Part shown: positions 1 to 64,000 of the stretch, piece by piece
Layout: each line of letters starts with the position of its first letter
Numbering within the stretch: the stretch's first letter is position 1
Origin: Candidatus Micrarchaeota archaeon
Lineage (GTDB): Archaea > Micrarchaeota > Micrarchaeia > Anstonellales > Bilamarchaeaceae
DNA: 64,000 nt
Reading direction: 5' to 3'
Assembly (NCBI GenBank): GCA_038046805.1
Contig: JBBSVO010000006.1
Location: 172,976-236,975 of the forward strand
Notes under the pieces: model-generated
What the model was told of the DNA's origin: nothing
Database searches by the model: none
What the model saw: the letters and a program-made list of their open reading frames with translations, nothing else
Made by a program: the position numbers and the translations under genes

Positions 1-515
1 ACCAGTAGGAGTTGATTCCATTCTGCTTTCATCAAATTCCATAAATAAACCGAGTAATGTGATGTGTACTGCATCTAATACATCCTCATCACCTCTCATG
101 CCAGCGATTCTTACCTTAATCTCAGCCATCTCCGGCGAAGCTGGTTCGGTTGCAGGTTGAGCCTGAGAAACTTCTGTTGCGGTTAATCCTCGTTCTGTTG
201 AAGAAATCTCCACCGCAGTTAATCCCAGTGTGTTCAATCCATTAATCATTGTCTGGCTATTGAAATTATTCGGGACAGTTGGTCCGGAATATGTGACCGT
301 AAGTCTATTGGTCCTTGGATCCAATCTTGATTCTATTCTATCGCTTGATCCAACAGTTTTGTGCGTCCAAACATGCACACCTTCCTGTATATCTACACCT
401 TGCCCCCAAAATCCAGGATAGTTTGCGTGGATAATATCTGATACTACATTATAAACTTCAGTTACAGTTCTTTTGGTTAAGGCTCCATCAAGTTCAATTT
501 CAACCTTTTTTCCAT
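1..515 (-). CDS. hypothetical protein, partial (runs off window start); reading frame only connects to the SD-preceded ATG at 515..513 through a -1 shift in an A6 run (plus T-run 506-511)
   Basis: Reverse-strand frame is open for ~170 codons (…KKVEIELDGALTKRTVTEVYNVVSDIIHANYPGFWGQG…). GGAG sits 5 nt upstream of ATG at 515..513. ATG-GAA-AAA-AGG as given hits a stop after 12 codons, whereas one extra A restores MEKKVEIELDG…. Confidence 0.3.
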
Positions 516-676
516 TGTATCTCCTCAGAATTTAGATTACAATCCTATGTTCAGAAACGAATATAAATTATGACTTTCAATCCTGTTTGGTACGAATGTC
601 ATCAACAAATAGATTGTCCAAATCCAAAATCCAGGAAACTGCCGTTCCAGTCTCTCAGATTTCTCAGAAATCCGAG

Positions 677-1729
677 ATGCTTGCCAAAAAGAACCCGGAT
701 GGAACCATAACCTGTCTTGCCTGCGCAAGATATTGCAAAATCCCGGAAGGTCAGGCCGGATTCTGCGGAGTGCGGGCAAACGATGACAGGAAGCTCAAAC
801 TTTTAGTCTATGGAAAGCCGTGCGCAATCTGGGTTGATCCTGTTGAGAAAAAGCCATTGTTTCATTTTCTTCCGGGGAGCAAAAGCTATTCCATCGGGAC
901 GTTTGGTTGTGATTTCGCATGCGATTTTTGTCAGAATTTTGACATTTCACAAGCCCCTTCCGAAGCGCGAGTCCGCGATCCAAAAGGCTGGAGAGATTAT
1001 TTTCAGAGGCTTATCGACAAGCTGGAGTACGTGCCACCGGAAACAATCGTGAGCCGCGCAATTGAAAGCGGATGCAAATCAATCTCATTCACCTACAACG
1101 AACCGACAATATTCACAGAATACGCGCTTGACATAATGAAGCTCGGGAAAAAGGAGGGGTTGCGGTTCATCTATGTTACAAATGGCTATGAATCGCGCGA
1201 ATGTTGGGATGCACTCGCACCTTACCTAACGGCTGCAAATATCGACCTAAAGGCATTCAACCAGAATTTCTATGGAAAATTGTGCAAGGCAAATTTAGAG
1301 CCAGTTAAAGAATCAATTCTTTATGTAAAAAAGAAATATCCAAAAATGTGGATTGAAATAACGACCCTTCTTGTTCCAGGCTGGAATGATACTGAAAACG
1401 AACTTCTAGATGAGGCAAAATGGCTCGCTGCGATAGACGCAGGCATGCCTTGGCATGTGACCGCGTTTCATCCGGACTATAAGATGCAAGACTCAGAGTC
1501 TACAAAACCTGAGACGCTGATGCGTGCAAGGGAAATCGGGCGGAGCGTTGGCTTAAATTATGTCTATTGCGGAAATCTTGGTTTCAGCTATTCAAATTAT
1601 GAAACAACGGTTTGTCCGAAGTGCAAGAAAGAATTAATAATCCGGGCTGGTTTCACTGTAACGAATAATAATGTCATTGACGGCAAATGCAGGTTTTGCG
1701 GAGAAGGAATTCCGGGTGTTTGGAAATGA
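677..1729 (+). CDS. amrS: AmmeMemoRadiSam system radical SAM enzyme (PFL-activating-enzyme-like)
   Basis: CDFACDFC (CxxxCxxC) radical-SAM motif, an N-terminal Cys cluster (CLACARYC…FCGV) and a C-terminal CPKC…CRFC zinc-ribbon-like tail. Lies beside MEMO1-like and AMMECR1-like genes. The ORF track starts at 587; the internal ATG at 677 fits the family length (~350 aa). Confidence 0.75.
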   Translation: MLAKKNPDGTITCLACARYCKIPEGQAGFCGVRANDDRKLKLLVYGKPCAIWVDPVEKKPLFHFLPGSKSYSIGTFGCDFACDFCQNFDISQAPSEARVRDPKGWRDYFQRLIDKLEYVPPETIVSRAIESGCKSISFTYNEPTIFTEYALDIMKLGKKEGLRFIYVTNGYESRECWDALAPYLTAANIDLKAFNQNFYGKLCKANLEPVKESILYVKKKYPKMWIEITTLLVPGWNDTENELLDEAKWLAAIDAGMPWHVTAFHPDYKMQDSESTKPETLMRAREIGRSVGLNYVYCGNLGFSYSNYETTVCPKCKKELIIRAGFTVTNNNVIDGKCRFCGEGIPGVWK

Positions 1730-2571
1730 AAGTGAAGCCATCAGGAGAGGAAGAAACCGAAGTCATTCTGCGTCCTCCAGCAGTCGCCGGAATGTTTTAC
1801 CCTGATGATCCGGAAGAGCTTGAAGACATGATAAAAGGATTCGTGGAAAGGGCAAAGGAAGAAACCATTTCCGGCGCACTTCGCGGTCTTGTTGTTCCGC
1901 ACGCGGGTTACATATATTCCGGGACCGTTGCAGCCGTAGGATATAAACTTCTTGCGCAGCATGCACAACATGCAAAAAACATCTTTTTGTTTGGCCCTTC
2001 ACATCATTCATACTTCAATGGGTTAGCGGAATCAGGAATGAATGCCTGGGAAACACCTCTTGGAAGGATAAGTGCAAAGCCAGCCGGAGGCAGTCTTAAA
2101 AGTGGTGGTCTGATCTCCCTTAATCCCGCAGCGCATGCTCCTGAGCATTGTCTTGAAGTGCAGTTGCCGTTCCTTCAGACAATCCTTGGGAAAGATCCAG
2201 ATTCTTTCTCAATTATTCCGCTCTTAACTGGAGATGTTTCTTCTGCGGCAGTTGCAAAGGCAATCGAAGAGAATTTTGACAAGGGCAGCGATTCGTTTTT
2301 CATTGCAAGCTCGGATTTGAGCCATTATAATCCCTATCAGCGGGCAGTGGAGCTGGATGGAATTGCGAACAAGGTAGTTCCGGCCATTGACATACCAACA
2401 ATGCAAACACGTGGGGATGCGTGCGGAAAAACATCAATTTTAATTTTAATGTATCTGGCAAAGTTAAAAGGATGGAAGGGAAAATTTCTGGAGTATAAGA
2501 ATTCCGGGGACACAGCCGGGGATAAAATGCGCGTAGTTGGTTATGGCTGCTATGCGTTCTATGAAGAATAG
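1726..2571 (+). CDS. amrB: AmmeMemoRadiSam system protein B (MEMO1 family)
   Basis: GMFYPDDPEEL…LVVPHAGYIYSG…GPSHH motifs typical of Memo/dioxygenase-like proteins. Its ATG overlaps the amrS stop (ATGA). Confidence 0.75.
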   Translation: MKVKPSGEEETEVILRPPAVAGMFYPDDPEELEDMIKGFVERAKEETISGALRGLVVPHAGYIYSGTVAAVGYKLLAQHAQHAKNIFLFGPSHHSYFNGLAESGMNAWETPLGRISAKPAGGSLKSGGLISLNPAAHAPEHCLEVQLPFLQTILGKDPDSFSIIPLLTGDVSSAAVAKAIEENFDKGSDSFFIASSDLSHYNPYQRAVELDGIANKVVPAIDIPTMQTRGDACGKTSILILMYLAKLKGWKGKFLEYKNSGDTAGDKMRVVGYGCYAFYEE

Positions 2572-2592
2572 ATATGGATCGGAGGGGTAGAT

Positions 2593-3084
2593 ATGGAAAT
2601 CGCGATATTTTCAACTGGCGGAACAATAGATGATATTGACTTGGATTCCGTGACTGACAAATCGCGCGAAACCTATCTTCCATCTGCTTTTGAACAGGCA
2701 AAAATCAGCAAAGAGATTAAAGTAACAAGAAAAATTTTAATGAAAAAGGATAGCCGGGAAATAACCGATTCGGACCGTGAACTGATCGCAAAAGAATGCG
2801 AGAAATGCATGGAAAGCCGAATATTGATAACCCACGGGACGTTTACCATGGCCGAGACTGCGGCGTATCTGGGAAAAAGGATAAGCGACAAAACGATTGT
2901 TCTGACTGGTTCAATGATCCCGCTTACAGAGCCAAAAAATGATGCAGAATTCAATTTGGGTGGGGCATTTATCGCGGTCCAGCTTCTGCCCGTAGGCGTG
3001 TACGTAGTGTTCAACGGAATAGTTTTTCATTGGTACAATGTAAAGAAGAATATAGAAGGTGGGTATTTCAAGAAGTTGTTTTAG
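2593..3084 (+). CDS. stand-alone L-asparaginase N-terminal-domain-like protein (163 aa)
   Basis: IAIFSTGGTID…ITHGTFTMAETAAYL…IVLTGSMIP matches the asparaginase/GatD N-domain motifs (TGGTI, hGTDTM, VvTGAMrP). No C-terminal domain is present. Confidence 0.5.
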   Translation: MEIAIFSTGGTIDDIDLDSVTDKSRETYLPSAFEQAKISKEIKVTRKILMKKDSREITDSDRELIAKECEKCMESRILITHGTFTMAETAAYLGKRISDKTIVLTGSMIPLTEPKNDAEFNLGGAFIAVQLLPVGVYVVFNGIVFHWYNVKKNIEGGYFKKLF

Positions 3085-3098
3085 GGCAAGGTGTATTC

Positions 3099-3365
3099 AT
3101 GCCAGACATTAGCGTAATTGCGGAAATCCAAAAAATAAAAGAGCGAAACGTTCGCGTTGAATCAGATAAAGCATGGGAAACCAGCTGGGCAAGGCGCGGC
3201 CTGCTCGCGGTAGCAACCTACGTCGTGGTCAGTCTATTCCTCGTATCAATCAATGCCCCGAATCCATGGATAAATGCACTTATCCCGGCTGGCGCGTATG
3301 TTCTTCAGACGCTCACAGTGCCTGTGCTAAAGGATTGGTGGGTTATCAATATGTACAAAAAATAA
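3099..3365 (+). CDS. small membrane protein (hypothetical)
   Basis: ORF in operon context. Two hydrophobic helices (LLAVATYVVVSLFLVSI, ALIPAGAYVLQTL). Confidence 0.3.
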   Translation: MPDISVIAEIQKIKERNVRVESDKAWETSWARRGLLAVATYVVVSLFLVSINAPNPWINALIPAGAYVLQTLTVPVLKDWWVINMYKK

Positions 3366-3368
3366 TGG

Positions 3369-4952
3369 TTGAATTTCATGTTTGACCCGCTCTTAAGTAA
3401 AGCCTGGAAAGATGCTTGTCGAGTCCTTTTTGGACAGGAGATAGGTGAACTCCAAGATTATAGCGATTGGCTTGCAGAAATGGTTGATGCTCCAATAGTA
3501 AAAAAATCTAGTATTTCTGGAAAAGAAGTCATTCATTCAAGGGCGGACTATTCAGATTCTGCACGGTCGATAAGCCTTGAAGAAATAGACATCGGAAAAA
3601 AGTTCAACCCACTCAGTATAAACGAAATAAAGGATATTGATAGCATAATCGAGGCAATTCAAGATAGGATTTTTTATACTGGAAATATCATACTTGGCAA
3701 TTCAAAGGAAGTGCAAAAAAGCTCGAATATAAATGACAGTTTTTACATCTATAATACAACTCTTTCCGGGAATTCAAAATACATGGCTTTTTGCACCCTT
3801 GCGAGGTTGGACTCATATGGTTTTGGAGGAAATGCTTTCAGTCAATGCGATTTCTGCATCAAATGTCATGAACTTACGCGCGTGAAAAGATCATTTGAAC
3901 TGTGGATGAGCCAGGATTGCTCTGATTGCTATTACTCGCATGGATTGAAAAACAGTTCAAATTGCTTTTTTTGCTTTAACCTGGACAATGCGCGATACAC
4001 TATAGGAAATTTGCAATTGCCACCAGATAAGTATGCAGAACTGAAAACCAAACTGATTTCTGAAATAGTGGATGAGTTAAAACGTGAAAAGAGAATACCT
4101 TCTCTTACTGAGATAGTACGGGATTGCGATGGTGAGATACGTTTACCTTCCAGTAATTCAAAAGTTGCAGTTAAGCAACCAGTCGACCAGAAAAAAATAG
4201 ATGGGGAATTTGTCAAGACCTTTGAAATACTATTCAAAAAAAGACCATCAAAAAACATTGACGAATATGCATCTTGGTTATCCAGACACGTGAGAGGATT
4301 TGAAAGATGCAAATCCGCGGCAAGCGGAAGCGACGTATTTCTTGCAAGATATGGAAATTATTGCGACTTACCCAAGAATCGTCTTTTAACTTTGGATGAA
4401 GCAAAGGGAATAGGCCAAACTTTAAAACTAACTGCCGAGGATGTAAACTGCATTAGTTTCAAAAACATCGGTAAAAACCTGGGAAAGATCGCATTTTTCA
4501 ATACAGACATCCAGGATGGGCAAAATGCGAATAATTTTGAGTGCACCATAACGATAGATGCGTTTAACTGCCATAGGTCAGTATGCAGCGTATACTCTAA
4601 ATTTTGCGCTTATTCTTTTTGGCCAAGAAGTTCACAACACATATTTGGCGGGGATACTGTCTTTGATTCAGCCTTTTGTATCAATAGTTATAACTCAGTA
4701 AATCTTCAGAGATGTATGGAAATGGATGGCTGCAACAGCTGTTCTGATTCTTATTTCTGCCATAACTGCGAAAATCTCCAGAATTCGATGTTCTGCTTCA
4801 ATACAAAAAACAAAAGATACGCGATCGGCAATGCCGAATTGGAACGGGAGAGCTATGCAAAAATAAAAGAGGGCATTCTGGAACAGATATACCAGGAACT
4901 CGAAAAGAGTGGAAAAAGCAAATATGATATTTTTAGCCTTGGAGAAACGTAA
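3369..4952 (+). CDS. Cys-rich repeat protein, fused two-module form (uncharacterised family)
   Basis: 527 aa with an internal duplication. Each half ends in C..C..NS.FCFN..N.RY.IGN…Y..LK..L..EI..EL (residues ~200-240 and ~480-520). The N-half is homologous to ORF 30397..31170 and the C-half to ORF 29626..30387. TTG start at 3369 per the ORF track, with an alternative ATG at 3378. Confidence 0.6.
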   Translation: MNFMFDPLLSKAWKDACRVLFGQEIGELQDYSDWLAEMVDAPIVKKSSISGKEVIHSRADYSDSARSISLEEIDIGKKFNPLSINEIKDIDSIIEAIQDRIFYTGNIILGNSKEVQKSSNINDSFYIYNTTLSGNSKYMAFCTLARLDSYGFGGNAFSQCDFCIKCHELTRVKRSFELWMSQDCSDCYYSHGLKNSSNCFFCFNLDNARYTIGNLQLPPDKYAELKTKLISEIVDELKREKRIPSLTEIVRDCDGEIRLPSSNSKVAVKQPVDQKKIDGEFVKTFEILFKKRPSKNIDEYASWLSRHVRGFERCKSAASGSDVFLARYGNYCDLPKNRLLTLDEAKGIGQTLKLTAEDVNCISFKNIGKNLGKIAFFNTDIQDGQNANNFECTITIDAFNCHRSVCSVYSKFCAYSFWPRSSQHIFGGDTVFDSAFCINSYNSVNLQRCMEMDGCNSCSDSYFCHNCENLQNSMFCFNTKNKRYAIGNAELERESYAKIKEGILEQIYQELEKSGKSKYDIFSLGET

Positions 4953-4982
4953 GGATTAAAGTCATCACTAACGTTTTGTTCC

Positions 4983-5576
4983 ATGATCCCCATGTCCGAT
5001 TCGGCTTTCACAAAACCAGAACGCGAATTCCTGCTCAAGTTGGCAAGGCGCGCAATAGAGCATTATCTTAAATCCGGCACGCGTTTGGATATAAAGCCGA
5101 GCGAAGTTCCGAGCGAGCGGCTCATAAAAGACGGTGCGGTTTTTGTTACTCTTTACGCGCGCAAGGACAACTCGCTCCGCGGATGCATCGGTTCTCTTGA
5201 GGCAAAACGCCCGCTTGTTTTTGATGTTGTTGAAAACGCGCTTCATTCAGCATTTGGTGATCCGCGTTTTCCTCCCCTCAAACGCGAGGAGCTGTCGAAC
5301 GTGCGGATAGAAATCTCTATCCTCACAGAACCAAAACCCCTTAAAGTATCAGACAAGGACGACCTTCTTAGTAAACTTATTCCGAACAAGCACGGGTTAA
5401 TTATCCAAAAAGGTTTTGCAAGGGCAACCTTTCTGCCAGTCGTATGGGAAGAATTGAAGAAAAAAGAGGATTTTCTCACGCATCTATGCCAAAAGGCAGG
5501 GCTTTATCCTGATGAATGGAAAGATACAAGGGAAATGAAATTCTTTGTTTATGAGGCGGAGAAGATTGAGGAATGA
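4983..5576 (+). CDS. amrA: AmmeMemoRadiSam system protein A (AMMECR1 domain)
   Basis: GAVFVTL…LRGCIGSLEAKRPL…AFGDPRFPPL is characteristic AMMECR1. Confidence 0.8.
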   Translation: MIPMSDSAFTKPEREFLLKLARRAIEHYLKSGTRLDIKPSEVPSERLIKDGAVFVTLYARKDNSLRGCIGSLEAKRPLVFDVVENALHSAFGDPRFPPLKREELSNVRIEISILTEPKPLKVSDKDDLLSKLIPNKHGLIIQKGFARATFLPVVWEELKKKEDFLTHLCQKAGLYPDEWKDTREMKFFVYEAEKIEE

Positions 5577-5618
5577 AACATCTAAGGTTTTTTAAATAGT
5601 TGCCAATAATATAATTTC

Positions 5619-6596
5619 ATGAATTGTAAGTTTAGGAATACTGCCCATCCAGTATCTGCAAAGTCAGTGCGGATCGCTGGAGTGCCCGGGATAGAACTTT
5701 TCATAACCCTTAGAACAAGAACGTGCAGTTGGAAAAAAGAAACTGGCGGATGCACATTCTGTGGAGTAGGGGGTCTTGATGGCGATATGCCACCTCTGTC
5801 TTTCAGCGAGGCAAATCTCCAGGTTGAAGGTTCGATCAGGGACTTCAAAAGCCAGGGTGGGGATGTTAGTGCAGTCACAAAAGTCTCATTTATTTCAATG
5901 AGTGACAGCCTTCTCAATCCAATGACAATTGAGGAAAGGGCCCTGAGAATTGCGATGGAAACAGCAGTCAGAGCATTTCCAAACGTGTCTTGTTTATCTG
6001 TAGAATCCCGCGCGGATATGCTGCATTCTGATTATCTGAACCGATTATGGGATTTCATGCAAAACGAGTTTGGAAACGGAGTTAGTGGAGAGGTTGCAGT
6101 TGGAGTGGAAACTGCCTCCGAGTACAACAGAAATCTTTTAGGAAAGGGAATTTCAGATGCGGTGCTTGTATCTGCATCACGAGTATTGTCCGACACAATG
6201 TGGAGTATGCGCGGAAGTTTAATCTATGCACTTTTTGAACATGAACCTCTAGCAAGAGTCCTGGCATTAAAGAACGGAATAGACTTAATGGCTGGACTTG
6301 GCGAGAGAATGCGCACGTACACTTCAATACTTTTGCTGCGTGGGTATGTCCCTGAGGATATGGCTAGTTCAAATTTGTTCCGCGATTTTGTTGAAGTTCC
6401 TGACGAGGTGGTGTTGCGAGAGTTGCGGGAAGCAGCACTACATGCAAAAAGACGCAAGCTTCATTTTGAAATTGACTCAACAACCGCAGATCAGGAAGCT
6501 GTCAGAGCAACTTTGGGTATCATGAGTCCAGAATACCGTGCTGCGCTTGATAGATATAATCAGAGTCTTGACCCGCGCGAATTGGTGCTCAAATAA
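5619..6596 (+). CDS. radical-SAM-like protein with atypical Cx8CxxC cluster (TIGR01210 / archaeosine RaSEA-like)
   Basis: CSWKKETGGCTFCG N-terminal Cys cluster. ~325 aa with the layout of the ELP3-like archaeal tRNA-modification radical SAMs. Confidence 0.45.
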   Translation: MNCKFRNTAHPVSAKSVRIAGVPGIELFITLRTRTCSWKKETGGCTFCGVGGLDGDMPPLSFSEANLQVEGSIRDFKSQGGDVSAVTKVSFISMSDSLLNPMTIEERALRIAMETAVRAFPNVSCLSVESRADMLHSDYLNRLWDFMQNEFGNGVSGEVAVGVETASEYNRNLLGKGISDAVLVSASRVLSDTMWSMRGSLIYALFEHEPLARVLALKNGIDLMAGLGERMRTYTSILLLRGYVPEDMASSNLFRDFVEVPDEVVLRELREAALHAKRRKLHFEIDSTTADQEAVRATLGIMSPEYRAALDRYNQSLDPRELVLK

Positions 6597-6781
6597 AAAA
6601 AGAGATAATTCTTACATCGTCCCTACCAGTCTTCTTGCAGCGCGTCTTGTGTCAGTAAATTCCGTTTCATCACGAATATATTCCAATTGGTGGCGTTGGT
6701 TATGTTCTCCGAGCGTCTTCACGGCCATTTTTCTTGCACTATCATTATCTGAGTAGGTCGCTATCATACTAAGCTCAGTTG

Positions 6782-7147
6782 TTATTCGTTTAATCTCCTG
6801 TCATCCTCTCTTGCGTTCAAATGCGAAAGTGCATCTATAGACTGTAGGCGTGCGCTTTGTCTATTCTTTGTTTCCAGATATTCCCTAGCTAACATTCTTA
6901 CCACTCCGACCATCTCCGCGGAATGATTTCTAATTGCTTTTTTGGACCAGTCAAAACCTTCCCGGCTGTGAACTGCACCCACAACTGCATTACGTGCGTC
7001 CAGTGTTCTTGTTTCAATTGTTTCCCGAGGATTTCTTTCAACCTCGCGGCTCACTTTGTTTTGAAGCAGAGTTGCCAACCCCCTCACGTTTATTCCATTA
7101 GGAACTCTTCTTCCGCTTATTATATCCGCTACTTCACGTTGAGCCAT
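6782..7147 (-). CDS. hypothetical protein
   Basis: 121-aa ORF with no recognisable motif. Confidence 0.3.
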   Translation of the reverse strand: MAQREVADIISGRRVPNGINVRGLATLLQNKVSREVERNPRETIETRTLDARNAVVGAVHSREGFDWSKKAIRNHSAEMVGVVRMLAREYLETKNRQSARLQSIDALSHLNAREDDRRLNE

Positions 7148-7203
7148 CTAATCACCAGTCCAGTTCTTTGGCCACATGATTTTATACCCTTATCTCTGAA
7201 TCG

Positions 7204-7467
7204 GTGAATTGCATATATTTTTATACTTTATTCTACCAAAGTATACTCATGTATACTACCATAAAAATTGCAGAAGAGCTTAAGGAAAAACTAAGCAATA
7301 TGCGGACATATGAAAGCGAGACATATGCTGAGATCATAGAAGACCTTATTGAAGACCGTCTTTCTCTCAACCCATCCTTCGTAAAAGAAATCGAAGAACG
7401 AAGAAGAGAGTACAAATCCGGAAAAACCATTTCTTTCGAAGATCTGAAAAAAGAGATGAAACGATAA
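7204..7467 (+). CDS. putative antitoxin (partner of RelE/ParE toxin)
   Basis: 87-aa acidic protein immediately upstream of, and overlapping, the toxin gene. Confidence 0.45.
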   Translation: MNCIYFYTLFYQSILMYTTIKIAEELKEKLSNMRTYESETYAEIIEDLIEDRLSLNPSFVKEIEERRREYKSGKTISFEDLKKEMKR

Positions 7468-7718
7468 TGTATTCTATAGATTTTACCGAATCCGCGCGAA
7501 AGGAGTTTCTACGTATGCCCACGCAGGAACAAGAGCGCATTGATAGCGTGCTTGATCGCATTAGATTAAAGCCCTACTTTTTTGCTATGCGTCTGAGCGG
7601 TTCAAAAGCATATCGTATCCGCGTTGGAAAATTGCGAATTATCCTGGATATCCTGGAAGAGAATCAGCAAATAATTGTTCTCAAGCTAGGAAATCGGGAA
7701 ACCGTATACTTACCGTGA
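7467..7718 (+). CDS. type II toxin RelE/ParE family
   Basis: 83 aa. YSIDFTESARKEFLRMP…KLRIGKLRIILDI…VLKLGNRETVY fits the RelE/ParE fold pattern. Confidence 0.6.
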   Translation: MYSIDFTESARKEFLRMPTQEQERIDSVLDRIRLKPYFFAMRLSGSKAYRIRVGKLRIILDILEENQQIIVLKLGNRETVYLP

Positions 7719-8426
7719 TTTCGCAATCCCCAGACACTCCTCCTTAGTCAATGTGCGGACGCGCCGTTTTGCAAACTCTTCCGGTGCGACAATTCCTGCG
7801 TGTGCATGCGCCAGAGCATTGCGCACGGACTGGTTTTTATGCTGGAAAAGAATTCGGATTATTTCCTCATCGTGTTTTGTGATTTTTGTTCCGCTCGGAA
7901 CTAAAGTAATCATTTCCGAATCCACTTTCGGTGCAGGAGAAAACAAATGCCTCGGAACTTTCTGGACAAGTTCAACATCAAACGCGAGTTGTGCGGTTAC
8001 CGACAGGCGGCCATAATTCGAATCGTTCGGCTTTGCAACCATTTTCTCAGCGAATTCCTTCTGGATAATAAGAACCGCGCGTTCGAAATCATAATCCTTC
8101 AAACGAAATATTATCGCGGATGAAATGTAATAAGGAATATTACCCATAATTATGTCTGCGTGGATTGGTTCAATCTCCAGAAAATCATCAGTGATAACGT
8201 CCACGTGCGGATTCCCATTAAATTTATCTTTCAATCCGCTTGCGAGTTCCTTGTCCTTCTCAATCGCGAGCACTTTAAGCGCACCGCCTTCTATTATCTT
8301 CTCGGTAAGCCGCCCGTCCCCTGCGCCAATCTCAAGCACAGTCTTGCCAACAACATCCGCAACCAAAACCTCCTTGCGTAAAATGTTCGCATCGCAGAGG
8401 AAGTTCTGACCCATTCGTGCCTTCAC
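7710..8426 (-). CDS. rsmA: 16S rRNA (adenine1518/1519-N6)-dimethyltransferase KsgA/Dim1
   Basis: GQNFL…VLEIGAGDGRLT…NIPYYISS motifs. Confidence 0.85.
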   Translation of the reverse strand: MKARMGQNFLCDANILRKEVLVADVVGKTVLEIGAGDGRLTEKIIEGGALKVLAIEKDKELASGLKDKFNGNPHVDVITDDFLEIEPIHADIIMGNIPYYISSAIIFRLKDYDFERAVLIIQKEFAEKMVAKPNDSNYGRLSVTAQLAFDVELVQKVPRHLFSPAPKVDSEMITLVPSGTKITKHDEEIIRILFQHKNQSVRNALAHAHAGIVAPEEFAKRRVRTLTKEECLGIAKSR

Positions 8427-8665
8427 TTATTCCCCTCCATAATCAGTATTCCGTCAATTATTCCATAGGCATAATTCGCTGCCCCGAACGCGGTAAAATA
8501 ATCCTTTTTCTCAAAATAGTGCTTAGCGTCCTTGTAGTAATTCTCAGCCCACTCATGGACCGAAGGGTATTTCTCTGCCAGTCCGAGCTTCTTGAATTCT
8601 GAAAGTATCTCTTTTAGTTTCTCAATATCTTTGTGCGTTCTTTCACGTTCGTCCATCAAAGCCAT
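8423..8665 (-). CDS. DUF357-family small protein
   Basis: 80 aa. The conserved archaeal gene neighbour upstream of ksgA. Confidence 0.55.
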   Translation of the reverse strand: MALMDERERTHKDIEKLKEILSEFKKLGLAEKYPSVHEWAENYYKDAKHYFEKKDYFTAFGAANYAYGIIDGILIMEGNK

Positions 8666-8728
8666 ACATTTAATAACCTTACAAGAGAATATAAACTTAC
8701 TTTTTGTTTGATTACAACAGTGATACTA

Positions 8729-9349
8729 ATGGACAAAACTAACGATTCAAAGCCAGGAACTCAAGACCAGAAAACGCTAAACCCAAAACACGAAGCGAGC
8801 AAACTGGTCGAGCCAGGCACATATCTGGCAGGAGCAGAAGAAGTACTTCCAGGACGAGGTACCTTTAGCGAAAATGACGAGATTTTTGCCGCAACTTTCG
8901 GTCATGTCGCATCAACCGAGCGTAACGCAATTGTTGATTCAAAGAAGCGTATTCTTGAGATAACTGTCGGAACAGAGGTTTACGGAATCGTAACCAATGT
9001 TATGGATAGTAAGGCACTTCTTCAGATTATTCCATTAAGCGATGACAAGAATGCGAGATTCCCTCCATCCGAAACTGCAGTGCTAAAAGTATCATCTATT
9101 TCCCCTTCATTCATTCGTGATATTCGTGATGGCATACGTATAGGTGACATTGTCCGTGCAAAGGTTTTCTCCACTCGTGACGGAATGGAAATAAGCATGC
9201 GCGAATCAACCGAATATGGCGTCATAAAAGCCTTCTGTTCAAGGTGCAGGCATGATATGATTCTTAAATCTGGTGGTCGTCTTATGTGCAGTTCATGTGG
9301 CTGGATGGAAAGCCGCAAGGTTTCAAAATTTTATTCTCTTAAGGAATGA
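8729..9349 (+). CDS. csl4: exosome complex RNA-binding protein Csl4
   Basis: S1-like domain plus C-terminal zinc ribbon (CSRCRHDM…CSSCGW). Conserved csl4-rpoL gene order. ATG at 8729 chosen to avoid overlap with the DUF357 gene. Confidence 0.7.
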   Translation: MDKTNDSKPGTQDQKTLNPKHEASKLVEPGTYLAGAEEVLPGRGTFSENDEIFAATFGHVASTERNAIVDSKKRILEITVGTEVYGIVTNVMDSKALLQIIPLSDDKNARFPPSETAVLKVSSISPSFIRDIRDGIRIGDIVRAKVFSTRDGMEISMRESTEYGVIKAFCSRCRHDMILKSGGRLMCSSCGWMESRKVSKFYSLKE

Positions 9350-9368
9350 TGTTTTGTGAGGTGTCTTT

Positions 9369-9644
9369 ATGGAAGTTTTGATTTTGATAAATGAAAAAGG
9401 AACGCTCGAATTTGAAATGAAAGACAGTGATTCATCGCTTGGAAATCTTCTTGTTTCGAAACTTAATGATGAAAAAGGAGTGGAATTCGCTGGTTTTAAG
9501 GTAGAGCACCCATCTGAAAACAGGTGCAGCGTCATAGTTAAAACAAAGAAAGGTGACCCAGTCAAACTTGTAAATGAAAAACTTTCAGAAATTGAAGAAG
9601 AGCTCGAGTCATTCAAAAAGGATTTTAAGGCAGCAGTGAAATAA
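9369..9644 (+). CDS. rpoL: DNA-directed RNA polymerase subunit L (Rpo11)
   Basis: 91 aa. LEFEMKDSDSSLGNLL…VEFAGFKVEHP is the typical Rpo11 pattern. Confidence 0.8.
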   Translation: MEVLILINEKGTLEFEMKDSDSSLGNLLVSKLNDEKGVEFAGFKVEHPSENRCSVIVKTKKGDPVKLVNEKLSEIEEELESFKKDFKAAVK

Positions 9645-9680
9645 ATTAACCGTGAATATTATTCTCACTGTCGTGTTCCT

Positions 9681-10694
9681 ATGAAACTTAGCGATGCACT
9701 TCGTTCTCCAAAATATCAAGCGATAATACTGGTAGTCCTGCTCGCATTTTATCTTCTTTCTCCAAACGATTTTTTCAGGGTTATTTTCGGTATCTTAACT
9801 GCCCTTACATTTCTGGCAATGGTTGCACTTGAAATGAAATCTGGTGTTGATCAGCAGGGATGGAAAAACGAGATTAAGGATACTGCCGTGTTAATTATTG
9901 TGGTTTTGATCTTCTGGTTTGCAATCCAATTCCTATTGAATACGTCCTCTCCAATCTCTGCGGTTGTTACCTGTAGTATGCTTCCAAATCTCCAACGCGG
10001 AGATTTTGCAATCGTGCAGGGTGCGATTCCAAACGCGCATGAAATAGAATTAACGAAAGCGGAATTACAGCAATTGTTCGGAAAGAGCACACTCATTTTC
10101 AATGGTACAAATACGGAAGTTTTCGGTTCTGCATATTCGTATTGCCTTGGCGTTGGTTCCGGGACTCAGTTATGCGCCGCGTTTGTAAGCAGTCCGGAAT
10201 CCATCACTGAGGTCCGCGGACCATTGGAATTCAAATATTCAAAATGCAATCTTGACAAGAAGACCGCAAGTGGCGGAAACAACGGAAACAGCGGCAGCGC
10301 GATAATCCGATATGAAGAGCCGTGCGTGAGCGAAGTCATCCTTTCAGCGAGCGGCAAATCTTTCAAACCAAATTACAATAACGACGTCATAGTCTATCAG
10401 CCAGCGAAATACGAATATTATTCACTTAGCGGAGATATAATCCACCGAGCCTATTTCAAAATCAGGGTGCAGGAAACAGGAGAATTTTATTTCCTTTCAA
10501 AAGGAGACAATAATCCCGTGCTGGATATCCAGGTTTTTGATTATTATATCGGAATGGGCAATGAGCCTATCTCAAAACAGAAGCTAAAAGGAAAATTAAT
10601 TGCCAAGGTTCCGCTTCTCGGTTACTACAAGCTTCTTCTCTCAGGTTTTTTCACAGAACCGCCACAATGCGCAACGTTGTTGGAACAGAAGTAG
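9681..10694 (+). CDS. membrane protein with signal-peptidase-I (S26/Sec11)-like core
   Basis: N-terminal TM helices followed by CSMLPNLQRGDFAIVQG, resembling the SMxPTLxxGD catalytic-Ser motif. Carries a long C-terminal extension. Confidence 0.4.
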   Translation: MKLSDALRSPKYQAIILVVLLAFYLLSPNDFFRVIFGILTALTFLAMVALEMKSGVDQQGWKNEIKDTAVLIIVVLIFWFAIQFLLNTSSPISAVVTCSMLPNLQRGDFAIVQGAIPNAHEIELTKAELQQLFGKSTLIFNGTNTEVFGSAYSYCLGVGSGTQLCAAFVSSPESITEVRGPLEFKYSKCNLDKKTASGGNNGNSGSAIIRYEEPCVSEVILSASGKSFKPNYNNDVIVYQPAKYEYYSLSGDIIHRAYFKIRVQETGEFYFLSKGDNNPVLDIQVFDYYIGMGNEPISKQKLKGKLIAKVPLLGYYKLLLSGFFTEPPQCATLLEQK

Positions 10695-10712
10695 TGATTC
10701 AACTGCCTTGGG

Positions 10713-11522
10713 CTATGGGCCTTGAGCAATGAGCCCTGTGCTCTGGGCCACCTCATTTAGAATCAGCAACGTACCCACTATCGCGAGCAATGCCGCCATC
10801 ATTGTCCTTTGTTTTTTTTCGTCTATCCTGGCAGAGTGTCCGGCGCCAATCCATGCCCCGGTCATTGCACCAACCAGCACTACCCCCGCCACGCTGAGAT
10901 TTACATTCCCAAGCGCGTAATGCGTCATTGAGCTGGGTATTGCGTATATCGCAATCATCATCAGGGATGTGGGAACCGCTTTTTTGATTGAAATCCCCCG
11001 CATTTTCGTCAGAAGCGGGACAAGAAGTGCACCCCCGCCTATCCCGAAGAATCCAGATGCGAATCCTGCAGATGCACCGATCGCAGTTGTATTGATTATT
11101 TTTTTATTCAATTCTCCTTCTGCACTTTCTGTATCTCCCATCGTCTCGGTGTTTTTTTCTCTTTCCAAAAATGTCATTGCCGCAAGCACAAGGATAAGGA
11201 TTCCCAGAAGTGCCATAAGCCAGCTTCCGGCGATATACTGCGTGAGCATTGCGCCGATGATTGAGAACACAATGCCGGCAATCCCGCCAATCAGAGCGGT
11301 TTTGTATTTTATCAGCCCCTGTTTGGAAAACTGAAGCGCTCCGGCAATAGCGGTTGGTATCGTCAGTGTAATTGCAGTACCAACTGCCTCGGTTCCAGAG
11401 AACCCAAGGAGAATCCGGAAAACAGGTATTGCTACAATTGCCCCGCCTATTCCGAACAGCGATGCAAGAACGCCTATGAGAATTCCTGCAACGAATAGTA
11501 ATGCTATCAGCATGATTTCCAT
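10713..11522 (-). CDS. sulfite exporter TauE/SafE family membrane protein
   Basis: Two-repeat hydrophobic architecture with GIGGG motifs. Confidence 0.7.
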   Translation of the reverse strand: MEIMLIALLFVAGILIGVLASLFGIGGAIVAIPVFRILLGFSGTEAVGTAITLTIPTAIAGALQFSKQGLIKYKTALIGGIAGIVFSIIGAMLTQYIAGSWLMALLGILILVLAAMTFLEREKNTETMGDTESAEGELNKKIINTTAIGASAGFASGFFGIGGGALLVPLLTKMRGISIKKAVPTSLMMIAIYAIPSSMTHYALGNVNLSVAGVVLVGAMTGAWIGAGHSARIDEKKQRTMMAALLAIVGTLLILNEVAQSTGLIAQGP

Positions 11523-11536
11523 ATCAATGCGCCGGG

Positions 11537-12364
11537 TTATCCGTAATGGCTGTCTCCGAATTCAAGGGTTAAAATCTGTCTTAACCTATCTGTTAATTCG
11601 TCTTTCTCCTTTTTGGACAGTTTAAGCCCTTCCATTTTCTGGTCCCATTTGGCAAGTGCGGAAGCAATCCGTTGCAGTGTCTGCTCTCTTTCTGTGCAGG
11701 TTGCGTATTCAAGAAGTGATTTCAGCGCATAGGGCGAATTGCTTTCTCCAAGCGTATCTATTACGGCATTCTTCAGCATGTGCATAGATTCCGCTTCTAT
11801 AGAAGAGAAAAACGTGAAGTGGTATGTCAACAATTTTGCCGCGTCATCCCCCTCAAGTCTTCCAAGTAACTTTACTAACGCAATAAGTCCCTCTAGCGAG
11901 AAATTATAATTAAACATCGCTCTATATACGTTTATTCTGATCTGAGAAGGATCTGCAGTTGGTAATTTTCTTTTGAAATGTTCAAAATTGTGCATTGTTT
12001 TCATATCTGCAGCCTGCGAAAGGTTTTCATGAATCATGTAAAGTATCATCTGCTTTACTGTGTCGTCTTCCTTTGCATATGCTTCAATGATTCGGTTCTC
12101 TGCCTGAATCCTGGAATCCTCCCTTGTAGCAACAGGATAAAATCTGAATGCAAAAAATGCCTGTTCTATTTCCTTAACCAGTGCCGCCATGCGTTCATCT
12201 TTCTTCCGTTCCTCTTCGTTCTTTTCAGGTTGTGGGGGGGCTGGAGGCTGGGCCCGAGTTTGGACTGGTTGCTGCACAGGATTAAGATTCTCGTTTTTCT
12301 TTGCTTCCTTTATTCCGCTTGTTTCTTTTTTCTCATCAGGCATGGAAATCCCTTTAAACAGCAT
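11537..12364 (-). CDS. hypothetical protein (Pro/Gln-rich N-terminus)
   Basis: ORF only. Confidence 0.35.
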   Translation of the reverse strand: MLFKGISMPDEKKETSGIKEAKKNENLNPVQQPVQTRAQPPAPPQPEKNEEERKKDERMAALVKEIEQAFFAFRFYPVATREDSRIQAENRIIEAYAKEDDTVKQMILYMIHENLSQAADMKTMHNFEHFKRKLPTADPSQIRINVYRAMFNYNFSLEGLIALVKLLGRLEGDDAAKLLTYHFTFFSSIEAESMHMLKNAVIDTLGESNSPYALKSLLEYATCTEREQTLQRIASALAKWDQKMEGLKLSKKEKDELTDRLRQILTLEFGDSHYG

Positions 12365-12406
12365 ATTTGTTAATCAATTTGTTATGTATTATCTGCAGGT
12401 GGTTTT

Positions 12407-12976
12407 TTGAACATACTACATGAGTTATATTTCGCCACGAGCAATGAACATAAATTCAGCGAGGCAAAACCTATTCTCGCCGCATCAGACATAACTATAA
12501 TCCATTTTCCTTTTACTCATAATGAAATCCGCTCGGATAGCCTTGAAGATATCGCATCGGAGGCAGCCATTACGGCCCATTCCAAACTAAAAAAACCTGT
12601 TTTTGTTGAAGATACTGGTCTTTTCATCAATGCGTTGAATGGTTTTCCTGGAACCTACTCTGCCTGGGTCCAGAAGAAAATAGGAAACGAGGGTATTCTC
12701 AGGCTTCTCTCAGATATGCCAGCACCAGAGCGTTCCGCATCATTTAAGACTGCCATTGCGTACGTGGATAAAAGCGGAAAAACAAAAACATTCATAGGCG
12801 AGTGCGCAGGGTCTATTTCGCTAAAAACACGCGGAAAAGGTGGCTTTGGGTATGATTCCATCTTTATTCCGAATGATTATACTGTTACATTTGCCGAAAA
12901 CGTAAGTTTAAAAAACAACCTCTCTCATAGATATAAATCCTTACGGCTTTTTGCTGATTATTTGACATCCATGTGA
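12407..12976 (+). CDS. non-canonical purine NTP pyrophosphatase (Ham1/RdgB, ITPase)
   Basis: FATSNEHKFSEA…FVEDTGL…PGTYSA motifs. Confidence 0.8.
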   Translation: MNILHELYFATSNEHKFSEAKPILAASDITIIHFPFTHNEIRSDSLEDIASEAAITAHSKLKKPVFVEDTGLFINALNGFPGTYSAWVQKKIGNEGILRLLSDMPAPERSASFKTAIAYVDKSGKTKTFIGECAGSISLKTRGKGGFGYDSIFIPNDYTVTFAENVSLKNNLSHRYKSLRLFADYLTSM

Positions 12977-13028
12977 ATAGCTGTATCAATTGTTAGATTA
13001 ACAAAATTTATTTAGGTGAATTAATACA

Positions 13029-13048
13029 TTGAACGGCGTTCCGTTCAA
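13029..13048. promoter_or_regulatory. inverted repeat TTGAACGG-CGTT-CCGTTCAA between a TATA-like box and the S15 start
   Basis: 8-bp perfect arms with a 4-nt spacer. The same arms recur at 45098..45117. Confidence 0.4.
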
Positions 13049-13088
13049 AAATAAAAATTTCGATAAAGGTTCTTAAGGTGAAATTTTT

Positions 13089-13544
13089 ATGGCACGATTA
13101 CATTCAAAGAAGAAAGGAAAGGCAGGTACGAAGATGCCTAAGCAGAAGTCTGCACCAGAATGGGTATCTGTTTCTAAAGCAGATTTAACTACGATGGTTG
13201 TAAAGATGGCTAAGGAAGGAGTTCCTGCGTCGAAGATAGGTCTTGCATTGCGCGACCTGAAAGGCGTACCGAGCATTCGGGCGGTTACAGGAAAGCGCAT
13301 GTGCGAATTGCTTAAAGACGAGGGTGCTTCCCCCGAATATCCAGAAGATCTTATTGCTCTTATTAAAAAGGCAGTGAAAATACGCACACATCTAAAGGAT
13401 TCAACCGCTGATACGCACAACGCGGTCAAGCTTTCTCACATTGAGTCCAAGATAAACCGTCTTGTAAAATATTATGCTCGCACAGGCAGAATTCCGAAGA
13501 ACTGGAGATACTCTCCGGAAAAAGCGGCTTTGCTGGTTAAATAA
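13089..13544 (+). CDS. rps15: 30S ribosomal protein S15P/S13e
   Basis: MARLHSKKKGKAGTK N-terminus and length. Confidence 0.85.
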   Translation: MARLHSKKKGKAGTKMPKQKSAPEWVSVSKADLTTMVVKMAKEGVPASKIGLALRDLKGVPSIRAVTGKRMCELLKDEGASPEYPEDLIALIKKAVKIRTHLKDSTADTHNAVKLSHIESKINRLVKYYARTGRIPKNWRYSPEKAALLVK

Positions 13545-13568
13545 TACTTCTAAATGCAGGTAGATTTG

Positions 13569-14159
13569 ATGGCTGATAAAAAATCCAAAGTAGTTGATAA
13601 ATGGAAGACAAAGGTATGGTACTCTGTCCTTGCTCCAGAAATGTTTGAAGGAAAAGAGATAGCAGAGGTTGTAGCATCTGATGAAAAGCTTCTTCAGAAC
13701 AGGATTGTAAAATGCAGTCTTATGGAAATGATCGGTTCGGGCAGCCAAAATGCGATGTTTACCTCTTTGAGTTTCAGAGTTTGTGATGTAAAGGGAAAGA
13801 ATGCACACACAAAATTAATTGGCCATGAGATATCTCCTTCATATATCCGCACACTTGCAAGAAGGGGAAAAACACTTATCCACCTTGCTCTTCCTGTCAA
13901 GACAAAGGATGACGGTGCTATTAATATTAAACTGGTTGCAGTCACAGGCGCACGTGTGAGTGCAAATACGAAAAAGAACCTGCTCAATACGATGACGGAA
14001 GAAGTGCAAAAAGCCGCAGAGGAATTAAGCTATGACCAGCTTATGCAGGATGTTCTTTACGGAAGACTCGCATCCAAGATTTTCAACAAACTGAAGCAAA
14101 TCACATTCATGAAACGCGTTGAAGTGCGCAAGAGCGAGAAGAAAGAAGAATTTAAGTAA
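13569..14159 (+). CDS. rps3ae: 30S ribosomal protein S3Ae (S1e)
   Basis: KWKTKVWYSVLAPEMF motif. Confidence 0.85.
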   Translation: MADKKSKVVDKWKTKVWYSVLAPEMFEGKEIAEVVASDEKLLQNRIVKCSLMEMIGSGSQNAMFTSLSFRVCDVKGKNAHTKLIGHEISPSYIRTLARRGKTLIHLALPVKTKDDGAINIKLVAVTGARVSANTKKNLLNTMTEEVQKAAEELSYDQLMQDVLYGRLASKIFNKLKQITFMKRVEVRKSEKKEEFK

Positions 14160-14174
14160 TTCTCGGCTGATTTT

Positions 14175-14501
14175 ATGCTTCCAAACATGGATCCAAAGCA
14201 GATGGAGCGCATGATGAAGCAGATGGGGATAAATTCAAGACAGATCCCTGCATCCCGCGTTGTTATTGAAACTGATTCTGAGAATCTTATTATTGAAAAT
14301 CCACAAATTACGGAAATTTCAATGCAAGGCCAGAAATCTTATCAAATCGCCGGAACAATCCGTTCGGAATCCCTCATCAGCGAGGAAGACATCAGGATGG
14401 TTATGGATCAGGCGGGTGTAGACAAGGAAAAGGCCGTGGAATCCCTGAAAAAGCACAAGGGAGACATCGCTGCGGCGATAATGGAATTGAAATCAGAATA
14501 A
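14175..14501 (+). CDS. nac: nascent polypeptide-associated complex protein (NAC alpha)
   Basis: PKQMERMMKQMGI… with a UBA-like C-terminus. Confidence 0.8.
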   Translation: MLPNMDPKQMERMMKQMGINSRQIPASRVVIETDSENLIIENPQITEISMQGQKSYQIAGTIRSESLISEEDIRMVMDQAGVDKEKAVESLKKHKGDIAAAIMELKSE

Positions 14502-14569
14502 CCAAGTTAACTAAAGTAGTTTAGTATAATTTAATTTATTCTCAGGATTAACTATCAGGATGTGTTCTT

Positions 14570-14992
14570 ATGTTGGCTATGGCTATTGCTCGAAAACCTT
14601 TTTTTGATAGTTTAAATCCTTTCAAACGCGGTCCGAGCCGATCGACCGTTAAAGACTGGTTGCTAAGCGGAGATCATACTGCTCTTTGTGAAAACACTGT
14701 TTTGTATCGCGGTGCTGTTCTTTCTGCCGCAACCAATCTCGTTTCAACATTAGGTGGTGAACCAATGCGCGTCAGGGATAGAGCTGCGAAATTCCTTTTA
14801 ACAACAGCAAGAAGCGGCGAGGATCTTTCAGAAGTTGCCGATATTCTAGCTCCAATTGTCCGGAGAGAACTTGATGCTGACATTCGTTCAACCATCATCT
14901 TAGCGTTAAGAACGAGTTTTAATGCCGATCCAGTTTCAAGGGAGAAAATTCTACGAGCAGTGCCTGACCTAAGAACGCTTCAACTGGACTAA
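14570..14992 (+). CDS. hypothetical protein
   Basis: ORF only. Confidence 0.3.
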   Translation: MLAMAIARKPFFDSLNPFKRGPSRSTVKDWLLSGDHTALCENTVLYRGAVLSAATNLVSTLGGEPMRVRDRAAKFLLTTARSGEDLSEVADILAPIVRRELDADIRSTIILALRTSFNADPVSREKILRAVPDLRTLQLD

Positions 14993-15042
14993 ATCCTCTT
15001 AAATGCCAATCAATAAAAATCTTAACCGCCAATATCTGACAT

Positions 15043-15657
15043 ATGAAAAAAGAGCTCATTCTCATTGCATTTCTTATAATCATTGCGGTTTTCCTTGTGA
15101 GTGTGAGCAATTTTTACAAAAAGAACATTGAAATTGCAGATGCAAAGAAATTCGTGATGGATGACCTGGCATCGAAGTATCCTGGTGCATCCATGTCGAT
15201 CCTCAGCGTGACTAATAGAACAAATACAGCTGGGGACAAATATTTCGAGATAAAGGCAAAAGCGACCCAGGGCGATTCCACACCCTGTCCTGAACGTGTG
15301 CACATCTACTATAATTATCCAGCGCAGAATTTCGTAACCCAGCCACCAGATTATGTTACATTGAACTGCAAGGTTTGTTCAGGAGTAGAGAACAAGAAAT
15401 GCGTTATTGCATTCTCTGAAGAAGCCATAATTGCGTCTCATACAATGTCTGGTACGGCTGAGGTGGAAGCGTATATAAAGAGTTATAAAGATGTTCTTCC
15501 ACTAACCTCAGAGGATGATAGCGGGTGGCTAGTCGTATGGGATTCTCCGTTCGCTTCATATTCTTATACAGTATCGGTTTCAAGAAGTGGTTCCATCTTA
15601 GGAATTGCAAAAAAAGAGAAAAGCAATAATCTTGAAAAAAACACAACTGGTGATTAA
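15043..15657 (+). CDS. membrane-anchored hypothetical protein
   Basis: N-terminal TM/signal anchor. Confidence 0.35.
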   Translation: MKKELILIAFLIIIAVFLVSVSNFYKKNIEIADAKKFVMDDLASKYPGASMSILSVTNRTNTAGDKYFEIKAKATQGDSTPCPERVHIYYNYPAQNFVTQPPDYVTLNCKVCSGVENKKCVIAFSEEAIIASHTMSGTAEVEAYIKSYKDVLPLTSEDDSGWLVVWDSPFASYSYTVSVSRSGSILGIAKKEKSNNLEKNTTGD

Positions 15658-15853
15658 CAATGAGCTGGAAACAATCAAAAGTCTCTATGCCTATGGCATC
15701 CGCAGGTATTCTTGGAGTTTCTTCTGATGAGAGGATGGCAGGAATAGAGGTTGATCCCAAAACCGTGGTAATCGGAAGCCTGCTTATAGTAGGGATTATA
15801 AAGTTAGTCTCATTCCTGTTCAAAGCTTAACATGACCGCATAGATGCGGGCTG

Positions 15854-16393
15854 GTGATTTCATTGTCTGTTGAAACCGTTCTTGGTAGCATTGCTTTGGC
15901 TTTTTTCAAATTATTGATAGGCCTTGTTCTGGCAATAGGATCAATTTATCTTGGAACAAATCTTCTTGATCGTCTAACCAGGGATGTTGATGAGTGGAAG
16001 GAGATAAAGCGTGGGAACTTTGCCATAGGTATTCTTTTCGGCGGGGTTATTCTTTCAATTGCTATCATAATAGAAAATGGGGTTTCTGCCGCTCTTTCCG
16101 CGATTGTGCCTGGAATGAGTTTTCCAAGTTTAATCGTCTCATTGTTTGTGTCAGTACTCAAACTTCTCGTAGGAGTTCTTGCAGCGGTTTTCTCAGTTTA
16201 CATGGCGCTTCGCGTGATCGATTCCATAACCCATGATATCGATGAATTAAGCGAACTGAAAAAGGGAAATGTAGCAATGGCTATTGTAATGGCCGCAGTG
16301 ATGATTGCAGTATCCTTTGTCATAAAGAGTTCAGTGGATATTGTCATGGCTGCAACTGATTTTAGTATTATCTCGGATTTTTTCGGAGTGTGA
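15854..16393 (+). CDS. DUF350-family membrane protein (two repeats)
   Basis: Duplicated GNFAIGILFGGVIL / GNVAMAIVMAAVMI hydrophobic modules. Confidence 0.5.
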   Translation: MISLSVETVLGSIALAFFKLLIGLVLAIGSIYLGTNLLDRLTRDVDEWKEIKRGNFAIGILFGGVILSIAIIIENGVSAALSAIVPGMSFPSLIVSLFVSVLKLLVGVLAAVFSVYMALRVIDSITHDIDELSELKKGNVAMAIVMAAVMIAVSFVIKSSVDIVMAATDFSIISDFFGV

Positions 16394-16425
16394 CTTTTTA
16401 AATTCAATTTTGTATAATTATAGTT

Positions 16426-17091
16426 ATGCATGTTTCCGCATGGTATGATAAGGCTGCAGTAAAATACGCGACTTTCAGGAGACCTCAAAAGGAATTTGAG
16501 GCAATCGATCATTTTCTTTCACCCAGCCAAAGGCGCATTCTAGATGCCGGGTGCGGTCATGGAGACGTATCTCGTTATATGGCATCCAAAGGAAAAGCAG
16601 TCACTGCAATTGATGTGTCTACAGAGTTAATCCGTATCGCAGGTTCAATGCGGGCTAAAGGCTGTTCGTTTCAGGTTGCGGACATGCAACAGTTTCAACC
16701 CGATGCCGGCACCCTGTTTGATGGCGCGGTTTTTCTCTATTCCCTTATCCACAATACAAAAGATGAAACAGTCTCCATTTTGCGGCGCACTTCGCAATTT
16801 CTCAATCCCACCTATTCATCTCTTTTTGTAGTCCTTCATAACATTAATCTTTATTCGGGTTGCGTAACCAGGGTGGTTGTACCATCCCAATTTTCCGACG
16901 ATCAGGTTGAACTTTACCTGTGGCCAATGAAAGAGATTTACCAGGTGTTTTTTGATTTGGGTATGCGCAGCATCGAAATATCTGTTCGTCAGCCGGAGAG
17001 TAACGAGCTTCCGTTTCCACGTATTTATGTCGTAGGACATAACATCCAAGGGGTTCCATTGAATTATTTCGTAACTATAAAACCATTGTAA
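16426..17091 (+). CDS. class I SAM-dependent methyltransferase
   Basis: LDAGCGHGDVS…VTAIDVS motif I/II. Confidence 0.6.
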   Translation: MHVSAWYDKAAVKYATFRRPQKEFEAIDHFLSPSQRRILDAGCGHGDVSRYMASKGKAVTAIDVSTELIRIAGSMRAKGCSFQVADMQQFQPDAGTLFDGAVFLYSLIHNTKDETVSILRRTSQFLNPTYSSLFVVLHNINLYSGCVTRVVVPSQFSDDQVELYLWPMKEIYQVFFDLGMRSIEISVRQPESNELPFPRIYVVGHNIQGVPLNYFVTIKPL

Positions 17092-17230
17092 ACTATTCAT
17101 CGTCTCGCAAACTACGAAGTTGTTTTTTTTGACTTCGGATATTATGGATGGTCACCTCATATTAGTGGTTTGCTATAATGTGGCCTCTCTTTTTATTCTT
17201 TGTTTTTCATTATATCCCCAGTTGATTAGC

Positions 17231-18700
17231 ATGCAAATTGACAAACACTCCAAGTTCTCAGAATGGTATAATACGATTACAAAGGATGCCGAGCTGTGCG
17301 ACCTCAGATATAATCTTAAGGGCTTTATTGTTTTCATGCCATGGGCGGTCATGAGCATGAAGCGTATGTATTCCATTTACGAGCGCGAACTCGAAGCACA
17401 CGGGCACGTTCCTGCATTGTTTCCAGCACTTATCCCCGAGAGCAATTTTAAGGGGGAAAAGGAGCATGTTGAAGGATTTATTCCGGAAGTGTTTTGGGTT
17501 ACCGAAGCAGGCAGGGAAAAACTTGAGGAAAGATATGCGATGAGGCCGACAAGTGAAACTGCCATGTACCCGATGTATTCTCTCTGGATTCAGGGTTTGA
17601 AAGATTTGCCTCTCAAAATCTATCAGAGCTGTCAGGTGTGGAGACACGAAACCAAAGCCACAAGACCATTCATTCGTTCGCGTGAGTTCTGGTGGATCGA
17701 AGCACATGATGTTTTTGCTACTGAACAAGAAGCATTTGCACAGGTTAAAGAAGATATGGAAACTGCAGAGAAGATCATTCACGGTGTGTTCGGAGTCCCA
17801 TTTCTATTCTTCAAACGGCCGCAATGGGATAAGTTCGCAGGAGCAGATGATACTTATGCAGCAGACTGCATAATGCCGGATGGCCGTGCCCTTCAGTTGC
17901 CTTCAACACATATGCTTGGTCAGCATTTTTCAAAGGCTTTTGGCGTAAAATATATGGATGCTGAGGGGAAGGAACAGTATGGATGGCAGACGTGTTACGG
18001 TCCATGCATTTCAAGAATTTATGCTGCAGTAATCTCAGTTCACGGGGATGATAAAGGTCTTATTCTTCCGTTTGAACTTGCCCCAGTCCAGGTCGTAATC
18101 GTTCCGATTTACAAGGGTGAAAACAAAAAAATCGTTGATTCCGAGTGCGGAAAAATTGAAAAAATATTGCGGGAAAGCGGAATAAAAGTGAAGTTCGACA
18201 ATTCCGAGAACACGCCTGGCTTCAAGTTCAATCATTGGGAAATGAAAGGGGTTCCGCTTCGTGTTGATATAGGTGAGCGGGACATTTCAAACAAAAGCGT
18301 AGTTGTAGTGCGTCGCGATAACCGTGAAAAATCATTCGTGAAAGTTGCGGAACTTATTGAAAAAATAAACAAATCTGCAAAAGATGTTTCAAATTCCATC
18401 AGGGAAAAAGCCGATCAATGGTTCAAAGGCAAGGTCAATTCTGCAACAACTATGAAAGAGCTATCAAATATCCTCGAAACAACTGGTGGATTTGTACGTG
18501 TTCCGTTCTGCACTGATGAAATGGAAGGAGAAAAATGTGCGGATAAGATAAAGGAGGAAACCCATGCGAACATGCGCGGTTCTCTTTTTGAAGGAAGAGA
18601 AATCGGAAAAGAAGGAAAAGAAAAGCCAAAAGAATCCGAGAAATGCATCGCGTGCGGGAAAAAGGCGAAAATCTATTTGTATGCGGCGAGACAATACTAA
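17231..18700 (+). CDS. proS: proline--tRNA ligase (archaeal/eukaryotic type)
   Basis: Class II motifs (FRSREFWWIEAH) and FSEWYN start region. ORF 17120 carries a likely spurious N-terminal extension. Confidence 0.85.
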   Translation: MQIDKHSKFSEWYNTITKDAELCDLRYNLKGFIVFMPWAVMSMKRMYSIYERELEAHGHVPALFPALIPESNFKGEKEHVEGFIPEVFWVTEAGREKLEERYAMRPTSETAMYPMYSLWIQGLKDLPLKIYQSCQVWRHETKATRPFIRSREFWWIEAHDVFATEQEAFAQVKEDMETAEKIIHGVFGVPFLFFKRPQWDKFAGADDTYAADCIMPDGRALQLPSTHMLGQHFSKAFGVKYMDAEGKEQYGWQTCYGPCISRIYAAVISVHGDDKGLILPFELAPVQVVIVPIYKGENKKIVDSECGKIEKILRESGIKVKFDNSENTPGFKFNHWEMKGVPLRVDIGERDISNKSVVVVRRDNREKSFVKVAELIEKINKSAKDVSNSIREKADQWFKGKVNSATTMKELSNILETTGGFVRVPFCTDEMEGEKCADKIKEETHANMRGSLFEGREIGKEGKEKPKESEKCIACGKKAKIYLYAARQY

Positions 18701-18737
18701 TTTTTATTTTGTTGTGCCGCAATAACCTCTTTACATT

Positions 18738-18870
18738 AGCCCCGTCGTCTAGAGTGTCCCGTGTCTTGAGTCCAGCGTCCAGAATACGGAACGTTAAACG
18801 GGAGACAGACTTTGGTCAAGGATAGTGGACTTTGGATCCATTGACACCGGTTCGAATCCGGCCGGGGCTA
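18738..18870 (+). tRNA. tRNA-Gln(UUG) with ~59-nt D-loop intron
   Basis: 7-bp acceptor AGCCCCG/CGGGGCT, T-arm ACCGG-TTCGAAT-CCGGC, anticodon arm GTGGA-CTTTGGA-TCCAT. An extra ~59 nt lies between D-stem halves GTCT…GGAT. Confidence 0.55.
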
Positions 18871-18912
18871 TATAATTTTTTTCAGTTTCCGGTCTCGGGT
18901 CTCGAGTTCCGG

Positions 18913-19005
18913 TTATATTTTTGGGCCCGTGGTCGATACGTTTGCAAAAACGCGACAGCGGTAAGACGCTACTCTCACACAGTAGAGACACGGGGTTCAA
19001 TTCCT
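18913..19005 (+). tRNA. tRNA-Val(CAC) with short D-loop intron
   Basis: Acceptor GGGCCCG/CGGGCCC+A, T-arm CGGGG-TTCAATT-CCTCG, anticodon arm CTACT-CTCACAC-AGTAG. ~18 extra nt sit in the D region. Confidence 0.5.
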
Positions 19006-19126
19006 CGCGGGCCCAATTTTTCCTTTGTATTGCGTTTAGTGTCTTTGGTTTTAACTCTTGAAAAATTGGGAAGAAGTAAAATTTCAGCAGAAATTTTATA
19101 ACAGCTCATTTTTCTATTTATCTGCT

Positions 19127-21271
19127 TTAAGCAGCCAGGGCAGTTATTCTATCAGCTATTCTTTCGGCATTTGTATTCCTACATATGACAAATGGAATTC
19201 CCCTGCTTCTGCATATCGATGTTGCGCTTCCGGATGCGTTGTGGCCGATATGAGTTACTACTATCACAACTGTGTCGTTCTCCCCAATCGCAGCGGCAAT
19301 CGCGCTGGGTTTTACATAACTTCCGTCTATAACTCTTACTTCCTTTCCAGTTCTTTCAGCCAATGTGTCTTGGATATTTGTCATGATGTTGCCACCACAA
19401 ATCACGATAATTCTTCCAACGCTTGTTTGCACAGCAACACCTTTTTCATCAATATAATTTTGCATTATTTCTATAATAGTTCTTTCTCGGGTTTCTGCGT
19501 TGTGTTCCCGAGATCCTGCTACTGCATTAATCCAATCCAGAATCTCTTTTTCATCGGCTGCAATCAACCTGACGAGTTCTGCAAACGTCCTGCGTGCATT
19601 GTCTGATGCAAAGATTGTTTTAAGTGAAAAATCACTAAGTCCTGCAGTTATTCCTGCAATTCTTGCAAGAGCATCTACACCATGCTCCCTGAGACTGCTG
19701 AATCTGGTTGGCCTGACGCCATTTCGTTCAAGTCGTACGTATACTCCTCTGAATAATCTTACTTGGTCATCTTCTATATCTGGAAATGCCCTTTTTACCA
19801 GGGCTTCAATCCCAAGTTCTTCCTCACGTTTTTTCCCTTCCTTTCGCCTATCTATTATTTCTATAGCATTTTCTAATTCCCCATATTCCATTGCTTGCAA
19901 TGTTGCTTTTGCAATTTCCCTATCTTCCGCATTTCCAGTAAGGAACAGAGCAAGATCTTTCCATCTTTCGGATATGAAAATTATCGAGGCAGCCCTTATG
20001 ATTTGGGCAAGCTCTGTAATATGTACGCTTGGTTCTATCTGTTTTAGTAGACTATGGAATGTTGCGTTTCCTGAGTTATTTACTGTCTCTTCAGCAATCT
20101 CCAGGATATATGCGAGAAAATCAGAACGACTTACCATTCTTTTTGGCTCAGTAAGTCTCTTATATAACTCCAGGTACTCCGGGGTTGTTTCAATTTTTTT
20201 CAATATTTTTATCGCGGTTTGCACAGTTAACCCTCCAACCAATTCAAAGGCGCAAGATTCCTTTTTTACCGCAAACACATCAAGTAATCCCGTGAGTTCC
20301 TTTAGTTCTTCAAATCTCCTGGGGGTTATCCATCTTTGATTTTCCATAACTGCTCTTGCAGTTCTATCAGTTTTTATTCCTCTTACAATTTCAGCAGCTT
20401 CGTCCAGCACTTGCGTGTCAAAGAAAAGGAGATATGGGCAAAGTCCTGCTTCGCTTGCAAGCATGCTCTTTCCCAACACCGTGTCCATTCTTTGCTCGTA
20501 CATTGCGTGTACATTTGCGCTTTTTTTCGCGTGGGTATAACAGATTGCCTTGAAACATGCAGTCTTTGTCCATTCTTTTTCAGAAATGAATTCCTTTGCA
20601 ATTCCTAAAAATCTATCAATAAATGTCCGGATGTGGGTGCGGACTTCTTCATCCATGTAGCATCTTATTCCACTCATATATTCTCTTAGTGCACATTTTC
20701 CAACATTAAGCATGTGTTCCATATTTCCTGGATCAAGGATTGCACGTATGTCATCTCTCAAACTGGGGCTTATTGCTACGCCTAAATTGCAGCTGGTTCC
20801 TTCCAAACCATCTATCGCTCTCAATGTTTCTATGATTCTGCTATATCTTTCACTTGCGCCTTTGTCTAAATCGTCATATCCTAGTGTTACGGTTTCCTCC
20901 AGTCTTTGTGTAATGCGTTCAGTTGCAGGCCCTGCGATTTCATCAAGTGCTCTATCTAGTTTTGCAAAACTTTCCTCCAATTTAGCAATAACCCGTTTTT
21001 GGTTTCCTTCAGAATTCGCCATCAAATCTATAATCCCCAAATATGTAGTATCCATTTCATGTATCCTTGTATCAAAAAGTTCTTGTCCTTTTACCAGATC
21101 CTCTGCTTCTAACCCCAAGCTATTCAGTACGTCTCGCTTATTTTGGAGAAATAATTGTCTTAGCTCTTCTCCAAGTTGTCTTAGTCTTTCACGTTCCGGG
21201 GTGTGGAAATTAGGTCCACCCACACTTCGTATTCTTGCAGCTGGCGGAATCCTGAGCATTAGCTTTGGCAT
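19127..21271 (-). CDS. large hypothetical protein with DUF2325-like C-terminal domain
   Basis: 714 aa and mostly helical. The C-terminal ~90 aa (VIDGSYVKPSAIAAAIGENDTVVIVVTHIGHNASGS…GIPFVICRNTN) fits the DUF2325 pattern. Confidence 0.45.
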   Translation of the reverse strand: MPKLMLRIPPAARIRSVGGPNFHTPERERLRQLGEELRQLFLQNKRDVLNSLGLEAEDLVKGQELFDTRIHEMDTTYLGIIDLMANSEGNQKRVIAKLEESFAKLDRALDEIAGPATERITQRLEETVTLGYDDLDKGASERYSRIIETLRAIDGLEGTSCNLGVAISPSLRDDIRAILDPGNMEHMLNVGKCALREYMSGIRCYMDEEVRTHIRTFIDRFLGIAKEFISEKEWTKTACFKAICYTHAKKSANVHAMYEQRMDTVLGKSMLASEAGLCPYLLFFDTQVLDEAAEIVRGIKTDRTARAVMENQRWITPRRFEELKELTGLLDVFAVKKESCAFELVGGLTVQTAIKILKKIETTPEYLELYKRLTEPKRMVSRSDFLAYILEIAEETVNNSGNATFHSLLKQIEPSVHITELAQIIRAASIIFISERWKDLALFLTGNAEDREIAKATLQAMEYGELENAIEIIDRRKEGKKREEELGIEALVKRAFPDIEDDQVRLFRGVYVRLERNGVRPTRFSSLREHGVDALARIAGITAGLSDFSLKTIFASDNARRTFAELVRLIAADEKEILDWINAVAGSREHNAETRERTIIEIMQNYIDEKGVAVQTSVGRIIVICGGNIMTNIQDTLAERTGKEVRVIDGSYVKPSAIAAAIGENDTVVIVVTHIGHNASGSATSICRSRGIPFVICRNTNAERIADRITALAA

Positions 21272-21336
21272 AATTTTTATTTGGACAGAAGAGTATATAA
21301 ATTGTAACTTAGATGATTTCTTAAGGCCATATTTCT

Positions 21337-21879
21337 ATGTCTGCCATTATGAAGCTGAGAGGAAATCTTCCAAGAGTTGCGCTTACGGCGGGTTCAATTG
21401 TTGCAGCGATAGCATTATCTAAATGTGAACCCGATACGACTATTATCCGATACCAACCGGATTCAGGAGCAGCGGCAGAAGAAACTGTCTCAAGAGTGGC
21501 GAGAGTAAATTCTGTTTTTGAAGGAAAACCTTGTAGTACCATATCGGATATGGCCCTCACTAAAGACGCCCCCCAAAAGTTATCATCGGAAATTTCAATT
21601 AATTTAAATGATGCAATACTTGAGGGTGGGAAGCCAGTTGCGTTTCTAACTATATCTGGTCAAGGCCAGAATACACTTGACACGGAAAATGATTCGCGTG
21701 GCGTATACACTATACATTGGAGTTCTATGGTTAATTTGAAAATGAGTAAAGGTAGTTTTGAGCAAATTACTATGGGGCAGAAGGGGGAATTGTTAATTTC
21801 TCTTAGCGTAGGTGCGATTTCTGTTGGTGGGCAATCTTCCTCGCTATTGTTGGATGCTTCGATTTGCAGGAATTATTGA
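21337..21879 (+). CDS. hypothetical protein
   Basis: ORF only. Confidence 0.3.
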   Translation: MSAIMKLRGNLPRVALTAGSIVAAIALSKCEPDTTIIRYQPDSGAAAEETVSRVARVNSVFEGKPCSTISDMALTKDAPQKLSSEISINLNDAILEGGKPVAFLTISGQGQNTLDTENDSRGVYTIHWSSMVNLKMSKGSFEQITMGQKGELLISLSVGAISVGGQSSSLLLDASICRNY

Positions 21880-21979
21880 ATATAATTTGCATGCGACAGG
21901 GAACGGGGATTCGCATGGTGGAGAATACGGGATTTTGAATTGAGATCGTTCTAAAACTTCTCCTTCATAATCATATTTT

Positions 21980-22573
21980 ATGGATCGCAGGATAATCTCG
22001 CTCTACAAAAAACTCCTCTCTCAATTCGGCCCCAAGAAATGGTGGCCCGCTAATTCAGATTACGAAGTAGTCATAGGTGCAATCCTCACCCAGAACACGA
22101 ATTGGAAGAATGTTGAGAAAGCAATCTCGAATTTACGTGCGGCAAAAAAACTTAACGAGAAATCGATACTCAAGATGCAAGACGCGGAACTCGAAACACT
22201 AATCCGTCCAAGCGGATTTTACAAACAAAAAGCTGAGCGGCTCAAACTTGCGACAAGGAAATGGATGGAGTTGAAGGATAGCCGAGACTTGACTTTGGAA
22301 GAACTCCGCACTGAACTTCTATCAGTAAAAGGAATCGGAAAAGAAACTGCGGACAGCATTATCCTATATGCATTCCACAGGCCAATCTTTGTAATTGACG
22401 CATACACGCGGCGGTTCTGCAAGGAATTTTTCGATGTTGAATTCCGAGACCGGGACTACGACGAATACCGCAAATTCTTTGAATCCGCATTGCCGAACGA
22501 TGTCGCGTTGTTCAAGGAATACCATGCGCTGATTGTGGAATGGGGGAAGCAAAATAACAAGCTTCACCTCTAG
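21980..22573 (+). CDS. HhH-GPD superfamily base-excision DNA glycosylase (endonuclease III-like)
   Basis: AILTQNTNWKNVEKA…VKGIGKETADSI helix-hairpin-helix/GPD motif. Confidence 0.7.
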   Translation: MDRRIISLYKKLLSQFGPKKWWPANSDYEVVIGAILTQNTNWKNVEKAISNLRAAKKLNEKSILKMQDAELETLIRPSGFYKQKAERLKLATRKWMELKDSRDLTLEELRTELLSVKGIGKETADSIILYAFHRPIFVIDAYTRRFCKEFFDVEFRDRDYDEYRKFFESALPNDVALFKEYHALIVEWGKQNNKLHL

Positions 22574-22611
22574 CGTAAACATTTATAAATCCTTATTACA
22601 CATAGTTATAT

Positions 22612-22848
22612 GTGAATACCATGGTAAATGTAACAATTGCAGTCCCAGAGGAATTGAAGAAGCTGTTAGATGCCCATGCCGAAATAAATTGGAGCGAAGT
22701 TGCCAGGCAGGCATGGTGGAAGAAGGCAAGAGAGCTGGAACTTCTGAACAAATTAACCAGGGAAACCAATGCCAGCGATAAAGACGTGCTCGCACTTGCA
22801 AAATTGATAAAAAAAGGAATCGCAGACTGGCATGGTGCACAGATGTAA
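22612..22848 (+). CDS. putative antitoxin (VapB-like)
   Basis: 78-aa protein immediately upstream of the PIN gene. Confidence 0.4.
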   Translation: MNTMVNVTIAVPEELKKLLDAHAEINWSEVARQAWWKKARELELLNKLTRETNASDKDVLALAKLIKKGIADWHGAQM

Positions 22849-22862
22849 TCTCAGGTATTTTC

Positions 22863-23276
22863 ATGGAACTTGTTGTCGACACCAGCGTAGTCGTTGCAGC
22901 CATACTTAAGAGCGGGACAACACGCAATCTTCTTTTCAACTCTTTTGTGAAACTTTATTCTCCAGAACGGCTTGAGGCAGAACTTTTTAAGAACAAGGAA
23001 AAGTTTAAGGAGTATGCGAATCTTACAGATGACGAATTCAATAATGCAGTTGAACTTGTGCTGAAACAGATTGAGATAATTCCGTTTGAGGAATATCGTG
23101 AAAAAGAACCAGAAGCAAAATCGGCATGCAGAAGAGACGAAAGCGATTGGACGTTTGTTGCGCTTGCATTAAGGCTGAATATTGCGATATGGTCTAACGA
23201 CCCGGATTTACTGGAGGGTCAGAATAAAGTAAAGGTGTTATCTACTTCTGATTTGTTAAGGATTCTCACTGGATAA
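22863..23276 (+). CDS. vapC: PIN-domain toxin VapC
   Basis: LVVDTSVVVAA N-terminal acidic motif. 137 aa. Confidence 0.65.
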   Translation: MELVVDTSVVVAAILKSGTTRNLLFNSFVKLYSPERLEAELFKNKEKFKEYANLTDDEFNNAVELVLKQIEIIPFEEYREKEPEAKSACRRDESDWTFVALALRLNIAIWSNDPDLLEGQNKVKVLSTSDLLRILTG

Positions 23277-23324
23277 TTTTACGAATATCACGCGCTGATT
23301 GTGGAATGGGGGGAGAGCCAGATG

Positions 23325-23960
23325 CTACATCTCGCGTAGCTCTTCAATTTTTTTCCTTTTCCATTTCTTGAACTCCTGGAAATCCATGCCAAGATATTTT
23401 ATGTCATTGTCACTGAAGTTTGCAATAACCGCCACGAGCTCTTTTTTGTAATCTTCATTTTCATCAAGTTTGTATTCTTTTAGAAGTGCAATATATTTTT
23501 TCAAATCCACCGGAGCGTAAATCAATAAAGTCAAAATATCTATGGAATCTTTTATTCCCTTTACTGAATTCCGCCTTGCTATTTCCGCTCCTTGTTTGAG
23601 AATCAGCAGAGCCTCTGGCTTTATGGTTTTGATGTTCTGAACTTTGGTAGTATGGTCCTTCATTATATCGTTCACTGGTAGTGTCAATTCAGAAAAGAAC
23701 GGAACATATATGTCAATATCGAATTTTTCAAGCTTTATCTCGTATTTGTGGAGCCGTTCGTTCTTTTCCAGTCGGTAGTTTTGCTGCAATTTCGCCAGAG
23801 TTTCATAATCAACAATAATGTCGATATCCTTTGACTTGTGTTTGCCAGTCCACAAATAAGCTGCCCATCCGCCAATAAGCACGAAATCAATCTCCTTTGA
23901 CAGCTCCTGCAGCCTTTCCCAGCTCGCTTGCGTGACAAGTTCATTCCAAAATTCATTCAT
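23325..23960 (-). CDS. nucleotidyltransferase, AbiEii-like (putative type IV TA toxin)
   Basis: LIGGWAAYLW…SKDIDIIVD resembles the GGtA…S.DIDl minimal-NTase motif. Overlaps the upstream wHTH gene by 4 nt. Confidence 0.45.
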   Translation of the reverse strand: MNEFWNELVTQASWERLQELSKEIDFVLIGGWAAYLWTGKHKSKDIDIIVDYETLAKLQQNYRLEKNERLHKYEIKLEKFDIDIYVPFFSELTLPVNDIMKDHTTKVQNIKTIKPEALLILKQGAEIARRNSVKGIKDSIDILTLLIYAPVDLKKYIALLKEYKLDENEDYKKELVAVIANFSDNDIKYLGMDFQEFKKWKRKKIEELREM

Positions 23961-24559
23961 GCCAAAACCCCATCAATTTTTTTCTCAAGCGCCTGCAAAA
24001 ATTCCTTTGCGTACCAAGAGTTGATGTTCCATAAGTCAACGAACATATTCGCAATTGAGCAGATGCTTTTTTCCGTAGTTTCATTCAGGTGCGAATCCAC
24101 TTCGAGCATAATCAGATTTGGAGGGCCGTCCTTTTTCGGAAACTGTCTCTTGAATTCCTTTAGCACCTCATCATCCGCGTAAACATAAATCTCGCTGTAG
24201 TCTGCTGGTACATCGTCGAATTTGAATTTATAGGCGCTGTACGCGGTGTAAACAACTCCTTGCGGCATGTTCTTTTCTATTTCCTTTATCGTTGTATCCA
24301 CTCGCGTTTGATAAATAATATTCTTTGATAAATTCCTTTTGCTTGCCCAGAACAAGAGCAGTTTTTTCGGGTCAATCAGCCTGAATCCCATAGGGGTTTT
24401 CCTTATTGCGCCCATTTCTTCAGTAGGCCTGAGCGCGTAATTCACAGTGCTTAGCGAAATTCCAAGCTTTTTGGCTATCGCTAATTGCGTGAACTGAAAT
24501 TGGCCTTTCTCAATGCGCTGGTAAAGCAGCTCTCGGTATATCCACTCGCTCCTCTGCAT
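23957..24559 (-). CDS. winged-HTH regulator, AbiEi-like (putative antitoxin)
   Basis: N-terminal HTH (LAIAKKLGISLSTVNYAL). Gene order of wHTH then NTase as in AbiE. Confidence 0.4.
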   Translation of the reverse strand: MQRSEWIYRELLYQRIEKGQFQFTQLAIAKKLGISLSTVNYALRPTEEMGAIRKTPMGFRLIDPKKLLLFWASKRNLSKNIIYQTRVDTTIKEIEKNMPQGVVYTAYSAYKFKFDDVPADYSEIYVYADDEVLKEFKRQFPKKDGPPNLIMLEVDSHLNETTEKSICSIANMFVDLWNINSWYAKEFLQALEKKIDGVLA

Positions 24560-24616
24560 GTTTCTATTTTTAACATTTGTTCTTTATAAAGGTTTCGAAG
24601 ATTATCGAAAACTACG

Positions 24617-25315
24617 TTATTCATTCAACGGCGGAACATATTTCCGTAATATGACTCTCTCACGTTCAACTCCAAGACTTTCCGCAAATTCAATGTACTC
24701 TTCTGCTGTTCTTGTTTTCACTTCTCCATCATCAAATCCTATAACAAAACTTGCAAATGTGGCTATTCCACTTTTAATACAATTCCGGACGAATTCAATC
24801 AATCTTCCGAACGCATCCTCGTCTTTCCATCTTGGTCTGGATATGGCCGCGTATTCATCGCGGTTTATCGCATTAACCGAAATTCTTATTTCATCAAGTC
24901 CAGCTTCTCTTAATTCTTGTGCCGGATTTCCATCCCTCCAGCATTTTACTAATCCATTCGTGTCTATTCGCATTCTTCCTGTAAACCCACCCGATTTTGT
25001 TCCAGTTATTACTTTACATGCAAGCTCAAATTGCAAAAGCGGTTCTCCAAGTCCAACAAATGCAACCTCACTCGTGTCCGAGCCAATGTTTGCCCTCAGT
25101 TCACGCAATACCTCTTCTGTCAATGGTGCCTTTGCTAGCCACAACTTTGCGCCAGCCTTTTTCTCGTATATATTTGCTTTGCCTTCTATTGCTGCGCCTC
25201 TGCTGCAAAACCTGCATGAATTCGAACAAGAATAACTCGGCACTATATTCACATATAAAATATCCGCTTTTGGGTCATACGGGGTTGCAAACTGGTATAC
25301 TATCCTGTTCTTCAT
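24617..25315 (-). CDS. small radical SAM protein (function unknown)
   Basis: CSNSCRFC CxxxCxxC cluster. 232 aa with no SPASM domain. Overlaps the aaRS-like gene by 4 nt. Confidence 0.6.
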   Translation of the reverse strand: MKNRIVYQFATPYDPKADILYVNIVPSYSCSNSCRFCSRGAAIEGKANIYEKKAGAKLWLAKAPLTEEVLRELRANIGSDTSEVAFVGLGEPLLQFELACKVITGTKSGGFTGRMRIDTNGLVKCWRDGNPAQELREAGLDEIRISVNAINRDEYAAISRPRWKDEDAFGRLIEFVRNCIKSGIATFASFVIGFDDGEVKTRTAEEYIEFAESLGVERERVILRKYVPPLNE

Positions 25316-26280
25316 TCCATCACCTCCCGTATTTTACCAGGAAATTTTTCAAAATCTGCCCCGTAGTTCGTAAGTAAGGCAAACATCATTCGTTCCAGCC
25401 CGATTCCAGTGCAACCACTCCACAATGCTGTGCAGTTCTGACCAGTAATACTAAATCTTGAAGTCAGGATGGTTGAGAGAACCGCGCTGCCAGCGACTTC
25501 CAAAAATGAGCTTCCGTTTCTGTATCCCGGGCAATATATTTCCAAGTCTTTAACCGGTATTTCATCTAATGTTTGCGGAGGCCCTAGCTCCCCGGGTTTT
25601 ATCTCGTAGCATCCACTACCAACAACTATCCGGTATTCTAATCCTAAATCAACGCATAATCTTTCCAATCGGGCAAGGCATTCCTCTCTAATTTGTATGG
25701 TCTGAGCTTTAGTTCCCAAATATATAAATTCTGCCCTATGGAACTCCCTTTGTTTCACAAGAGGAACTATCTTATCAGAATCCTCGTTTCTATATGTTGG
25801 GCCAGAGCAATCAAACCATTTTACGGGCAGGGAACTTGGCTCTATCACGTTTCCTTCAAATATCTGATAAAATGTTGTACATTGCAAGGGATCCATAAGA
25901 TATTCTTCCCTGACGCCTTTCGTACTTGAAAATGGTCTGACTACAATTAAATAGTCATCCCAATTACCGGTAATTCCTGCTTTTCTAAACGTTTTCACTG
26001 GGGCAATTTTTGGCAGGACTACTTCCTCAAAGACAAGCGGTTTTTGCATATCCTCCGTAAGCAACGTGCAAACCGCATTCAGAAGTCTCGTTCCTTTTGG
26101 CAATAGCACATACTGCCCTGAGCCTCTTACGAATTCCTTACAGATATCATTTTCAGCGCGAGCATCAAAGCCCCCCGGGGTCCCTCTAAATCCTTTCTTC
26201 CCTCTTTTGATTAATGCGCCCTCGGTTGTCGGAATTTGTTTGGTTGCAGTTGTCAAAATTGGCATGATATGTTCGCTCAA
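25312..26280 (-). CDS. class II aminoacyl-tRNA-synthetase-like catalytic-core protein (no anticodon-binding domain)
   Basis: Motif-2-like YRNEDS…REFHRAEF and motif-3-like GCTGIGLERMMFALL, class IIa flavour. 322 aa. Confidence 0.5.
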   Translation of the reverse strand: MSEHIMPILTTATKQIPTTEGALIKRGKKGFRGTPGGFDARAENDICKEFVRGSGQYVLLPKGTRLLNAVCTLLTEDMQKPLVFEEVVLPKIAPVKTFRKAGITGNWDDYLIVVRPFSSTKGVREEYLMDPLQCTTFYQIFEGNVIEPSSLPVKWFDCSGPTYRNEDSDKIVPLVKQREFHRAEFIYLGTKAQTIQIREECLARLERLCVDLGLEYRIVVGSGCYEIKPGELGPPQTLDEIPVKDLEIYCPGYRNGSSFLEVAGSAVLSTILTSRFSITGQNCTALWSGCTGIGLERMMFALLTNYGADFEKFPGKIREVME

Positions 26281-26321
26281 ACCCCTTATTTATATATTTA
26301 TCCTCCCAAAAGAGACTACAC

Positions 26322-27053
26322 ATGAAAGAAGACATTCTGGAGGATTTGGGGCTGTCAAAAGCCGAGATAAAAGTGTATATTTCGCTTCTTGAACTGGGCA
26401 GCTCCAGCGCGGGCGCAATCCTTCAAAAATGCGGGCTTCAGAATTCCGTAACCCATCGTGCACTTAACAGTCTCATAGAAAAAGGATTAATCAGTTACAT
26501 CACTGAAGGAAAAAGGAAAACCTACCAGGCAACCAGCCCGGATTTCTTTTATGATTTTATCGAAGATAAGAAAACAAGGTTTGAGTTGCTGCTTCCGGAA
26601 TTAAAGAAAAAACAGGAGGGGGCCGAGGCCAGGAGCGAGGCAATGGTTTACAAGGGCAAAAAAGGAATAAACGAAATCTACAATCGCTTGTTGAATTCCG
26701 GAGAAAAGGAATACCTTACTTTTGGTGGCGGCAAGCGCGTCACTTACGAAGTTATGGGCGAAGACTGGTGGAAGCTTTTACATTCAAAGCGAATTGCAAG
26801 AGGGATTCGTGCAAGGCAGGTCTTTGACGAAACAATAAGAAAATTCGGAGATGAACTCAACAAACGTCCGTTGTCGCGCGTTCGTTTTCTTTCCCAGGAA
26901 TTCGAACAATTGACTGAAACCGTAATCGTTGGCGAATGTGTGGCTATTGTTATGTTCACAGAAAATCCATACGGCATCCTGATAAGAGACAAGTCTGTTG
27001 CCGACAGTTACAGGAAAAATTTTGAAATTCTATGGGAAAAGGCGAGGAAGTAG
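26322..27053 (+). CDS. TrmB-family transcriptional regulator
   Basis: N-terminal wHTH (LSKAEIKVYISLLELGSSSAGAILQKCGL). Divergent from the aaRS-like/radical SAM pair. Confidence 0.6.
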   Translation: MKEDILEDLGLSKAEIKVYISLLELGSSSAGAILQKCGLQNSVTHRALNSLIEKGLISYITEGKRKTYQATSPDFFYDFIEDKKTRFELLLPELKKKQEGAEARSEAMVYKGKKGINEIYNRLLNSGEKEYLTFGGGKRVTYEVMGEDWWKLLHSKRIARGIRARQVFDETIRKFGDELNKRPLSRVRFLSQEFEQLTETVIVGECVAIVMFTENPYGILIRDKSVADSYRKNFEILWEKARK

Positions 27054-27062
27054 CCGCAAAAC

Positions 27063-28529
27063 TCAGTACCTGTCCAATGCGCCATACTGAAATTTCGGGA
27101 AGTAAACGCTCCCACCTATAAATTCCCGCATTATTGAATCTGGAGGTATTTGTGCGATCTGCCCCGCTGTTGCAGTCTCCAATTTATCAAACAGTGCACA
27201 TACTCTTTTCGCACGCAAAAGAGCATCTCCTAGTTGCTTATCAGATTGCCGTTCAAAAATTCCAAGGTACTTTCTGAAAAATCTTTCGGCATGCATCTTG
27301 AAAATAGGCAGTTCGTAAGCAAGCCCGCCGTTGATTCTAACATCTGCGGTATTGATCAACGGGAACATGGACCCCTCTCCTTTTCGTACAAGATACCAGT
27401 GCACCAACGTAAGCAGCGTATCCTGCCCTCTTGTGGCAACATCCCTGAGCATCCTTCTTATAAGGCGTACATCTGTCCATCTGGTATATCTCTCTCCGTC
27501 GTGTATTGTGTTCATTGCCTCTATATAGAGCTTGAATTTTTGTTCGTTCGGGACTGCCGAGGTCAGGTCTGGATAAAGTCCGTGCAGGCAGTCAAATACC
27601 AGCACTTCGTTTGGCCCGAGCGCTTGAAATTCCGTATGGTTCGGAATGATCTGCCCGGTTCCGAAATCATATTTCGGAATCCAAACAACTTCCCCGCGTA
27701 TTATCCGTTCAAGCACTTCATTAAGTGCCTCAAGGCCGTATGCAAACGGTGTTTCATAATCCCAGTCGCTTACCTCTTTTCCATCAATTACATAAGCATG
27801 CCTCTGGTTTGAGGTTTTTGGCTGGAAGAACATATCCACCTCAAGAGGCCTGAAGGTTGTCTTGCCACGGGTAATATCATTTATTGTCCCGCAAATCCTG
27901 TTCGCAGTAGTTGTTTTCCCAGAAGATGATGGCCCGCATACTATAAGCATGCGCAATCCTGTCCGCCCAAGGAATTCCTGTGCCGCATTTTCAAGCTCAA
28001 CGTGTTTTTGCGCTTCTGCTGCACGGATAAGCTCGCGAGCATCTCTTTCCCTTCCACCGAACCAGGCATTTAATCCTTCAATGGTATGACAATCATGCTC
28101 TTCGTTCCATTTATATACTCTTGAAACTTCCGTGCGCGGAACTCCATCAACAGTAAATTGATCAGCACGGATCAGCCCCCTTTCCACAAGCTCGACTCCT
28201 GCGCCATAAAGCAAATATTCTTCTGCGAGTTCGTATGCACCAATGTTCCACATCGCCTGTTTTACCGCATTTTGGACCTCGCCCCTAGTCGCGGTTTCCC
28301 TTTTTGTTCCGACAAGCGTCTCCACCGCCGAATCGGTTAAATCCCTTGCCCTTTTCATCGCTGGCCCAAAAGGACAATGCTCGGTTCGCATTATCGCATC
28401 GGCTATTGCCTGTCTTATCGGAGCCCTGTTAAAATCAGTTTTTGCTCCTTTAATCGGCTGGAAATATTTTAGTGCTACTGCCATAAAATTTATGTTGTGG
28501 AAACAATATTTAAACCTTGTTTTTACCAC
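27063..28529 (-). CDS. ATP-cone-like N-domain + P-loop kinase (uridine kinase/PRK-like fold)
   Basis: IVCGPSSSGKTTTANRI Walker A of UK/PRK type. N-terminus (FNRAPIRQAIADAIMR) is ATP-cone-like. Confidence 0.45.
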   Translation of the reverse strand: MVKTRFKYCFHNINFMAVALKYFQPIKGAKTDFNRAPIRQAIADAIMRTEHCPFGPAMKRARDLTDSAVETLVGTKRETATRGEVQNAVKQAMWNIGAYELAEEYLLYGAGVELVERGLIRADQFTVDGVPRTEVSRVYKWNEEHDCHTIEGLNAWFGGRERDARELIRAAEAQKHVELENAAQEFLGRTGLRMLIVCGPSSSGKTTTANRICGTINDITRGKTTFRPLEVDMFFQPKTSNQRHAYVIDGKEVSDWDYETPFAYGLEALNEVLERIIRGEVVWIPKYDFGTGQIIPNHTEFQALGPNEVLVFDCLHGLYPDLTSAVPNEQKFKLYIEAMNTIHDGERYTRWTDVRLIRRMLRDVATRGQDTLLTLVHWYLVRKGEGSMFPLINTADVRINGGLAYELPIFKMHAERFFRKYLGIFERQSDKQLGDALLRAKRVCALFDKLETATAGQIAQIPPDSIMREFIGGSVYFPKFQYGALDRY

Positions 28530-28545
28530 AAAATTTGCATCACAC

Positions 28546-29583
28546 TTACTGCAAAATCCGTTCTTCTTCTTTATAGTCGTGGTGATGAATCGGCCTTAGC
28601 CTGAGCATTGACGGGTCAATACCATATGTGGCTTCAATTCTATCCCTAATGTTTCTATCCACTCTCGCGAGCAGGAATTGTCTTGCATTCTCGGGCCCGG
28701 AATGCCCGCATAGGCGCATTGCGTCGAAAAGCACCTGTTTTCCAGTTTCGGCTCCAAATTTGTCAAGCACTGCTAGGCATTCAAGATAAAGCATGAAATT
28801 TTCCACACAGCTGAAGGCAACTGCAGTGGCATCACCGATAATCATTCCTGCGGTTCTGTTCAAAACCCAGATTGCATTGGCACGCATTTTATCCAGTCCT
28901 GAGTTATCCGTCCCGACCAGAAATCTTACAGAGTATTTTGCAAGAAGGGAATTTACTAATAATCTCTTTAGAATCTCTGTTTCATTGTATCTTCTGGATA
29001 GCACGTTATCTTCGTACGCATATGCTGCGGATTCTTCCAATGGGTTAGTCCATGCGCCAACAGATGGTATTTTCAATCCTGCAACCATTGCATGAAATTC
29101 CTCATGAACCTTTGTTCCGAAATCACCAGAGCGCCGCACATCCGAATAAACGATTTTTCCATCATAATACACCCCAGCATTTTCGCGCAGGCATGCGAAT
29201 CCGCCATTGCCATTACCCCTTGCCTTTTCCAATTCCCCGATTGCCGTTTTTTTGGCATCTAGTCTGGGCAACCCATTTCCGAATACTGTAACTGAAGCAG
29301 TAATGACGTGCCTGTCGCATACCGTAATATCTGCCATGAACTGTCTTTTCTTTAAAGCGGGCATGCAGTTTATTGTCTGTAGTATGTTATAAAAAATAAT
29401 CGTACGATGCTGTCGCAGATGTATCGGTATCCTTTTTATTATTTCTCTTTCAAACACCTTCAGGTGATAATATGCCAAGCTGTTTAAAATGTCAGGATTC
29501 GATGCCAGATACAATGTTTTTCCCGTGTTATCTTGAGCAACAAGGGGGAACCGTATATTATTGTTGGAACTGTTATGGAACAA
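28546..29583 (-). CDS. hypothetical protein with HExxH motif
   Basis: VHEEFHAM motif. No other recognisable domain. Confidence 0.35.
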   Translation of the reverse strand: MFHNSSNNNIRFPLVAQDNTGKTLYLASNPDILNSLAYYHLKVFEREIIKRIPIHLRQHRTIIFYNILQTINCMPALKKRQFMADITVCDRHVITASVTVFGNGLPRLDAKKTAIGELEKARGNGNGGFACLRENAGVYYDGKIVYSDVRRSGDFGTKVHEEFHAMVAGLKIPSVGAWTNPLEESAAYAYEDNVLSRRYNETEILKRLLVNSLLAKYSVRFLVGTDNSGLDKMRANAIWVLNRTAGMIIGDATAVAFSCVENFMLYLECLAVLDKFGAETGKQVLFDAMRLCGHSGPENARQFLLARVDRNIRDRIEATYGIDPSMLRLRPIHHHDYKEEERILQ

Positions 29584-29625
29584 TGCTCAGCACTCACAAG
29601 GCTTTGAAAAAGTGAGTATCAGTAC

Positions 29626-30387
29626 TCATTCAAGCGCATTGTAACTATCCGTCTCAAACGTACAGTTCTTTTCGAGCGCGCCCGCGATTTCCCAGCAAAT
29701 CTTTTCCTTTATCTTCATGTAGCTCTCGCGCCCGACCTCAACATTCCCGATTGCGTAATTCTTATTTTTCACATTAAAACAGAACATTGAATTATGCACA
29801 TTCTCAACATTATGGCAGAACATTGAATTGGAACAATTCCGTGCTAAATCCATCTCCATGCATGCGGAAAGGTTTGAGGTATTGTAGCATTTCATGCAGA
29901 ATTTTGAAGACGCTACACGATAGCAACCAAATAAGGATTCCGAATCTATTGTTGAGAATGAATATGCGGCATTCCTAGTTTTGAAAATGTCAAACGATTT
30001 GTACACGTTGATGCAGTCCAGGTACTCCGTAGTCTCGGATACGTTTATGTTCGTTCCTTCCACGAAATCCGGGACGAATAATGCGTTCTGTTTGAGTTTT
30101 TCCGTTATTGTCGAGAGCGTTTCGTTCGCTCCAATTTCAATTTTTTTGTTTTCCGCTTGCTGCAAATTGTTCCATGAAACCACTTTCCCGCGCGGGATTT
30201 TTCCAAAGAATGCGTAGTTTGGGAGGTATGTGCTTCCAGTCCCGATAACCGAGCGGATGGTTTCGCCATTCGAAATCCGTGCGGAAAACCAATCCTCGAA
30301 TTTGTCAAGTGGCGAGAGTGCGGTTCCGATTATTAATCTTGTAGTAGTTCCGAACGATTTTTCCAGTTCAGGATTTGTGTTTGCCAT
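29626..30387 (-). CDS. Cys-rich repeat protein, C-module (split form)
   Basis: Homologous to the C-half of 3369..4952 (CMEMD…NSMFCFNVKNKNYAIGNVEVGRESYMKIKE). Confidence 0.55.
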   Translation of the reverse strand: MANTNPELEKSFGTTTRLIIGTALSPLDKFEDWFSARISNGETIRSVIGTGSTYLPNYAFFGKIPRGKVVSWNNLQQAENKKIEIGANETLSTITEKLKQNALFVPDFVEGTNINVSETTEYLDCINVYKSFDIFKTRNAAYSFSTIDSESLFGCYRVASSKFCMKCYNTSNLSACMEMDLARNCSNSMFCHNVENVHNSMFCFNVKNKNYAIGNVEVGRESYMKIKEKICWEIAGALEKNCTFETDSYNALE

Positions 30388-30396
30388 GATAATGCC

Positions 30397-31170
30397 TCAC
30401 GTATCCGGCCCAGCAATCTCGAACAAGGACGGAAATTTCTTATTCCGTGCGAGTTCATCCGCAATTTCCGCAATAAGTTTAGCTTTCAGTACAAGATACT
30501 TCTCTTTCGGCAATTCATTATTTCCGATTATGTTCCGCTTTGAAGTCTGATTAAATGAAAACAAAGCATCGTGACAGCTTCGGCAATTGAAAGAAAAGAA
30601 AAGGTCAGACGAATTTATGGAAAGATACGCTTCAAGGCATCGCACGGATTTGAATGTCACCTGCGTTCTTATTGCAAACCTTACTTCGCCAACAAGCATG
30701 CATCCATAAACGTTTTCGCATTCCCTTGCTCCGTAGGTATATGCGACGTTTTTCGAACGTATGACCTGGTGCGAAGCCAGTGTAAACGCAGCATCATTGC
30801 ACGCATCGCTTTGCTCAACTTCAACACAATTGCCAATATTACTATTCCCGCAATAGTAAAGCCGCTCGCTTATAGCGGAACGGATTGAATCAATATCCTT
30901 TATGTCGTTCACATTGATGGCAGGAGTCGCCTGCTTATCAATCTCGTCAAGCGAGACAAATCCCGCCTCGCGCGAGTAATATTTTCGTGATAAATACACG
31001 TCCTTTCCCGATATCGCAGACCGCATCAGAAGCGGCTTCTCAACCATTTCTGAAAGATATTCTTGACATTCCGAAAGCTGTCCGATTTCCTTTCCGAGGA
31101 GGATTTTTGCGGTAGAAAAAAATTGCGAATCGAAATCCATCTGGTGCCCCCAACAAACTACACTACTCAA
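30397..31170 (-). CDS. Cys-rich repeat protein, N-module (split form)
   Basis: Homologous to the N-half of 3369..4952 (LLGKEIGQLSECQEYLSEMVEKP…IKDIDSIRSAISERLYY…FSFNQTSKRNIIGN). Confidence 0.55.
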   Translation of the reverse strand: MSSVVCWGHQMDFDSQFFSTAKILLGKEIGQLSECQEYLSEMVEKPLLMRSAISGKDVYLSRKYYSREAGFVSLDEIDKQATPAINVNDIKDIDSIRSAISERLYYCGNSNIGNCVEVEQSDACNDAAFTLASHQVIRSKNVAYTYGARECENVYGCMLVGEVRFAIRTQVTFKSVRCLEAYLSINSSDLFFSFNCRSCHDALFSFNQTSKRNIIGNNELPKEKYLVLKAKLIAEIADELARNKKFPSLFEIAGPDT

Positions 31171-31511
31171 AATATTTTTGTTCCTACAACTGCTTCTTTT
31201 TCAGGCATCAGCAAGGCAGTTCCGTGTTTTTCAGTCCTGGCTCCTAAAACAAGCACTTCTGAAATTGCATTTGCGATCTGTTTTGGAGGAAAATTAATAA
31301 CACAGATAACCCGTCGTCCCATTAATTCCTCTTTTGAGTAATTCGTTGCCTGTGCACATGATTTTTTTATTCCAATCTCAGATCCAAAATCTATCTTTAG
31401 TCTATAGCTTGGTTTTTTTGCTTCTTGAAAATCTTCTATTTCGATTATTTTTCCAACCCTGATTTCTACTTTTTCAAAATCGTTCCAGGTTATCTGTTCT
31501 ATCTTTTCCAT
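31167..31511 (-). CDS. tRNA-binding protein (Trbp111/CsaA/EMAP-II-like OB domain)
   Basis: KIDFGSEIGIKKSCAQ…RRVICVINFPPKQIANAISEVLVLG is characteristic. 4-nt overlap with the downstream Cys-rich N-module gene. Confidence 0.7.
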   Translation of the reverse strand: MEKIEQITWNDFEKVEIRVGKIIEIEDFQEAKKPSYRLKIDFGSEIGIKKSCAQATNYSKEELMGRRVICVINFPPKQIANAISEVLVLGARTEKHGTALLMPEKEAVVGTKIF

Positions 31512-31771
31512 ACTCTATCACGTCCATTTTACTTATTTTAACTTTTCATAAAAAAAATCCTACAAAATTAGAAAGATTTATATACTTTATAGTATTATGT
31601 TGAAATGGAAAGGCAAGGAGCCGAGGTCCTCCCAAAGGAAATTCATCTCCCCCTCGGCGACCTTCCTCCCCAAGTTGCGTTTCCAGTTTTGAGTTTCGCG
31701 TCTCGCGTAACGATGCGGGATACAAAACGCTAAACGCAAGACCCAAGACGCTGGGTCCAAGACAATAGTGC

Positions 31772-32782
31772 GTGGCGACCAAGATGCAGAAAGAAGGCGA
31801 AGATGGACCAGTAAAGTTGGATAGGTTGGACTACCAAATCCTCTATGAGTTGGACTGCGACGGGTTCCAATCATTGTCAAAAATCGGAAAGAAGCTGCGC
31901 GCAGGCAGGGACGTGATGCATTACCGCGTAAAACGTCTTGAAGAACTCGGAATAATAAAAAAATACGTTCCGATTATTGATTACGGAAAGATGGGTTACA
32001 CAGCCGGTGCAGTGTATATCAAATTCCATCACGACACTCCCGAGCTTCGGGCGGAAATCATAGAATACTACAAAAACAATAACGATGTCTGGTGGCTTTT
32101 CGACATGACGCCGAACTTTGATATTGCGTTCGGATGGTTTGGCAAGAGTCTCGCGGAACTCACCGACAAACGAATCGAGCTGCTCCGCAAATACAGAAAA
32201 TATTTCCGGGAATTTAAATTCCGCATTTACAACTGCCATCATCATTTCAAAAGGGATTATCTGATGCAGCCGCAAGGCAGGCGGGACGCCCGCACTTTGC
32301 CATCGGTTGTCGTTTCCGCAGGAACCGAAAAAATCACGGACGAAACTGATGATAAAATCCTGAAAATCCTTTCCGAAAACGCGCGGCTCCCATACACGGA
32401 AATCGCAAATAAGCTAGAACTCTCCGCAGCACAAGTTCATTATCGCATCCAGAATCTAAAATCAAAAAAAATCCTGCTGGGTGCAAAACCAATGCTTGAT
32501 TTGCAAAAACTGGGGCACGGGCTTTTCAAACTGGACATTTACCTGGATGATTATTCAATCTACGAAGACCTGAGAAAATTCGTTTTCTCGCTTCCAAATG
32601 CCGTCTATGCTTATGACGTAATAGGAGGCGCAGATATAGAGCTTGATTTTGAAGTCAAAAATTTCCCAGAACTTTCGCAGATTCAGGACATCATCAAATC
32701 AAAATTCGGAAAGTCAATCAGCCATATGGAATATTATCATTTCCCGAAAGAGTATAAGCTGGGCTATTTCCCGGGGATATAA
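31772..32782 (+). CDS. tandem (duplicated) Lrp/AsnC-family transcriptional regulator
   Basis: Two HTH_AsnC modules (LDYQILYELDCDG… and DKILKILSENARLPYTEIANKL…). Confidence 0.7.
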   Translation: MATKMQKEGEDGPVKLDRLDYQILYELDCDGFQSLSKIGKKLRAGRDVMHYRVKRLEELGIIKKYVPIIDYGKMGYTAGAVYIKFHHDTPELRAEIIEYYKNNNDVWWLFDMTPNFDIAFGWFGKSLAELTDKRIELLRKYRKYFREFKFRIYNCHHHFKRDYLMQPQGRRDARTLPSVVVSAGTEKITDETDDKILKILSENARLPYTEIANKLELSAAQVHYRIQNLKSKKILLGAKPMLDLQKLGHGLFKLDIYLDDYSIYEDLRKFVFSLPNAVYAYDVIGGADIELDFEVKNFPELSQIQDIIKSKFGKSISHMEYYHFPKEYKLGYFPGI

Positions 32783-32809
32783 CTAAATTTTATCCCTACA
32801 ATCTGTGTA

Positions 32810-34576
32810 TCACGCCGGCATTCTCGCACCGTTTCTCCTATCTAGGCCAGAACCTCTTCCGGAATCCATATGTTTTCTTCCCATCGAAGCAGTTTTTGTA
32901 TTACTAATATTGTGCACGATTGTTGCTATCCTTCGAATAGTTGCATTCTCACCGGAAATAAATCCACGCATTTTTTTCCTTACTTCTTCATCCCCGCGTG
33001 CCAACTTTATCATGTGTTCAGTAATAAGACCTTCCAATTCTGGTTTTGCCCCAACATATTCTGCAATCCCATCCATCACATCTCTTTTGCACGGGCCGAG
33101 AAATCCGAATAGTTCCATTGCTATGGAGTGCATTGCCGTATCTGCAATGTTCCCGCCGCCTTCCAGCATCTTGTCAAACAGTTCGCGTACCCCCGGCCTT
33201 CTTTTGAACGAAATTGCGACTGCCATCCTCGTTATCACTAATTCTGCTGTTTTATTCGTAATTTGTTGATTCACAAATTGTGGGTTTGAGACTGAGGCCT
33301 CACTGCTTGCTAGGCATGTTGTTTGGTTACGTTGTTCAAGTGTTCGTATCACTTTTTCGGCAAATGCAACAGCTCTCCATCTTTTTTCCGGGTCGTTTTT
33401 TCCAAGGCGGTATTCTATCCCAGATGTTGCTGCCCTCCAGTGCGGTCCTTCCAATACCTGTGCAGTAATACTGATTAGTGCATCATTAGCTGGCGTATCC
33501 TTGTCTGGTTCAAATCTCTTTGCACATTCCCTTGCTGCGTGAAAAGTTTCTCTAGACCCCATTGTAATCTCTTTTATTGCGTCCTTACATCTCTGGTTAT
33601 ACCCTCTTTTCTGGGCAAGTTCCATTAGGTTGGCCAGGCATTCAACGCCGAAAGTGCTGTTGAATGTAATTTCTATGTACATCTCCTGGCCACGTCGGGA
33701 AATACACTCATCAACAGCCCATATTAATTCGCCAATGTTTTCGGACGCCTTTTTCATGAATTCGGCATCTTCCTTTCTGTTCCTTCCTTTTACAATCCCT
33801 GCCAGAACCGTTTTGACGTGGGGATATGAACGGTCGTCTGCAATCGCATGCTTAATGAATTTCCATATGGGCCAGAATTCCGGAATTCTGGTACCGAGCA
33901 TAACAAGCAGTTCTGCACCGCGTTTCTGTTCCTCTCCATTGGCCAATGAGCGGACCAGAGATTTTATAAAAACAGCGCGCTCGTCAGGTGGAATAGAGCA
34001 CACAATATTAATTGCGGTTTTTGTGAATTGTTCTGTGCATGTTGGTCTGAAAAGCACTGCATTCAGACTGCCACAGATACCGATCGCCATTTTTTTATCT
34101 GCATTTGCAAGTGAAACAAGCGCCCTTTCTGCATCCAACAATGTTTTTCCTTCCACTCTTGCTGCAACCTCAACTGCGTTCACAGCAACTTTTTTAGGAT
34201 AATCTCTAACAAGTCGCACAATGAAACTCTCGCAGAACAATCTTAGCCTGGTCCGTCCGGTTTCATTTGCTCCCCCCTCTTGTAAATGTTCAATGGATTT
34301 TTCAAATATCACTTCGGTCAATGTATCCGGGTCTAATACTCCACTCTTTCTTATCTGCTCTTCCAGTTCAATAAGCTCTCTGAGAAATCCGTCCAAACAG
34401 GTTGCAAATACTTCGGTTTTATCGACTTCAAAATAAACAGGTTTGAGCCATTCGGTCACAGTAGTCGTTATAAGTTTTTTTCCAGAACGTATTTCTGTGA
34501 ATAATCTATATGTAAGTCCGTCAGTAAATATTCTCGCACATATGCGTGCCTGTTCCAGTTCTGCTTCGGTATACAT
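32810..34576 (-). CDS. large alpha-helical hypothetical protein
   Basis: 588-aa ORF. Local GC is higher than the surroundings. Confidence 0.4.
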   Translation of the reverse strand: MYTEAELEQARICARIFTDGLTYRLFTEIRSGKKLITTTVTEWLKPVYFEVDKTEVFATCLDGFLRELIELEEQIRKSGVLDPDTLTEVIFEKSIEHLQEGGANETGRTRLRLFCESFIVRLVRDYPKKVAVNAVEVAARVEGKTLLDAERALVSLANADKKMAIGICGSLNAVLFRPTCTEQFTKTAINIVCSIPPDERAVFIKSLVRSLANGEEQKRGAELLVMLGTRIPEFWPIWKFIKHAIADDRSYPHVKTVLAGIVKGRNRKEDAEFMKKASENIGELIWAVDECISRRGQEMYIEITFNSTFGVECLANLMELAQKRGYNQRCKDAIKEITMGSRETFHAARECAKRFEPDKDTPANDALISITAQVLEGPHWRAATSGIEYRLGKNDPEKRWRAVAFAEKVIRTLEQRNQTTCLASSEASVSNPQFVNQQITNKTAELVITRMAVAISFKRRPGVRELFDKMLEGGGNIADTAMHSIAMELFGFLGPCKRDVMDGIAEYVGAKPELEGLITEHMIKLARGDEEVRKKMRGFISGENATIRRIATIVHNISNTKTASMGRKHMDSGRGSGLDRRNGARMPA

Positions 34577-34633
34577 ACATCACATTATCTGGTCGGTTGT
34601 ATTTTTATAAGTTTGGTGGGCCGTTTCTTTTGT

Positions 34634-34667
34634 CAATTTCCTCGTTTCGGAGGGTTTTTAAATTGTT
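34634..34667. promoter_or_regulatory. shared promoter/operator motif copy 1 (AATTCCTCGTTTCRG..GGTTTTTAAATTGTT)
   Basis: Near-identical 34-nt sequence at 35649..35682. Contains the TATA-like TTTTTAAAT. Confidence 0.35.
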
Positions 34668-34829
34668 TCTACGAATGTATATTTGTGGCATCTATTATAG
34701 GATGAATTAGCAATATCCCGAGACAAGAATGTTTTCTCGTCTCGATCTATACTGAACCAACGATATAAAACCAAAAATCGTAAATCGGAATTACATACTT
34801 GGTTCAGTATATAAGATGAATTAACAAGG

Positions 34830-35639
34830 TTGATACACATGACACTTCAGGCTGGATGTAATGTCCGTAAGTTAGAAGACTGCTCGGTGTTGATTACTAT
34901 GGGCAATGTCCCTGGTGGTTCAGTGCTTGCCGTTACGCTTGAAAAACAGAATCTGAAAGCATTTCTGCATTTTGTTTCCTGCAAACAAATCCGTGCAGCT
35001 GCGAATCTTTTGGCTTCGGTGTATTCCATTTCACCTGGGAACTCTCTGGTTTTTGTAGATATATTTGTGAATTCTGCTGTTGGAAAACAAATGATTTCTG
35101 AATTTAATTCTTCAAGTGCCTTGCCTGCGTCTCAACAAATGCTCGAATCACCGCGCAAACCACATTTGCAATCAGTATCCCTTACCCATGACGGCGGAAT
35201 CCAAATAACTACAAAAAATGGCGGTTTGGATATGAAGCAGGATTTGTTGAATCGCATTTTATCTGCGTATGTACATAACGGGGAGCAAGCTATGACAGAT
35301 GAGCTTGTAAACGGGATGCGAGGGCTAAACAGGGATTTTGCAACAAAATGTGTTCGTGCGTTTCTTGAGTCTGAAGTTGGCAGGGGTCTGGTCCGCAATC
35401 ACAATCCCAAGGACACGCAGACAGGTGGCCAGAAGCCCAGAACAGGAAGGCACTTGGACTTTACCACGTGGACCGTCATATTATTCGCAGCCGCATCTAT
35501 GGGTGTAGGTTCACTAAGCCATTTATCCGAACGCGATGATCGGATTGTAAGAACAAGAGAAATGGTGGCAAGATTTTGCGGAAAAGCAGAACAAGGCGCA
35601 ACTCGCCCGGCGGTCAACACCCGTCGGCTATTTTACTGA
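34830..35639 (+). CDS. hypothetical protein
   Basis: ORF only. Confidence 0.35.
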   Translation: MIHMTLQAGCNVRKLEDCSVLITMGNVPGGSVLAVTLEKQNLKAFLHFVSCKQIRAAANLLASVYSISPGNSLVFVDIFVNSAVGKQMISEFNSSSALPASQQMLESPRKPHLQSVSLTHDGGIQITTKNGGLDMKQDLLNRILSAYVHNGEQAMTDELVNGMRGLNRDFATKCVRAFLESEVGRGLVRNHNPKDTQTGGQKPRTGRHLDFTTWTVILFAAASMGVGSLSHLSERDDRIVRTREMVARFCGKAEQGATRPAVNTRRLFY

Positions 35640-35648
35640 TTTTTTTGG

Positions 35649-35682
35649 CAAATTCCTCGTTTCAGCAGGTTTTTAAATTGTT
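35649..35682. promoter_or_regulatory. shared promoter/operator motif copy 2, ~20 nt upstream of FHA gene
   Basis: Matches 34634..34667. Confidence 0.35.
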
Positions 35683-35699
35683 GTGGTCAGTATATATAC

Positions 35700-36212
35700 A
35701 TGGCTTTTGTTCTTAGGGTCTTTGATAGGGGTCATTCTATTACAGTATTTACTAAAAGCCCAGATCTAAGTAGTTTTAAGGATTTGGATCCTTCAAAAAG
35801 AAAAATTTTGGAAGATCATACTTTAATGCATTTAAATAGGGATTATGAGATCCCACACAGCAACTTTTCTATTGGCAGGAGTAGTTACAGGCATTCATTG
35901 GGAAAAGGATGCATCCTGCCCAATATTGCACTTGATGATGATGCCGTATCTCGATGGCACGGAACTTTTCATATTAGAGACGGTTCTGTTTTCTACGAGG
36001 ATCACAGCAGCAATGGTACTCTAGTCGATGGGAAGTGGATCGATCATCGCATTGCGCAACTCAAAGTTGGCGCAGTCCTAGAGTTGGGAAGTAGCCTTGG
36101 GAGTAATCCAAGATTTATGCTCATACTTCTCGAATTAAAGCAGGCCTCAGGTTATCTTGATCTTGGTCCGGTAGATCCCCGCTTTATTACTAATCCCGGA
36201 ATGACGGTATAA
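35700..36212 (+). CDS. FHA-domain protein
   Basis: VSRWHGTFHIRDGSVFYEDHSSNGTLVDG forkhead-associated motif. Confidence 0.6.
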   Translation: MAFVLRVFDRGHSITVFTKSPDLSSFKDLDPSKRKILEDHTLMHLNRDYEIPHSNFSIGRSSYRHSLGKGCILPNIALDDDAVSRWHGTFHIRDGSVFYEDHSSNGTLVDGKWIDHRIAQLKVGAVLELGSSLGSNPRFMLILLELKQASGYLDLGPVDPRFITNPGMTV

Positions 36213-36324
36213 TCTGGTTTAGTATATCCGCAATCCGAAACGCGGAACAACAAACGCAAAGTCCAAGCCCCTAGACTCTAAATCCCTTTTAAATTCTACG
36301 TCTTCTAATTCATCACTGATATTT

Positions 36325-37248
36325 ATGATGCAAATAACCTTTATCGGAACAGGCGGTTCTGCTCCAACTCCATCACGTGGTTTACCCGCAATAGCGATCC
36401 ATGCAAAGGAACTCATGCTTTTTGACTGCGGCGAGGGAACCCAGCGTCAGATGATGCGATATAAAGTCGGCTATGGTTCAGTGCGTGCAATTTTCATCTC
36501 TCATATGCACCTTGACCATTATCTCGGAATTTTCGGGCTTCTTGAAACACTGAGAATGAATTCTCCCTCACCAAAGCCACTTCACATTTTCGCTCCAGCG
36601 GCATTCTATGAAAAATTTTTGGCAATCAGCGGTTACAAAGCGGCAAACTACAAATTTGTTGAAATACATTCAATTCGCGTCGACGGTTCGAATTCGGAAA
36701 GTAAAATTTACGAAAATGATGAATTCGAAGTCAGTGCGTTTCCGGTAGAGCACGGAATGCGGGATGCGTTTGGTTTCATAATAAAAGAAAAGGACAAGAT
36801 AAAATTCCACGAAGAAAAAGCACACGGACTCGGATTAAAAGGAAAATTATTCCGCACGATTCAGGACAAGGGTGAGGTCACGGTTGGCGGAAAGAAAATC
36901 AGACTCAAGGAGGTTAGTTGGGTAAAAGAAGGCGCAAGGATAGTTTACACTGGAGACACAACCTCCTCAAAATCCGTAGCCTCTGCGGCAAAGGGAGCTG
37001 CCCTTCTTATCCACGACGCTACTTTTTCATCCGAATCCAATGCCTCCGAAACTGAAAAGCGGGAGCATTCCTCTGCAAAGGATGCTGCAGAAATCGCAAA
37101 AAAAGCTGGAGTAACTCAGCTTGTCCTCACGCATATAAGTGCGAGATATTCTGAAAAAGAAGACAAAACCAGGCTTTTGGAAGAAGCAAAAGCGGTTTTT
37201 TCATCAACAATCCTTGCGGAAGACGGTTTGGTAGTTGATGTAAAATAA
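36325..37248 (+). CDS. rnz: ribonuclease Z (tRNase Z)
   Basis: ITFIGTGGSAPT…HMHLDHYLG metallo-beta-lactamase motifs. Confidence 0.85.
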   Translation: MMQITFIGTGGSAPTPSRGLPAIAIHAKELMLFDCGEGTQRQMMRYKVGYGSVRAIFISHMHLDHYLGIFGLLETLRMNSPSPKPLHIFAPAAFYEKFLAISGYKAANYKFVEIHSIRVDGSNSESKIYENDEFEVSAFPVEHGMRDAFGFIIKEKDKIKFHEEKAHGLGLKGKLFRTIQDKGEVTVGGKKIRLKEVSWVKEGARIVYTGDTTSSKSVASAAKGAALLIHDATFSSESNASETEKREHSSAKDAAEIAKKAGVTQLVLTHISARYSEKEDKTRLLEEAKAVFSSTILAEDGLVVDVK

Positions 37249-37317
37249 AGAGATTTTATGACGTTATCTTCGTCCATTCACGAAGTCTATCTCCGTTTAG
37301 TGTCGAATCCCATTGGT

Positions 37318-37542
37318 CTTTTTATAAACCACTGTTTATAATACCACAGAACCTTTTTAAATGTTGTGTTGAACACTCTCTCTAATCCCGTTAGAAGTTA
37401 TTCTCTAGCGGAACCGAGAGGGATCTTTCCTTTCGGGTATGGGGCCTGTGGCGGGAAAAAACCTAGGATCCCGTCGCGAAAAACCGCCGTTAAAAATTTT
37501 AATTCGGCTCCACAAAGGCGGTTAAAAAATTGAGGTGAAAGA
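37318..37542 (+). promoter_or_regulatory. TATA-like box (TTTTTATAAA) and long GC-rich structured leader upstream of S-layer gene
   Basis: Inverted repeats (GGATC…GATCC; AACCGCC…GGCGGTT). ORF 37398..37838 (-) here is judged spurious. Confidence 0.3.
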
Positions 37543-40293
37543 ATGAAAGTGAACCTGAAGAAAATCGGGGCCATAGTCGCAGGCGCGACAATATTGGCCA
37601 GTTCCGTAGCCTTTGCAGGGCTATGGTTTGGAAACACCCAATTGGTAAACGATAACGGCGCACCAGCTGTTAAAGTTGTAGTGGGTGAAGGAGCGGCTGC
37701 CTCAGACGGTGTTGCTGCAGCAAACATTGCGGCAAAAATCGCGAGCTCGGCTTTCAAGAGCCAGGAGCTAAAGGCAGAGCTGAAGGGTGAGCCAACCTGT
37801 TCCGCAGGAAGCGGAGAGGGAAAGTGTGCTATTAGCAATGAAAAAGTAACTCTGGAAATTACAGTTCCGGGTACGATTGCTGAAGGTACATATCAATTGC
37901 AGACCCTTATCGGCGACAACGTAGACAGACTGTTGGTTGACAGAGGTGCAAACAGCCTCAGTACCAGTGGTTATGCGTTTGGATCTGATGCAACGGACAC
38001 ATCAAACCCGTTCACAGACAGTTCGACTTATTTGTCTGGTGGTCCATCCGATACGTCAATCTTTAAGGTTGATGGTGGAATGTTCACACCGTTTGCAAAA
38101 TACACTGTAGAGGACCCATATGCGGGAAAGACCTATACAGAAGAGCAGACAATGTGGGTTAAGGGTAAAACAAGATACTCTGAGTCAAAGGATGCAATCG
38201 TTGCAGATCTTGACACTCTTGCATATGTATTGAAATTCAAGGGTGCAACAGATGATCTGGGTATCCAGAAGTGTACAACGCCAACAAATACGACATTGTA
38301 CGCCTCATGTACCTCAACAAGCAACTCAGACTACCTGACAAGCACACACAAGACACAAGTTAGTTTCTTGGGTGAACCATGGGTAATCAGCGAAATGGAT
38401 CCGCCAACAACGGCCCTGACAACAGAAACAGGCCTTGTATCTGGTGGTTACGTTAAGCTGGCAAAGGAATCAGTAACAGGCGTTCTTAACCAGGGAGATT
38501 CATTCGACTTGGGTGACGTGAAGATTGTACTGGATGACCTGGAAGCCCACGGTGAAACAGTCGCAGCTATAGTATCTATAGTTGACAAAGCCACTGAAAA
38601 AGTCTTGAAAAAAGACAAGGCATCAGTAGGAACAACAAAGGAGATAAGTGCAGGTGGAAAAATCTATAGAGTTCACCTCTACAAAGTTGCTCCAGGTTAT
38701 ACCTACGGTGCAAAGTGGGCCGACATGGCAGTTTACTCGAAAGAGTTAAAACTCCAGAGCGGTTCCAGGCTTGACCCGGACTACGACAACAACAAAGAAT
38801 GGAGAGTTGTCCTTGGTTGGAAAAACAAGGGTGGCGCATCAACAGACGATGATCCAGACTCATTGAGAATGGTAGGCGTTTGGACAAGCGATGCATACAA
38901 CCTGATAAACAACAACCTCGTAAAAGGAGACTATGCTCCGTTGGTTCAGGACCCAGTCAAGTGGAAATTGAGCTTTGCCGGACTCACTACGGTTGAGTAC
39001 GACTCACTCAAATTCACCATGACAAGGGACAGCGCAAAGAACAACATGCAGTACATTCGTGTAACTGGTACGGCTGATGCACAGATCTGCAACTTATCTG
39101 CCCCGTATGTATATGTATCATCCTCTAAAGATGGTGCAGTATTTACGATTAGCGGTGCTGCAGGTGGATCAGGTTCTGGTGCGTCCAACAAGTTCTATGT
39201 AGCTGTTGGAGGAATTGACTGCAACACAACTGACACGGCAAACATGCCATCTGGTTCGGTTCTTATGCCTGAATCATCCACAAGCGATGATTACTGGGTA
39301 TTGAGAAACTACTCTGGTCCAACCGGTACGCTGAACGTCACTTACTCATTGGCTGGAGATTCCCAGACCTATGCGTCAGGTGGTGTGATTTCAGTCCAAA
39401 ACTGGAGTGCTGCGAACACAACTGCAAACGGCTCGATGAGCGAGTTGAGGATGAACTTTTCCGGAAGCCAGTTAACTAACTGGGTATTCGGTGTATCCGA
39501 AAAGGCGGGTACAGGGGAATCCTATACCTACTCAGACCACTTTATCTTTGGTCTTGATGTAGCGACCCAGGCATCTTCGTCAACATTTAATTATGACGAA
39601 ACAACCTACCCGGTCGGCGACACATCTGGTACGGCGCAGTATTTGTTCAAGAAGGACTATGTAAGGTATGTCTTTGCTGGCCCAACTGATACGGGCAACA
39701 CAACCAAAGAAGAGGGATTCATTTCAGAAAGAGGATCCCAATTCGTGGCTGTAGACGATGAGTCTGTGCAATTCAAGATTGCAAAAGACCTGGCATATGC
39801 CAAATTCGTCTTGGCTGCTGCAGAAGGTTCATCTAGCACCGAGGCAACCACAAAGATTCTTGGAGAGGGTGATGAGACATCAGTTAGCGGTGTCAAAATA
39901 AAAGTAAAAGACATCAGCGAAACTGTTGGCGCATGCAGTGTTGGAACTGGTGCGGCTCCGGCATGCACGGTTGACACAGCGGGTCAATCTGCAGTTATAA
40001 TGCCTGAGGACAAAGCATCAGTGATGGCAGCATTGCCATACTCTGGCTCTCTCGCAGGATTGGTAGTTCTTGACAAGGATGCATCAGACACGGACGTACT
40101 CGTTACGGTCGGTGGTCCTGCAGTCAACACTGTCACTGCGGCTGCACTCGAAGGTTCTGCGGTTGACTTTACTGCAACACCAGTTGTAGTAAAGGAAGTA
40201 GTTGCTGGCAAGAAGATTGTCGTAGCAGGTTTGACTGCTGATGACACACTTTCTGCTGCGGCTGACTTCGTATCCCAGCTTAAGAGCCAGTAA
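37543..40293 (+). CDS. S-layer / cell-surface glycoprotein (secreted, Thr/Ser/Gly-rich, many N-glycosylation sequons)
   Basis: Signal peptide MKVNLKKIGAIVAGATILASSVAFA. 916 aa and low-complexity T/S-rich with multiple N-x-S/T. Followed by a long pyrimidine-rich terminator. Confidence 0.6.
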   Translation: MKVNLKKIGAIVAGATILASSVAFAGLWFGNTQLVNDNGAPAVKVVVGEGAAASDGVAAANIAAKIASSAFKSQELKAELKGEPTCSAGSGEGKCAISNEKVTLEITVPGTIAEGTYQLQTLIGDNVDRLLVDRGANSLSTSGYAFGSDATDTSNPFTDSSTYLSGGPSDTSIFKVDGGMFTPFAKYTVEDPYAGKTYTEEQTMWVKGKTRYSESKDAIVADLDTLAYVLKFKGATDDLGIQKCTTPTNTTLYASCTSTSNSDYLTSTHKTQVSFLGEPWVISEMDPPTTALTTETGLVSGGYVKLAKESVTGVLNQGDSFDLGDVKIVLDDLEAHGETVAAIVSIVDKATEKVLKKDKASVGTTKEISAGGKIYRVHLYKVAPGYTYGAKWADMAVYSKELKLQSGSRLDPDYDNNKEWRVVLGWKNKGGASTDDDPDSLRMVGVWTSDAYNLINNNLVKGDYAPLVQDPVKWKLSFAGLTTVEYDSLKFTMTRDSAKNNMQYIRVTGTADAQICNLSAPYVYVSSSKDGAVFTISGAAGGSGSGASNKFYVAVGGIDCNTTDTANMPSGSVLMPESSTSDDYWVLRNYSGPTGTLNVTYSLAGDSQTYASGGVISVQNWSAANTTANGSMSELRMNFSGSQLTNWVFGVSEKAGTGESYTYSDHFIFGLDVATQASSSTFNYDETTYPVGDTSGTAQYLFKKDYVRYVFAGPTDTGNTTKEEGFISERGSQFVAVDDESVQFKIAKDLAYAKFVLAAAEGSSSTEATTKILGEGDETSVSGVKIKVKDISETVGACSVGTGAAPACTVDTAGQSAVIMPEDKASVMAALPYSGSLAGLVVLDKDASDTDVLVTVGGPAVNTVTAAALEGSAVDFTATPVVVKEVVAGKKIVVAGLTADDTLSAAADFVSQLKSQ

Positions 40294-40299
40294 AGTGCT

Positions 40300-40385
40300 G
40301 AACTAAGGAACGGATAAAACCGTTCCTCTTTCTTTCTTTTTCTATTTTTTATTTTTCTTTTCTAATTTTTATTTAATTTTCAAGG
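40300..40385 (+). terminator. T-rich archaeal terminator region after S-layer gene
   Basis: ttctttttctattttttatttttcttttctaatttttatttaatttt. Confidence 0.35.
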
Positions 40386-40546
40386 GTGACGCGTAAGTAA
40401 GCCGGGGAATACAGAACCATCTAAGTGAGATATCGTTTTTGGATATCGAAACCAGAAACTGCGTTGAATCAAGGCTCATTGCCCACAGCTCAAGGCTCAC
40501 GGCAATCCAACCACTTATATAAACCTCACGTGCCTAGTTCTTCCTT

Positions 40547-41338
40547 ATGTTGTGTTCCCGTTGTGGTCAGGAAGGACATACGGAATATGGTCCTGATGGC
40601 CAGTCTTATTGCTCTTCATGCTCATTTTATGGGATGAACAAGCCTTGTTGGAAGTGTAGGATGTATCTTCCCAGTTCAGAGCTTCAACAGTGGAGGGGTC
40701 AGTGGACTTGTCCGTATTGTAGGATGGACCTACAGGATGAAGAGCAACGCATTGAAAAAAAACACGAGAGACACGAAACCCCAACGACTGTGCATGGGCA
40801 TGAAGGTGGCGAATACGTTCCTGCAAAACCAATGGGATTTGGTACTGGTGGAATGGCCGAAGCGCATGCCGAGGGCGAACGTCGCCTTGATTTTGGTGCA
40901 GAACAGGAAACCTGCGACAGGTGCAGGCGAAAGCTTACTATGGTGTATATCATCAATGGAAAAAAGTTCTGCGAGGTCTGCATGGAAGCCGAGAAAAAAA
41001 ATTGGGAAAGGGCGGATGCAAGGCCAATGATCGTTCGATTCAGAGCAAAAGGCAATGAAGGCCTGCTTGTAAGCCTTCTTCGCAAAATGGGCGTTGCCCT
41101 TGGGGATTACATAAGAAAAAAACGGGAAGAAAAGGTGGAAAAGGAAAAAACTCTGCTATGGAAAAAAGAACTTCACGAGAACAAAGGGAAACTGGAAAAA
41201 CCAACTGTGGAAAAACCGGAAAAACAAGGAGACCCTGAAATCTCCCCAACACAAAAGAAAAAGCACCCGAAGCCAGAGTTTGAAAAACATACGAATGACT
41301 CCGAGACGGAACTCGCGGAAAAAAAGAAAAAAGATTAA
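40547..41338 (+). CDS. zinc-ribbon protein with Lys/Glu-rich C-terminal tail
   Basis: Multiple CxxC pairs (CSRC…CSSC; CWKC…CPYC; CDRC…CEVC). KEKE-like tail. Confidence 0.4.
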   Translation: MLCSRCGQEGHTEYGPDGQSYCSSCSFYGMNKPCWKCRMYLPSSELQQWRGQWTCPYCRMDLQDEEQRIEKKHERHETPTTVHGHEGGEYVPAKPMGFGTGGMAEAHAEGERRLDFGAEQETCDRCRRKLTMVYIINGKKFCEVCMEAEKKNWERADARPMIVRFRAKGNEGLLVSLLRKMGVALGDYIRKKREEKVEKEKTLLWKKELHENKGKLEKPTVEKPEKQGDPEISPTQKKKHPKPEFEKHTNDSETELAEKKKKD

Positions 41339-41434
41339 ACGCTAGACGCAAGACTCAGGACTCAAGACCCAAGACTCCAGACACATACCCCGAGACCCCC
41401 TCTATTTTTATTTTTTGCCGCATTTATCCCGCGT

Positions 41435-42772
41435 ATGTGTGCCCGGTTTGTCCAGAAAATGAGCTATAAGTACGAATTTTCAGAGGGCGAACTGAAGCCA
41501 CTTGTTGATATTCAGACAATGCTTGAGGATGACGATCCGTTGCAGCAGTTCTCTAAATTCATGGAAAAAGTAGAACCGCCAGCCAAAGAAGCGAAGAAAG
41601 ACATTTCGGTTGCTATCGCAGAAGTACAGGATGATGTTGCATCACACTCTGATTCGTCATTAACAAGCATGCAGGGAGCGACCGAAAGAGAGGACGTTCA
41701 ATCCTCCCACTACGTCATCACGTTCTTCAATCCAGAAACAGGAAAGGCAGAGGTTCTCGGTGTTTCCTCGGAAATCCGGGTTAAGGATTATGCAAAGAAA
41801 GTGATAGAAGAATCTCTAGGCCAGCAATCAACATTGCCATTATATACGTTTATAGCAACTCCCATCATTCGCAAGGAAGTCAATCCATATCTTCTTGAAG
41901 ACCTCATTAACAATATGGAATATGGTACCCCGCCCCCATTTGGCGGTTCGGTAAAAATTTCAACCGAAAAATCTGCCGCAATATTGCGTGAAAAAGCAGC
42001 TTCGGTAAAACAGAGCGAAATCGTGGCGGTATCCAGGCTGGAACAAAGACAAAAAAATAAACGCGCAGATGAAATTCAAGAGCCCGTCATTGTGGCGACA
42101 TCCGAAGTCAAGAAAGAAAAACCCTCCAATTTGAGTGCGGAACACTATAACAAAGCGCTTCGCGCGGATCAACACGACAAAGCGCTTCGCGCGAAACACA
42201 ACGAACCAGAACAATTCGGGACAAAGCAGTTAATCGAACCTGTTCCGATAGATATCGAGCATGTTCCAATAAACGCAGGTCGTTCTATCAAATCATCTGC
42301 TCATAGTTCTGAAATAGTTTCAGCTACTCAAAATACAAAACTAGTCAAAGCATCCGAGCAATTACCGCATTCTGTTTCCGTTTCTCAGAAAAAGGAAAAA
42401 ACATATGTGCCTGCCATTAAGTCCGAAGTCGTGCTTGAACCTTCTGTTAAACATGCAATAGAAGAAAGCATTGTCAGGAAAGAACGTGCAGAGACGGATA
42501 TTGGTCAAGAAATTGTTTCAATCGAGCGGGTTGTGGTGTCAATTCGCGATAGGCATATCCCGCTGGAAAAGGCAATCCTTGCCCTCCCCCCAATAACCAG
42601 GGCACGCTTCAGTGCAGTTGTAAAAAAGAAGCACCTTCCTGCATCAATGATTCTCTCTCTTTTGGAAAAGGACATCTCTTTCCTAAAATCAGTCAAAAAG
42701 AAGCTTGCAACGCTTTCGTTTGATGACCTGCTTTCCGTGGTTCGCGCAGTTAAATCTCTTTCTGCGAAATAG
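41435..42772 (+). CDS. hypothetical protein with short internal tandem repeat (KALRADQHDKALRAKH)
   Basis: ORF plus a nucleotide repeat caaagcgcttcgcgcg occurring twice. Confidence 0.35.
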   Translation: MCARFVQKMSYKYEFSEGELKPLVDIQTMLEDDDPLQQFSKFMEKVEPPAKEAKKDISVAIAEVQDDVASHSDSSLTSMQGATEREDVQSSHYVITFFNPETGKAEVLGVSSEIRVKDYAKKVIEESLGQQSTLPLYTFIATPIIRKEVNPYLLEDLINNMEYGTPPPFGGSVKISTEKSAAILREKAASVKQSEIVAVSRLEQRQKNKRADEIQEPVIVATSEVKKEKPSNLSAEHYNKALRADQHDKALRAKHNEPEQFGTKQLIEPVPIDIEHVPINAGRSIKSSAHSSEIVSATQNTKLVKASEQLPHSVSVSQKKEKTYVPAIKSEVVLEPSVKHAIEESIVRKERAETDIGQEIVSIERVVVSIRDRHIPLEKAILALPPITRARFSAVVKKKHLPASMILSLLEKDISFLKSVKKKLATLSFDDLLSVVRAVKSLSAK

Positions 42773-42825
42773 CCATGAGCCTTGGGCCATGAGCCTCGGA
42801 TGTATTTTGAATAAAAATAAAAAAA

Positions 42826-43056
42826 AGCCTCAAGAGAGATTTGAACTCCCGACCTCCTCCTTTCTACACCCAATCTCCCCGTAAGAGGGGGTTTGGGCGG
42901 CATGAAAGGCACTAAGGGGGACGCTTCCCCCTTTGGGCCTTCTACAAGAGAGGCGCTCTACATCCAGAAGTCTTGCGTTTCGTATTCCGTGTTTTGAGCC
43001 GGATAAGACTCAGGACAATAGGACAAAACCCAAAACTTTCACTGAGCTATTGAGGC
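42826..43056 (-). tRNA. tRNA-Thr(UGU) with two introns (D-loop ~80 nt; canonical 37/38 ~85 nt), 231 nt total
   Basis: Acceptor GCCTCAA/TTGAGGC, TA-GCTC…GAGC D-stem, anticodon arm CCTCT-CTTGTA[intron]A-GGAGG, variable AGGTC, T-arm GGGAG-TTCAAAT-CTCTC. Confidence 0.5.
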
Positions 43057-43141
43057 TATGTATGATTTTTTGTGCCACGTATGTATTTAAAGGATTTCCA
43101 TATATAGTTTTTTCACTAACTTGTTGTTTAGGTGAATCTTT

Positions 43142-43294
43142 ATGGGTAAATTTCCAGAAGCTGATGCTGAAATATCAAAAATAATGATCTGTAGAAAATG
43201 TAAGTCAAGGAATCCAAAAGGGCTTAAAAAATGCAGAAAATGCGGCTCCCAATACCTTAGACCAAAGAAGAAGGAAATAAGGGCAAAGAAGTAA
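43142..43294 (+). CDS. rpl40e: 50S ribosomal protein L40e
   Basis: 50-aa MGKFPEADAEISKIMICRKCKSRNPKGLKKCRKCGSQYLRPKKK with the zinc-ribbon L40e signature. Below the ORF-track length cutoff. Confidence 0.75.
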   Translation: MGKFPEADAEISKIMICRKCKSRNPKGLKKCRKCGSQYLRPKKKEIRAKK

Positions 43295-43323
43295 CGGTCA
43301 TGTGCCGTTAATCTGGTGAAAAT

Positions 43324-43608
43324 ATGAACATTGGAGATCTTAAGGCAGGTTCAAAGGAAGTTTCGATAGACGCAGAAGTTGTTAGCATAGATTCTGTACG
43401 GGAAATCAACAAATACGGAAGAACCCTTCGTGTTGCGAATGCAAAAATCGAAGACAAGAGCGGTTCAATAACGTTGGTTTTGTGGAATGACGACATAGAC
43501 AAGGTCAAGGAAGGTTCGAAGATAAAAATCGAAAATGGCTATGTTAACGAATGGCAGAACAACCTGCAGCTAACAAGGGGAAAATTCGGAACGCTTACTG
43601 TTTCATAA
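43324..43608 (+). CDS. OB-fold nucleic-acid-binding protein (short RPA/SSB-like)
   Basis: 94 aa. GSITLVLWNDD…IKIENGYVNEWQN is a typical single OB fold. Confidence 0.5.
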   Translation: MNIGDLKAGSKEVSIDAEVVSIDSVREINKYGRTLRVANAKIEDKSGSITLVLWNDDIDKVKEGSKIKIENGYVNEWQNNLQLTRGKFGTLTVS

Positions 43609-43621
43609 TCCCTCGAGTTCA

Positions 43622-44002
43622 TTAGCCTATCTTTATTTTTCCGCCATAGTTTTCTATTTTTATTTTTTTGTTTCCGCTTCCCTCAATCCTGCACGTAGTG
43701 TTTTTATGAATCGTTTTCGTTTCACTACCAGGATTAGAAACCATAAATCCGCTTTCGGTTCCGCTTACTGAATTTTCTCCGGAGATTTCAATTCCACGCG
43801 AGTTTCCACTCCCAAGTGCGCAAACCGCTTCTATTTCTATGAATAACTTTTCCGCGTTTGACTCCAGCTCTATCTGTTTTTTCTGTTCTTCCGCGTAATT
43901 CCTAATCCCGCTTAATGCAGCTATGGAAAAGGTTAGTGCTGCCAACATAATAAGCGCCAAAAATAGATACTCAATCGAAACTTGGCCACGGGACATAATC
44001 AT
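43622..44002 (-). CDS. archaeal type IV pilin-like protein (class III signal peptide)
   Basis: N-terminus MIMSRGQVSIEYLFLALIMLAALTF carries the prepilin-peptidase motif. Confidence 0.55.
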   Translation of the reverse strand: MIMSRGQVSIEYLFLALIMLAALTFSIAALSGIRNYAEEQKKQIELESNAEKLFIEIEAVCALGSGNSRGIEISGENSVSGTESGFMVSNPGSETKTIHKNTTCRIEGSGNKKIKIENYGGKIKIG

Positions 44003-44061
44003 ACCTTGTCTCTAGCTTTTGGGTAGTGGCTAGGGGTTAGTACCTGAAAGCCAGTAGCCAA

Positions 44062-44325
44062 TCATGTGCATGATTTTTCCTGGGTATTGCAGTTATTGGA
44101 CTGGCAATCTATGTCATCCACGCAAAAATCTCCACTTTTTCCTTTTACTGCCTGTTCTGTCTTTTCTAAAATAGATGCACTCTGAACCCCTATTTTTTCG
44201 CTGGTTTTTTGCGCAGTGCCTATTAGCTGGGTTGCCACAATTGCTACTATTGCCAGTATGACTGCAATCAGAATCAGCATTTCTGCGGATAATTGCCCCT
44301 TTACAACATTTGTGGTGTTATCCAT
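44062..44325 (-). CDS. archaeal pilin-like protein (class III signal peptide)
   Basis: KGQLSAEMLILIAVILAIVAI N-terminal hydrophobic segment. Confidence 0.5.
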   Translation of the reverse strand: MDNTTNVVKGQLSAEMLILIAVILAIVAIVATQLIGTAQKTSEKIGVQSASILEKTEQAVKGKSGDFCVDDIDCQSNNCNTQEKSCT

Positions 44326-44817
44326 CTACACAACCCTTAAGATTAGTCTTTTCTTCACGTAATTGAGTACCTTTTCGTAATTGATATAATGCGAATATGC
44401 GGTTAATTCCATAGGGTAATTCCCATCTCTTGTCTGGTTGCTTCCCCAGATAGGGATAACCAATTCTACGGAAACCCCTGCCTTTATTTCTCCAAGTCTT
44501 TTTTCCATATGCTTGTTTATGCAGGTTGGTTCAAATCCAATCATTTCCTTTTTTGGAAGTAGGATATCTACAGATACCAGTTGCAGTTCATTCGTAGTAT
44601 TCGTCAATTTGACGATCATCCTCACCATGTTATCCTTTCTTGCAGACAATCTTACTGGAACAAAAGAAGTAACTACGTTGAATGGGGCATTGGATTGTTG
44701 TACCTCTGTCCGAACTTCTTTGCGTTCACTAGAACTTCCCATCAATGAATCTAAAAATCCCATTTTGTCACCTTTTACATCTATTATAATTCGTTGCCTT
44801 TTCTGACGTATATGCAA
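44326..44817 (-). CDS. hypothetical protein co-oriented with pilin genes
   Basis: ORF only. Confidence 0.3.
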   Translation of the reverse strand: MHIRQKRQRIIIDVKGDKMGFLDSLMGSSSERKEVRTEVQQSNAPFNVVTSFVPVRLSARKDNMVRMIVKLTNTTNELQLVSVDILLPKKEMIGFEPTCINKHMEKRLGEIKAGVSVELVIPIWGSNQTRDGNYPMELTAYSHYINYEKVLNYVKKRLILRVV

Positions 44818-44959
44818 ATGGACAGAAACCTTTAAATATAGTTAGTAATAAAGGAAATTTGCTAATAAGAAAGACATTCATTTCACGCTCTTTCTTTGTA
44901 TGGGAGGATAACTGGTCGCCTTGCCAGCGCATAATTGCGCTGGCCTCTTTCTATTTGAA

Positions 44960-45204
44960 GCTTTTTGGATAAGGAGTTATAAGGGCAAAAACCTTCAGGA
45001 AAAACCATGGAGGTTTACGGAATCCTCCCATGCAGGGATTTTAAAAAACAATTGAGCCTTTTTGGCTTAGGGGTTATCAGGGCAAAAACACGTCCGGTTG
45101 AACGGCGATCCGTTCAATGGACCATTGAAACCACCTTGTTTCAATAGGTCGCGAAAAACCATGGAGAAGCCAATAGTTTCGGCGCAATACTCCCATGCAA
45201 AGGA
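44960..45204. repeat. two imperfect direct repeat units (~80 nt and ~150 nt; the second carries a ~63-nt insertion with the palindrome TTGAACGG-CGAT-CCGTTCAA at 45098..45117)
   Basis: gctttttggataaggagttataagggcaaaaac…aaaaaccatggag…ctcccatgcaggga versus gcctttttggcttaggggttatcagggcaaaaac…[insert]…aaaaaccatggag…ctcccatgcaaagga. Confidence 0.45.
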
Positions 45205-45365
45205 TGTTAAACTTCTTCTTGCAGTCCACATGTTTTTAACAATAGCGGAACAAATTTTCAATTATGTCCGAAGCACCATTAGTTGAAATAGACGCGTCAA
45301 AGGGAGAAGGCGGTTTGTTTGAACGACGAATCGTCCAAAGCCCGCCTTCCCAAAAAGGCAATTGC

Positions 45366-46376
45366 ATGGTTGAAATAGACGCGTCAAAGGGAGAAGGCGG
45401 CGGTCAGATTATCCGAACTGCCCTTTCACTCTCAGCAATTACCAAAATTCCGGTTCGTATTTTCAATATTCGTGCTAAAAGACCTAATCCTGGCCTTCAG
45501 GCACAGCATCTTATGGCTTGCAAATCCGTTCGCAATATTTGTCGCGGAACTCTTGAACATGCGGAATTAAATAGCAGCGAACTTGTTTTTCATCCAGGGG
45601 AAATCGTCGGGGGCAATTATGAATTTGATATAGGGACTGCGGGTTCTGTTGTTCTTGTTGCCCAGACTTTGATTCCTATTCTTCTATTTGCAAACAAGAA
45701 AAGCACCGTTCGGATAAAGGGCGGTACTCATGTCATGAAATCTCCAAGTTATGATTATTTCGCAGAGGTCTTTGTTCCTGCTCTTCGGAAATTTGGAATC
45801 GCTATTAAAACCCGTGTCTTGAAAATCGGTTTTTATCCTGTTGGCGGAGGAGAAATAGAATTTGAAATAGAACCGAACCTTCCGCATGGTGTGGTGAATT
45901 GGGCAACTCCTGATAATTCTGAAGGAAAAAGAGTATTGATCCGCACTTCCTCGTCTTTGCCCGAACTCATCTCTATTCGCGAAAAGAAAATTTTTGTCCA
46001 GAATAATCTCGAAAATGTGCGGGTATTCTCCGACCAAACTGCTTCACAAGGAAACGCCATCTTGTTCTGGGAAGGTTTCTGCGGAGCATATTCTCTTGGA
46101 GAAAGGGGAAAACGTGCAGAAGTGGTTGCTCAGGAAGCTCTTGATGAATTCAGAAAAGAAGAATCTGCGCAAGCCGACGTAGATAAGCATCTTGCAGACC
46201 AGCTTCTTCTCTACGCGGCCCTTGCTGACGCTTCTGGCGAAAAGGCGGAGACGCGGTTCAAAACATCTGAAATAACGGAACATCTGCGTACGAATGCAGA
46301 AATAATAAAAAAATTCAATAATAAAAAAATAGAAATAAATGAAGAGAAAAAAGAGGTTTTTGTTGGATCACTATAG
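45366..46376 (+). CDS. rtcA: RNA 3'-terminal phosphate cyclase
   Basis: MVEIDASKGEGGGQIIRTALSLS matches the RtcA N-terminus. ORF 45264 adds a repeat-derived 34-aa extension. Confidence 0.8.
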   Translation: MVEIDASKGEGGGQIIRTALSLSAITKIPVRIFNIRAKRPNPGLQAQHLMACKSVRNICRGTLEHAELNSSELVFHPGEIVGGNYEFDIGTAGSVVLVAQTLIPILLFANKKSTVRIKGGTHVMKSPSYDYFAEVFVPALRKFGIAIKTRVLKIGFYPVGGGEIEFEIEPNLPHGVVNWATPDNSEGKRVLIRTSSSLPELISIREKKIFVQNNLENVRVFSDQTASQGNAILFWEGFCGAYSLGERGKRAEVVAQEALDEFRKEESAQADVDKHLADQLLLYAALADASGEKAETRFKTSEITEHLRTNAEIIKKFNNKKIEINEEKKEVFVGSL

Positions 46377-47816
46377 TTATTTGGTCGTCTCTGCTTTATT
46401 TAGTATTTCCTCCATATTTTTCTTGTCATCCTCGCTTATGTTCTGCCCGGTGGTGTTCTCCTTTGTAGGATTTTCGAACGGTTCATCACTTTGTTTTATC
46501 GTAGTCTTGTTTGTGGTGGCAAACTCCTCGCACATCGCAACCTTGGTGGAGTTCATTATACTGCTGCATATACTGGCGTTTTTCATTGTTCCGCCAAGTT
46601 CAATGTAACAATCGTCTTTTATGCCAGATTCGGTTACGAGTTTGCATATTCCAGTGTCTTTAGCCATTATTGCTAAATTGAGAATGCAGATATTCTTTCT
46701 TCCACCGGCAAATTCGCACAGTTCAAGGTTTTCTTTGTCCAATGCCATAGAATAAACGCATTTATCATGTTCTATTCCCTCTTTTTCAAGGCATGCTATA
46801 AACGCATTCTGGTCATCGCTTGCAGCCTGAAGCAGGGTGACGGCCTTTCCGGCAGTCAGGTTCTCCGGAACTATTATCTCCTTATCATATTTCCAATCGG
46901 ATGAAACAAGATTCCATTTACTCGTGCGATCCTTTCCAAGATAATTATATGCGAATTCCTTAGAGATAATTTCGTTCTTTTCTTCGTTATAACATAGTTT
47001 ACTTTCGTATCTCTTTGGATCTCCCTGTCTTACATTAAGGCTCATCGCCTCGCTTAAAGTAAGGTTTGAATAGTCTATAACAAAGTTTACTTCCGAGCAT
47101 TTTTCTCCTTTTTCCGTGGTTTCAATAACCTCCTCAAACGTAATGGTGTTTTTTCCCTTCAGGAATTCAAATGTTTCCTTTGCAGAATCTATCTTTTCGT
47201 TGCTGAAAAATTGCCCTCCAATCACCTTTAAGTATTTCGAGAGGGCTGCACTGGTGTTTTTTACAGAACTGCAGGCATATTCATCTTCATATTCTACACA
47301 CATTACCGTGTCGTTTTCCGCAAAATAAATATTTCTTTCAGATATTGGAGTTTCTATAGTTACCTGGCGCACTGCTCCGTTCTTGCGAAGTGTTGTCCTC
47401 ATGACATATTCATCAAGCGTTTCGTCATAGGCATATTCGTAATCTGTTGCGCCCTGGCCAACAAGAAGGCTTTTTTCATATATTTCAAGCGCATTGCCTG
47501 TGCTATCTTCTCCTTCACCACCGTGTTTTTGAAGGTTCGGAAGTGCATACATATAAACCGCATAACCTGCGGCAAGGAAAACGATAATCCCTAAAACCAC
47601 CAGCAAAATATTTTTTACATCTGTCATAAGATAACCTCTGAACATTGGCTTTTTATATTTCTCATCTGTGCTTAAAAAGTTATTGCAGGGGACAGGATTT
47701 TCAATTACCACGGGAGTATCACGCCTACGTTTTTCTTTTGGCGTGTCAGGAACGACCGACAAAACGACGCTTCGTTTTGTGGTCCATAAAACGTTACGAC
47801 GTTTTATCGGACGCAT
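46377..47816 (-). CDS. membrane-anchored extracellular hypothetical protein (Cys-rich C-terminal region)
   Basis: TM anchor ILLVVLGIIVFLAAGYAVYMY. The true start is probably the internal M (MTDVKN…). Confidence 0.4.
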   Translation of the reverse strand: MRPIKRRNVLWTTKRSVVLSVVPDTPKEKRRRDTPVVIENPVPCNNFLSTDEKYKKPMFRGYLMTDVKNILLVVLGIIVFLAAGYAVYMYALPNLQKHGGEGEDSTGNALEIYEKSLLVGQGATDYEYAYDETLDEYVMRTTLRKNGAVRQVTIETPISERNIYFAENDTVMCVEYEDEYACSSVKNTSAALSKYLKVIGGQFFSNEKIDSAKETFEFLKGKNTITFEEVIETTEKGEKCSEVNFVIDYSNLTLSEAMSLNVRQGDPKRYESKLCYNEEKNEIISKEFAYNYLGKDRTSKWNLVSSDWKYDKEIIVPENLTAGKAVTLLQAASDDQNAFIACLEKEGIEHDKCVYSMALDKENLELCEFAGGRKNICILNLAIMAKDTGICKLVTESGIKDDCYIELGGTMKNASICSSIMNSTKVAMCEEFATTNKTTIKQSDEPFENPTKENTTGQNISEDDKKNMEEILNKAETTK

Positions 47817-48094
47817 CGTTCCTGAGCATGTTCAAGAACGAAATGTCGTTCTTGACATGAAACCCTCAGACCTTTTCTTTTTTAAAAGAAAAGGGGTATG
47901 GGTTTGAACCTGTGAAGACGCTAGGTCATCAGATTTCCTATCCCGCATTCGGGAAAAGAACAAACGAGATCTTGAGTCTGACGCGTTTGACCGTTGCGAA
48001 ACCAGTTTCCAGTTGCCTGTTTCCAGTTCCCAAAACGCGAAACTGAAAACCCTAGACAGAAAACTGACTTCTCCGCCACCCCTGCGCATTATAT

Positions 48095-49339
48095 TTGCTT
48101 TTTGCCGCACCACATTTTAAAACCTTGTTAGTCTATCATCTACTCATGGCAGAGCCACTATGGTTCATTGAATACCCAGTATCATTCATCTCAATTTTCG
48201 TAGCCGTATTTTTCACACTGATTTATCTGAAGAATTTCAATAGGATGGAACACAAGTCAAAGCAGGCGCATGGCTGGGAACCAAAAATAACAATTCTCAT
48301 TCCTGCTTACAATGAGGAGAATTCTATAGCTGCATGTTTAGATTCAGTTCTGGCATCAGATTATCCTCGGGAAAAGATGGAAATACTTGTTCTGGATGAC
48401 GGTTCTACTGATAAGACTGCAGAGATTGCCAAGCGTTATTCAACACATGGGGTAATCGTCTGCTCAAAAGAAAACACTGGAAAAGCAGACTCTCTTAATT
48501 TCGGAATAAAAAAATCAACAGGAGAAATAATTGCAACGCTTGATGCGGATTCGTTTATAAGTCCATATTCCATACGCAGAATGCTTCCATTGTTTGAAGA
48601 TGAGACTGTTGGAGCGGTTGCTTCTGCAGTTAAAGTGAAAAAAGCAAAAAACCTATTGGAGGAGATCCAGCGCATAGAATATCTTTTTGCATTATTTTCC
48701 CGCAAGGTTGTCAGCTTTATCGAATCCGTGCAGGTAACCCCCGGACCGTTTTCCATGTTCCGCAGATGGATTTTTGACAAGGTCGGCGATTTTGATACAA
48801 AGAGCCTTGTTGAAGATCAGGAAATAGCACTGAGAATCCAATCTCATCATTACAAAATACGCTGCTCTCTCGATGCCGACGTTTTCACCGAAATCCCACG
48901 CACGTTCCTTGACTTGATGAAACAGCGCACCAGATGGCAACGCGGAGGGTTCTGGAACTCATTAAAATATCTTAAAATGATTAATCCAAAATACGGGGAT
49001 CTGGGAATGATTATTCTTCCGTTCGGTGTGTTTGGATATCTGATGCTTGTCATCTTCCTTGTGCTTGCGGTGTACTATATGTTTTATGGTTCTCCCTATC
49101 AGGAAGCGCTTAGCTATGATTCCTATCTGCTGGCATTCCGCGAGCTTCATGTTTTCGGAATTCTTATGATAGGCCTTGCGTTCCTGTGGCTGTTCTATGG
49201 GATGGGGAGGCTTTTCCGCGAGCAGGAGCTGCATCCAGTGTCAATCTTTTTATATATCATACTATATCCTATGTTGATAACGTTATTTTGGTTCTCCGCA
49301 GCGTATAAAGAGCTGCGCGGAGAGGGTTTCTCGTGGTAG
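48095..49339 (+). CDS. family 2 glycosyltransferase, integral membrane (processive synthase-like)
   Basis: ILIPAYNEE…LDDGSTD…DADS…QRTRWQRG motifs with C-terminal TM helices. Confidence 0.7.
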   Translation: MLFAAPHFKTLLVYHLLMAEPLWFIEYPVSFISIFVAVFFTLIYLKNFNRMEHKSKQAHGWEPKITILIPAYNEENSIAACLDSVLASDYPREKMEILVLDDGSTDKTAEIAKRYSTHGVIVCSKENTGKADSLNFGIKKSTGEIIATLDADSFISPYSIRRMLPLFEDETVGAVASAVKVKKAKNLLEEIQRIEYLFALFSRKVVSFIESVQVTPGPFSMFRRWIFDKVGDFDTKSLVEDQEIALRIQSHHYKIRCSLDADVFTEIPRTFLDLMKQRTRWQRGGFWNSLKYLKMINPKYGDLGMIILPFGVFGYLMLVIFLVLAVYYMFYGSPYQEALSYDSYLLAFRELHVFGILMIGLAFLWLFYGMGRLFREQELHPVSIFLYIILYPMLITLFWFSAAYKELRGEGFSW

Positions 49340-49364
49340 GTGTTGAAGTCGTAAAGGTGAATCC

Positions 49365-50429
49365 ATGGAAGACGATGCAAAACTGGAAAGAAAATCTCCG
49401 AATATTTCTCTCTATGTAATAGCGTTGGCTATTACGATCCTGATCTTCTTCACTGGAATCTATCTTGGTAGGGTTGTTGATAATTCGGTTCAACAGGGTA
49501 TTGGCACCGATGTCGCATCACTTATTGAGCGAACAAATTCAATGGAGCTTTTGTTCCTTTTGGATAATTCTTCTGATTTTTGCCCGGTATTCAAAGATGA
49601 ATTATTGAAGATAGATTCGGATACAGAAAAACTCGGATACAAACTTGCGTATATCGAAGATATAAAAGGTGCTGGTGCGTCTGACCCAGACCTAAAGAAA
49701 AAATATTTCGTTCTTGAAACCGAGGCCTACCTTCTTTCCAAGAGAATCGCGGAAAGTTGCGGGTCGAGTTACGCTAATTTCGACCTTGCGCTTTATTTCT
49801 ATTCTAACAAAAAGGGCGCCTGTTTTGATTGTGATGCACAGGGAAAGGCCATTCTTGATGCGAAAAAAGAGCTTAACCGACCATTTAAGGTTTATTCTTT
49901 TGACGGGGATCTCGGAAGCACGGTTGCGGATGCGCTGAAAACAAGACATGGTGTGACGGTCTATCCTTCACTTGTAGTCAACGGGGTTCTTTATGAGGGT
50001 TTTGTTTCAAAGGAGGAATTGCTCGGACTTCTTTCCAAAAATGCAAAAGGTGATGAAGAAATGAAACTTACAGGGGAAAAACTTTTTGCACCGTTTGGCG
50101 GGCAAACCTGCGTTTATTGGGAGAATTATGTCATAGAAGAAGGTCGCGTTTCTCAAAGTAAAAATCCATTCTATGCGGTAATTGACGGAAAGAAAATCGA
50201 GCTCGGTCTTCCACCCGCGCGCATTTTTATGAAACCGACATCTGAAAACGAAACTGTAAAAGAGTGGTGCCTCAGTCCGGATGCGGTTTATCTTGTGGAA
50301 AAGGTAACTGAAACTGCGTCTCTTCCGGATTGGGACGAAGAAAAGACTGCGTATTACATTTCTGACGCAAAATACTCTTCAGAAGAAAGGAAAAAATATT
50401 CGACGCCTGCGAGCAAATGGACATACTAA
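49365..50429 (+). CDS. membrane-anchored hypothetical protein
   Basis: N-terminal TM anchor. Confidence 0.35.
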   Translation: MEDDAKLERKSPNISLYVIALAITILIFFTGIYLGRVVDNSVQQGIGTDVASLIERTNSMELLFLLDNSSDFCPVFKDELLKIDSDTEKLGYKLAYIEDIKGAGASDPDLKKKYFVLETEAYLLSKRIAESCGSSYANFDLALYFYSNKKGACFDCDAQGKAILDAKKELNRPFKVYSFDGDLGSTVADALKTRHGVTVYPSLVVNGVLYEGFVSKEELLGLLSKNAKGDEEMKLTGEKLFAPFGGQTCVYWENYVIEEGRVSQSKNPFYAVIDGKKIELGLPPARIFMKPTSENETVKEWCLSPDAVYLVEKVTETASLPDWDEEKTAYYISDAKYSSEERKKYSTPASKWTY

Positions 50430-50504
50430 TATTTTGTCAGAATCGAAGCTTGTCAATGGAAATGTTTAAATATCCGCTATTCGTTATGTCCTTGGTGATA
50501 TCGA

Positions 50505-51062
50505 ATGGTATTAGAGCTTGTCCTGATTGTGATCGTAGTCGTATTAGTCCTTATCTTATTGTGGGCAATGGGCACTTTCAATCGTTTCATCGTCCTGCGC
50601 AACAGAATTGACAATGCCTTTTCACAAATTGACGTTCAATTGAAGCGAAGATACGACCTTATTCCAAACCTTGTTGAGTGTGTTAAGGGTTATGCAAAAC
50701 ACGAGAAAGAGACGCTTAATGATGTTATCAAGGCCAGAAGCGGGCTTGTGCAGGGAACCCCTGATGAAAGAATTGCAGCCAACAACATGCTTACTGGGGC
50801 ATTGGGAAGATTAATGGTTGTCATGGAACAATATCCCAAGCTTATGGCAAACGAGAATTTCCTGAAATTGCAGGATGAGCTTGCCGGAACCGAGAACAAG
50901 ATTGCATATGTGAGAACAGCTTATAACGACTCTGTGCTTGAGCTTAACAATGCGATTATGGTGTTTCCCGGAAGTGTAATTGCAGGAATGTTCGGATTTG
51001 TCCAAAAGGCATTCCTCGAAACTCCGGGAGAGCAGCGCGAGAACGTGAAAGTCAAGTTCTAG
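50505..51062 (+). CDS. lemA: LemA family protein
   Basis: TM anchor followed by GTFNRFIVLRNRIDNAFSQIDVQLKRRYDLIPNLVE. Confidence 0.7.
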   Translation: MVLELVLIVIVVVLVLILLWAMGTFNRFIVLRNRIDNAFSQIDVQLKRRYDLIPNLVECVKGYAKHEKETLNDVIKARSGLVQGTPDERIAANNMLTGALGRLMVVMEQYPKLMANENFLKLQDELAGTENKIAYVRTAYNDSVLELNNAIMVFPGSVIAGMFGFVQKAFLETPGEQRENVKVKF

Positions 51063-51148
51063 GCGCGCACTGGAGCCGTCCGGTTCCATTTCGTTATTTT
51101 TTCTCTTTTATTCTTATTCCGCTTTGTTTTTCGCACGGGGTTGCCATT

Positions 51149-52051
51149 ATGGAACAAAAAATCAGTTTCTTTGACGCGATTGAAACGAACAAGCGCAACT
51201 CCCTTATTCTTCTTGTGTTTTCATTTGCCCTGTTGATGGCTGTGGGATGGGCATTCTCAGAAATATTAGGCCTTGGCGGGCTGGGCTTTGTAATCTCGCT
51301 GGTTGCAGTGCTCATCTATATGGGAGTTGCCTATTTTCACGGAGCAAATTTCGTTTTGTCCATGAGTGGTGCAAGGCCACTTGAGCGCAACGAGTATCCT
51401 TTTGTTTATCATACTGTGGATGGACTTGCTGCTGCGGCAGGTATTCCTGCGCCGAAAGTTTATATCATCGATGATCAGGCAATGAATGCATTTGCAACCG
51501 GTAAAGACCCGAAAAATTCCTATGTCGTGGTTACAACAGGTCTTGTCAAGAACCTTAAACGGGAAGAGCTTGAAGGCGTAATCGCGCATGAAATCTCTCA
51601 CATTGCAAACTATGACATCAGATTCATGCTGTATGCGGTTGTTATGGTCGGAGCAATTGCGCTTCTTTCCCAGGTAGCGAGCAGGGCGCTTTGGTTTGGG
51701 GGTGGGCGCGGCGGTTCTGGCAAGCGTGGCGGGGGAAATGCAGTAGGGTTAATCATTGCACTGGTTCTAATCATTCTCGCACCAATCTTCGCCGAGTTAA
51801 TCCGATTTGCGATTTCAAGACAGCGGGAGCATCTTGCCGATGCCAATGCAGCAAAACTCACGCGTTATCCTGCAGGGCTGATAGGTGCTCTAAAAAGAAT
51901 AAGCGGAACTCCTGAAGCTGCAAAGGTAGCGACTGCAAATGATGCAACTGCGCCTCTTTACATCGTTTCTCCGTTTTCTGGAAAAATAGGGCATTTATTC
52001 TCCACACATCCACCAGTTGAGGAAAGGATAAAACGACTTGCTGCAATGTAG
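51149..52051 (+). CDS. htpX: zinc metalloprotease HtpX (M48)
   Basis: HEISHIANYD HExxH motif and four TM helices. Paired with lemA. Confidence 0.8.
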   Translation: MEQKISFFDAIETNKRNSLILLVFSFALLMAVGWAFSEILGLGGLGFVISLVAVLIYMGVAYFHGANFVLSMSGARPLERNEYPFVYHTVDGLAAAAGIPAPKVYIIDDQAMNAFATGKDPKNSYVVVTTGLVKNLKREELEGVIAHEISHIANYDIRFMLYAVVMVGAIALLSQVASRALWFGGGRGGSGKRGGGNAVGLIIALVLIILAPIFAELIRFAISRQREHLADANAAKLTRYPAGLIGALKRISGTPEAAKVATANDATAPLYIVSPFSGKIGHLFSTHPPVEERIKRLAAM

Positions 52052-52155
52052 AACTGTCAAGGTTGGTTCTTTATCAACGTCTAACTGCCAAATGCCAACC
52101 TTTAAATATGTGTTCTGCAAACATCTGTTTGTTTCTAATTTAGAGGTGAAACTAT

Positions 52156-52863
52156 ATGTACGGAGTATCCCCACAGGCTTATGATAGGGCAATTACTGTT
52201 TTCAGTCCAGATGGAAGGCTGTTTCAGGTTGAATATGCAAAAGAGGCAGTGAAACGCGGTGCAACTGCAATTGGCATTGTTGCAAAGGACGGAGTTGTTC
52301 TTGTTGCGTATAAAGCAACTCACTCCAAACTCGCGCTTGCGGATTCCCTTCGCAAGGTGTTTGATATCGATTCTCATATTTCAGTTACTGCAAGCGGACT
52401 TATTGCAGATGCAAGAAGGCTTGTTGATATGGCGCGCGTTGATGCGCAGAGGCACCGGATTACCTACAATGAACCTGCGAATGTAGAATCAATCTCCAAA
52501 AGCATCTGCGATCTTATGCAGGTTTATACCCAATATGGCGGTATCAGACCGTTTGGCGTTTCTCTTCTTATTGCCGGTGTTGATAGCAAACCGCGTCTTT
52601 TCGAGGCAGAGCCAAGTGGTGCAATGACTGGCTATCTTGCAGATTCCGTCGGAAGCGGAAAAAAAGAAGTTGACGAATATCTGGAGAAAAACTACAAGGA
52701 AAGCATCACAGTTGAAGATGCAATCGAGTTGGGAATAAGCGCATTGAAGAAAGCAGTTGATGCGAAGCTATCACCGGAAAACGTGGATATTTCCTATATT
52801 GAAGTCAAGACAAAGAAATCCGTTGCTGTTTCGGACAAGGATGTGGCGAAGTATTTGAAATAG
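52156..52863 (+). CDS. psmA: proteasome subunit alpha
   Basis: YDRAITVFSPDGRLFQVEYA signature. Confidence 0.85.
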   Translation: MYGVSPQAYDRAITVFSPDGRLFQVEYAKEAVKRGATAIGIVAKDGVVLVAYKATHSKLALADSLRKVFDIDSHISVTASGLIADARRLVDMARVDAQRHRITYNEPANVESISKSICDLMQVYTQYGGIRPFGVSLLIAGVDSKPRLFEAEPSGAMTGYLADSVGSGKKEVDEYLEKNYKESITVEDAIELGISALKKAVDAKLSPENVDISYIEVKTKKSVAVSDKDVAKYLK

Positions 52864-52916
52864 ACTGGGTTATACTCCCTACCACTTTATAAATCCTTGC
52901 AAAGAAAATTCTATTT

Positions 52917-53789
52917 ATGAACTTGGCCAGTGCTTATGCTGTAAATAATCATCAGGACGCAGTTAGGTTTAGATCCAGCGTTCATTCTTACAATCCAAAG
53001 AGTCGAATGTCCAGGGAACTGCGAAGAGCATTGGGGTTCGAGTCATGCCATCATTTGCAGGAACCTTTACGTATTTTGGATGCAATGTGCGGCCCGGGTA
53101 AAGTCGGTCAGCTAATAACTTCGGAAGCGCTGCTTCATGAGGTCCCCACAAATCTCTTTTTCAATGATGCCAGAGCCGCTGCGCTTGAATTGGCCACCCC
53201 TGATTCGGAAAAAAGAATCCCTGGGAACGTGTGCTCGGTCAGAGATTTATATGCTGGTTTTTTTGATCTGTCGGTGGTTCGGTTCGGCCTTAAAGATATT
53301 CCAGACCTGGCCAAATTGCAGGCAGTGGAGTCATTGCATGCATCTTTGGTTCCGGGAGGGCGCCTGGTTGTTGCTGATTTGTATGCCCCAGCTTCTATTC
53401 GATCTGATGTTAATACTATCCACAGAACCAAGCAGCGTTTTAGCGGGAGAAATGAGTCTATAGAAGGAGAATTATTTATACCGACCAGGGGGCAATGGAC
53501 CCAATTGTTGTTGCGCGCAGGTTTTGCTCGGGTTTCAACAGAATATTTTGGCCGTACGGTGGTAAAAATCTCTGATTGGATAGACCAATTCGGCACCGAT
53601 CCGGTTGTGGCATTATCCAAAGTCCGGTTGATTGAGCAGATGATTATTGCTATGTCGGCATTAGACAAGAAATTCAATTCAGTAATGCGGATAAAAACAT
53701 CCGAACCACTCAATCCGGATGATGGAATATTGAGTTTTGAATCACCCATCGTAATTCTAGTGGCACACAAATCTCCAGGTGTCATTTAA
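52917..53789 (+). CDS. hypothetical protein, possibly SAM-dependent methyltransferase-like
   Basis: ILDAMCGPG… Rossmann-like motif. Preferred over the overlapping minus-strand ORF 53135..53785. Confidence 0.3.
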   Translation: MNLASAYAVNNHQDAVRFRSSVHSYNPKSRMSRELRRALGFESCHHLQEPLRILDAMCGPGKVGQLITSEALLHEVPTNLFFNDARAAALELATPDSEKRIPGNVCSVRDLYAGFFDLSVVRFGLKDIPDLAKLQAVESLHASLVPGGRLVVADLYAPASIRSDVNTIHRTKQRFSGRNESIEGELFIPTRGQWTQLLLRAGFARVSTEYFGRTVVKISDWIDQFGTDPVVALSKVRLIEQMIIAMSALDKKFNSVMRIKTSEPLNPDDGILSFESPIVILVAHKSPGVI

Positions 53790-54492
53790 CTATAGTCCCA
53801 TTTATTCTTTTTCCTTCAATCGCATTTTTTATTTCTTTGAGACCTTCCGTTCCCTGCCCACCAACGAAAAACAGCTCTATTTTTGACCTTGCCGCAAGCT
53901 TGCATGCCAGCATGTCAAATACAAAATTCGTTCCGGCGGTTCTTTTATCCGAACTGTTTGCAAGCGCAATAAGCTCGTCGTACGTCATACCGTCAAACTT
54001 CATTGCATTTGGATTAGTTTTCGGATTTGAATCATAAATAGCATCCACGTTGCTTATGTTTACAAGTCGTTTTGCTCCGAGTTTTTCCGCAAGAAGAACG
54101 GAATCTGTATCTGTTGTTATTCCGGGAATCGTCCCGCCCATTACTACAACGGCATACTTCTGTGCAGCCTTTCCGGCTTCAGTAAAATCCTTCGCGACTT
54201 TCGGATAAACTTTAATTTTTTTTCGTTTTTCCGCGCGAAGCGCACCAACCAGTAGTTTTGCGTTCTTCCATGTTTCCTTTATCGCTTCCTCGTCTGCCTC
54301 AAACTCGCTTCCTCCGCGAGTGCGTACGGCATTTGCCTTCTGCCTTGCGGTCCACCCCCCACCAGTAACAATTCCAAACTTCCCGCCATTATCCCCAAGA
54401 ATACTGGAAATTCTCTTCAAAAACCCATCATCAATTCCGTTTTCCTTATTTATGAGACTTCCGCCAACAGAAAGAACTGTAATCACAACCAT
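53782..54492 (-). CDS. pyrH: UMP kinase (archaeal)
   Basis: LSVGGSLI…GGGWTAR…ITTDTDSVLLAE…NVDAIYDSNP amino-acid-kinase-family motifs. Confidence 0.75.
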   Translation of the reverse strand: MVVITVLSVGGSLINKENGIDDGFLKRISSILGDNGGKFGIVTGGGWTARQKANAVRTRGGSEFEADEEAIKETWKNAKLLVGALRAEKRKKIKVYPKVAKDFTEAGKAAQKYAVVVMGGTIPGITTDTDSVLLAEKLGAKRLVNISNVDAIYDSNPKTNPNAMKFDGMTYDELIALANSSDKRTAGTNFVFDMLACKLAARSKIELFFVGGQGTEGLKEIKNAIEGKRINGTIVK

Positions 54493-54544
54493 GCACCTCG
54501 TTCCGATACAATTAAAACCTCAAAACTTAAAAACTAAAGTATAG

Positions 54545-55105
54545 GTGATTTGTTTGAGTTTGGATTTGGGTATTTCGGAAATAGAATCCTCATTAATGAA
54601 AAAAGAGGAAAAACTGGATAAGGTCATGATTAAAAGCAGGGAAATAGTTCGGCTCTGTTCAAATGCAATCAAGGCAATACATTCAAAGGAATTTGACGCG
54701 GCAAAAAAACTTCTAAAAGAAGCCGATTCCGAGGTTTCTGCAATAAAAAAATTCGAAGACGAGTTCCCTGGTCATGTTAATCATATAATGCAGGAATATG
54801 TCGAGGCAAGGATTGTATTTTCCGCAGTAGAAGATGGGAAAATCCCCTCATTCAAGGACCTTGATGCGCCAATGGAGGCATATCTCACCGGGCTTCTTGA
54901 TGCAACCGGAGAACTAAAGCGCGAGATGTACGAATCACTAAGACGAAAGGACAGAAAAGGCGCGGAATCCTATTTTAAGATGATGGAGGACATTTACGAC
55001 GCGCTTCTTCCACTCCGCTTCTCAAATGCGGTCCTGCCTGAATTCAGGAGAAAGCAGGATGTGGCGAGGATACAGTTGGAACAGGCTAGGGGAGAATTAT
55101 TGTAG
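54545..55105 (+). CDS. translin-family protein
   Basis: YLTGLLDATGELKREM resembles the translin GLADLTGELMR motif. Start may be the internal MKKEEK. Confidence 0.5.
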   Translation: MICLSLDLGISEIESSLMKKEEKLDKVMIKSREIVRLCSNAIKAIHSKEFDAAKKLLKEADSEVSAIKKFEDEFPGHVNHIMQEYVEARIVFSAVEDGKIPSFKDLDAPMEAYLTGLLDATGELKREMYESLRRKDRKGAESYFKMMEDIYDALLPLRFSNAVLPEFRRKQDVARIQLEQARGELL

Positions 55106-55126
55106 ATTAATCCAAGCCAAGAAGGG

Positions 55127-55573
55127 CTATTCGTTCCTCATTCCGCCACCGGTAGTTATTCGCGGCAGTTCCTTTTGTTTTGCCATCTGTTCTTCCTTAT
55201 ATTCTTTCATTTCCGCATGTGCGAGATTCTTTCCATGAGAAAGCGCAAGATTTGCGAAAATCTTTGCAGTAGAATCAGTGAACGTTTCCCGATGGAGTTT
55301 TGGAAGGTCAAGTTCGTCAAGTCCCTTTTTTATTTTTCCAGCTCCCAATCCAGTTATTTCCAGCCTATGTTCGTCTATCATTTCTTTTACTCTTGCTATA
55401 AAATTCACTTTTGAGTCTGCGCTCATTCCCTCCCCCATGCGTTCGTTACGCAAGGCTTCTGATCCAAATGTCTTAAGCATCTCTCTTTCGTCATTATGAA
55501 GATTAGCACTGAGTGCATCCCAAAGCTTTTTTGCCTGCTCAAAATTTTCATTCCCCATTTTCTCACCACTCAT
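55127..55573 (-). CDS. hypothetical protein
   Basis: ORF only. Confidence 0.3.
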   Translation of the reverse strand: MSGEKMGNENFEQAKKLWDALSANLHNDEREMLKTFGSEALRNERMGEGMSADSKVNFIARVKEMIDEHRLEITGLGAGKIKKGLDELDLPKLHRETFTDSTAKIFANLALSHGKNLAHAEMKEYKEEQMAKQKELPRITTGGGMRNE

Positions 55574-55608
55574 TCTTTACCAGAACCAATTTTAATCCTA
55601 TCCCCGAA

Positions 55609-57435
55609 ATGACAGATGATACTATGCTCCTTTTTTCAGATGTTGCTAAAGTTTTCTCGGAAATCGAATCCCGCTCGGGAAGACTGGAAATGACGGATAT
55701 TCTCGCGGAATTGTTCAAGCGTGCGGACAAGTCCGAAGTTGGCCGTCTTGTTTATTTAATCCAGGGAATTCTCGCACCACCATATGAAGGAATAGATCTT
55801 GGGCTCGGTGAACAGTTTGCGATAAGGGCAATTGCCGCCTCAGCGGGCTATTCCCGCGAACAGGTTGAAGCCAACTACAAAAAATCCGGGGATCTGGGTC
55901 TAACTGCCGAAGAACTTCTAAAAAAGAAAAGACAACAGGCACTTTCATCAACCGAGATGGATGTCGTATACGTTCATACGGCATTCGTGAAAATGGCAAA
56001 AACCGGAGGAACCGGTTCACAGGAATTAAAGATAAAATATCTTACTGAACTTTTGAATAATTCAGAACCGCTCGGCGGGCGGTTTATTGTTAGATTTGTA
56101 ATCGGGCAGCTAAGGTTGGGCGTAGGGGATCCAACAATCCTGGACTCGCTTTCTGTTTCTCGCACTGGGGATAAATCTCTTCGCGAGGAATTGGAGCGTG
56201 CTTATGGTGTTTGCGCTGACATGGGTTATGTTGCAACCGTTTTCTTTGAAAATCCAGATAAAATAAGAAAATTCTCTGTTCAGCCTTTCAAGCCGTTGAT
56301 GCCTGCGCTTGCTGAGCGTCTTTCCACTCCTGAAGAAATCATTGAAAAAATTCCAATTTGTTCGGTTGAGATGAAATTTGATGGGTTCAGACTTCAGGTG
56401 CACAAAAAAGGCAGTGGTGTGGAGTTCTACTCCAGAAAATTGGAAAAAATGACCCCCATGTTTCCGGAACTGGTTTCCGCGGTGCAATCCCTAAAATGTG
56501 ATTCAATAATATTTGAAGGGGAGGCGTTGGCATATGAGGAGACCGGAACTGGAAAATCATTAAAAAAGAACTATCTTTCTTTTCAGGAAACGATCCAGCG
56601 AAAGCGAAAGCACGGTATTTCAGATGCAGCAAAAGCATTCCCGCTTAATTTGTTTTCTTTTGACATACTTTATCTTGACGGAAAGGACCTTACAACAGAA
56701 CCATATGAAAAACGCAGGAAAATTCTTGAAAAAATATTTCCGAGCGGAAAAAATTTGAAACTAAGCGAAAGAAAAATCATCAAATCAACAAGCGCATTGG
56801 AAAAATTATTCCGTGAATCGATGGATTCCGGGCTTGAAGGAATAATGGCAAAGGATCCAAATGCCCAATACGCCGCCGGAAAGCGCAAATTCGCCTGGAT
56901 AAAGCTGAAAAAATCCTATGGTAAGGCTGTGGATACAATTGACGTGGTTATTGTTGGTTACTATCTTGGAAAAGGTGCTCGTGTGGAGTTTGAATTCGGC
57001 GGTCTTCTCGCAGCCGTGCAGAATACCGAAAGCGGAAAGCTCGAAACCGTGGCTAAAATAGGAGGTGGTTTCTCAGAAGACGAACTGCGCCAGTTTAAGG
57101 AAATGCTTGAAAAAATCCAGACAAAATCCCCACCAAAAGATTTGGAATTCAACGATGCACAGAAGCCGGATTACTGGGTTGTTCCAAAGCATGTGGCCGA
57201 AGTTGCGTTTGATGAAATTACGCAATCGCCTACGCATACGTGCGGAATGAAAACTAGTAAAGAAGGGGGTGCAAAAGGACCTTCAACTTCGCAGAAGTTG
57301 GAGGGGCAGAGAACGAAGTTCTCTGGATATGCACTGAGATTCCCGCGTCTGCTCGTTCTCAGAGAGGATAAAAGCGTGAAGGAAATAACCACGAGCGAAG
57401 AAGTTGAGTCGCTTTATTACAAGCAGAGAAAATGA
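55609..57435 (+). CDS. lig: ATP-dependent DNA ligase
   Basis: EMKFDGFRLQVH (KxDGxR) adenylation motif. Start taken at MTDDTMLLFSDVAKVF. Confidence 0.85.
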   Translation: MTDDTMLLFSDVAKVFSEIESRSGRLEMTDILAELFKRADKSEVGRLVYLIQGILAPPYEGIDLGLGEQFAIRAIAASAGYSREQVEANYKKSGDLGLTAEELLKKKRQQALSSTEMDVVYVHTAFVKMAKTGGTGSQELKIKYLTELLNNSEPLGGRFIVRFVIGQLRLGVGDPTILDSLSVSRTGDKSLREELERAYGVCADMGYVATVFFENPDKIRKFSVQPFKPLMPALAERLSTPEEIIEKIPICSVEMKFDGFRLQVHKKGSGVEFYSRKLEKMTPMFPELVSAVQSLKCDSIIFEGEALAYEETGTGKSLKKNYLSFQETIQRKRKHGISDAAKAFPLNLFSFDILYLDGKDLTTEPYEKRRKILEKIFPSGKNLKLSERKIIKSTSALEKLFRESMDSGLEGIMAKDPNAQYAAGKRKFAWIKLKKSYGKAVDTIDVVIVGYYLGKGARVEFEFGGLLAAVQNTESGKLETVAKIGGGFSEDELRQFKEMLEKIQTKSPPKDLEFNDAQKPDYWVVPKHVAEVAFDEITQSPTHTCGMKTSKEGGAKGPSTSQKLEGQRTKFSGYALRFPRLLVLREDKSVKEITTSEEVESLYYKQRK

Positions 57436-57574
57436 GAAATACGGATATTCAATCAGTTTTCTTCAGGGCTTTCGTGCGGCTCTCCAAATATAAAGAAATC
57501 ACATTAACCATAATCAATGCAATTGAAATCGCCGTAACCCCGTTCATACGAAAAACTTCGTTGGTTTGATATAT

Positions 57575-57946
57575 TTACACTAATTTCAACCCTTTCACAA
57601 ACTCAAAATCCTTTCTATTTTTTGTGAAAAGGAATGCGTTGTTTTCAATACACGTTGCCGCAGTAATGACATTATCCACTGAAAATTCCTTCCCTCGGTC
57701 TCTTGCCTCGTCTATTATTCTCGCAGCAGTCTCTGCGGTTTTTCTTCCAAAATCAAGAATGCTTATGTTATTTATGAAAGCAGAAAGAGCCTCCCCGTTT
57801 TTTACTCCAACCATAATCTGAAAAAGCGAATTTGAGGTCATACATATCTCTTCCCTGTCTGCGTAATACTGTATTTTTTTAACGATTGTTTTGTCCCCGC
57901 GCAGGAAATCAACAATAACGTCCGTATCAAGGCAGATTTTTTCCAT
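57575..57946 (-). CDS. vapC: PIN-domain toxin VapC
   Basis: ICLDTDVIVDFL N-terminal motif. Confidence 0.65.
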   Translation of the reverse strand: MEKICLDTDVIVDFLRGDKTIVKKIQYYADREEICMTSNSLFQIMVGVKNGEALSAFINNISILDFGRKTAETAARIIDEARDRGKEFSVDNVITAATCIENNAFLFTKNRKDFEFVKGLKLV

Positions 57947-57988
57947 ATGCTCAACTATTTCCTTTAGATTTTATTTCCTTTAGATTTG

Positions 57989-58192
57989 CTATTTGTTCCT
58001 CTTCATCCTTTCAATTACGCGCGTATCAATATCCAATTCGCTTATGCTGCCTGCAAATACCAATATGTTCCGTTTTTCTTCTCTTTCTTTAACCAGATAT
58101 CTAAGCACTTCGCTAAAGCTCATTCCCTTTGCTCGTTTGATTCGGTATAATTCCGCGTACACATCGTCCATTATCGTGATAACTCTGACCAT
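57989..58192 (-). CDS. putative antitoxin (VapB/AbrB/SpoVT-like)
   Basis: 67-aa protein immediately upstream of vapC (MVRVITIMDDVYAEL). Confidence 0.45.
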   Translation of the reverse strand: MVRVITIMDDVYAELYRIKRAKGMSFSEVLRYLVKEREEKRNILVFAGSISELDIDTRVIERMKRNK

Positions 58193-58415
58193 ATTTCTCA
58201 GTAAATGTATTTACTAAATGTATTTAAAAGTTTACCTCTTAGACCTTGTTTCTGTGAAGTATGCTTAACAAGCATGGTTTAACTTCATCGTCGTAAAGAT
58301 GCATGTTTTTAAATAACTCTTTTTACGAGATAGATACCAGACTTTCACTCCCGTAAGGCGCACATGTGTCTACAGGAGGTAAAAATGCTGGCGACCAGAA
58401 AAAAGGTGTATAACT

Positions 58416-59486
58416 ATGGAAGACTTGGTAAAATCCGTTATGGGCGAAACTGTAGCTCCCTCTACGAGCGATGATGGAAGCTCCGAAACAATTAGAATTG
58501 TTACAATCGGAGTTGGTGGTGCTGGAAACAATACTGTAAACAGACTCATAAAATCAGGAGTAAAAGGTACAGAGCTTGTTGCAGTAAACACAGACAAGCA
58601 GCACTTGAATATTGTCCATGAAAGGGCAAGAAAGGTTTTGATCGGCCGATCAGTTACAAAAGGACTTGGTGCAGGTGGTTATCCGGAAGTCGGTGAAAAA
58701 TCTGCAGAAGTTGACAGGCCATTGCTTGAAAAAGAGCTTGAAGGTGCTCACCTTGCATTTGTTTGCGCAGGTATGGGTGGTGGTACTGGTGGTGGTGCTG
58801 CCCCAGTTGTTGCACAGGTTGCAAAAGAGCAAGGCGCAATTGTAGTTGCTATGGTTACCTACCCATTTGCTCTCGAAAGAGCAAGAAAAAAGAAAGCAGA
58901 AGAGGGTATCCAGAAATTGAAGAAATTCTGCGACTCGGTAATTATTCTCGACAACAACAGATTGGTTCAGATGTTCCCGAACCTGCCAATGACAGAAGCA
59001 TTTGCAGTTGCAGATGAAATCCTTGCAAGGGCAATCAGCGGTCTTGTATGGACGATTACCCAACCATCTTTGATTAACATTGACTTTGCAGATGTTCGCT
59101 CAATTATGCAGGGCGGCGGAGTCGGATTTATTGCAGTTGGCGAAGGAAAAGGCACAGACAAGGTTCGCTCAGCATCCGAAGGTGTCATAAAGAACAGGTT
59201 GCTTGACGTTGACTTTGAAGGTGCAAAAGGTGCATTAATCCACATCTCTGGCGGTGCAGATCTTACACTTGGTGACGCAATAAAAGCCGGTGAAATGATC
59301 ACAGAGAAAATGGATGCAGAGGCTAACGTAAAATGGGGCGCAAGAATAATGCAGAATTACGACGGTAAATTGGAAATTGTCGCAATAGTTACCGGAGTAA
59401 AAGGAGCGAGCATTGTCGGCGGCTCAACTGACGAAGAGCCAGCATCTATGGGTGCATTCAGCTCTGACCTGGAAATTCTCGGATAA
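58416..59486 (+). CDS. ftsZ: cell division GTPase FtsZ
   Basis: GVGGAGNN…GMGGGTGGGAAPVVAQ tubulin signature. Confidence 0.9.
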   Translation: MEDLVKSVMGETVAPSTSDDGSSETIRIVTIGVGGAGNNTVNRLIKSGVKGTELVAVNTDKQHLNIVHERARKVLIGRSVTKGLGAGGYPEVGEKSAEVDRPLLEKELEGAHLAFVCAGMGGGTGGGAAPVVAQVAKEQGAIVVAMVTYPFALERARKKKAEEGIQKLKKFCDSVIILDNNRLVQMFPNLPMTEAFAVADEILARAISGLVWTITQPSLINIDFADVRSIMQGGGVGFIAVGEGKGTDKVRSASEGVIKNRLLDVDFEGAKGALIHISGGADLTLGDAIKAGEMITEKMDAEANVKWGARIMQNYDGKLEIVAIVTGVKGASIVGGSTDEEPASMGAFSSDLEILG

Positions 59487-59624
59487 ATTTTTATCCGGAA
59501 TTTCTTTCTTCTTTTTTCTTATTATTTTCTCTCCTTTTCTTCGTTTTTATTCCGCTTTTTTATGATGTTGTTTTTCCGCTTTGTTTAATCTCTTTAAAAA
59601 TTCTTTTGCGCACATATTCTTGTT

Positions 59625-59996
59625 ATGAGCAGAGTTACGGTACCTCCATTTACCAAGGTAAGCCGGACTGGCAGTAAACAGACTCCCGATGTTACGTCCG
59701 ACCAGTCCGGAACCAAACCTCATTCATGTTGGGCAAAATTCTGGGGACTTTTTAATCGGGAGTTGTCGCAGTCCAATATCCGTTCATTGGTTTTGAGCGG
59801 AGACGCTGATGGTTTGGAAAGACTGATTGAAAAATATAGATGTGATTCCGGAGAGCTTGATACGATAAATACTACTTTATGGAATTTATTGAATCTAAAA
59901 GGTCGTATTCCTTCCCAGAATGAAAGAGCTATCATAAACAGGGCCAGAGATGTCATACGAAAAATTCAGGAACTGGGAACATATTCGAGCGGTTAA
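59625..59996 (+). CDS. hypothetical protein
   Basis: ORF only. Confidence 0.3.
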   Translation: MSRVTVPPFTKVSRTGSKQTPDVTSDQSGTKPHSCWAKFWGLFNRELSQSNIRSLVLSGDADGLERLIEKYRCDSGELDTINTTLWNLLNLKGRIPSQNERAIINRARDVIRKIQELGTYSSG

Positions 59997-60034
59997 AATT
60001 TCAAATTACAAAACTGGGAACAAAGAAGATAAAT

Positions 60035-60212
60035 TGGGCCCGTTGTGATTTGAACACAAGACCTTTCGATTTCTATTGCATTTGTGCGATATCAGTCGAA
60101 CGCTCCAACCGGATTGCTCGTCCCTTCGGACTTTTTCTGCCTCAGGACTTTTCCGCTGGAGCGCTTTTGTCCTTTGGCTTCTGAAGTCAAAAGGGCCCTG
60201 AGCTACGGGCCC
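60035..60212 (-). tRNA. tRNA-Ile(GAU) with two introns (D-loop ~83 nt; canonical 37/38 19 nt), 178 nt
   Basis: GGGCCCG-TA-GCTC…GAGC-G-TTCGA-CTGATA[19 nt]A-TCGAA-AGGTC-TTGTG-TTCAAAT-CACAA-CGGGCCC-A. All stems pair canonically. Confidence 0.6.
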
Positions 60213-60425
60213 GCCAATACTAACTGTTTAATTGCATTACTTATTCTGCCTTGTAACAAAGTAAGTCGCAAGGAGCACGATTCCCACCATCGAAAGGGAG
60301 AAAACTACTTCTTCTATCATGTGAATATTTGTATCCATTCCCTTTTTTAAAGTGTGTCCCGACACTTTCCACAATTTGCGAATAAACAATAACTATATAA
60401 ACTTATATACTATATAAATACATAG

Positions 60426-60710
60426 GTGATACGAATGCAAAAATCAATTCAAGAAATAATACATTATCCAAGGCTTGATACGGTTATAATGGTAGAAGAA
60501 GCTATCAAAAAAGCAAGGGAATACCCGACAAAAGCGGCGCTTCTAAGAAGTCTTAAGAAGAAAGTAATGTATCAAACTTTTCTTGTCATACTGGGTTATT
60601 TGGAAGAATCAAATAAAATACATGTAGATAAACGGGATGGTCGGGTCGTGTGGATATGGAATCCCAAGGGCGTGGATGATATTCTCTCTTGCAATCTGGT
60701 GGCAAGATGA
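60426..60710 (+). CDS. putative antitoxin of RelE-like toxin
   Basis: 94-aa ORF overlapping the following toxin-like gene. Confidence 0.3.
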   Translation: MIRMQKSIQEIIHYPRLDTVIMVEEAIKKAREYPTKAALLRSLKKKVMYQTFLVILGYLEESNKIHVDKRDGRVVWIWNPKGVDDILSCNLVAR

Positions 60711-61042
60711 TAAAAGAAAACATGGTCGGATTTGCAGACGAGAAAATAAAACGGGCATTTCTTGATCTTAATCAGGGAAAAGGTGCAGAGCAGCAATTAT
60801 GCGAGTTTCTGAATCGCGCATTTGATGACCTTAAATTTAATCCGTTCTGCGGAATAAAAATCCCAAAAACGCTCTGGCCAAAGGAGTATGTTCGAAAATA
60901 TTCAATTGATAATCTTTGGAAGTACGATCTTCCTGATGGCTGGAGATTGGTTTATACAATACGTGCCAATCAGGTAACTATTCTTACGGTGGTCCTAGAA
61001 TGGTTTGATCATAAAGAGTACGAACGGAGATTCAACTACTAG
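60689..61042 (+). CDS. RelE/ParE-superfamily toxin-like protein
   Basis: C-terminal GWRLVYTIRANQVTILTVVLEWFDHKEYERRF resembles the RelE/YoeB signature. Confidence 0.45.
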   Translation: MQSGGKMIKENMVGFADEKIKRAFLDLNQGKGAEQQLCEFLNRAFDDLKFNPFCGIKIPKTLWPKEYVRKYSIDNLWKYDLPDGWRLVYTIRANQVTILTVVLEWFDHKEYERRFNY

Positions 61043-61090
61043 AACCGCGTGAGCAAATGATTTTAATCGGTTGCCTACCAATTCTTTATC

Positions 61091-62215
61091 GTGAAAATCG
61101 CTATTATTTCTGATACTCATTTGGGTTATGCCCGTTTTGAGGATGATGCAGCCGAGCAGGCAGAATCAGCATTTCTTGATGCAGCAAAAAAAGCAGATCT
61201 TATTCTTTACGCCGGAGATGTTTTTGACGTGAAAGTCCCGCGTTTGGAAACAATGAGGCACGCGGTTGACATGCTCAGGAAAGCAGGCGCGTCCAGAGTT
61301 CCAATCTACGCAATCCACGGAAACCACGAAAGAAGAAGCAAGGACATGGTTAATCCTGTTCAGCTCTTGGCGACTGTTGGGGTTCTCAATTACCTGCACG
61401 CAAGCGGAACAATTTTTGAAAAAAATAATGAAAGGATTTTCATTTTCGGGATGGGGAGCGTGCCAGAGGATTTAGCCGCAACTGCATTGAAGACCGCGGT
61501 AGGGCGGGTTGAAGTGCCGAGTGGAATGCTTAGAATTCTTATGCTTCACCAGACTATAAAGGATTTTTCGCTTGGGGGAGAGGACGATCTCACGATGGAT
61601 GAAATTTCAGGCCTACCTTTTGACTTAATTGTGAACGGACACATCCACAAGACGATAATTAATAACGAAGAAAATATGTTAATCCCGGGAAGTACTGTCA
61701 TCACCCAGCTTAAGGAGGATGAAACTGCCCCGCGCGGGTACATACTTTATGATACCTCTTCCAAAAAACCAGAATTTGTTGAAATCCCGCACCGAAAGTT
61801 TCTTTACGCGGAATTGAAATTCTCTTCTGCGAGTATGGTTGAAGTGCGAAATGTAGTAATTGAGAAGCTTGCGGAACTGAAAAAATTGGCAGATGGGGCG
61901 AAAAAACAACCAATAATTCGCATAAAACTTTCTGGAACTCTTAAGGAAGGAATCCGTCCATCAGATTTATTCATCTCAGCAGATGGGGCATTTATAGATA
62001 ATCAGTTGAACCGTAACGATGCGGGGATGAAACTTTCTCTTCCTTCCACTCCATCCGGAAGAACCGGAACAGTAACTGAAATAGCAATTTCTCTTCTGCG
62101 GAATAAAATCGGGGACAAAATGAAGCTGCTGGATCCAGCAATACTTTTTGATAAAGTTTCTGGCGATGTTGAATCTGCAGCGGAATATGTAAACTCAGCC
62201 GGTAATTCTCAATAA
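61091..62215 (+). CDS. Mre11/SbcD-family metallophosphoesterase (DNA repair nuclease-like)
   Basis: IAIISDTHLG…GDVFD…IHGNHE…GHIH calcineurin-like motifs. Confidence 0.65.
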   Translation: MKIAIISDTHLGYARFEDDAAEQAESAFLDAAKKADLILYAGDVFDVKVPRLETMRHAVDMLRKAGASRVPIYAIHGNHERRSKDMVNPVQLLATVGVLNYLHASGTIFEKNNERIFIFGMGSVPEDLAATALKTAVGRVEVPSGMLRILMLHQTIKDFSLGGEDDLTMDEISGLPFDLIVNGHIHKTIINNEENMLIPGSTVITQLKEDETAPRGYILYDTSSKKPEFVEIPHRKFLYAELKFSSASMVEVRNVVIEKLAELKKLADGAKKQPIIRIKLSGTLKEGIRPSDLFISADGAFIDNQLNRNDAGMKLSLPSTPSGRTGTVTEIAISLLRNKIGDKMKLLDPAILFDKVSGDVESAAEYVNSAGNSQ

Positions 62216-63316
62216 TGCATCTGCAAACTCCTTTGCATTTGCAGCGCTTTTCAAAGAAACATCCGAGAAATGGGTTCTCATGGTTTTGAATCCAAGTGAA
62301 TTCAATTCTTCAATTATCTTGCTCATTTTCGGAACGCTCTTCATGGAAATTCTTCTGCACATCCTGTGAACATTGTAATATCCAGGTGGCATTTCAATTT
62401 CTCCTTCAATCAGTGCCAGAATTTTTTCTATCTCTTCAATATCCTCATAATCTTTTTTTCCGTTGAGTTTTCGCATTTTTGAGAGTGTTTCTCCGTCGTT
62501 TAGCCTCCCAATCCACAGTGGTCCACCCCATCTGGTTTCATTTCCGCAGTTTCCGCATTTTTCAATTATTTTTCCCCAACTTTCTCTCCACCCACATTTT
62601 TCGCAATAAGAAATATAACCAAAGTTCCTTATGTTTTCGTCACTTTTTGCCGCACTACTTTCGCACTTTACAATGACCTTGAGATAATGCCTGTCGGAAA
62701 GAGAAACGAGCGGACTTATTCCAAAATTAAATTCCGAGGCTGCCTCGGCAATTCTCCTAATCAGAATCCGCAATCCGTTTTCGTGCGTAAACTCATTATT
62801 CAGGCTTTTTGCATGATAGTTCTTTAGACAAGCGGTCTTCTCATGGCCGCACAGGACGGCAGTATCTGTTGCAGTAGCGGATAGATAAAATGTTTTCGTT
62901 CCGCTCTGGTTCATGCGGAAGAATACCGCGAATAAATAGGGGGCAGGTGTTCCAAAAGGATCAAGTTCTATGAAGTTAAATTCAAAGTCTGTTGCATCAG
63001 CCACGAGAAATTTTACTATATCATCATTCACAATTTTTGCCTTTCTTGCCGATATTTTGTTTTTTGCCGCATTCTTTTTTGCAAGTGCAATTGCATTTTT
63101 GCTCCAGTCAAGGAAAGTAACAGAACTTACGTTCTTGTTTTCTTTCGCATATCGTATTCCGCGTATTCCGCTTGCGCAGAATCCATCCAGCACATTAAGT
63201 TTTTCTCCAATTGCACCAACTGCAAGGGAGCTGAAGCTGCGGCAGAATCGCATCTCTGGATTGTAGAATATTTTATCTGCTGAGAATATTTTGCTTTCTT
63301 CTTCCATATTTCTCAC
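62195..63316 (-). CDS. trm1: tRNA (guanine26-N2)-dimethyltransferase Trm1
   Basis: FYNPEMRFCR motif plus C-terminal zinc finger (CEKCGW…CGNCG). Confidence 0.8.
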   Translation of the reverse strand: MRNMEEESKIFSADKIFYNPEMRFCRSFSSLAVGAIGEKLNVLDGFCASGIRGIRYAKENKNVSSVTFLDWSKNAIALAKKNAAKNKISARKAKIVNDDIVKFLVADATDFEFNFIELDPFGTPAPYLFAVFFRMNQSGTKTFYLSATATDTAVLCGHEKTACLKNYHAKSLNNEFTHENGLRILIRRIAEAASEFNFGISPLVSLSDRHYLKVIVKCESSAAKSDENIRNFGYISYCEKCGWRESWGKIIEKCGNCGNETRWGGPLWIGRLNDGETLSKMRKLNGKKDYEDIEEIEKILALIEGEIEMPPGYYNVHRMCRRISMKSVPKMSKIIEELNSLGFKTMRTHFSDVSLKSAANAKEFADALLRITG

Positions 63317-63319
63317 GTT

Positions 63320-64000
63320 TTATTTTTCTTCATCAATAAATTCTCTCATTGCAACCGTTGCATAGCTTCCTGCCTGTAGTGAGAACGTAAATATGCCAGC
63401 AATATTATCTTCTTCATCGGTCTTCATATCAAATTCGAAATCCTTTAACGGTGCAAGAAGCGTTCTCAAACTTCCGTTAGAGCTTATTTCCGGGATTTTC
63501 TTCACACGAAAATCGCTTCTTCTGATTCCAAGTTCCTGCAATACTCTTTCCTCGCGTTCGTTTGTTTCTGTTTCATAACCGATTAGTTTGCCGACAATAT
63601 ATCTGCCTTCGTCAGTATCTTTTTTATTTATATCCGGAAATCCGAATTCGTTTTCTCCGCAAAAATATTCCCCCTCTTCGCAGGATATTTCTCCATTCTT
63701 TATCCGTTCTGAAATGCAAATGTTAAATATATAGCTTTGTAACGCATGAACAAACATCAAAAGGATATTACGCGGCAATCTTCTAAGTGCTCCGATATAA
63801 TCTTCCGGAGTTTCTGCCAAATGTGCAAGCATTGAGCGTTCAAGACGGAGGTGTTTTGGAAAGTTTTTCAGCGCAGCGGCGTAATCTTCTGTCTCAAGCA
63901 ATTGTTTTCTTGCCGTGCTTGCAGAATCATTTTTCTCTCCATCCGAGTTTGTCAGGTATTCGGTTACTGCCCCCTCAAAATCTCCTTTTACAATCCGTTC
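63320..64000 (-). CDS. truD: tRNA pseudouridine synthase TruD/Pus7, C-terminal part (gene continues beyond window)
   Basis: C-terminal …AGSYATVAMREF matches the TruD tail. The reading frame stays open to the window edge. Confidence 0.55.
   Translation of the reverse strand, partial: ERIVKGDFEGAVTEYLTNSDGEKNDSASTARKQLLETEDYAAALKNFPKHLRLERSMLAHLAETPEDYIGALRRLPRNILLMFVHALQSYIFNICISERIKNGEISCEEGEYFCGENEFGFPDINKKDTDEGRYIVGKLIGYETETNEREERVLQELGIRRSDFRVKKIPEISSNGSLRTLLAPLKDFEFDMKTDEEDNIAGIFTFSLQAGSYATVAMREFIDEEK

What the first reader, a model, noticed from the sequence alone, without database searches (positions are those of the whole stretch)
587..6596. AmmeMemoRadiSam operon with three inserted genes and a second radical-SAM gene
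The AmmeMemoRadiSam trio (radical SAM 677-1729, MEMO1-like 1726-2571, AMMECR1-like 4983-5576) has no assigned biochemical function. Here the operon is split by a stand-alone asparaginase-N-domain protein, a small membrane protein and a 527-aa Cys-rich repeat protein (3369-4952). An atypical Cx8CxxC radical-SAM-like gene (5619-6596, TIGR01210/RaSEA-like) follows directly. Every gene is co-directional with overlaps or gaps under ~45 nt, which suggests one transcription unit. The Cys-rich protein is therefore a candidate substrate or partner for the Amr radical-SAM machinery.
Basis: partly seen in the sequence, partly recalled or inferred. Interest (0 to 1): 0.8.

Follow-up and report, generated by a model that had tools for sequence, protein, structure and literature searches.

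The report
Amr operon split by passenger genes
A genuine three-gene AmmeMemoRadiSam cluster in a tiny symbiotic archaeon (Micrarchaeota) is interrupted by three unrelated genes, but comparison with other genomes shows this is a recent, lineage-specific gene-order accident and not evidence that the cysteine-rich protein is the system's long-sought substrate.

Summary
The described genes are all present at the stated coordinates. AmrS, AmrB and AmrA score far above the curated cut-offs. Between amrB and amrA lie a 163-aa asparaginase-N-domain gene, a 90-aa membrane-protein gene and a 527-aa Cys-rich gene. A radical-SAM-fold gene follows.

The functional reading does not hold. The split arrangement occurs only in the window organism and its nearest relatives (Micrarchaeota UBA10214 type, about 80% nucleotide identity). 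Another related locus has AmrS-AmrB-AmrA contiguous.

The Cys-rich protein belongs to a large, unannotated, Micrarchaeota-specific family. It has two modules and is predicted to contain a Cys/Ser/Asn-ladder beta-solenoid. There are at least 14 copies in some genomes, usually in tandem arrays flanked by HTH regulators and a HerA-like ATPase. Of 76 loci from 42 genomes, one has the full Amr trio next to it.

The "second radical SAM" is far below the RaSEA cut-off (44.7 vs 212 bits). It has its own TATA box, is missing from the nearest relative, and sits in unrelated contexts elsewhere. Gaps under 45 nt are the genome norm here.

Verdict: a known system with a lineage-specific insertion. The Cys-solenoid family is the more interesting by-product.

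The parts
587..1729 (+). amrS, the AmmeMemoRadiSam radical SAM enzyme. The likely start is ATG 596 or ATG 677. An ATATAAAT TATA-like box lies at about 565.
   Evidence: TIGR04337 scores 346.6 bits against a cut-off of 220, and PF04055 scores 68.8 bits. The CxxxCxxC motif is in the translation.
1726..2571 (+). amrB, the MEMO1-like AmmeMemoRadiSam protein B. Its ATG overlaps the amrS stop by 4 nt.
   Evidence: TIGR04336 scores 233.7 bits against a cut-off of 26, and PF01875 scores 168 bits.
2593..3084 (+). Inserted gene 1: a stand-alone asparaginase N-terminal-domain protein of 163 aa (AsnN). The TGGT nucleophile motif is kept, but HGTDT is changed to HGTFT. An SD-like GGAGGGG lies upstream.
   Evidence: PF00710 scores 89.6 bits, and all full-length asparaginase and GatD models are far below cut-off. 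The family has 891 homologues, including bacterial ones.
3093..3365 (+). Inserted gene 2: a 90-aa small membrane protein (TM90) with no family.
   Evidence: It has no Pfam or NCBIfam hit. A hydrophobic segment spans residues 33-51. Homologues occur in L011 (79%) and L020 (53%). dN/dS is 0.05 against L004.
3369..4952 (+). Inserted gene 3: the single-copy 'clade A' member of a Micrarchaeota-specific Cys-ladder beta-solenoid family. It has two modules, each with an alpha/beta head, a solenoid of CxxC repeats with a 9-residue period, and a long helix. The likely start is ATG 3378.
4983..5576 (+). amrA, the AMMECR1-like AmmeMemoRadiSam protein A.
   Evidence: TIGR04335 scores 203.6 bits against a cut-off of 99, and PF01871 scores 171 bits.
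5577..5618 (+). The amrA/next-gene spacer. It holds a T6 run (archaeal terminator-like) followed by a TTTAAATA TATA box at 5591-5598, 21-28 nt before ATG 5619.
   Evidence: The sequence is. TTTAAATA occurs only 9 times in 64 kb, and several copies lie upstream of ORF starts. Function is inferred, not shown.
5619..6596 (+). A separate accessory gene for a divergent radical-SAM-fold enzyme, distantly RaSEA/COG1244-like, with Cx8CxxC (Cx4CxxC in most homologues). It is not part of the Amr unit.
5574..7347 (.). A strain-variable 1.77-kb segment holding the RaSEA-like gene, a 121-aa ORF on the - strand and the 5' part of the antitoxin gene. The nearest relative has 35 nt in its place.
   Evidence: blastn of the window against L004 and L005.
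7204..7718 (+). A type II toxin-antitoxin pair bordering the variable segment: a DUF7557/RHH-like antitoxin (7204-7467) and a ParE-like toxin (7467-7718).
   Evidence: PF24434 scores 31.2 bits and PF05016 scores 21.3 bits. Only a 165-nt remnant survives in L004.

Best explanation
The locus is a standard AmmeMemoRadiSam trio (amrS-amrB-amrA) in a Micrarchaeota (DPANN) genome. A three-gene block has been inserted between amrB and amrA in one recent lineage.

The block holds a widespread short asparaginase-domain protein (AsnN), a small membrane protein, and the conserved single-copy 'clade A' member of a large Micrarchaeota-specific family of two-module Cys/Ser/Asn-ladder beta-solenoid proteins. 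Because the genome is extremely compact, the passengers are probably read through from the amr promoter. All six genes remain under purifying selection.

The passengers do their own job. Elsewhere the clade-A gene is paired with AsnN away from any Amr gene. Its paralogues form tandem arrays controlled by HTH_10 and AsnC-type regulators and flanked by a HerA/FtsK-like ATPase. Their many cysteines are best read as interior ladder residues of a solenoid, because they interchange freely with Ser. They do not look like radical-SAM target residues.

The downstream Cx8CxxC gene is an independent, separately promoted radical SAM enzyme of a rare Micrarchaeota family. It lies in a strain-variable segment next to a toxin-antitoxin pair.

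Shown: gene identities, distribution, synteny, and folds (the folds are predictions). Inferred: co-transcription, the passenger status of the block, and the structural role of the Cys residues.
For: **Family membership.** The three Amr proteins pass their curated cut-offs.

**The split order is confined to near relatives.** The same split order occurs only in near relatives at about 80% nucleotide identity: L004, L005 (the same contig as L011) and L087.

**An uninterrupted form exists.** L088 has AmrS (276 bits), AmrB (224 bits) and AmrA (198 bits) contiguous. AmrB ends at 3340 and AmrA starts at 3393.

**Other genomes have dispersed Amr genes.** AmrS is alone in L020, AmrB is alone in L021, and AmrA is alone in L089.

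**Cys-family census.**
- 347 relatives were found in GTDB species genomes, and all 76 loci fetched are named as Micrarchaeota, allied lineages or unclassified archaea.
- 212 genes lie in 74 of the 76 loci, from 42 assemblies, with up to 14 or more per genome. Two size classes exist, about 525 aa and about 255 aa.
- The search of representatives gave 338 clusters at 50% identity with E<=1e-30.
- An Amr gene lies within 10 kb in only 3 of 76 loci.

**Clade A.** Members at >=57% identity occur once per assembly in 11 assemblies. AsnN is adjacent or nearby in 6 of those 11 and in none of the paralogue loci.

**Array neighbours.** A HerA/DUF87/TrwB-like ATPase occurs in 26 loci, an AsnC-type double wHTH regulator in 19, and an HTH_10 regulator in 18.

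**Selection.** dN/dS is 0.05-0.10 for all six genes.

**RaSEA-like gene.**

**Spacing.** Short gaps are the genome norm.
Against: - The block is retained and co-oriented inside the operon in at least two diverged genomes, with saturated dS for most genes. It is therefore stable, and co-expression with Amr could have been co-opted.
- In the distant genome LFW-35 (L020), a genuine AmrS, AsnN, the clade-A gene and a TM90 homologue all lie within 10 kb. This could be residual functional linkage and not chance.
- No transcript data exist.
- Only 80 of the 347 family loci were inspected.
- The function of Amr itself is unknown, so a protein substrate cannot be excluded on chemical grounds.
Confidence: 0.72

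Rival explanations
1. Functional coupling. The AsnN-TM90-Cys527 block has been recruited into the Amr pathway. The Cys-rich protein would be the substrate or scaffold on which AmrS (radical SAM), AmrB (Memo) and AmrA (AMMECR1) act.
For: - The genes are tightly co-oriented inside the operon with SD-led internal genes.
- The arrangement is conserved in relatives despite high dS.
- Cys527 is the most conserved protein of the cluster, at 95% aa identity.
- AmrS, AsnN, clade A and TM90 are loosely close together in LFW-35.
Against: - The arrangement is restricted to one shallow lineage.
- The trio is contiguous in L088.
- Clade-A orthologues at 60-82% identity lie away from Amr genes.
- Amr is present across archaea and bacteria that lack this family entirely. 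Its breadth is known from TIGR04335-04337 (general knowledge), and the family's restriction is shown.
- Cys positions tolerate Ser.
- A gene-proximity rate of 3 in 76 loci is about chance.
Confidence: 0.1
2. The downstream Cx8CxxC enzyme is a second radical SAM component of an extended Amr system, or it is the organism's archaeosine RaSEA.
For: - It is co-directional, with a 42-nt gap after amrA.
- It has a radical SAM fold and a conserved three-Cys motif.
- Its best family hit is TIGR01210 RaSEA.
Against: - It scores 44.7 bits against a cut-off of 212.15.
- It is absent from the nearest relative, which keeps the Amr cluster.
- It has its own T-run and TATA box.
- Its homologues lie next to PQ-loop and thermosome genes, or antisense inside the ribosomal-protein operon, and never with Amr or ArcS.
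- Only 9 homologue clusters were found.
Confidence: 0.05
3. The insert is a piece of a mobile or variable element. It would be a Cys-solenoid cassette that moves around Micrarchaeota genomes and landed in the operon by chance, with no selective meaning for its position.
For: - The family occurs in many variable contexts and in arrays next to a HerA/VirD4-like ATPase.
- Cys527 has lower GC and GC3 (0.38 and 0.37) than its neighbours (0.42-0.47).
- Its dS against the relative (0.53) is lower than that of AmrS, AsnN, TM90 and AmrA (1.5-2.8).
- A toxin-antitoxin pair and an indel lie next door.
Against: - No integrase, transposase or flanking repeats were found at the insert borders.
- Clade A is single-copy and strongly conserved, like a core gene.
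- AsnN and TM90 have high dS, so the block did not arrive recently as a unit.
Confidence: 0.13

Closest known systems
AmmeMemoRadiSam system (TIGR04337 AmrS, TIGR04336 AmrB, TIGR04335 AmrA)
   Same: All three proteins score far above the curated cut-offs. AmrS has CxxxCxxC. The genes are co-directional in one cluster, with amrS and amrB overlapping.
   Different: The cluster is interrupted by three unrelated genes between amrB and amrA. That arrangement is seen only in this shallow Micrarchaeota lineage, and a related locus (L088) has the usual contiguous order.
RaSEA, archaeosine-biosynthesis radical SAM protein (TIGR01210 / COG1244)
   Same: It is the best and only NCBIfam hit, over the N-terminal half. 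The protein has a radical-SAM TIM-barrel fold and a non-canonical three-Cys motif near the N-terminus.
   Different: The score is 44.7 bits against a cut-off of 212.15. There is no Pfam Radical_SAM hit for the window protein. No ArcS neighbour is present. The family is tiny (9 clusters), confined to Micrarchaeota, and sits in scattered contexts.
Type I/II L-asparaginases and GatD (PF00710 N-terminal domain)
   Same: The N-terminal domain matches well (89.6 bits). The TGGT nucleophile motif and the VKKN lysine region are conserved.
   Different: The whole C-terminal domain, which completes the active site in the classical dimer, is missing. The Asp of HGTDT is variable (F, Y, D, I or M). The protein belongs to a widespread family of about 162-aa 'asparaginase domain-containing proteins' that is also found in bacteria.
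Cys-ladder beta-solenoids such as the Tenebrio antifreeze protein, curli CsgA and left-handed beta-helix acyltransferases

Membership tests
AmmeMemoRadiSam system | Radical SAM component matches TIGR04337 above its cut-off and has CxxxCxxC | tested here: met
   346.6 bits against a cut-off of 220. CDFACDFC is in the translation.
AmmeMemoRadiSam system | Memo-like component matches TIGR04336 above its cut-off | tested here: met
   233.7 bits against a cut-off of 26, and PF01875 scores 168 bits.
AmmeMemoRadiSam system | AMMECR1-like component matches TIGR04335 above its cut-off | tested here: met
   203.6 bits against a cut-off of 99, and PF01871 scores 171 bits.
AmmeMemoRadiSam system | The three genes are clustered | tested here: met
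   All three lie within 5 kb on one strand but are split by a 2.4-kb three-gene insert. The contiguous form is seen in L088.
AmmeMemoRadiSam system, extended to the insert genes | The insert genes recur next to Amr genes in independent lineages | tested here: not met
   This holds only in near relatives (L004, L005/L011, L087). Of 76 family loci, 3 have any Amr gene within 10 kb.
RaSEA (TIGR01210) | Score at or above the curated equivalog cut-off | tested here: not met
   44.7 bits against 212.15, and only profile positions 7-167 of 313 are matched.
RaSEA (TIGR01210) | Genomic or functional partnership with ArcS / archaeosine genes | tested here: inconclusive
   No ArcS-like neighbour is listed in the window cluster or in the homologue loci L008-L010. 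The rest of the genome was not searched.
Radical SAM superfamily | Partial TIM-barrel fold with a conserved three-Cys cluster motif near the N-terminus | tested here: met
L-asparaginase type I/II | Two-domain architecture (N and C domains) and scores above the subfamily cut-offs | tested here: not met
   The protein is 163 aa and has the N domain only. TIGR00519 scores 54.2 against 260.5, and TIGR00520 scores 47.6 against 314.3.
L-asparaginase type I/II | Catalytic motifs TGGT and HGTDT | tested here: inconclusive
   TGGT is conserved. The Asp of HGTDT is F in the window and is Y, D, I or M in orthologues.
Radical-SAM-modified peptide/protein substrates (RiPP-like) | A short precursor with leader and core, encoded next to its maturase across genomes | tested here: not met
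   The protein is 527 aa, folded and two-module. It is not co-located with AmrS outside one lineage.
Known anti-phage defence proteins (PADLOC) | Match to a defence-system model | tested here: not met
   Cys527, TM90, the RaSEA-like protein and an array paralogue give no hit, and AsnN only a chance-level one (E 0.007). The array-flanking ATPase gives only weak HerA/mad8 hits.

The most novel reading that the evidence does not exclude
The insertion is not neutral. In this lineage the strongly conserved clade-A Cys-solenoid protein, possibly together with AsnN and the small membrane protein, would have become a client or scaffold of the Amr machinery. That would give the first concrete, testable candidate macromolecular partner for the universally conserved but functionally unassigned AmmeMemoRadiSam / MEMO1-AMMECR1 system.

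A parallel unexcluded reading concerns the wider family. Its arrays of 3-10 tandem genes, an HTH regulator and a convergent HerA/VirD4-like ATPase could be a new DPANN-specific export, host-interaction or conflict system.
Probability: 0.08. Interest if true: 0.8.

Novelty: new variant of a known kind. Interest (0 to 1): 0.33.

Why it matters
The Amr trio has human homologues, MEMO1 and AMMECR1, and it is among the most widespread gene sets without an assigned biochemical function. A real substrate clue would therefore be valuable. This locus does not provide one. The apparent clue comes from gene-order shuffling in a very compact genome.

What remains useful:
- A clean example of why tight spacing is not evidence of an operon in DPANN genomes.
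- Recognition of a large, unannotated Micrarchaeota-specific protein family with a stereotyped array architecture. It takes up a few percent of some ~1-Mb genomes and has no Pfam model.
- A rare, divergent radical SAM family distantly related to RaSEA.

Tried and rejected
- **Bacterial promoter and terminator scan.** It was uninformative for an archaeon, and counts equalled the shuffles.
- **Rfam and tRNA scans of the window.** Nothing was found.
- **Pfam at E<=10 on Cys527, and on all 46 aligned family members at E<=1.** No recurrent family emerged.
- **PDB sequence searches for Cys527 and the RaSEA-like protein.** Only chance-level hits appeared.
- **A link between the Cys family and the neighbouring Pfam 'Heavy_Cys_CGP' protein in L001.** hhalign probability was 0.2%, so this was rejected.
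- **Foldseek against AFDB.** The library was not available.
- **Repeats or target-site duplications around the 5574-7347 indel.** None was convincing.
- **Literature.** 'AmmeMemoRadiSam' occurs only as an annotation label in 6 papers. The 2026 preprint on cysteine-rich repeats concerns eukaryotic repeats and is not about this family. The key comparative paper on Memo-AMMECR1 systems (Burroughs et al. 2019, PMC6664185) is not held.
- **Bacterial and archaeal AsnN contexts.** No conserved neighbour was found, so they gave no functional clue.
- **PADLOC.** The Cys family is not a known defence protein.

Full report
**Observation**

NCBIfam places three of them in the AmmeMemoRadiSam families, well above the curated cut-offs:
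- AmrS (587/677-1729) scores 346.6 bits on TIGR04337 against a cut-off of 220.
- AmrB (1726-2571) scores 233.7 bits on TIGR04336 against a cut-off of 26.
- AmrA (4983-5576) scores 203.6 bits on TIGR04335 against a cut-off of 99.

Three genes lie between amrB and amrA:
- A 163-aa protein that is only an asparaginase N-terminal domain (PF00710, 89.6 bits). All full-length asparaginase and GatD models are far below cut-off.
- A 90-aa hydrophobic protein with no family.
- A 527-aa protein with 24 Cys and no Pfam or NCBIfam hit, even at E<=10.

The downstream 325-aa protein has Cx8CxxC. It gives only a weak TIGR01210 (RaSEA) hit of 44.7 bits against a cut-off of 212.15.

One caveat applies to the spacing. 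Gaps under 45 nt do not mark an operon here. The window is about 93% coding, the median co-directional gap is 42 nt, and 52% of such gaps are under 45 nt.

**Organism**

The Cys-rich protein has 523 homologues. Every one that carries a source name is from Candidatus Micrarchaeota, Micrarchaeia, Anstonellaceae or Ca. ainarchaeum. The best match (95%) is from Micrarchaeota MAG UBA10214. The window is therefore from a DPANN Micrarchaeote.

**Is the split arrangement conserved?**

The nearest relatives are an ENA contig (L004), the UBA10214 contig (L005, the same contig as L011) and a JGI contig (L087), at about 80% nucleotide identity. They have the same order: AmrS-AmrB-AsnN-TM90-Cys-AmrA.

Beyond them the order dissolves.
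- The next-closest Amr locus recovered from metagenomes is L088, with AmrA at 61% identity. It has AmrS, AmrB and AmrA contiguous, with only 52 nt between the amrB and amrA ORFs. All three pass their cut-offs. This is the uninterrupted form of the site.
- In other genomes the Amr genes are scattered. A genuine AmrS stands alone in L020 (317 bits), a genuine AmrB stands alone in L021 (305 bits), and an AmrA stands alone in L089.
- Orthologues of the Cys protein at 60-82% identity sit in quite different places.

I fetched 76 loci of this family from 42 Micrarchaeota assemblies, with up to 10 kb on each side, and searched them with all seven window proteins.
- Only L011 has the Amr trio.
- L020 has AmrS 6.7 kb away, and L021 has AmrB 3.6 kb away on the other strand.
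- With genomes of roughly 1 Mb and one to three Amr loci per genome, about 1.5 to 4.5 such proximities are expected by chance (my estimate). There is therefore no enrichment.

**What the Cys-rich protein is**

It consists of two homologous modules of about 260 aa. An AlphaFold2 model built from a 46-sequence alignment has pLDDT 81.5 and pTM 0.83. Each module shows an alpha/beta head, a region poor in regular secondary structure, and a long helix.

The Cys-rich region has CxxC pairs at a strict 9-residue period, with Asn-rich turns (for example FCINCY...RC...SCRxC...FCHNCEN...CMFCFNxKN). Only C458 is invariant, and six further Cys columns are at least 90% conserved. The other Cys columns vary, often to Ser.

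I therefore read the cysteines as interior ladder residues of a cytoplasmic solenoid. I do not read them as metal ligands or modification sites. This is an inference from a predicted structure.

**The family**

- It has 347 hits in GTDB species genomes.
- It has 338 clusters at 50% identity with E<=1e-30 among 1.84 billion representatives.
- Among the fetched loci, 212 genes fall into two size classes, about 525 aa (two modules) and about 255 aa (one module). Some genomes have 14 or more copies.
- No Pfam, PDB or PADLOC relative was found.

Most copies lie in same-strand tandem arrays of 3-10 genes with a stereotyped frame. An HTH_10 regulator lies directly upstream (18 loci), or a double winged-helix AsnC-type regulator lies divergently (19 loci). 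A convergent 550-920-aa HerA/DUF87/TrwB-FtsK-like P-loop ATPase without TM segments follows (26 loci, usually within 20 nt).

The window has a second copy. It is present as two half-size genes (30397-31170 and 29626-30387, - strand), with a divergent AsnC-type regulator at 31772-32782.

**Clade A**

The copy inside the Amr cluster belongs to a distinct subgroup, which I call clade A. Members share at least 57% identity with it, and it occurs exactly once in each of 11 assemblies. All other copies are at most 50% identical.

Clade A is not in arrays. In 6 of 11 assemblies a 163-168-aa AsnN gene is adjacent or within a few kb. It lies immediately downstream in L012, L014 and L017. None of the 65 paralogue loci has one. 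So the recurrent pairing is clade A with AsnN, not with Amr.

AsnN itself is not specific to this pairing. It has 891 homologues at E<=1e-5, including many bacterial 'asparaginase domain-containing proteins' at about 47% identity, and its contexts are unrelated. Its TGGT nucleophile motif is conserved, but the Asp of HGTDT is variable.

**Selection**

Between the window and L004, all six genes have dN/dS of 0.05-0.10, so all are functional. Cys527 is the most conserved, at 95% aa identity. It also has a lower dS (0.53) than AmrS, AsnN, TM90 and AmrA (1.5-2.8), and a lower GC3 (0.37 against 0.41-0.50). This is unexplained. Codon constraint or more recent exchange are both possible.

**The 'second radical SAM'**

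It is not RaSEA by the curated test. Only 9 homologue clusters were found, and the only taxon any of them is named for is Micrarchaeota.

It is also not part of the Amr unit.
- The nearest relative has 35 nt in place of window 5574-7347, while keeping the Amr cluster.
- The 42-nt spacer after amrA holds a T6 run and a TTTAAATA box ending 21 nt before the ATG. That is the geometry of an archaeal leaderless promoter. The octamer occurs only 9 times in the window, and several copies lie upstream of ORFs.
- Homologues lie next to a PQ-loop gene and the thermosome, or antisense within the ribosomal-protein operon.
- The segment is bordered by a ParE/antitoxin pair, of which the relative keeps only a 165-nt remnant.

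**Mechanism, with confidence**

Most likely (about 0.7), a three-gene block was inserted between amrB and amrA in one shallow lineage of a compact genome. It is now read through from the amr promoter. Supporting sequence features are a TATA-like ATATAAAT about 25-30 nt before ATG 596, SD-like sequences before the AsnN and TM90 genes, and no strong TATA inside the block. All of this is inference.

The Amr trio does whatever it does in every other archaeon. The passengers keep their own roles. My best guess for those roles is that the clade-A solenoid is the ancestral, housekeeping member of the family and may work with the AsnN amidohydrolase-like protein. The array paralogues would be a regulated, diversified set handled by the HerA-like ATPase. 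That second part is speculative.

**Rivals**

- Genuine recruitment of the block into the Amr pathway: 0.10.
- The block as a mobile cassette: 0.13.
- The Cx8CxxC enzyme as an Amr or archaeosine component: 0.05.

**Comparison with what is known, and novelty**

The Amr system is known by annotation. Its biochemistry is not established. The literature held here mentions it only in passing. The one comparative analysis I know of, Burroughs et al. 2019, could not be read.

The locus is a gene-order variant of that known system. The Cys-solenoid family and its array architecture appear to be undescribed. It has no Pfam model, and no paper was found. However, it is tangential to the claim that was made.

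I score the finding as posed at low-to-moderate interest. The unexcluded possibility that the insertion marks a real Amr client would be of high interest, but I put it at about 8%.

Noticed in passing
L040 2170-21976, L045 4976-21478, L058, L063, L025, L072 (genome loci): Arrays of 3-10 tandem same-strand genes of the Cys-solenoid family have a stereotyped frame. The arrays mix about 525-aa two-module and about 255-aa one-module forms, often with overlapping stops and starts. An HTH_10 or AsnC-type regulator lies upstream and a convergent HerA/FtsK/TrwB-like ATPase lies downstream, with a weak CedD hit. Some ~1-Mb genomes have 14 or more copies. No Pfam or PADLOC model matches, and no paper was found.
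   Followed up: partly
L088 134-2410: The AmrS gene of a related metagenomic locus carries an in-frame intein of about 460 aa with a LAGLIDADG endonuclease domain (PF14890, PF14528, TIGR01445). It is inserted at about AmrS residue 85.
   Followed up: partly
window 29626-31170 (- strand), with 31167-31511 and 31772-32782: A second family copy (35% identity) is present as two adjacent half-size genes, one for the N-type module and one for the C-type module. A tRNA-binding-domain gene lies directly upstream of them on the same strand, and an AsnC-type double wHTH regulator lies divergently beyond it.
   Followed up: partly
window 7204-7718 and 5574-7347: A DUF7557/RHH antitoxin plus ParE toxin pair borders a 1.77-kb segment that is replaced by 35 nt in the nearest relative. 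That relative keeps only a 165-nt remnant of the toxin-antitoxin module. A 121-aa ORF at 6782-7147 (- strand) has no family.
   Followed up: partly
window 3369-4952 vs L004 8001-9569: Cys527 shows much lower synonymous divergence (dS 0.53) than the flanking AmrS, AsnN, TM90 and AmrA (1.5-2.8). It also has lower GC3 (0.37) than its neighbours. This is unexplained; codon constraint or recent exchange or conversion are possible.
   Followed up: no
L001 12364-13944 and L020 8679-9920: In two distant genomes a cysteinyl-tRNA synthetase gene lies immediately upstream of, or within 3 kb downstream of, the clade-A Cys-solenoid gene. This may be residual synteny or coincidence.
   Followed up: no
L020 2258-13423 (LFW-35, 920-kb contig): A genuine stand-alone AmrS, AsnN, the clade-A gene, a TM90 homologue and an M24 peptidase all lie within about 11 kb, interspersed with PurD, an ABC transporter and CysRS. 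The window relative L004 also has an M24 peptidase about 4 kb upstream of amrS. This is a possible remnant of an older neighbourhood.
   Followed up: partly
L009/L010 6001-7008: A homologue of the RaSEA-like radical SAM gene sits on the opposite strand inside the otherwise co-directional ribosomal-protein gene cluster, between the RNase P p29 and SUI1/S3 genes.
   Followed up: no
window 19127-21271 (- strand): A 714-aa protein matches only a C-terminal DUF2325 domain. The rest of the protein has no family.
   Followed up: no

Follow-up and report, generated by a model that had tools for sequence, protein, structure and literature searches.

Probable bulge-helix-bulge-type introns in the D-loop of adjacent tRNA-Gln and tRNA-Val genes of a groundwater Micrarchaeota archaeon

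It is already established, for the Micrarchaeota through ARMAN-2 as well as for the Thermoproteales, that archaeal tRNA genes can carry bulge-helix-bulge (BHB) introns at non-canonical positions, with relaxed forms of the motif, several introns in one gene and a matching endonuclease. Canonical introns follow a common rule: exon bases contribute to a 4-bp helix, next to which two exon bases and the first intron base form a 3-nt bulge, and each cut falls after the second base of its bulge (PMC4090602). Relaxed forms of the motif count as members of the family where the enzyme is (alpha-beta)2 or epsilon2 (PMC3239211, PMC4090602). ARMAN-2 (Candidatus Micrarchaeum acidiphilum; Fujishima et al. 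2011, PMC3239211; Hirata et al. 2012, PMC3488258) belongs to the same phylum as the host of the locus presented here; 56% of its tRNA genes are reported as disrupted, and its epsilon2 EndA is reported to cut both strict and relaxed motifs in vitro (PMC3239211). An epsilon2 endonuclease is also present in Mancarchaeum, and across DPANN loop insertions in the endonuclease correlate with tRNA disruption (PMC5829648). The Thermoproteales (Sugahara et al. 2008; Fujishima et al. 2010, as relayed in PMC4390854 and PMC4090602) likewise have introns of the BHB, HBh' and hBH forms, which sit at many different sites and may number several per gene. Finally, the same endonuclease and motif are found at the junctions of the split and permuted tRNA genes of Nanoarchaeum equitans, Caldivirga and Thermofilum (PMC3218864).

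We focus here on two neighbouring genes, tRNA-Gln(UUG) and tRNA-Val(CAC), in a 64-kb window (the whole stretch of DNA that was analysed) of a Hainich groundwater contig from an uncultivated Micrarchaeota (DPANN) archaeon. Judged from their sequences, both are very probably functional genes with a single BHB-type intron between nt 15 and 16, in the D-loop. They form two tRNA-like units, both on the + strand, in the intergenic stretch 18701-19126. The upstream neighbour is the prolyl-tRNA synthetase (ProRS) gene (17144-18700; Pfam ProRS domains), and a minus-strand gene of 714 aa lies on the far side. In a scan with one genome per species, the top match of the window ProRS, at 86% identity, is MAG UBA10214 (locus L001 below), and the matches ranked after it are from Micrarchaeota, at 54-78% identity. 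The features of the locus are as follows, the candidate transcription signals being predicted from sequence.

18701-18710, + strand: candidate archaeal promoter, a TATA-like box, TTTTTATTTT, ~33 nt 5' of the Gln gene
18738-18870, + strand: tRNA-Gln(UUG) gene, intron included, 133 nt (sequence; spliced form called by default ARAGORN)
18738-18752, + strand: Gln exon 1, nt 1-15 (acceptor 5' strand, U8, C9, D-stem 5' strand GUCU, A14, G15)
18753-18812, + strand: Gln intron, 60 nt, position 15/16 in the D-loop (folding, anchored pair counts, orthologues)
18813-18870, + strand: Gln exon 2, nt 16-73 (remainder of the D-arm, anticodon arm with UUG, T-arm, acceptor 3' strand)
18868-18882, + strand: CTATATAAT followed by T7, directly 3' of Gln; possible oligo-T terminator of Gln, TATA box of Val, or both
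18923-19015, + strand: tRNA-Val(CAC) gene, intron included, 93 nt (sequence; spliced form called by default ARAGORN)
18923-18937, + strand: Val exon 1, nt 1-15, ending in GUCG, A14, U15
18938-18958, + strand: Val intron, 21 nt, position 15/16 in the D-loop (fold, pair counts, intronless orthologue)
18959-19015, + strand: Val exon 2, nt 16-73
19017-19021, + strand: T5 run 3' of Val, candidate terminator

Default ARAGORN finds 0 tRNA in the whole 64-kb window, and the same holds for Rfam at its gathering score, in agreement with the first-pass annotation, which had held that such genes often escape standard finders. When hits are selected by E-value, the Rfam tRNA model picks up the 3' parts only, with 21.2 bits at 18814-18870 and 19.5 bits at 18952-19015, both short of the gathering score of 29, and returns no other tRNA-like match in the window; sub-threshold matches to miRNA, snoRNA, Plastid-ycf2 and RAGATH-13 models were dismissed as chance. 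The T-loop motif GGTTCRAWTCC occurs three times in the window, with 0.17 expected, and its third copy (44528-44538), which lies inside an opposite-strand ORF and has no matching acceptor stem, was rejected as a tRNA. On reading, both units show an acceptor stem of 7 bp, an anticodon arm (UUG or CAC) and a T-arm, and the D-arm holds extra bases. The annotation had described the acceptor and T arms as perfect, which does not hold for the Gln T-stem, with its 4 bp and an A49.C65 mismatch. Neither gene encodes CCA, the discriminator A of Gln being 18870. In its intron mode (-i), ARAGORN gave a Gln call with a 46-nt intron at position 29, at a lowered threshold a "tRNA-Cys(aca)" with a 6-nt intron in place of Val, and a "tRNA-SeC" at the tRNA-Ile locus described below. 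We rejected all three as mis-modelled because, in the drawings, the true anticodon arm is forced into a long variable arm.

The boundaries come from an exhaustive scan in which every possible segment was deleted and ARAGORN was run at rising thresholds. The top-scoring deletions begin at nt 15-18 and measure 58-62 nt for Gln and 19-22 nt for Val; one solution of each set was chosen by the BHB rule (PMC4090602), and the two chosen deletions, which are the introns listed above, belong to the top-scoring sets. Once they are removed, default ARAGORN calls a 73-nt tRNA-Gln(UUG) and a 72-nt tRNA-Val(CAC). The adjacent Gln-UUG and Val-CAC genes with D-loop introns that had been proposed are thus both found, on the + strand. 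The proposed span of 18738-19005 is correct at its start and falls short at its end, the Val gene reaching 10 nt further, and the proposed intron sizes of ~59 and ~18 nt are replaced by 60 and 21 nt. The extra sequence was said to lie in the D-arm region and not at 37/38, and so it does in both genes, at 15/16.

The source of this DNA is a metagenome assembly, and an assembly or chimeric artefact has to be weighed for that reason. Two further assemblies carry the tRNA region at 100% identity and a third at 99.8%, with one 1-nt gap, which excludes an assembly artefact; assemblies with the same region include ENA ERZ1292622 (Hainich groundwater well H52, 197.6-kb contig) and NCBI GCA_964366365.1. 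Homologous introns are moreover present in unrelated samples. Self-splicing introns of group I or II, for their part, need at least 200 nt for the catalytic core, against inserts of 21 and 60 nt here, and Rfam returns no intron family, not even when hits are taken by E-value. Taken as one alternative, artefact or self-splicing intron is vanishingly improbable.

The BHB motif, which the first-pass annotation had named as the mark to look for at the exon-intron junctions, is found in both genes as a 4-bp central helix with a 5' bulge, and the pairing sets both junctions behind the second base of a 3-nt bulge, as in canonical introns. In Gln, the central helix (H) pairs intron AGAC (18807-18810) with the D-stem 5' strand GUCU (18747-18750) at 4/4 positions. 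Its 5' bulge consists of A14, G15 and intron A, and its 3' bulge of two intron U residues and exon U. The inner hairpin (h') comprises GU/AC plus UCCCGU/ACGGGA, and the lower helix (h) comprises C9-G and U8.G plus G7, which is shared with the acceptor stem (2-3 bp). The modelled Gln motif is nearly strict, with 3-4-3 geometry. In Val, intron CGAC (18953-18956) pairs with GUCG (18932-18935), again at 4/4 positions, next to a 5' bulge of A, U and intron A and a 5-bp hairpin, CGUUU/AAACG, capped by a GCAA loop. At the Val 3' junction, intron A and G precede exon C, the lower helix has 0 bp, and the motif as modelled is the relaxed HBh' form. Statistically, the Val precursor fold has z = -4.29 and 0/5000 intron shuffles reach the observed intron pairing; the whole Gln precursor folds no better than shuffles (z = -1.22), and 35 of 5000 intron shuffles match its observed intron pairing. 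A C/D-box guide RNA within the Gln intron was considered and dropped, UGAUGA and CUGA boxes being absent on inspection by eye.

Comparison with relatives extends the motif beyond the window. Metagenome contigs searched by pattern, along with the compared orthologous loci, gave Gln introns at 15/16 in L001, L005, L008, L059, L060, L061 and L062 (38-55 nt) and Val introns at the same site in L002 (40 nt) and L052 (51 nt). With the window genes included, these introns differ in sequence and range in length over 38-60 nt (Gln) and 21-51 nt (Val); Gln exon 1 is identical in 8 orthologues. In all 15/16 cases, nt 10-13 on the 5' side of the D-stem have possible pairing partners in the intron, in the four bases just before its last two, namely AGAC, GGAC, GGAU and UGGC for GUCU and CGAC, CGAU and CGGA for GUCG, with 4/4 pairs in eight of ten cases and 3/4 in the other two. 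A formal count on an in-register alignment of 11 intron-bearing sequences, the window tRNA-Ile (GCUC/GAGC) being one of them, finds a standard pair in 95.5% of central-helix cells, as compared with 30-52% when the partner is slid by 1-3 columns. Three of the four pairs have changed on both sides, and a covariation score this high came up in 0/500 shuffles. A14, N15 and the first intron base make up the 5' bulge in every case; the intron hairpin comes next and in L005 and L061 is not contiguous with the central helix. Given such cases and the missing lower helix of Val, recognition would need to tolerate relaxed or three-way-junction substrates. On the sequence comparisons, the view that the D-loop inserts at 15/16 behave as archaeal BHB introns is supported.

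Orthologues that lack the inserts provide an independent reading of the junctions. Intronless Val orthologues in L001 and L058 have GTCGAT joined directly to CGGTAAGAC, and the intronless Gln orthologue in L003 has GTCTAG joined directly to CGGTCAAGG, in each case the predicted spliced junction. The Val gene of L001/L058 reads GTCGATCGGTAAGAC and, among 21-nt deletions of the window gene, only that of 18938-18958 reproduces it; intronless Gln genes in L003, L009 and L010 read GTCTAGCGGTCAAGG, and the intronless Val orthologues that match the predicted junction comprise L001, L058, L060 and L061. These matches indicate that the inserts are true insertions at the predicted sites. L001 and the near-identical metagenome contig L058 hold the same Gln-Val pair, in which Gln has a 46-nt intron homologous to that of the window, again at 15/16, plus a second intron in the T-loop; T-loop introns occur in the relatives L001, L002 and L062. 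Val(CAC) has its intron at 15/16 in the window, L002 and L052 and at 37/38 in L008, L009 and L010, and has none in the four loci just named for Val.

One could also suppose that the mature RNA keeps the inserts, as additional arms or enlarged D-loops. Their size ranges over 21-60 nt, they are missing in close relatives whose exons are otherwise identical, and their geometry fits an endonuclease substrate; retention would further leave the D-stem 5' strand sequestered in a helix, so that formation of the D-arm is blocked. Retention is on these grounds highly improbable.

Further hidden genes were found by a custom scan for T-arm and acceptor pairing, after which all deletions were tried with ARAGORN. 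Two genes on the minus strand, each with two introns, were recovered in this way.

60035-60212, - strand: tRNA-Ile(GAU), hidden gene (custom scan, fold, pair counts; doubly spliced product called Ile(gat))
60114-60197, - strand: Ile D-loop intron, 84 nt, position 15/16, H = GCUC/GAGC
60071-60089, - strand: Ile intron at 37/38, 19 nt
42826-43056, - strand: tRNA-Thr(UGU), hidden gene (custom scan, fold, pair counts, spliced product)
42962-43039, - strand: Thr D-loop intron, 78 nt, between the two conserved D-loop G residues, H = UCAG/CUGG, h' of 8 bp
42862-42942, - strand: Thr intron at 37/38, ~81 nt

The Thr boundaries are placed by the motif rule, there being no orthologue for comparison. In total the window has 6 introns in 4 tRNA genes, with a D-loop intron in 4/4, three of them at 15/16, and standard tools detect 0/4. 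Outside the window, 8.4 kb upstream, a fifth gene, Leu(UAA), has an anticodon-loop intron only. Averages from tRNAscan-SE 2.0 are 0.21 introns per gene in archaea and 0.84 in Thermoproteales; a density like that of the window is on record to date only among the Thermoproteales richest in introns, P. calidifontis having 71 introns in 46 genes (PMC8450103). The density in the window is that of a small sample of n=4 genes.

These counts bear on whether Gln and Val are pseudogenes, inactivated by short D-loop insertions and out of use. That standard finders make no call would suit such a reading, as would the A.C mismatch in the Gln T-stem. If the interrupted genes were dead, however, this stretch of a small genome would be left without any tRNA gene fit for use, 4/4 of the window tRNA genes being interrupted. 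The exons, moreover, retain a full cloverleaf with the tertiary pairs G15-C48 (Gln) and U15-A48 (Val); the latter, as read from sequence, is a possible Levitt pair, and orthologues with A15 have U48. The insertion state also persists in divergent lineages, with splice-motif bases that co-vary with the exon, and TATA-like boxes and T-runs are still present, boxes of the TTTTTATA type lying 30-40 nt 5' of the Gln gene in L058-L062. Loss of function is very unlikely in our assessment, and we return to intron-containing, functional genes.

For such genes, processing may be pictured as follows. First of all, in the precursor as modelled, nt 10-13 of the D-stem are not paired with their usual partner and are captured by an intron mimic of the D-stem 3' strand, AGAC in Gln and CGAC in Val, which sits four to six bases before the intron 3' end. 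The capture helix is flanked on one side by the 3-nt bulge and the intron hairpin and on the other by the last two intron bases and nt 16. Second, the archaeal splicing endonuclease would cut after the second bulge base, that is, after G15 or U15, and before nt 16. Third, an RtcB-type ligase would join the exons, whereupon the native D-stem could form. The spliced RNAs are predicted to read GUCUAG joined to UGGUCAAGG in Gln (GUCUAG joined to UGGUC) and GUCGAU joined to CGGUAAGAC in Val (GUCGAU joined to CGGUA). As the Val motif has no lower helix, its excision would need an endonuclease of broad specificity, for example the epsilon2 type of Micrarchaeota. No gene for a splicing endonuclease or RtcB was found in the 64 kb by regex and tblastn. 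The EndA regex G.D[FY].[VL]Y gave no EndA-like gene in the window and the compared loci, and a tblastn search of the same sequences, with an approximate M. jannaschii EndA query, gave nothing below E = 1.5; together these are weak negative evidence.

Intron sequences are in part related across genes. The window Ile D-loop intron matches the Gln D-loop intron of L062 at 17/19 positions (0/20000 shuffles), and the Gln T-loop intron of L001 aligns with the Gln D-loop intron of L060 over 37 nt (1/20000 shuffles), both similarities surviving correction for 105 comparisons. Those between window Gln and Thr, L061 and L052, window Gln and L002 Val, and window Val and L061 fail the same correction. The 10-mer TTTTGACTTC was rejected as a marker of an intron family, with chance copies in a terminator hairpin (17127) and in a gene (32651), and only longer, 5'-anchored similarities were used for this reason. 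Introns that share modules are located in the D-loop, the T-loop and the anticodon loop. It is conceivable that the 15/16 site is a hot spot for a mobile family of BHB introns in groundwater Micrarchaeota, a tentative reading of the sequences towards which we do not as yet lean. It draws on the intron density, on sequence modules common to different tRNA species and positions, and on presence and absence that flip between close relatives. If true, intron transposition would be ongoing in DPANN, the copy of the D-stem 3' strand borne by the intron recreating the splice motif at each new site.

How, then, does the locus compare with the systems described so far? It fits the known BHB-intron kind on all features that could be tested. 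With ARMAN-2 (PMC3239211) it has in common that introns lie at non-canonical positions and can be several to a gene, that their BHB motifs are partly strict and partly relaxed, and that predictors miss the genes, and T-loop introns like those of ARMAN-2 occur in the relatives of the window locus listed above. The examples in the text of that report are T-loop introns at 53/54 and 59/60, whereas here the introns are in the D-loop at 15/16 and the D-stem 5' strand takes part in the central helix; ARMAN-2 is an acid-mine organism, and the present lineage is from neutral groundwater. In the Thermoproteales, related introns across tRNA genes have been read as transposition (cited in PMC4390854), and the Ile/L062 and L001/L060 likenesses resemble this. 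The Thermoproteales are TACK archaea with an (alpha-beta)2 endonuclease, while our host belongs to DPANN and presumably has the epsilon2 form, and what differs here is that 15/16 recurs in three tRNA species within one 64-kb window. Canonical 37/38 introns, of which window Ile and Thr carry some too, follow the same motif logic and cut rule; they differ in position and in the lower helix, formed at 37/38 by the anticodon stem with its 5 bp and having 0-3 bp at 15/16. With the lower helix so short or absent, a strict alpha4 or alpha'2 enzyme is not expected to cut the Val precursor. Unlike those of split and permuted genes, the exons here are colinear, contiguous and on the + strand, so that neither trans-splicing nor permutation is needed.

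What is particular to this locus, when set against the examples described in those texts, is that the 15/16 site recurs, the D-stem strand being part of the central helix; to this are added the neutral-groundwater host and the high local intron density. Four tRNA genes are invisible to ARAGORN and Rfam, and inferences on MAG completeness and codon usage will therefore be wrong without an intron-aware search. Incomplete tRNA sets have been noted explicitly for DPANN (PMC5829648), and the window offers a concrete case of "missing tRNA" for such genomes. The link between non-canonical introns and a broad-specificity endonuclease would be extended from the acidophilic ARMAN to neutral-groundwater Micrarchaeota. 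Finally, these loci, in which the same site occurs with and without an intron and with strict and relaxed motifs, form a natural series for studies of enzyme specificity and of intron gain and loss.

Beyond the Gln and Val genes, the window contains two further hidden tRNA genes, each interrupted by two introns, one of them in the D-loop:

60035-60212, minus strand, tRNA-Ile(GAU) gene
60114-60197, minus strand, 84-nt tRNA-Ile(GAU) intron in the D-loop at 15/16, with central helix GCUC/GAGC
60071-60089, minus strand, 19-nt tRNA-Ile(GAU) intron at 37/38
42826-43056, minus strand, tRNA-Thr(UGU) gene
42962-43039, minus strand, 78-nt tRNA-Thr(UGU) intron in the D-loop between the conserved G18 and G19, with helix UCAG/CUGG and an 8-bp intron helix
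42862-42942, minus strand, tRNA-Thr(UGU) intron of about 81 nt at 37/38, bounded by the bulge-helix-bulge motif rule

The Ile locus is called neither by default ARAGORN nor by Rfam in a scan of the window, and the tRNA-SeC label that ARAGORN -i gives it is a miscall. With no orthologue to compare, the boundaries of the Thr introns are predicted from the motif rule only.

Among related Micrarchaeota loci, the Gln or Val genes carry a further intron, in the T-loop at about 58-60, in the MAG UBA10214 (L001, 2541-2706), in the near-identical metagenome contig L058, in L062 (951-1100) and in L002 (9386-9543), and the Gln intron of L002 lies near 25/26, not at 15/16. The T-loop intron of L001 resembles the D-loop intron of the related locus L060 in sequence (1/20000 shuffles).

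Short arrays with a 7-nt period, built of GTYTCGG or GTCTTGN-like units, occupy 3' intergenic spacers of the window, the Gln-Val spacer among them, and also lie 3' of tRNA genes in L001, L002, L059 and L062. GTYTCGGGTYT, allowing at most one mismatch, occurs 15 times versus 3.7 expected, and TRF detects arrays of period 7 at 41339-41382 and 48002-48032. The arrays of the window are:

10705-10749
18885-18912
31680-31760
41339-41382
48002-48060

The window also encodes several RNA-processing genes; neither a splicing endonuclease nor an RtcB ligase was seen among the genes of these 64 kb. The 317-aa protein at 25312-26265 lacks an anticodon-binding domain and is a stand-alone synthetase-like paralogue. 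Three unannotated paralogues, recognized by reading their translations only, share Cys-rich repeats of the type C..C..S..CF.C.N.

36325-37248, plus strand, RNase Z-like metallo-beta-lactamase
45264-46376, plus strand, RNA 3'-terminal phosphate cyclase RtcA (PF01137, E = 3e-79)
62195-63307, minus strand, tRNA m2,2G methyltransferase Trm1
63320-64000, minus strand, pseudouridine synthase TruD
25312-26265, minus strand, class II aminoacyl-tRNA synthetase core domain alone (PF00587, E = 2e-15)
3378-4952, plus strand, Cys-rich-repeat protein
29626-30387, minus strand, Cys-rich-repeat protein
30397-31140, minus strand, Cys-rich-repeat protein

The same contig carries, 8.4 kb ahead of the window, a tRNA-Leu(UAA) region and an integrase region (L070, 919-1132 and 3628-4836). 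The sole intron of this tRNA lies in the anticodon loop and opens with a GCC..TTTTGACTTC..AAG module common to the D-loop introns of the Ile gene and of the L062 Gln gene. Upstream of the gene lies a truncated copy of itself (the 5' 13 nt, the T-arm and the acceptor 3' strand), and 2.5 kb 3' of the tRNA gene there is one for a phage-type integrase; together, these suggest that tRNA-Leu(UAA) serves as the attachment site of an integrated element.

Follow-up and report, generated by a model that had tools for sequence, protein, structure and literature searches.

Paralogues of aminoacyl-tRNA synthetases (aaRSs) that operate outside translation, such as the amino acid:carrier protein ligases, EpmA, GluQRS, AsnA and HisZ, have each revealed unexpected chemistry. 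In type-2 seryl-tRNA synthetase (SerRS), a PF18490 domain reads the variable arm of tRNASer. In the EpmA (PoxA)/EpmB (YjeK)/EF-P system, an aaRS-core paralogue and a radical SAM enzyme are found together, with the partner or target gene next door; EpmA is derived from LysRS, and EpmB, with ~340 aa, is a lysine 2,3-aminomutase that depends on PLP. In E. coli, the radical SAM gene epmB lies divergent to the target gene efp. TrmBL2, which the regulator described below resembles, is a chromatin protein and global repressor of the Thermococcales. For the catalytic core described below, the best functional analogy is offered by the amino acid:[carrier protein] ligases Bll0957 and Atu2573 (PDB 3MEY and 4H2W; Mocibob et al. 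2010, as cited in PMC9437257), which are likewise stand-alone, zinc-dependent, derived from type-2 SerRS, devoid of tRNA binding and non-translational.

The locus studied here is a three-gene cassette at positions 24617–27053 of the window, the whole 64,000-nucleotide stretch of DNA analysed, which comes from a tiny, symbiotic DPANN archaeon (Micrarchaeota). The initial annotation had recognised three open reading frames here, two of them overlapping by 4 nt and the third, of the TrmB family, divergent, and this layout is confirmed (Table 1). The core stop and the start of the radical SAM enzyme (rSAM) share the letters ATGA ('...gtg atg gaATGAag aac...'). The second core start in the table is preferred because the NCBI start is placed there (P0001) and the N-termini of homologues line up at this point. 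By Pfam, the core matches PF00587 at 57.8 bits (cutoff 29.3), the sole Pfam domain found in it, the rSAM matches PF04055 at 48.7 bits (cutoff 29.5), and the TrmB-like protein matches the TrmB winged-helix domain PF01978 at 50.0 bits (cutoff 25.6). An Rfam search of the window gave no matches, and no tRNA genes were found in it. The window also holds a second rSAM gene (587–1729), which is unrelated to that of the cassette.

Table 1. Features of the cassette, in coordinates of the window.
Feature	Position	Strand	Remarks
aaRS-like class II catalytic core, stand-alone, type-2-SerRS-like	25312..26280	-	322 aa from TTG 26280
Alternative core start	ATG at 26265	-	317 aa; likelier than TTG 26280
Minimal radical SAM enzyme (rSAM)	24617..25315	-	232 aa
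TrmB-family DNA-binding protein, TrmBL2-like architecture	26322..27053	+	243 aa; divergent from both enzymes
Conserved control element	26286..26318		within 41/56-bp divergent intergenic region

The closest sequence relatives of the core are the type-2 SerRSs of M. barkeri (2CIM) and M. kandleri (3W3S). A profile of the family searched against the PDB found 3w3s with an E-value of 8e-42 and 2cim with 7e-38. PRK00960 matches the core at 150 bits, over model positions 310–504 only, and both type-2 SerRS equivalogs miss it (NF002120, 150.7 bits against a cutoff of 611; TIGR00415, 112.5 against 489.6). The two groups share class II motifs 1–3, a Cys/Glu/Cys zinc site and a C-terminal 'LWSGC.G.G.ER' signature. 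In the alignment, motif 1 of the core falls at P90/K91, and motif 2 spans Y163-R164-N165-E166 and E179-F-H-R182-A-E184, the motif 2 arginine being R164 of 'YRNE'. Motif 3 is G289-C290-T-G292-I-G294-L-E-R297 ('GCTGIGLER') and includes C290. Motifs 2 and 3 had been named in the initial annotation, and the assignments hold on alignment, with 'REFHRAEF' forming the second strand of motif 2 and carrying the zinc ligand Glu184. The putative zinc triad, C134/E184/C290, occupies the alignment columns of 2cim chain residues 326/375/481, that is, C306/E355/C461 of MbSerRS. Residues P90/K91, R164/E166, E184, C134, C290, G292 and R297 show little or no variation. Residue roles were taken from a review (PMC7373986) and alignment numbering.

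Unlike type-2 SerRS, the core has neither the ~185-aa N-terminal tRNA-binding domain (PF18490) nor the insertion that follows motif 1 and precedes the first zinc ligand, and its gene lies in an operon with an rSAM. Aligned with the full-length proteins P0085/P0086, all DPANN members lack the ~185 N-terminal residues, and no open reading frame that could supply a tRNA-binding domain in trans was found in the 552 kb of window and loci. The lack of an anticodon-binding domain, remarked upon earlier, is real, but it is this N-terminal domain whose loss is relevant. A further difference lies at the site where every full-length type-2 SerRS in the alignment carries (T/A/D)-Pro-Trp/Phe and the core carries G-x-G-Cys. 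Residues G221 and C224 of this segment are specific to the clade, and a cysteine occupies position 224 in 38 of 38 sampled stand-alone relatives. We take the Pro-Trp/Phe position to be the start of a substrate-ordering loop (W396 in MbSerRS); the placement of C224 relative to the active site is likewise presumed from the sequence alignment and from what is known of the MbSerRS structure. Judged by sequence, the core is a zinc-dependent derivative of methanogen-type SerRS and a member of an undescribed clade of stand-alone cores of ~300–360 residues, which is sizeable, judging by sequence libraries. Our literature searches found no published description of the clade or of its pairing with an rSAM.

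Comparison with the amino acid:[carrier protein] ligases sets the core apart from them as well. It is related to them only distantly: it scores 50.1 bits against their equivalog NF005479 (cutoff 357), the family profile reaches only 47 bits against 3mey/4h2w, and the active-site loop reads 'GxGC' where the ligases have 'DPFF'. Its partner is an rSAM rather than a carrier protein. Clustering of the open reading frames in ~60 loci returned rSAM, TrmB-like and aaRS-like genes only, with no carrier or any other fourth gene recurring, so the carrier-protein or substrate gene that was to be sought nearby in related genomes did not appear. Because of the score, the missing carrier gene and the divergent loop, we rejected an identity as an amino acid:[carrier protein] ligase. 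No LysRS/EpmA models were among the HMM matches of the core, nor KamA models among those of the rSAM, and by HMM and PDB comparison the core is not AsnA, HisZ, EpmA or another assigned enzyme. The earlier description of a stand-alone aaRS core is thus borne out, in the specific form of a core derived from type-2 SerRS, and the likeness it drew to the ligases does not extend to membership.

The rSAM contains the cluster motif C30-x3-C34-x2-C37 and the SAM motif GLGEP (residues 88–92), and its cluster cysteines and G88-L-G-E-P92 are invariant. A family motif, NIYEKKAG, occurs at residues 48–55, and an auxiliary-cluster domain is absent. The AF2 model shows a confident minimal core (pLDDT 89.6) of the partial TIM-barrel kind that matches rSAM cores at a probability of 1.00, and the only structural neighbours are small-molecule rSAM enzymes of a generic sort, among them BlsE, NifB, HydE, viperin and MoaA. 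PDB sequence and fold searches likewise returned generic rSAM cores only (TM 0.5–0.65, 11–23% identity) and gave no functional assignment. The best HMM matches are TIGR04038 ('TatD family nuclease-associated radical SAM'; 97 bits) and TIGR04100 (91 bits), families that are to our knowledge themselves uncharacterised. Classification by HMM therefore upholds a radical SAM enzyme but leaves it below the TIGR04038 cutoff of 129.7 bits. True members of TIGR04038 (L064 and L066) score 162–171 bits and align with the DPANN rSAM over its full length at 31–34% identity, but the TIGR04038 and TIGR04100 families sit elsewhere, near an MFS transporter, an MBL-fold hydrolase and an OYE-type flavoenzyme. 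Against models of tRNA-modifying rSAMs, nothing significant was found (TYW1, E 0.015). A role in defence was also considered and dropped, as PADLOC returned nothing for the core and the similarity of the rSAM to viperin is weak and generic (E 6e-6).

Twenty distinct DPANN loci contain the core; in 14 of them both flanking genes are visible, and 6 are cut by contig ends. In every one, the core lies directly upstream of an rSAM, with an overlap or a gap of no more than about 60 nt. These loci span DPANN phyla, with identities of 37–68% and unrelated flanks, and the recurrence greatly exceeds what chance would give. Outside DPANN, two lineages have a core of the same clade joined with an rSAM within an SsuA/NMT1-type ABC importer operon. 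One (L075; GC 30%) has the order core, rSAM and SsuA/NMT1-type binding protein, followed further along by an ABC ATPase and a permease; in the other (L073/L074; GC 62%), a binding protein is followed by an rSAM::core fusion (P0294), an ATPase and a permease. Each part of one module has its homologue in the other, and the fusion was found on 9 contigs. Adjacency in DPANN, the L075 pair and the natural fusion strongly support the functional link between core and rSAM that the initial annotation had drawn. The non-DPANN rSAMs belong to a different subfamily from the DPANN rSAM (no blastp similarity; hhalign probability 65–85%), so what recurs are enzyme types, not strict orthologues. The DPANN cassettes lack the transporter seen in the non-DPANN modules. 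A tandem Lrp/AsnC-like regulator adjoins in 4 loci only.

The core family is missing from all 0.6–1.6 Mb DPANN contigs that bear a TrmB-like or rSAM gene alone. Of the 33 informative loci, 13 have the DPANN rSAM but no core, and on the rSAM tree these are interspersed among the others. These core-less loci indicate that the rSAM is able to work alone, unless the genomes concerned encode a core elsewhere. We also rejected a single clade of aaRS-linked rSAMs, since the contexts are interleaved on the neighbour-joining (NJ) tree, which carries no support values. As far as gene content and sequence can tell, the cassette marks an undescribed enzyme system whose pairing is repeated in unrelated microbes.

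The TrmB-like protein comprises a winged helix (residues 1–70), a long helix (75–102) and a C-terminal domain with a PLD-like fold (106–240). Its fold is nearer to TrmBL2 than to TrmB (E 7e-15 versus 3e-9), and TrmBL2 (PDB 5BQT, 5BPD) is a structural match over the full length, neither protein having the sugar-binding subdomain. Pfam gave no match past residue 73, hence a sugar-binding effector domain was not seen. The two proteins are similar in length (243 versus ~264 aa) but share only ~20% identity, and with the NCBIfam TrmBL2 model the score is 15.6 bits (cutoff 530). As with TrmBL2, the family is very highly conserved and apparently widespread in its lineage; unlike for TrmBL2, the promoter of the gene itself contains an inverted repeat that is specific and conserved, which suggests sequence-specific binding. 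The gene adjoins the enzymes in 19 of the 27 loci with enough flank, and its product, at 59–74% identity, is more conserved than either enzyme. Since the family is far larger and commoner than the enzyme families and also present without them, we regard the protein as a shared neighbour and probable regulator. The TrmB-family regulator foreseen in the initial annotation thus keeps its PF01978 winged helix, but proves to be a TrmBL2-like member of a widespread family and not a dedicated pathway-specific sugar sensor. In enzyme-less genomes, we found no shared small divergent partner of the TrmB-like gene, the neighbours of 150–181 aa being mutually unrelated.

The control element consists of an AT-rich, TATA-like box (cttatttatata) and then TTTATCCTCCCAAAAGAGAC. 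Its family consensus, TTTATCCTCC-N4-6-GGGAG, is an imperfect inverted repeat. Each locus has a single copy, in every case upstream of the TrmB-like gene and at a fixed distance from it, and the 552 kb hold no others; for the window, chance would give 0.03 copies against the one observed. An RNA hairpin was rejected because the right half-site varies without compensating changes, and the element is therefore a DNA site.

Our best reading, which we hold with moderate confidence, is that the two enzymes form a non-translational module coupling amino-acid activation to radical chemistry on a small molecule; for that function itself, we consider the chances evenly balanced. The stand-alone core would bind zinc and ATP and adenylate a small amino acid, or a metabolite resembling one, at its carboxylate, and neither tRNA nor a carrier protein would receive the activated product. 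The co-translated minimal rSAM, coupled to the core physically or metabolically, would perform radical chemistry on the same small molecule, be it the activated intermediate, a precursor or the product. Residue C224 probably re-tunes substrate specificity or serves as an internal thiol acceptor; as a rather unlikely option, it could hold the activated amino acid in an enzyme-bound thioester, which would make the cassette an aminoacyl-transfer system that feeds a radical enzyme without a carrier protein. The operon would be transcribed from a conserved bidirectional promoter that also serves the gene of the TrmBL2-like protein; this protein probably recognises the conserved inverted repeat and regulates transcription both ways. 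An aminoacylation-dependent modification or small-molecule pathway had been suggested for this locus, and our data support it; the importer context outside DPANN favours a small molecule over tRNA or protein modification, though it is not proof.

A tRNA-directed function, in which the core still acts on tRNA through a partner in trans or by nucleoside aminoacylation and the rSAM remodels the adduct, appears unlikely. GluQRS, which aminoacylates a modified nucleoside, would be the model for the second route and ArcS/RaSEA, in archaeosine synthesis, that for the remodelling, and we also counted the unusual tRNA biology of DPANN archaea in its favour. The core fully conserves motifs 2 and 3, with which SerRS also binds the 3′ end of tRNA, and a SerRS core without its tRNA-binding domain functions in a heterodimer, as in Drosophila mitochondrial SerRS2-alpha with SLIMP (PMC10817482). 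Against this, neither loci nor window offered an open reading frame resembling a tRNA-binding domain, tRNA genes are absent from the window, models of tRNA-modifying rSAMs give no significant match to the rSAM and the non-DPANN pair sits inside an importer operon. The family is also patchy; it is absent from the matches for several near-complete DPANN contigs of 0.6–1.6 Mb, which argues that the core is not a core translation factor.

We regard as somewhat more doubtful still the idea that the aaRS paralogue and rSAM install an amino-acid-derived modification on their TrmBL2-like neighbour, in the manner of EpmA/EpmB/EF-P. No neighbour other than the TrmB-like gene is conserved, this gene is more conserved than the enzymes, its divergent layout parallels epmB/efp, and the rSAM has the minimal, open core typical of protein-acting rSAMs such as PFL-AE. 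However, the TrmB-like family is much larger and also enzyme-free, the non-DPANN modules have a transporter and no TrmB-like gene, and the conserved promoter element provides a simpler, regulatory reason for adjacency. Unlike the Epm system, the present one is archaeal, with a SerRS-derived core and a 232-aa rSAM that is not a KamA/EpmB-type aminomutase, and has neither an EF-P-like target nor KamA similarity. If this protein-modification idea were true, the cassette would represent the archaeal equivalent of EF-P beta-lysylation, with a DNA-binding protein as its target. Lastly, that the core is simply the host's SerRS in a minimised DPANN version, with rSAM and TrmB as unrelated neighbours, is highly improbable: some sources do annotate it 'Type-2 serine--tRNA ligase' or 'seryl-tRNA synthetase' and its catalytic residues are intact, but it scores far below the equivalog cutoff, does not have the domain by which the variable arm of tRNASer is recognised, carries Cys at the site where all full-length type-2 SerRSs have Pro-Trp/Phe, is joined to an rSAM by translational coupling across phyla and by fusion in bacteria, and is patchy, being absent from large contigs that bear a TrmB-like or rSAM gene alone.

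The stand-alone, zinc-site-bearing, SerRS-derived cores with their diagnostic cysteine constitute a further clade of such paralogues, and in three distant lineages the sampled members occur in pairs or fusions with a small rSAM enzyme. If the small-molecule module is as we propose, ATP-dependent amino-acid activation joined to radical chemistry without tRNA or carrier protein would represent a new biochemical logic. In bacteria, the module lies within a sulfonate/taurine-type importer operon, which gives experiments a practicable way towards the substrate. The promoter element conserved with a ubiquitous DPANN TrmBL2-like protein provides a handle on transcription control in genetically intractable organisms, and the presence of the cassette in genome-reduced DPANN archaea suggests the supply or salvage of something otherwise unobtainable.

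The three open reading frames proposed in the initial annotation were reproduced at the same coordinates, with the overlap between the first two resolved as an ATGA stop/start junction; the radical SAM label of the 232-aa protein also stands (see the table below). We refer to the stand-alone class II aminoacyl-tRNA synthetase (aaRS)-like protein as the core, to its radical SAM partner as rSAM, and to these two with the divergent TrmB-like gene as the cassette. Identical proteins on a 279-kb 'Candidatus Micrarchaeota archaeon' contig place the window in a DPANN archaeon. NCBI starts the core at an ATG at 26265, giving 317 residues, and we prefer this start because the N-termini of homologues align there.

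Locations of the cassette, its promoter element, neighbouring genes and related modules in compared loci
Feature	Location	Strand	Remarks
rSAM gene, 232-aa ORF	window 24617-25315	-	PF04055 radical SAM, above Pfam cutoff
aaRS-like core gene, 322-aa ORF	window 25312-26280	-	PF00587 class II core, above Pfam cutoff
TrmB-like gene, 243-aa ORF	window 26322-27053	+	PF01978 TrmB, above Pfam cutoff
TATA-like box and inverted repeat	window 26286-26318		repeat match at 26297-26316
Second, unrelated radical SAM protein, 380 aa	window 587-1729	+	
ProRS	window 17120-18700	+	
714-aa protein	window 19127-21271	-	only recognisable part is C-terminal DUF2325
Two overlapping genes directly downstream of rSAM	window 23325-24559	-	4-nt overlap at 23957-23960
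488-aa protein	window 27063-28529	-	N-terminal ATP-cone, uridine kinase/PRK-family domain
Adjacent paralogous Cys-rich ORFs, 253 and 257 aa	window 29626-30387, 30397-31170	-	22% identity, E 1e-24
ProRS	L002 (Micrarchaeota) 9254-10693	-	
Lrp/AsnC-like regulator	DPANN loci L038 1278-2300; L045 5671-6660; L053 1405-1749; L061 505-1542		sequence inspection
rSAM::SerRS-like fusion (P0294) module	L073/L074 (non-DPANN) 6001-7878		
Separate core/rSAM pair in importer operon	L075 (non-DPANN) 364-6611		

The top family matches of the core are two models of type-2 (methanogen-type) seryl-tRNA synthetase (SerRS), aligned only over the catalytic part at their C-terminal end (positions 310-504 of the 518 in the model) with 150.7 and 112.5 bits (cutoffs 611 and 489.6); a model of ligases joining amino acids to a carrier protein (aa:CP ligases) ranks next at 50 bits (cutoff 357). 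Among solved structures, the core family profile best matched M. kandleri SerRS (3w3s, E 8e-42) and M. barkeri SerRS (MbSerRS; 2cim, E 7e-38), with mitochondrial ThrRS (1e-13) and then an aa:CP ligase (1e-11) lower. Both searches place the core nearest to type-2 SerRS, and its model scores lie far below the SerRS and aa:CP ligase cutoffs. In alignment with full-length relatives, the roughly 185 N-terminal residues of the tRNA-binding domain are missing from every DPANN core, as is the insertion after motif 1. The catalytic motifs are invariant, with P90/K91 in motif 1, R164-N-E166, E179, R182 and E184 in motif 2, and G289-C290-x-G292-x-G294-x-x-R297 in motif 3, along with the acidic residues D245, E247 and E261. 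The motif 2 and 3 assignments of the initial annotation were right in substance, with the refinement that REFHRAEF forms the second strand of motif 2, whose arginine is found in YRNE. Residues C134, E184 and C290 align with chain residues 326, 375 and 481 of 2cim, which, given a 20-residue tag offset, are C306, E355 and C461, presumably the Zn ligands of MbSerRS. The type-2 SerRS Zn site comprises Cys/Glu ligands and a water that is displaced by serine (PMC7373986).

Searched exhaustively with a profile, 1.84 billion representatives yielded 1188 relatives of the core. The DPANN family scored 360-514 bits, other stand-alone proteins of ~300-360 residues about 110-245 bits, and full-length type-2 SerRS (480-536 aa) about 120-190 bits. 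When residues were tabulated for 58 of these relatives, all 38 stand-alone proteins had a cysteine at position 224 of the window's core, in settings such as G-x-G-C-(Y/F/M)-E, D-S-C-F, S-S-C and E-P-C, and all full-length enzymes, with three fragments of them, read (T/A/D)-Pro-(Trp/Phe). The solved aa:CP ligase differs from the Cys-type cores in reading S-D-P-F-F there. C224 aligns with MbSerRS W396, which we take to open a loop that orders when serine binds. Nearly all members retain the Zn triad. Judged by these signatures, the Cys-type cores are a third kind of stand-alone SerRS-derived core, apart from true SerRS and aa:CP ligases; literature searches returned no description of the clade.

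The rSAM carries the cluster motif C30-x3-C34-x2-C37, the SAM motif GLGEP and family-specific invariant motifs such as NIYEKKAG. Its highest HMM matches, TIGR04038 (97 bits, cutoff 129.7) and TIGR04100 (91 bits, cutoff 262), are both below cutoff, and TIGR04038 is itself an uncharacterised family. A confident AF2 model (pLDDT 89.6) matches only generic radical SAM cores (BlsE, NifB, HydE, viperin-like, MoaA, LipA; TM about 0.5-0.65), and the predicted fold is that of a minimal core without an auxiliary domain. True TIGR04038 members in loci L064 and L066 are 31-34% identical to the rSAM, and their surroundings are unrelated to the DPANN cassette. In L063-L066, the true TIGR04038 ('TatD-associated') protein belongs to a conserved four-gene set with an MFS transporter, an MBL-fold Zn hydrolase (SoxH-related) and a 639-aa OYE/FadH-type flavoenzyme, another uncharacterised radical SAM module.

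The divergent TrmB-like gene, core and rSAM follow one another in this order in all four distant homologue loci (core identity 49-66%; Micrarchaeota, Nanoarchaeota, Woesearchaeota), whose flanks are completely different. Scanning metagenomes with the rSAM alignment contributed 57 further loci. Among unique loci, 14 hold all three genes, 6 hold core and rSAM and are cut by a contig end, 5 hold TrmB-like gene and rSAM only, and 8 hold rSAM with neither; 12 were too short to judge gene context. In every core-containing locus, the core is directly upstream of the rSAM, either overlapping it or at most about 60 nt away. On a neighbour-joining tree of the rSAM, the three contexts intermingle, indicating that the core was repeatedly gained, lost or moved elsewhere in the genome; near-complete contigs appear to bear the rSAM or TrmB-like gene alone, without the core. 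All-against-all clustering of 566 neighbouring ORFs returned only these three recurrent families and no recurrent carrier protein, transporter or other partner, so the carrier or substrate gene envisaged in the initial annotation does not recur near the cassette. Beside the cassette of four DPANN loci lies a tandem-duplicated Lrp/AsnC-like regulator (330-346 aa), placed in L038 between TrmB-like gene and core; it is possibly a hint of an amino-acid effector.

The TrmB-like protein is the most conserved of the three (59-74% identity across loci, against 44-66% for rSAM and 37-68% for core). The family has 696 matches; among the best 120, identity is 63-100% and length is exactly 243 aa in nearly all, and mean column identity is 76% across phyla. 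The gene also occurs beside unrelated small genes with neither rSAM nor core nearby. In its AF2 model (pLDDT 87.4), a winged helix and a long helix precede an alpha/beta C-terminal domain, which alone matches PLD-fold proteins; over its full length, the model fits TrmBL2 (E 7e-15) better than TrmB (3e-9). The TrmB-family label holds at the Pfam level, and the structure prediction makes the protein TrmBL2-like rather than a sugar-sensing TrmB.

Upstream of every TrmB-like copy (L001-L067 and the window) lies a conserved element, a TAT-rich, TATA-like box with the inverted repeat TTTATCCTCC-N4-6-GGGAG(T/C)A, found once per locus, with or without the enzyme genes, and nowhere else in the 552 kb of window and compared loci (window: 1 match observed, 0.03 expected by chance). 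In most loci its distance to the start codon is 60-62 nt, with a second TATA-like box following, against 21-23 nt in the window and L002. Conservation is stronger in the left half than in the right, and no compensatory changes link the halves, which makes the element a DNA site and not an RNA hairpin. The enzyme operon always begins across the element from the TrmB-like gene (41-56 bp from its start in the window). The simplest reading of this arrangement is a bidirectional promoter/operator to which the TrmB-like protein would bind, autoregulating its own gene; core and rSAM would, on this view, count as one among several alternative 'cargo' genes under this promoter.

Outside DPANN, two modules were sampled. 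In P0294 (625 aa), a radical SAM domain (PF04055, CSFACDYC) is naturally fused to a Cys-type core; the protein is found unchanged on 9 contigs, one of them from an NCBI genome. Its gene lies between one for an NMT1/SsuA-type binding protein (4-nt overlap) and those for an ABC ATPase and permease, in a bacterium of 62% GC, with a sigma-54 activator gene nearby. L075 (GC 30.5%) encodes P0283, the closest non-DPANN relative of the core (244 bits), followed by an rSAM, an NMT1/SsuA-type binding protein, a membrane-anchored winged-helix protein, a cytoplasmic NMT1-like paralogue (342 aa), an ABC ATPase and a permease. Part by part, the modules are 32% (core), 32% (rSAM), 47% (binding protein), 36% (ATPase) and 45% (permease) identical. 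Their rSAM signature, GPVxSRRLGRSLGINL...CxxxCxYC, marks a subfamily different from that in DPANN; blastp found no similarity between the two, and hhalign gave 85% and 65% probability. Fusion and pair together make the association of a Cys-type core with a small rSAM recurrent, and gene order ties it, outside DPANN, to the import of a small solute handled by the sulfonate/taurine/NMT1 class of transporter. In the representative library, P0312 (649 aa) has an aldo/keto reductase domain (PF00248, 206 bits) N-terminal to a Cys-type core.

Other genes surround the cassette. Both Micrarchaeota loci have an archaeal-type ProRS a few kb or less from the cassette, which probably reflects local synteny and not a functional link. 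The pair downstream of rSAM encodes a 200-aa winged-helix protein (HTH_24/RepL-like) and a DUF6036 nucleotidyltransferase of 211 aa; it resembles a toxin-antitoxin pair of the AbiEi/AbiEii type and is not conserved in other cassette loci. The 488-aa protein is an unusual fusion, convergent with the TrmB-like gene and not conserved beside the cassette elsewhere. Neither the 253-aa Cys-rich ORF nor a 345-aa ORF at 28546-29583 has a Pfam match.

From an intact adenylate-forming Zn-site core without tRNA-binding parts, its obligatory coupling to rSAM and the importer context elsewhere, we infer small-molecule activation. The core would use ATP to activate a small amino acid or amino-acid-like metabolite, and the rSAM would act on the same molecule, either in its activated form or a step earlier or later; C224 would re-tune specificity or act as a thiol acceptor within the enzyme, much as the phosphopantetheine thiol does for aa:CP ligases. 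We give this reading roughly even chances. A tRNA-directed role, perhaps with a partner in trans, for which Drosophila SerRS2-alpha/SLIMP is a precedent (PMC10817482), is unlikely: no examined locus has a tRNA-binding-domain-like ORF, and the window has neither a tRNA gene nor a SerRS. That the pair modifies the neighbouring TrmBL2-like protein in the manner of EpmA/EpmB seems quite improbable, and that the core is a minimised housekeeping SerRS is hardly credible.

The finding is real and conserved, and adds a variant to the theme of aaRS paralogues outside translation. The system is marked by a diagnostic signature in its sequence and by a radical SAM partner that recurs, and it is tractable by experiment.
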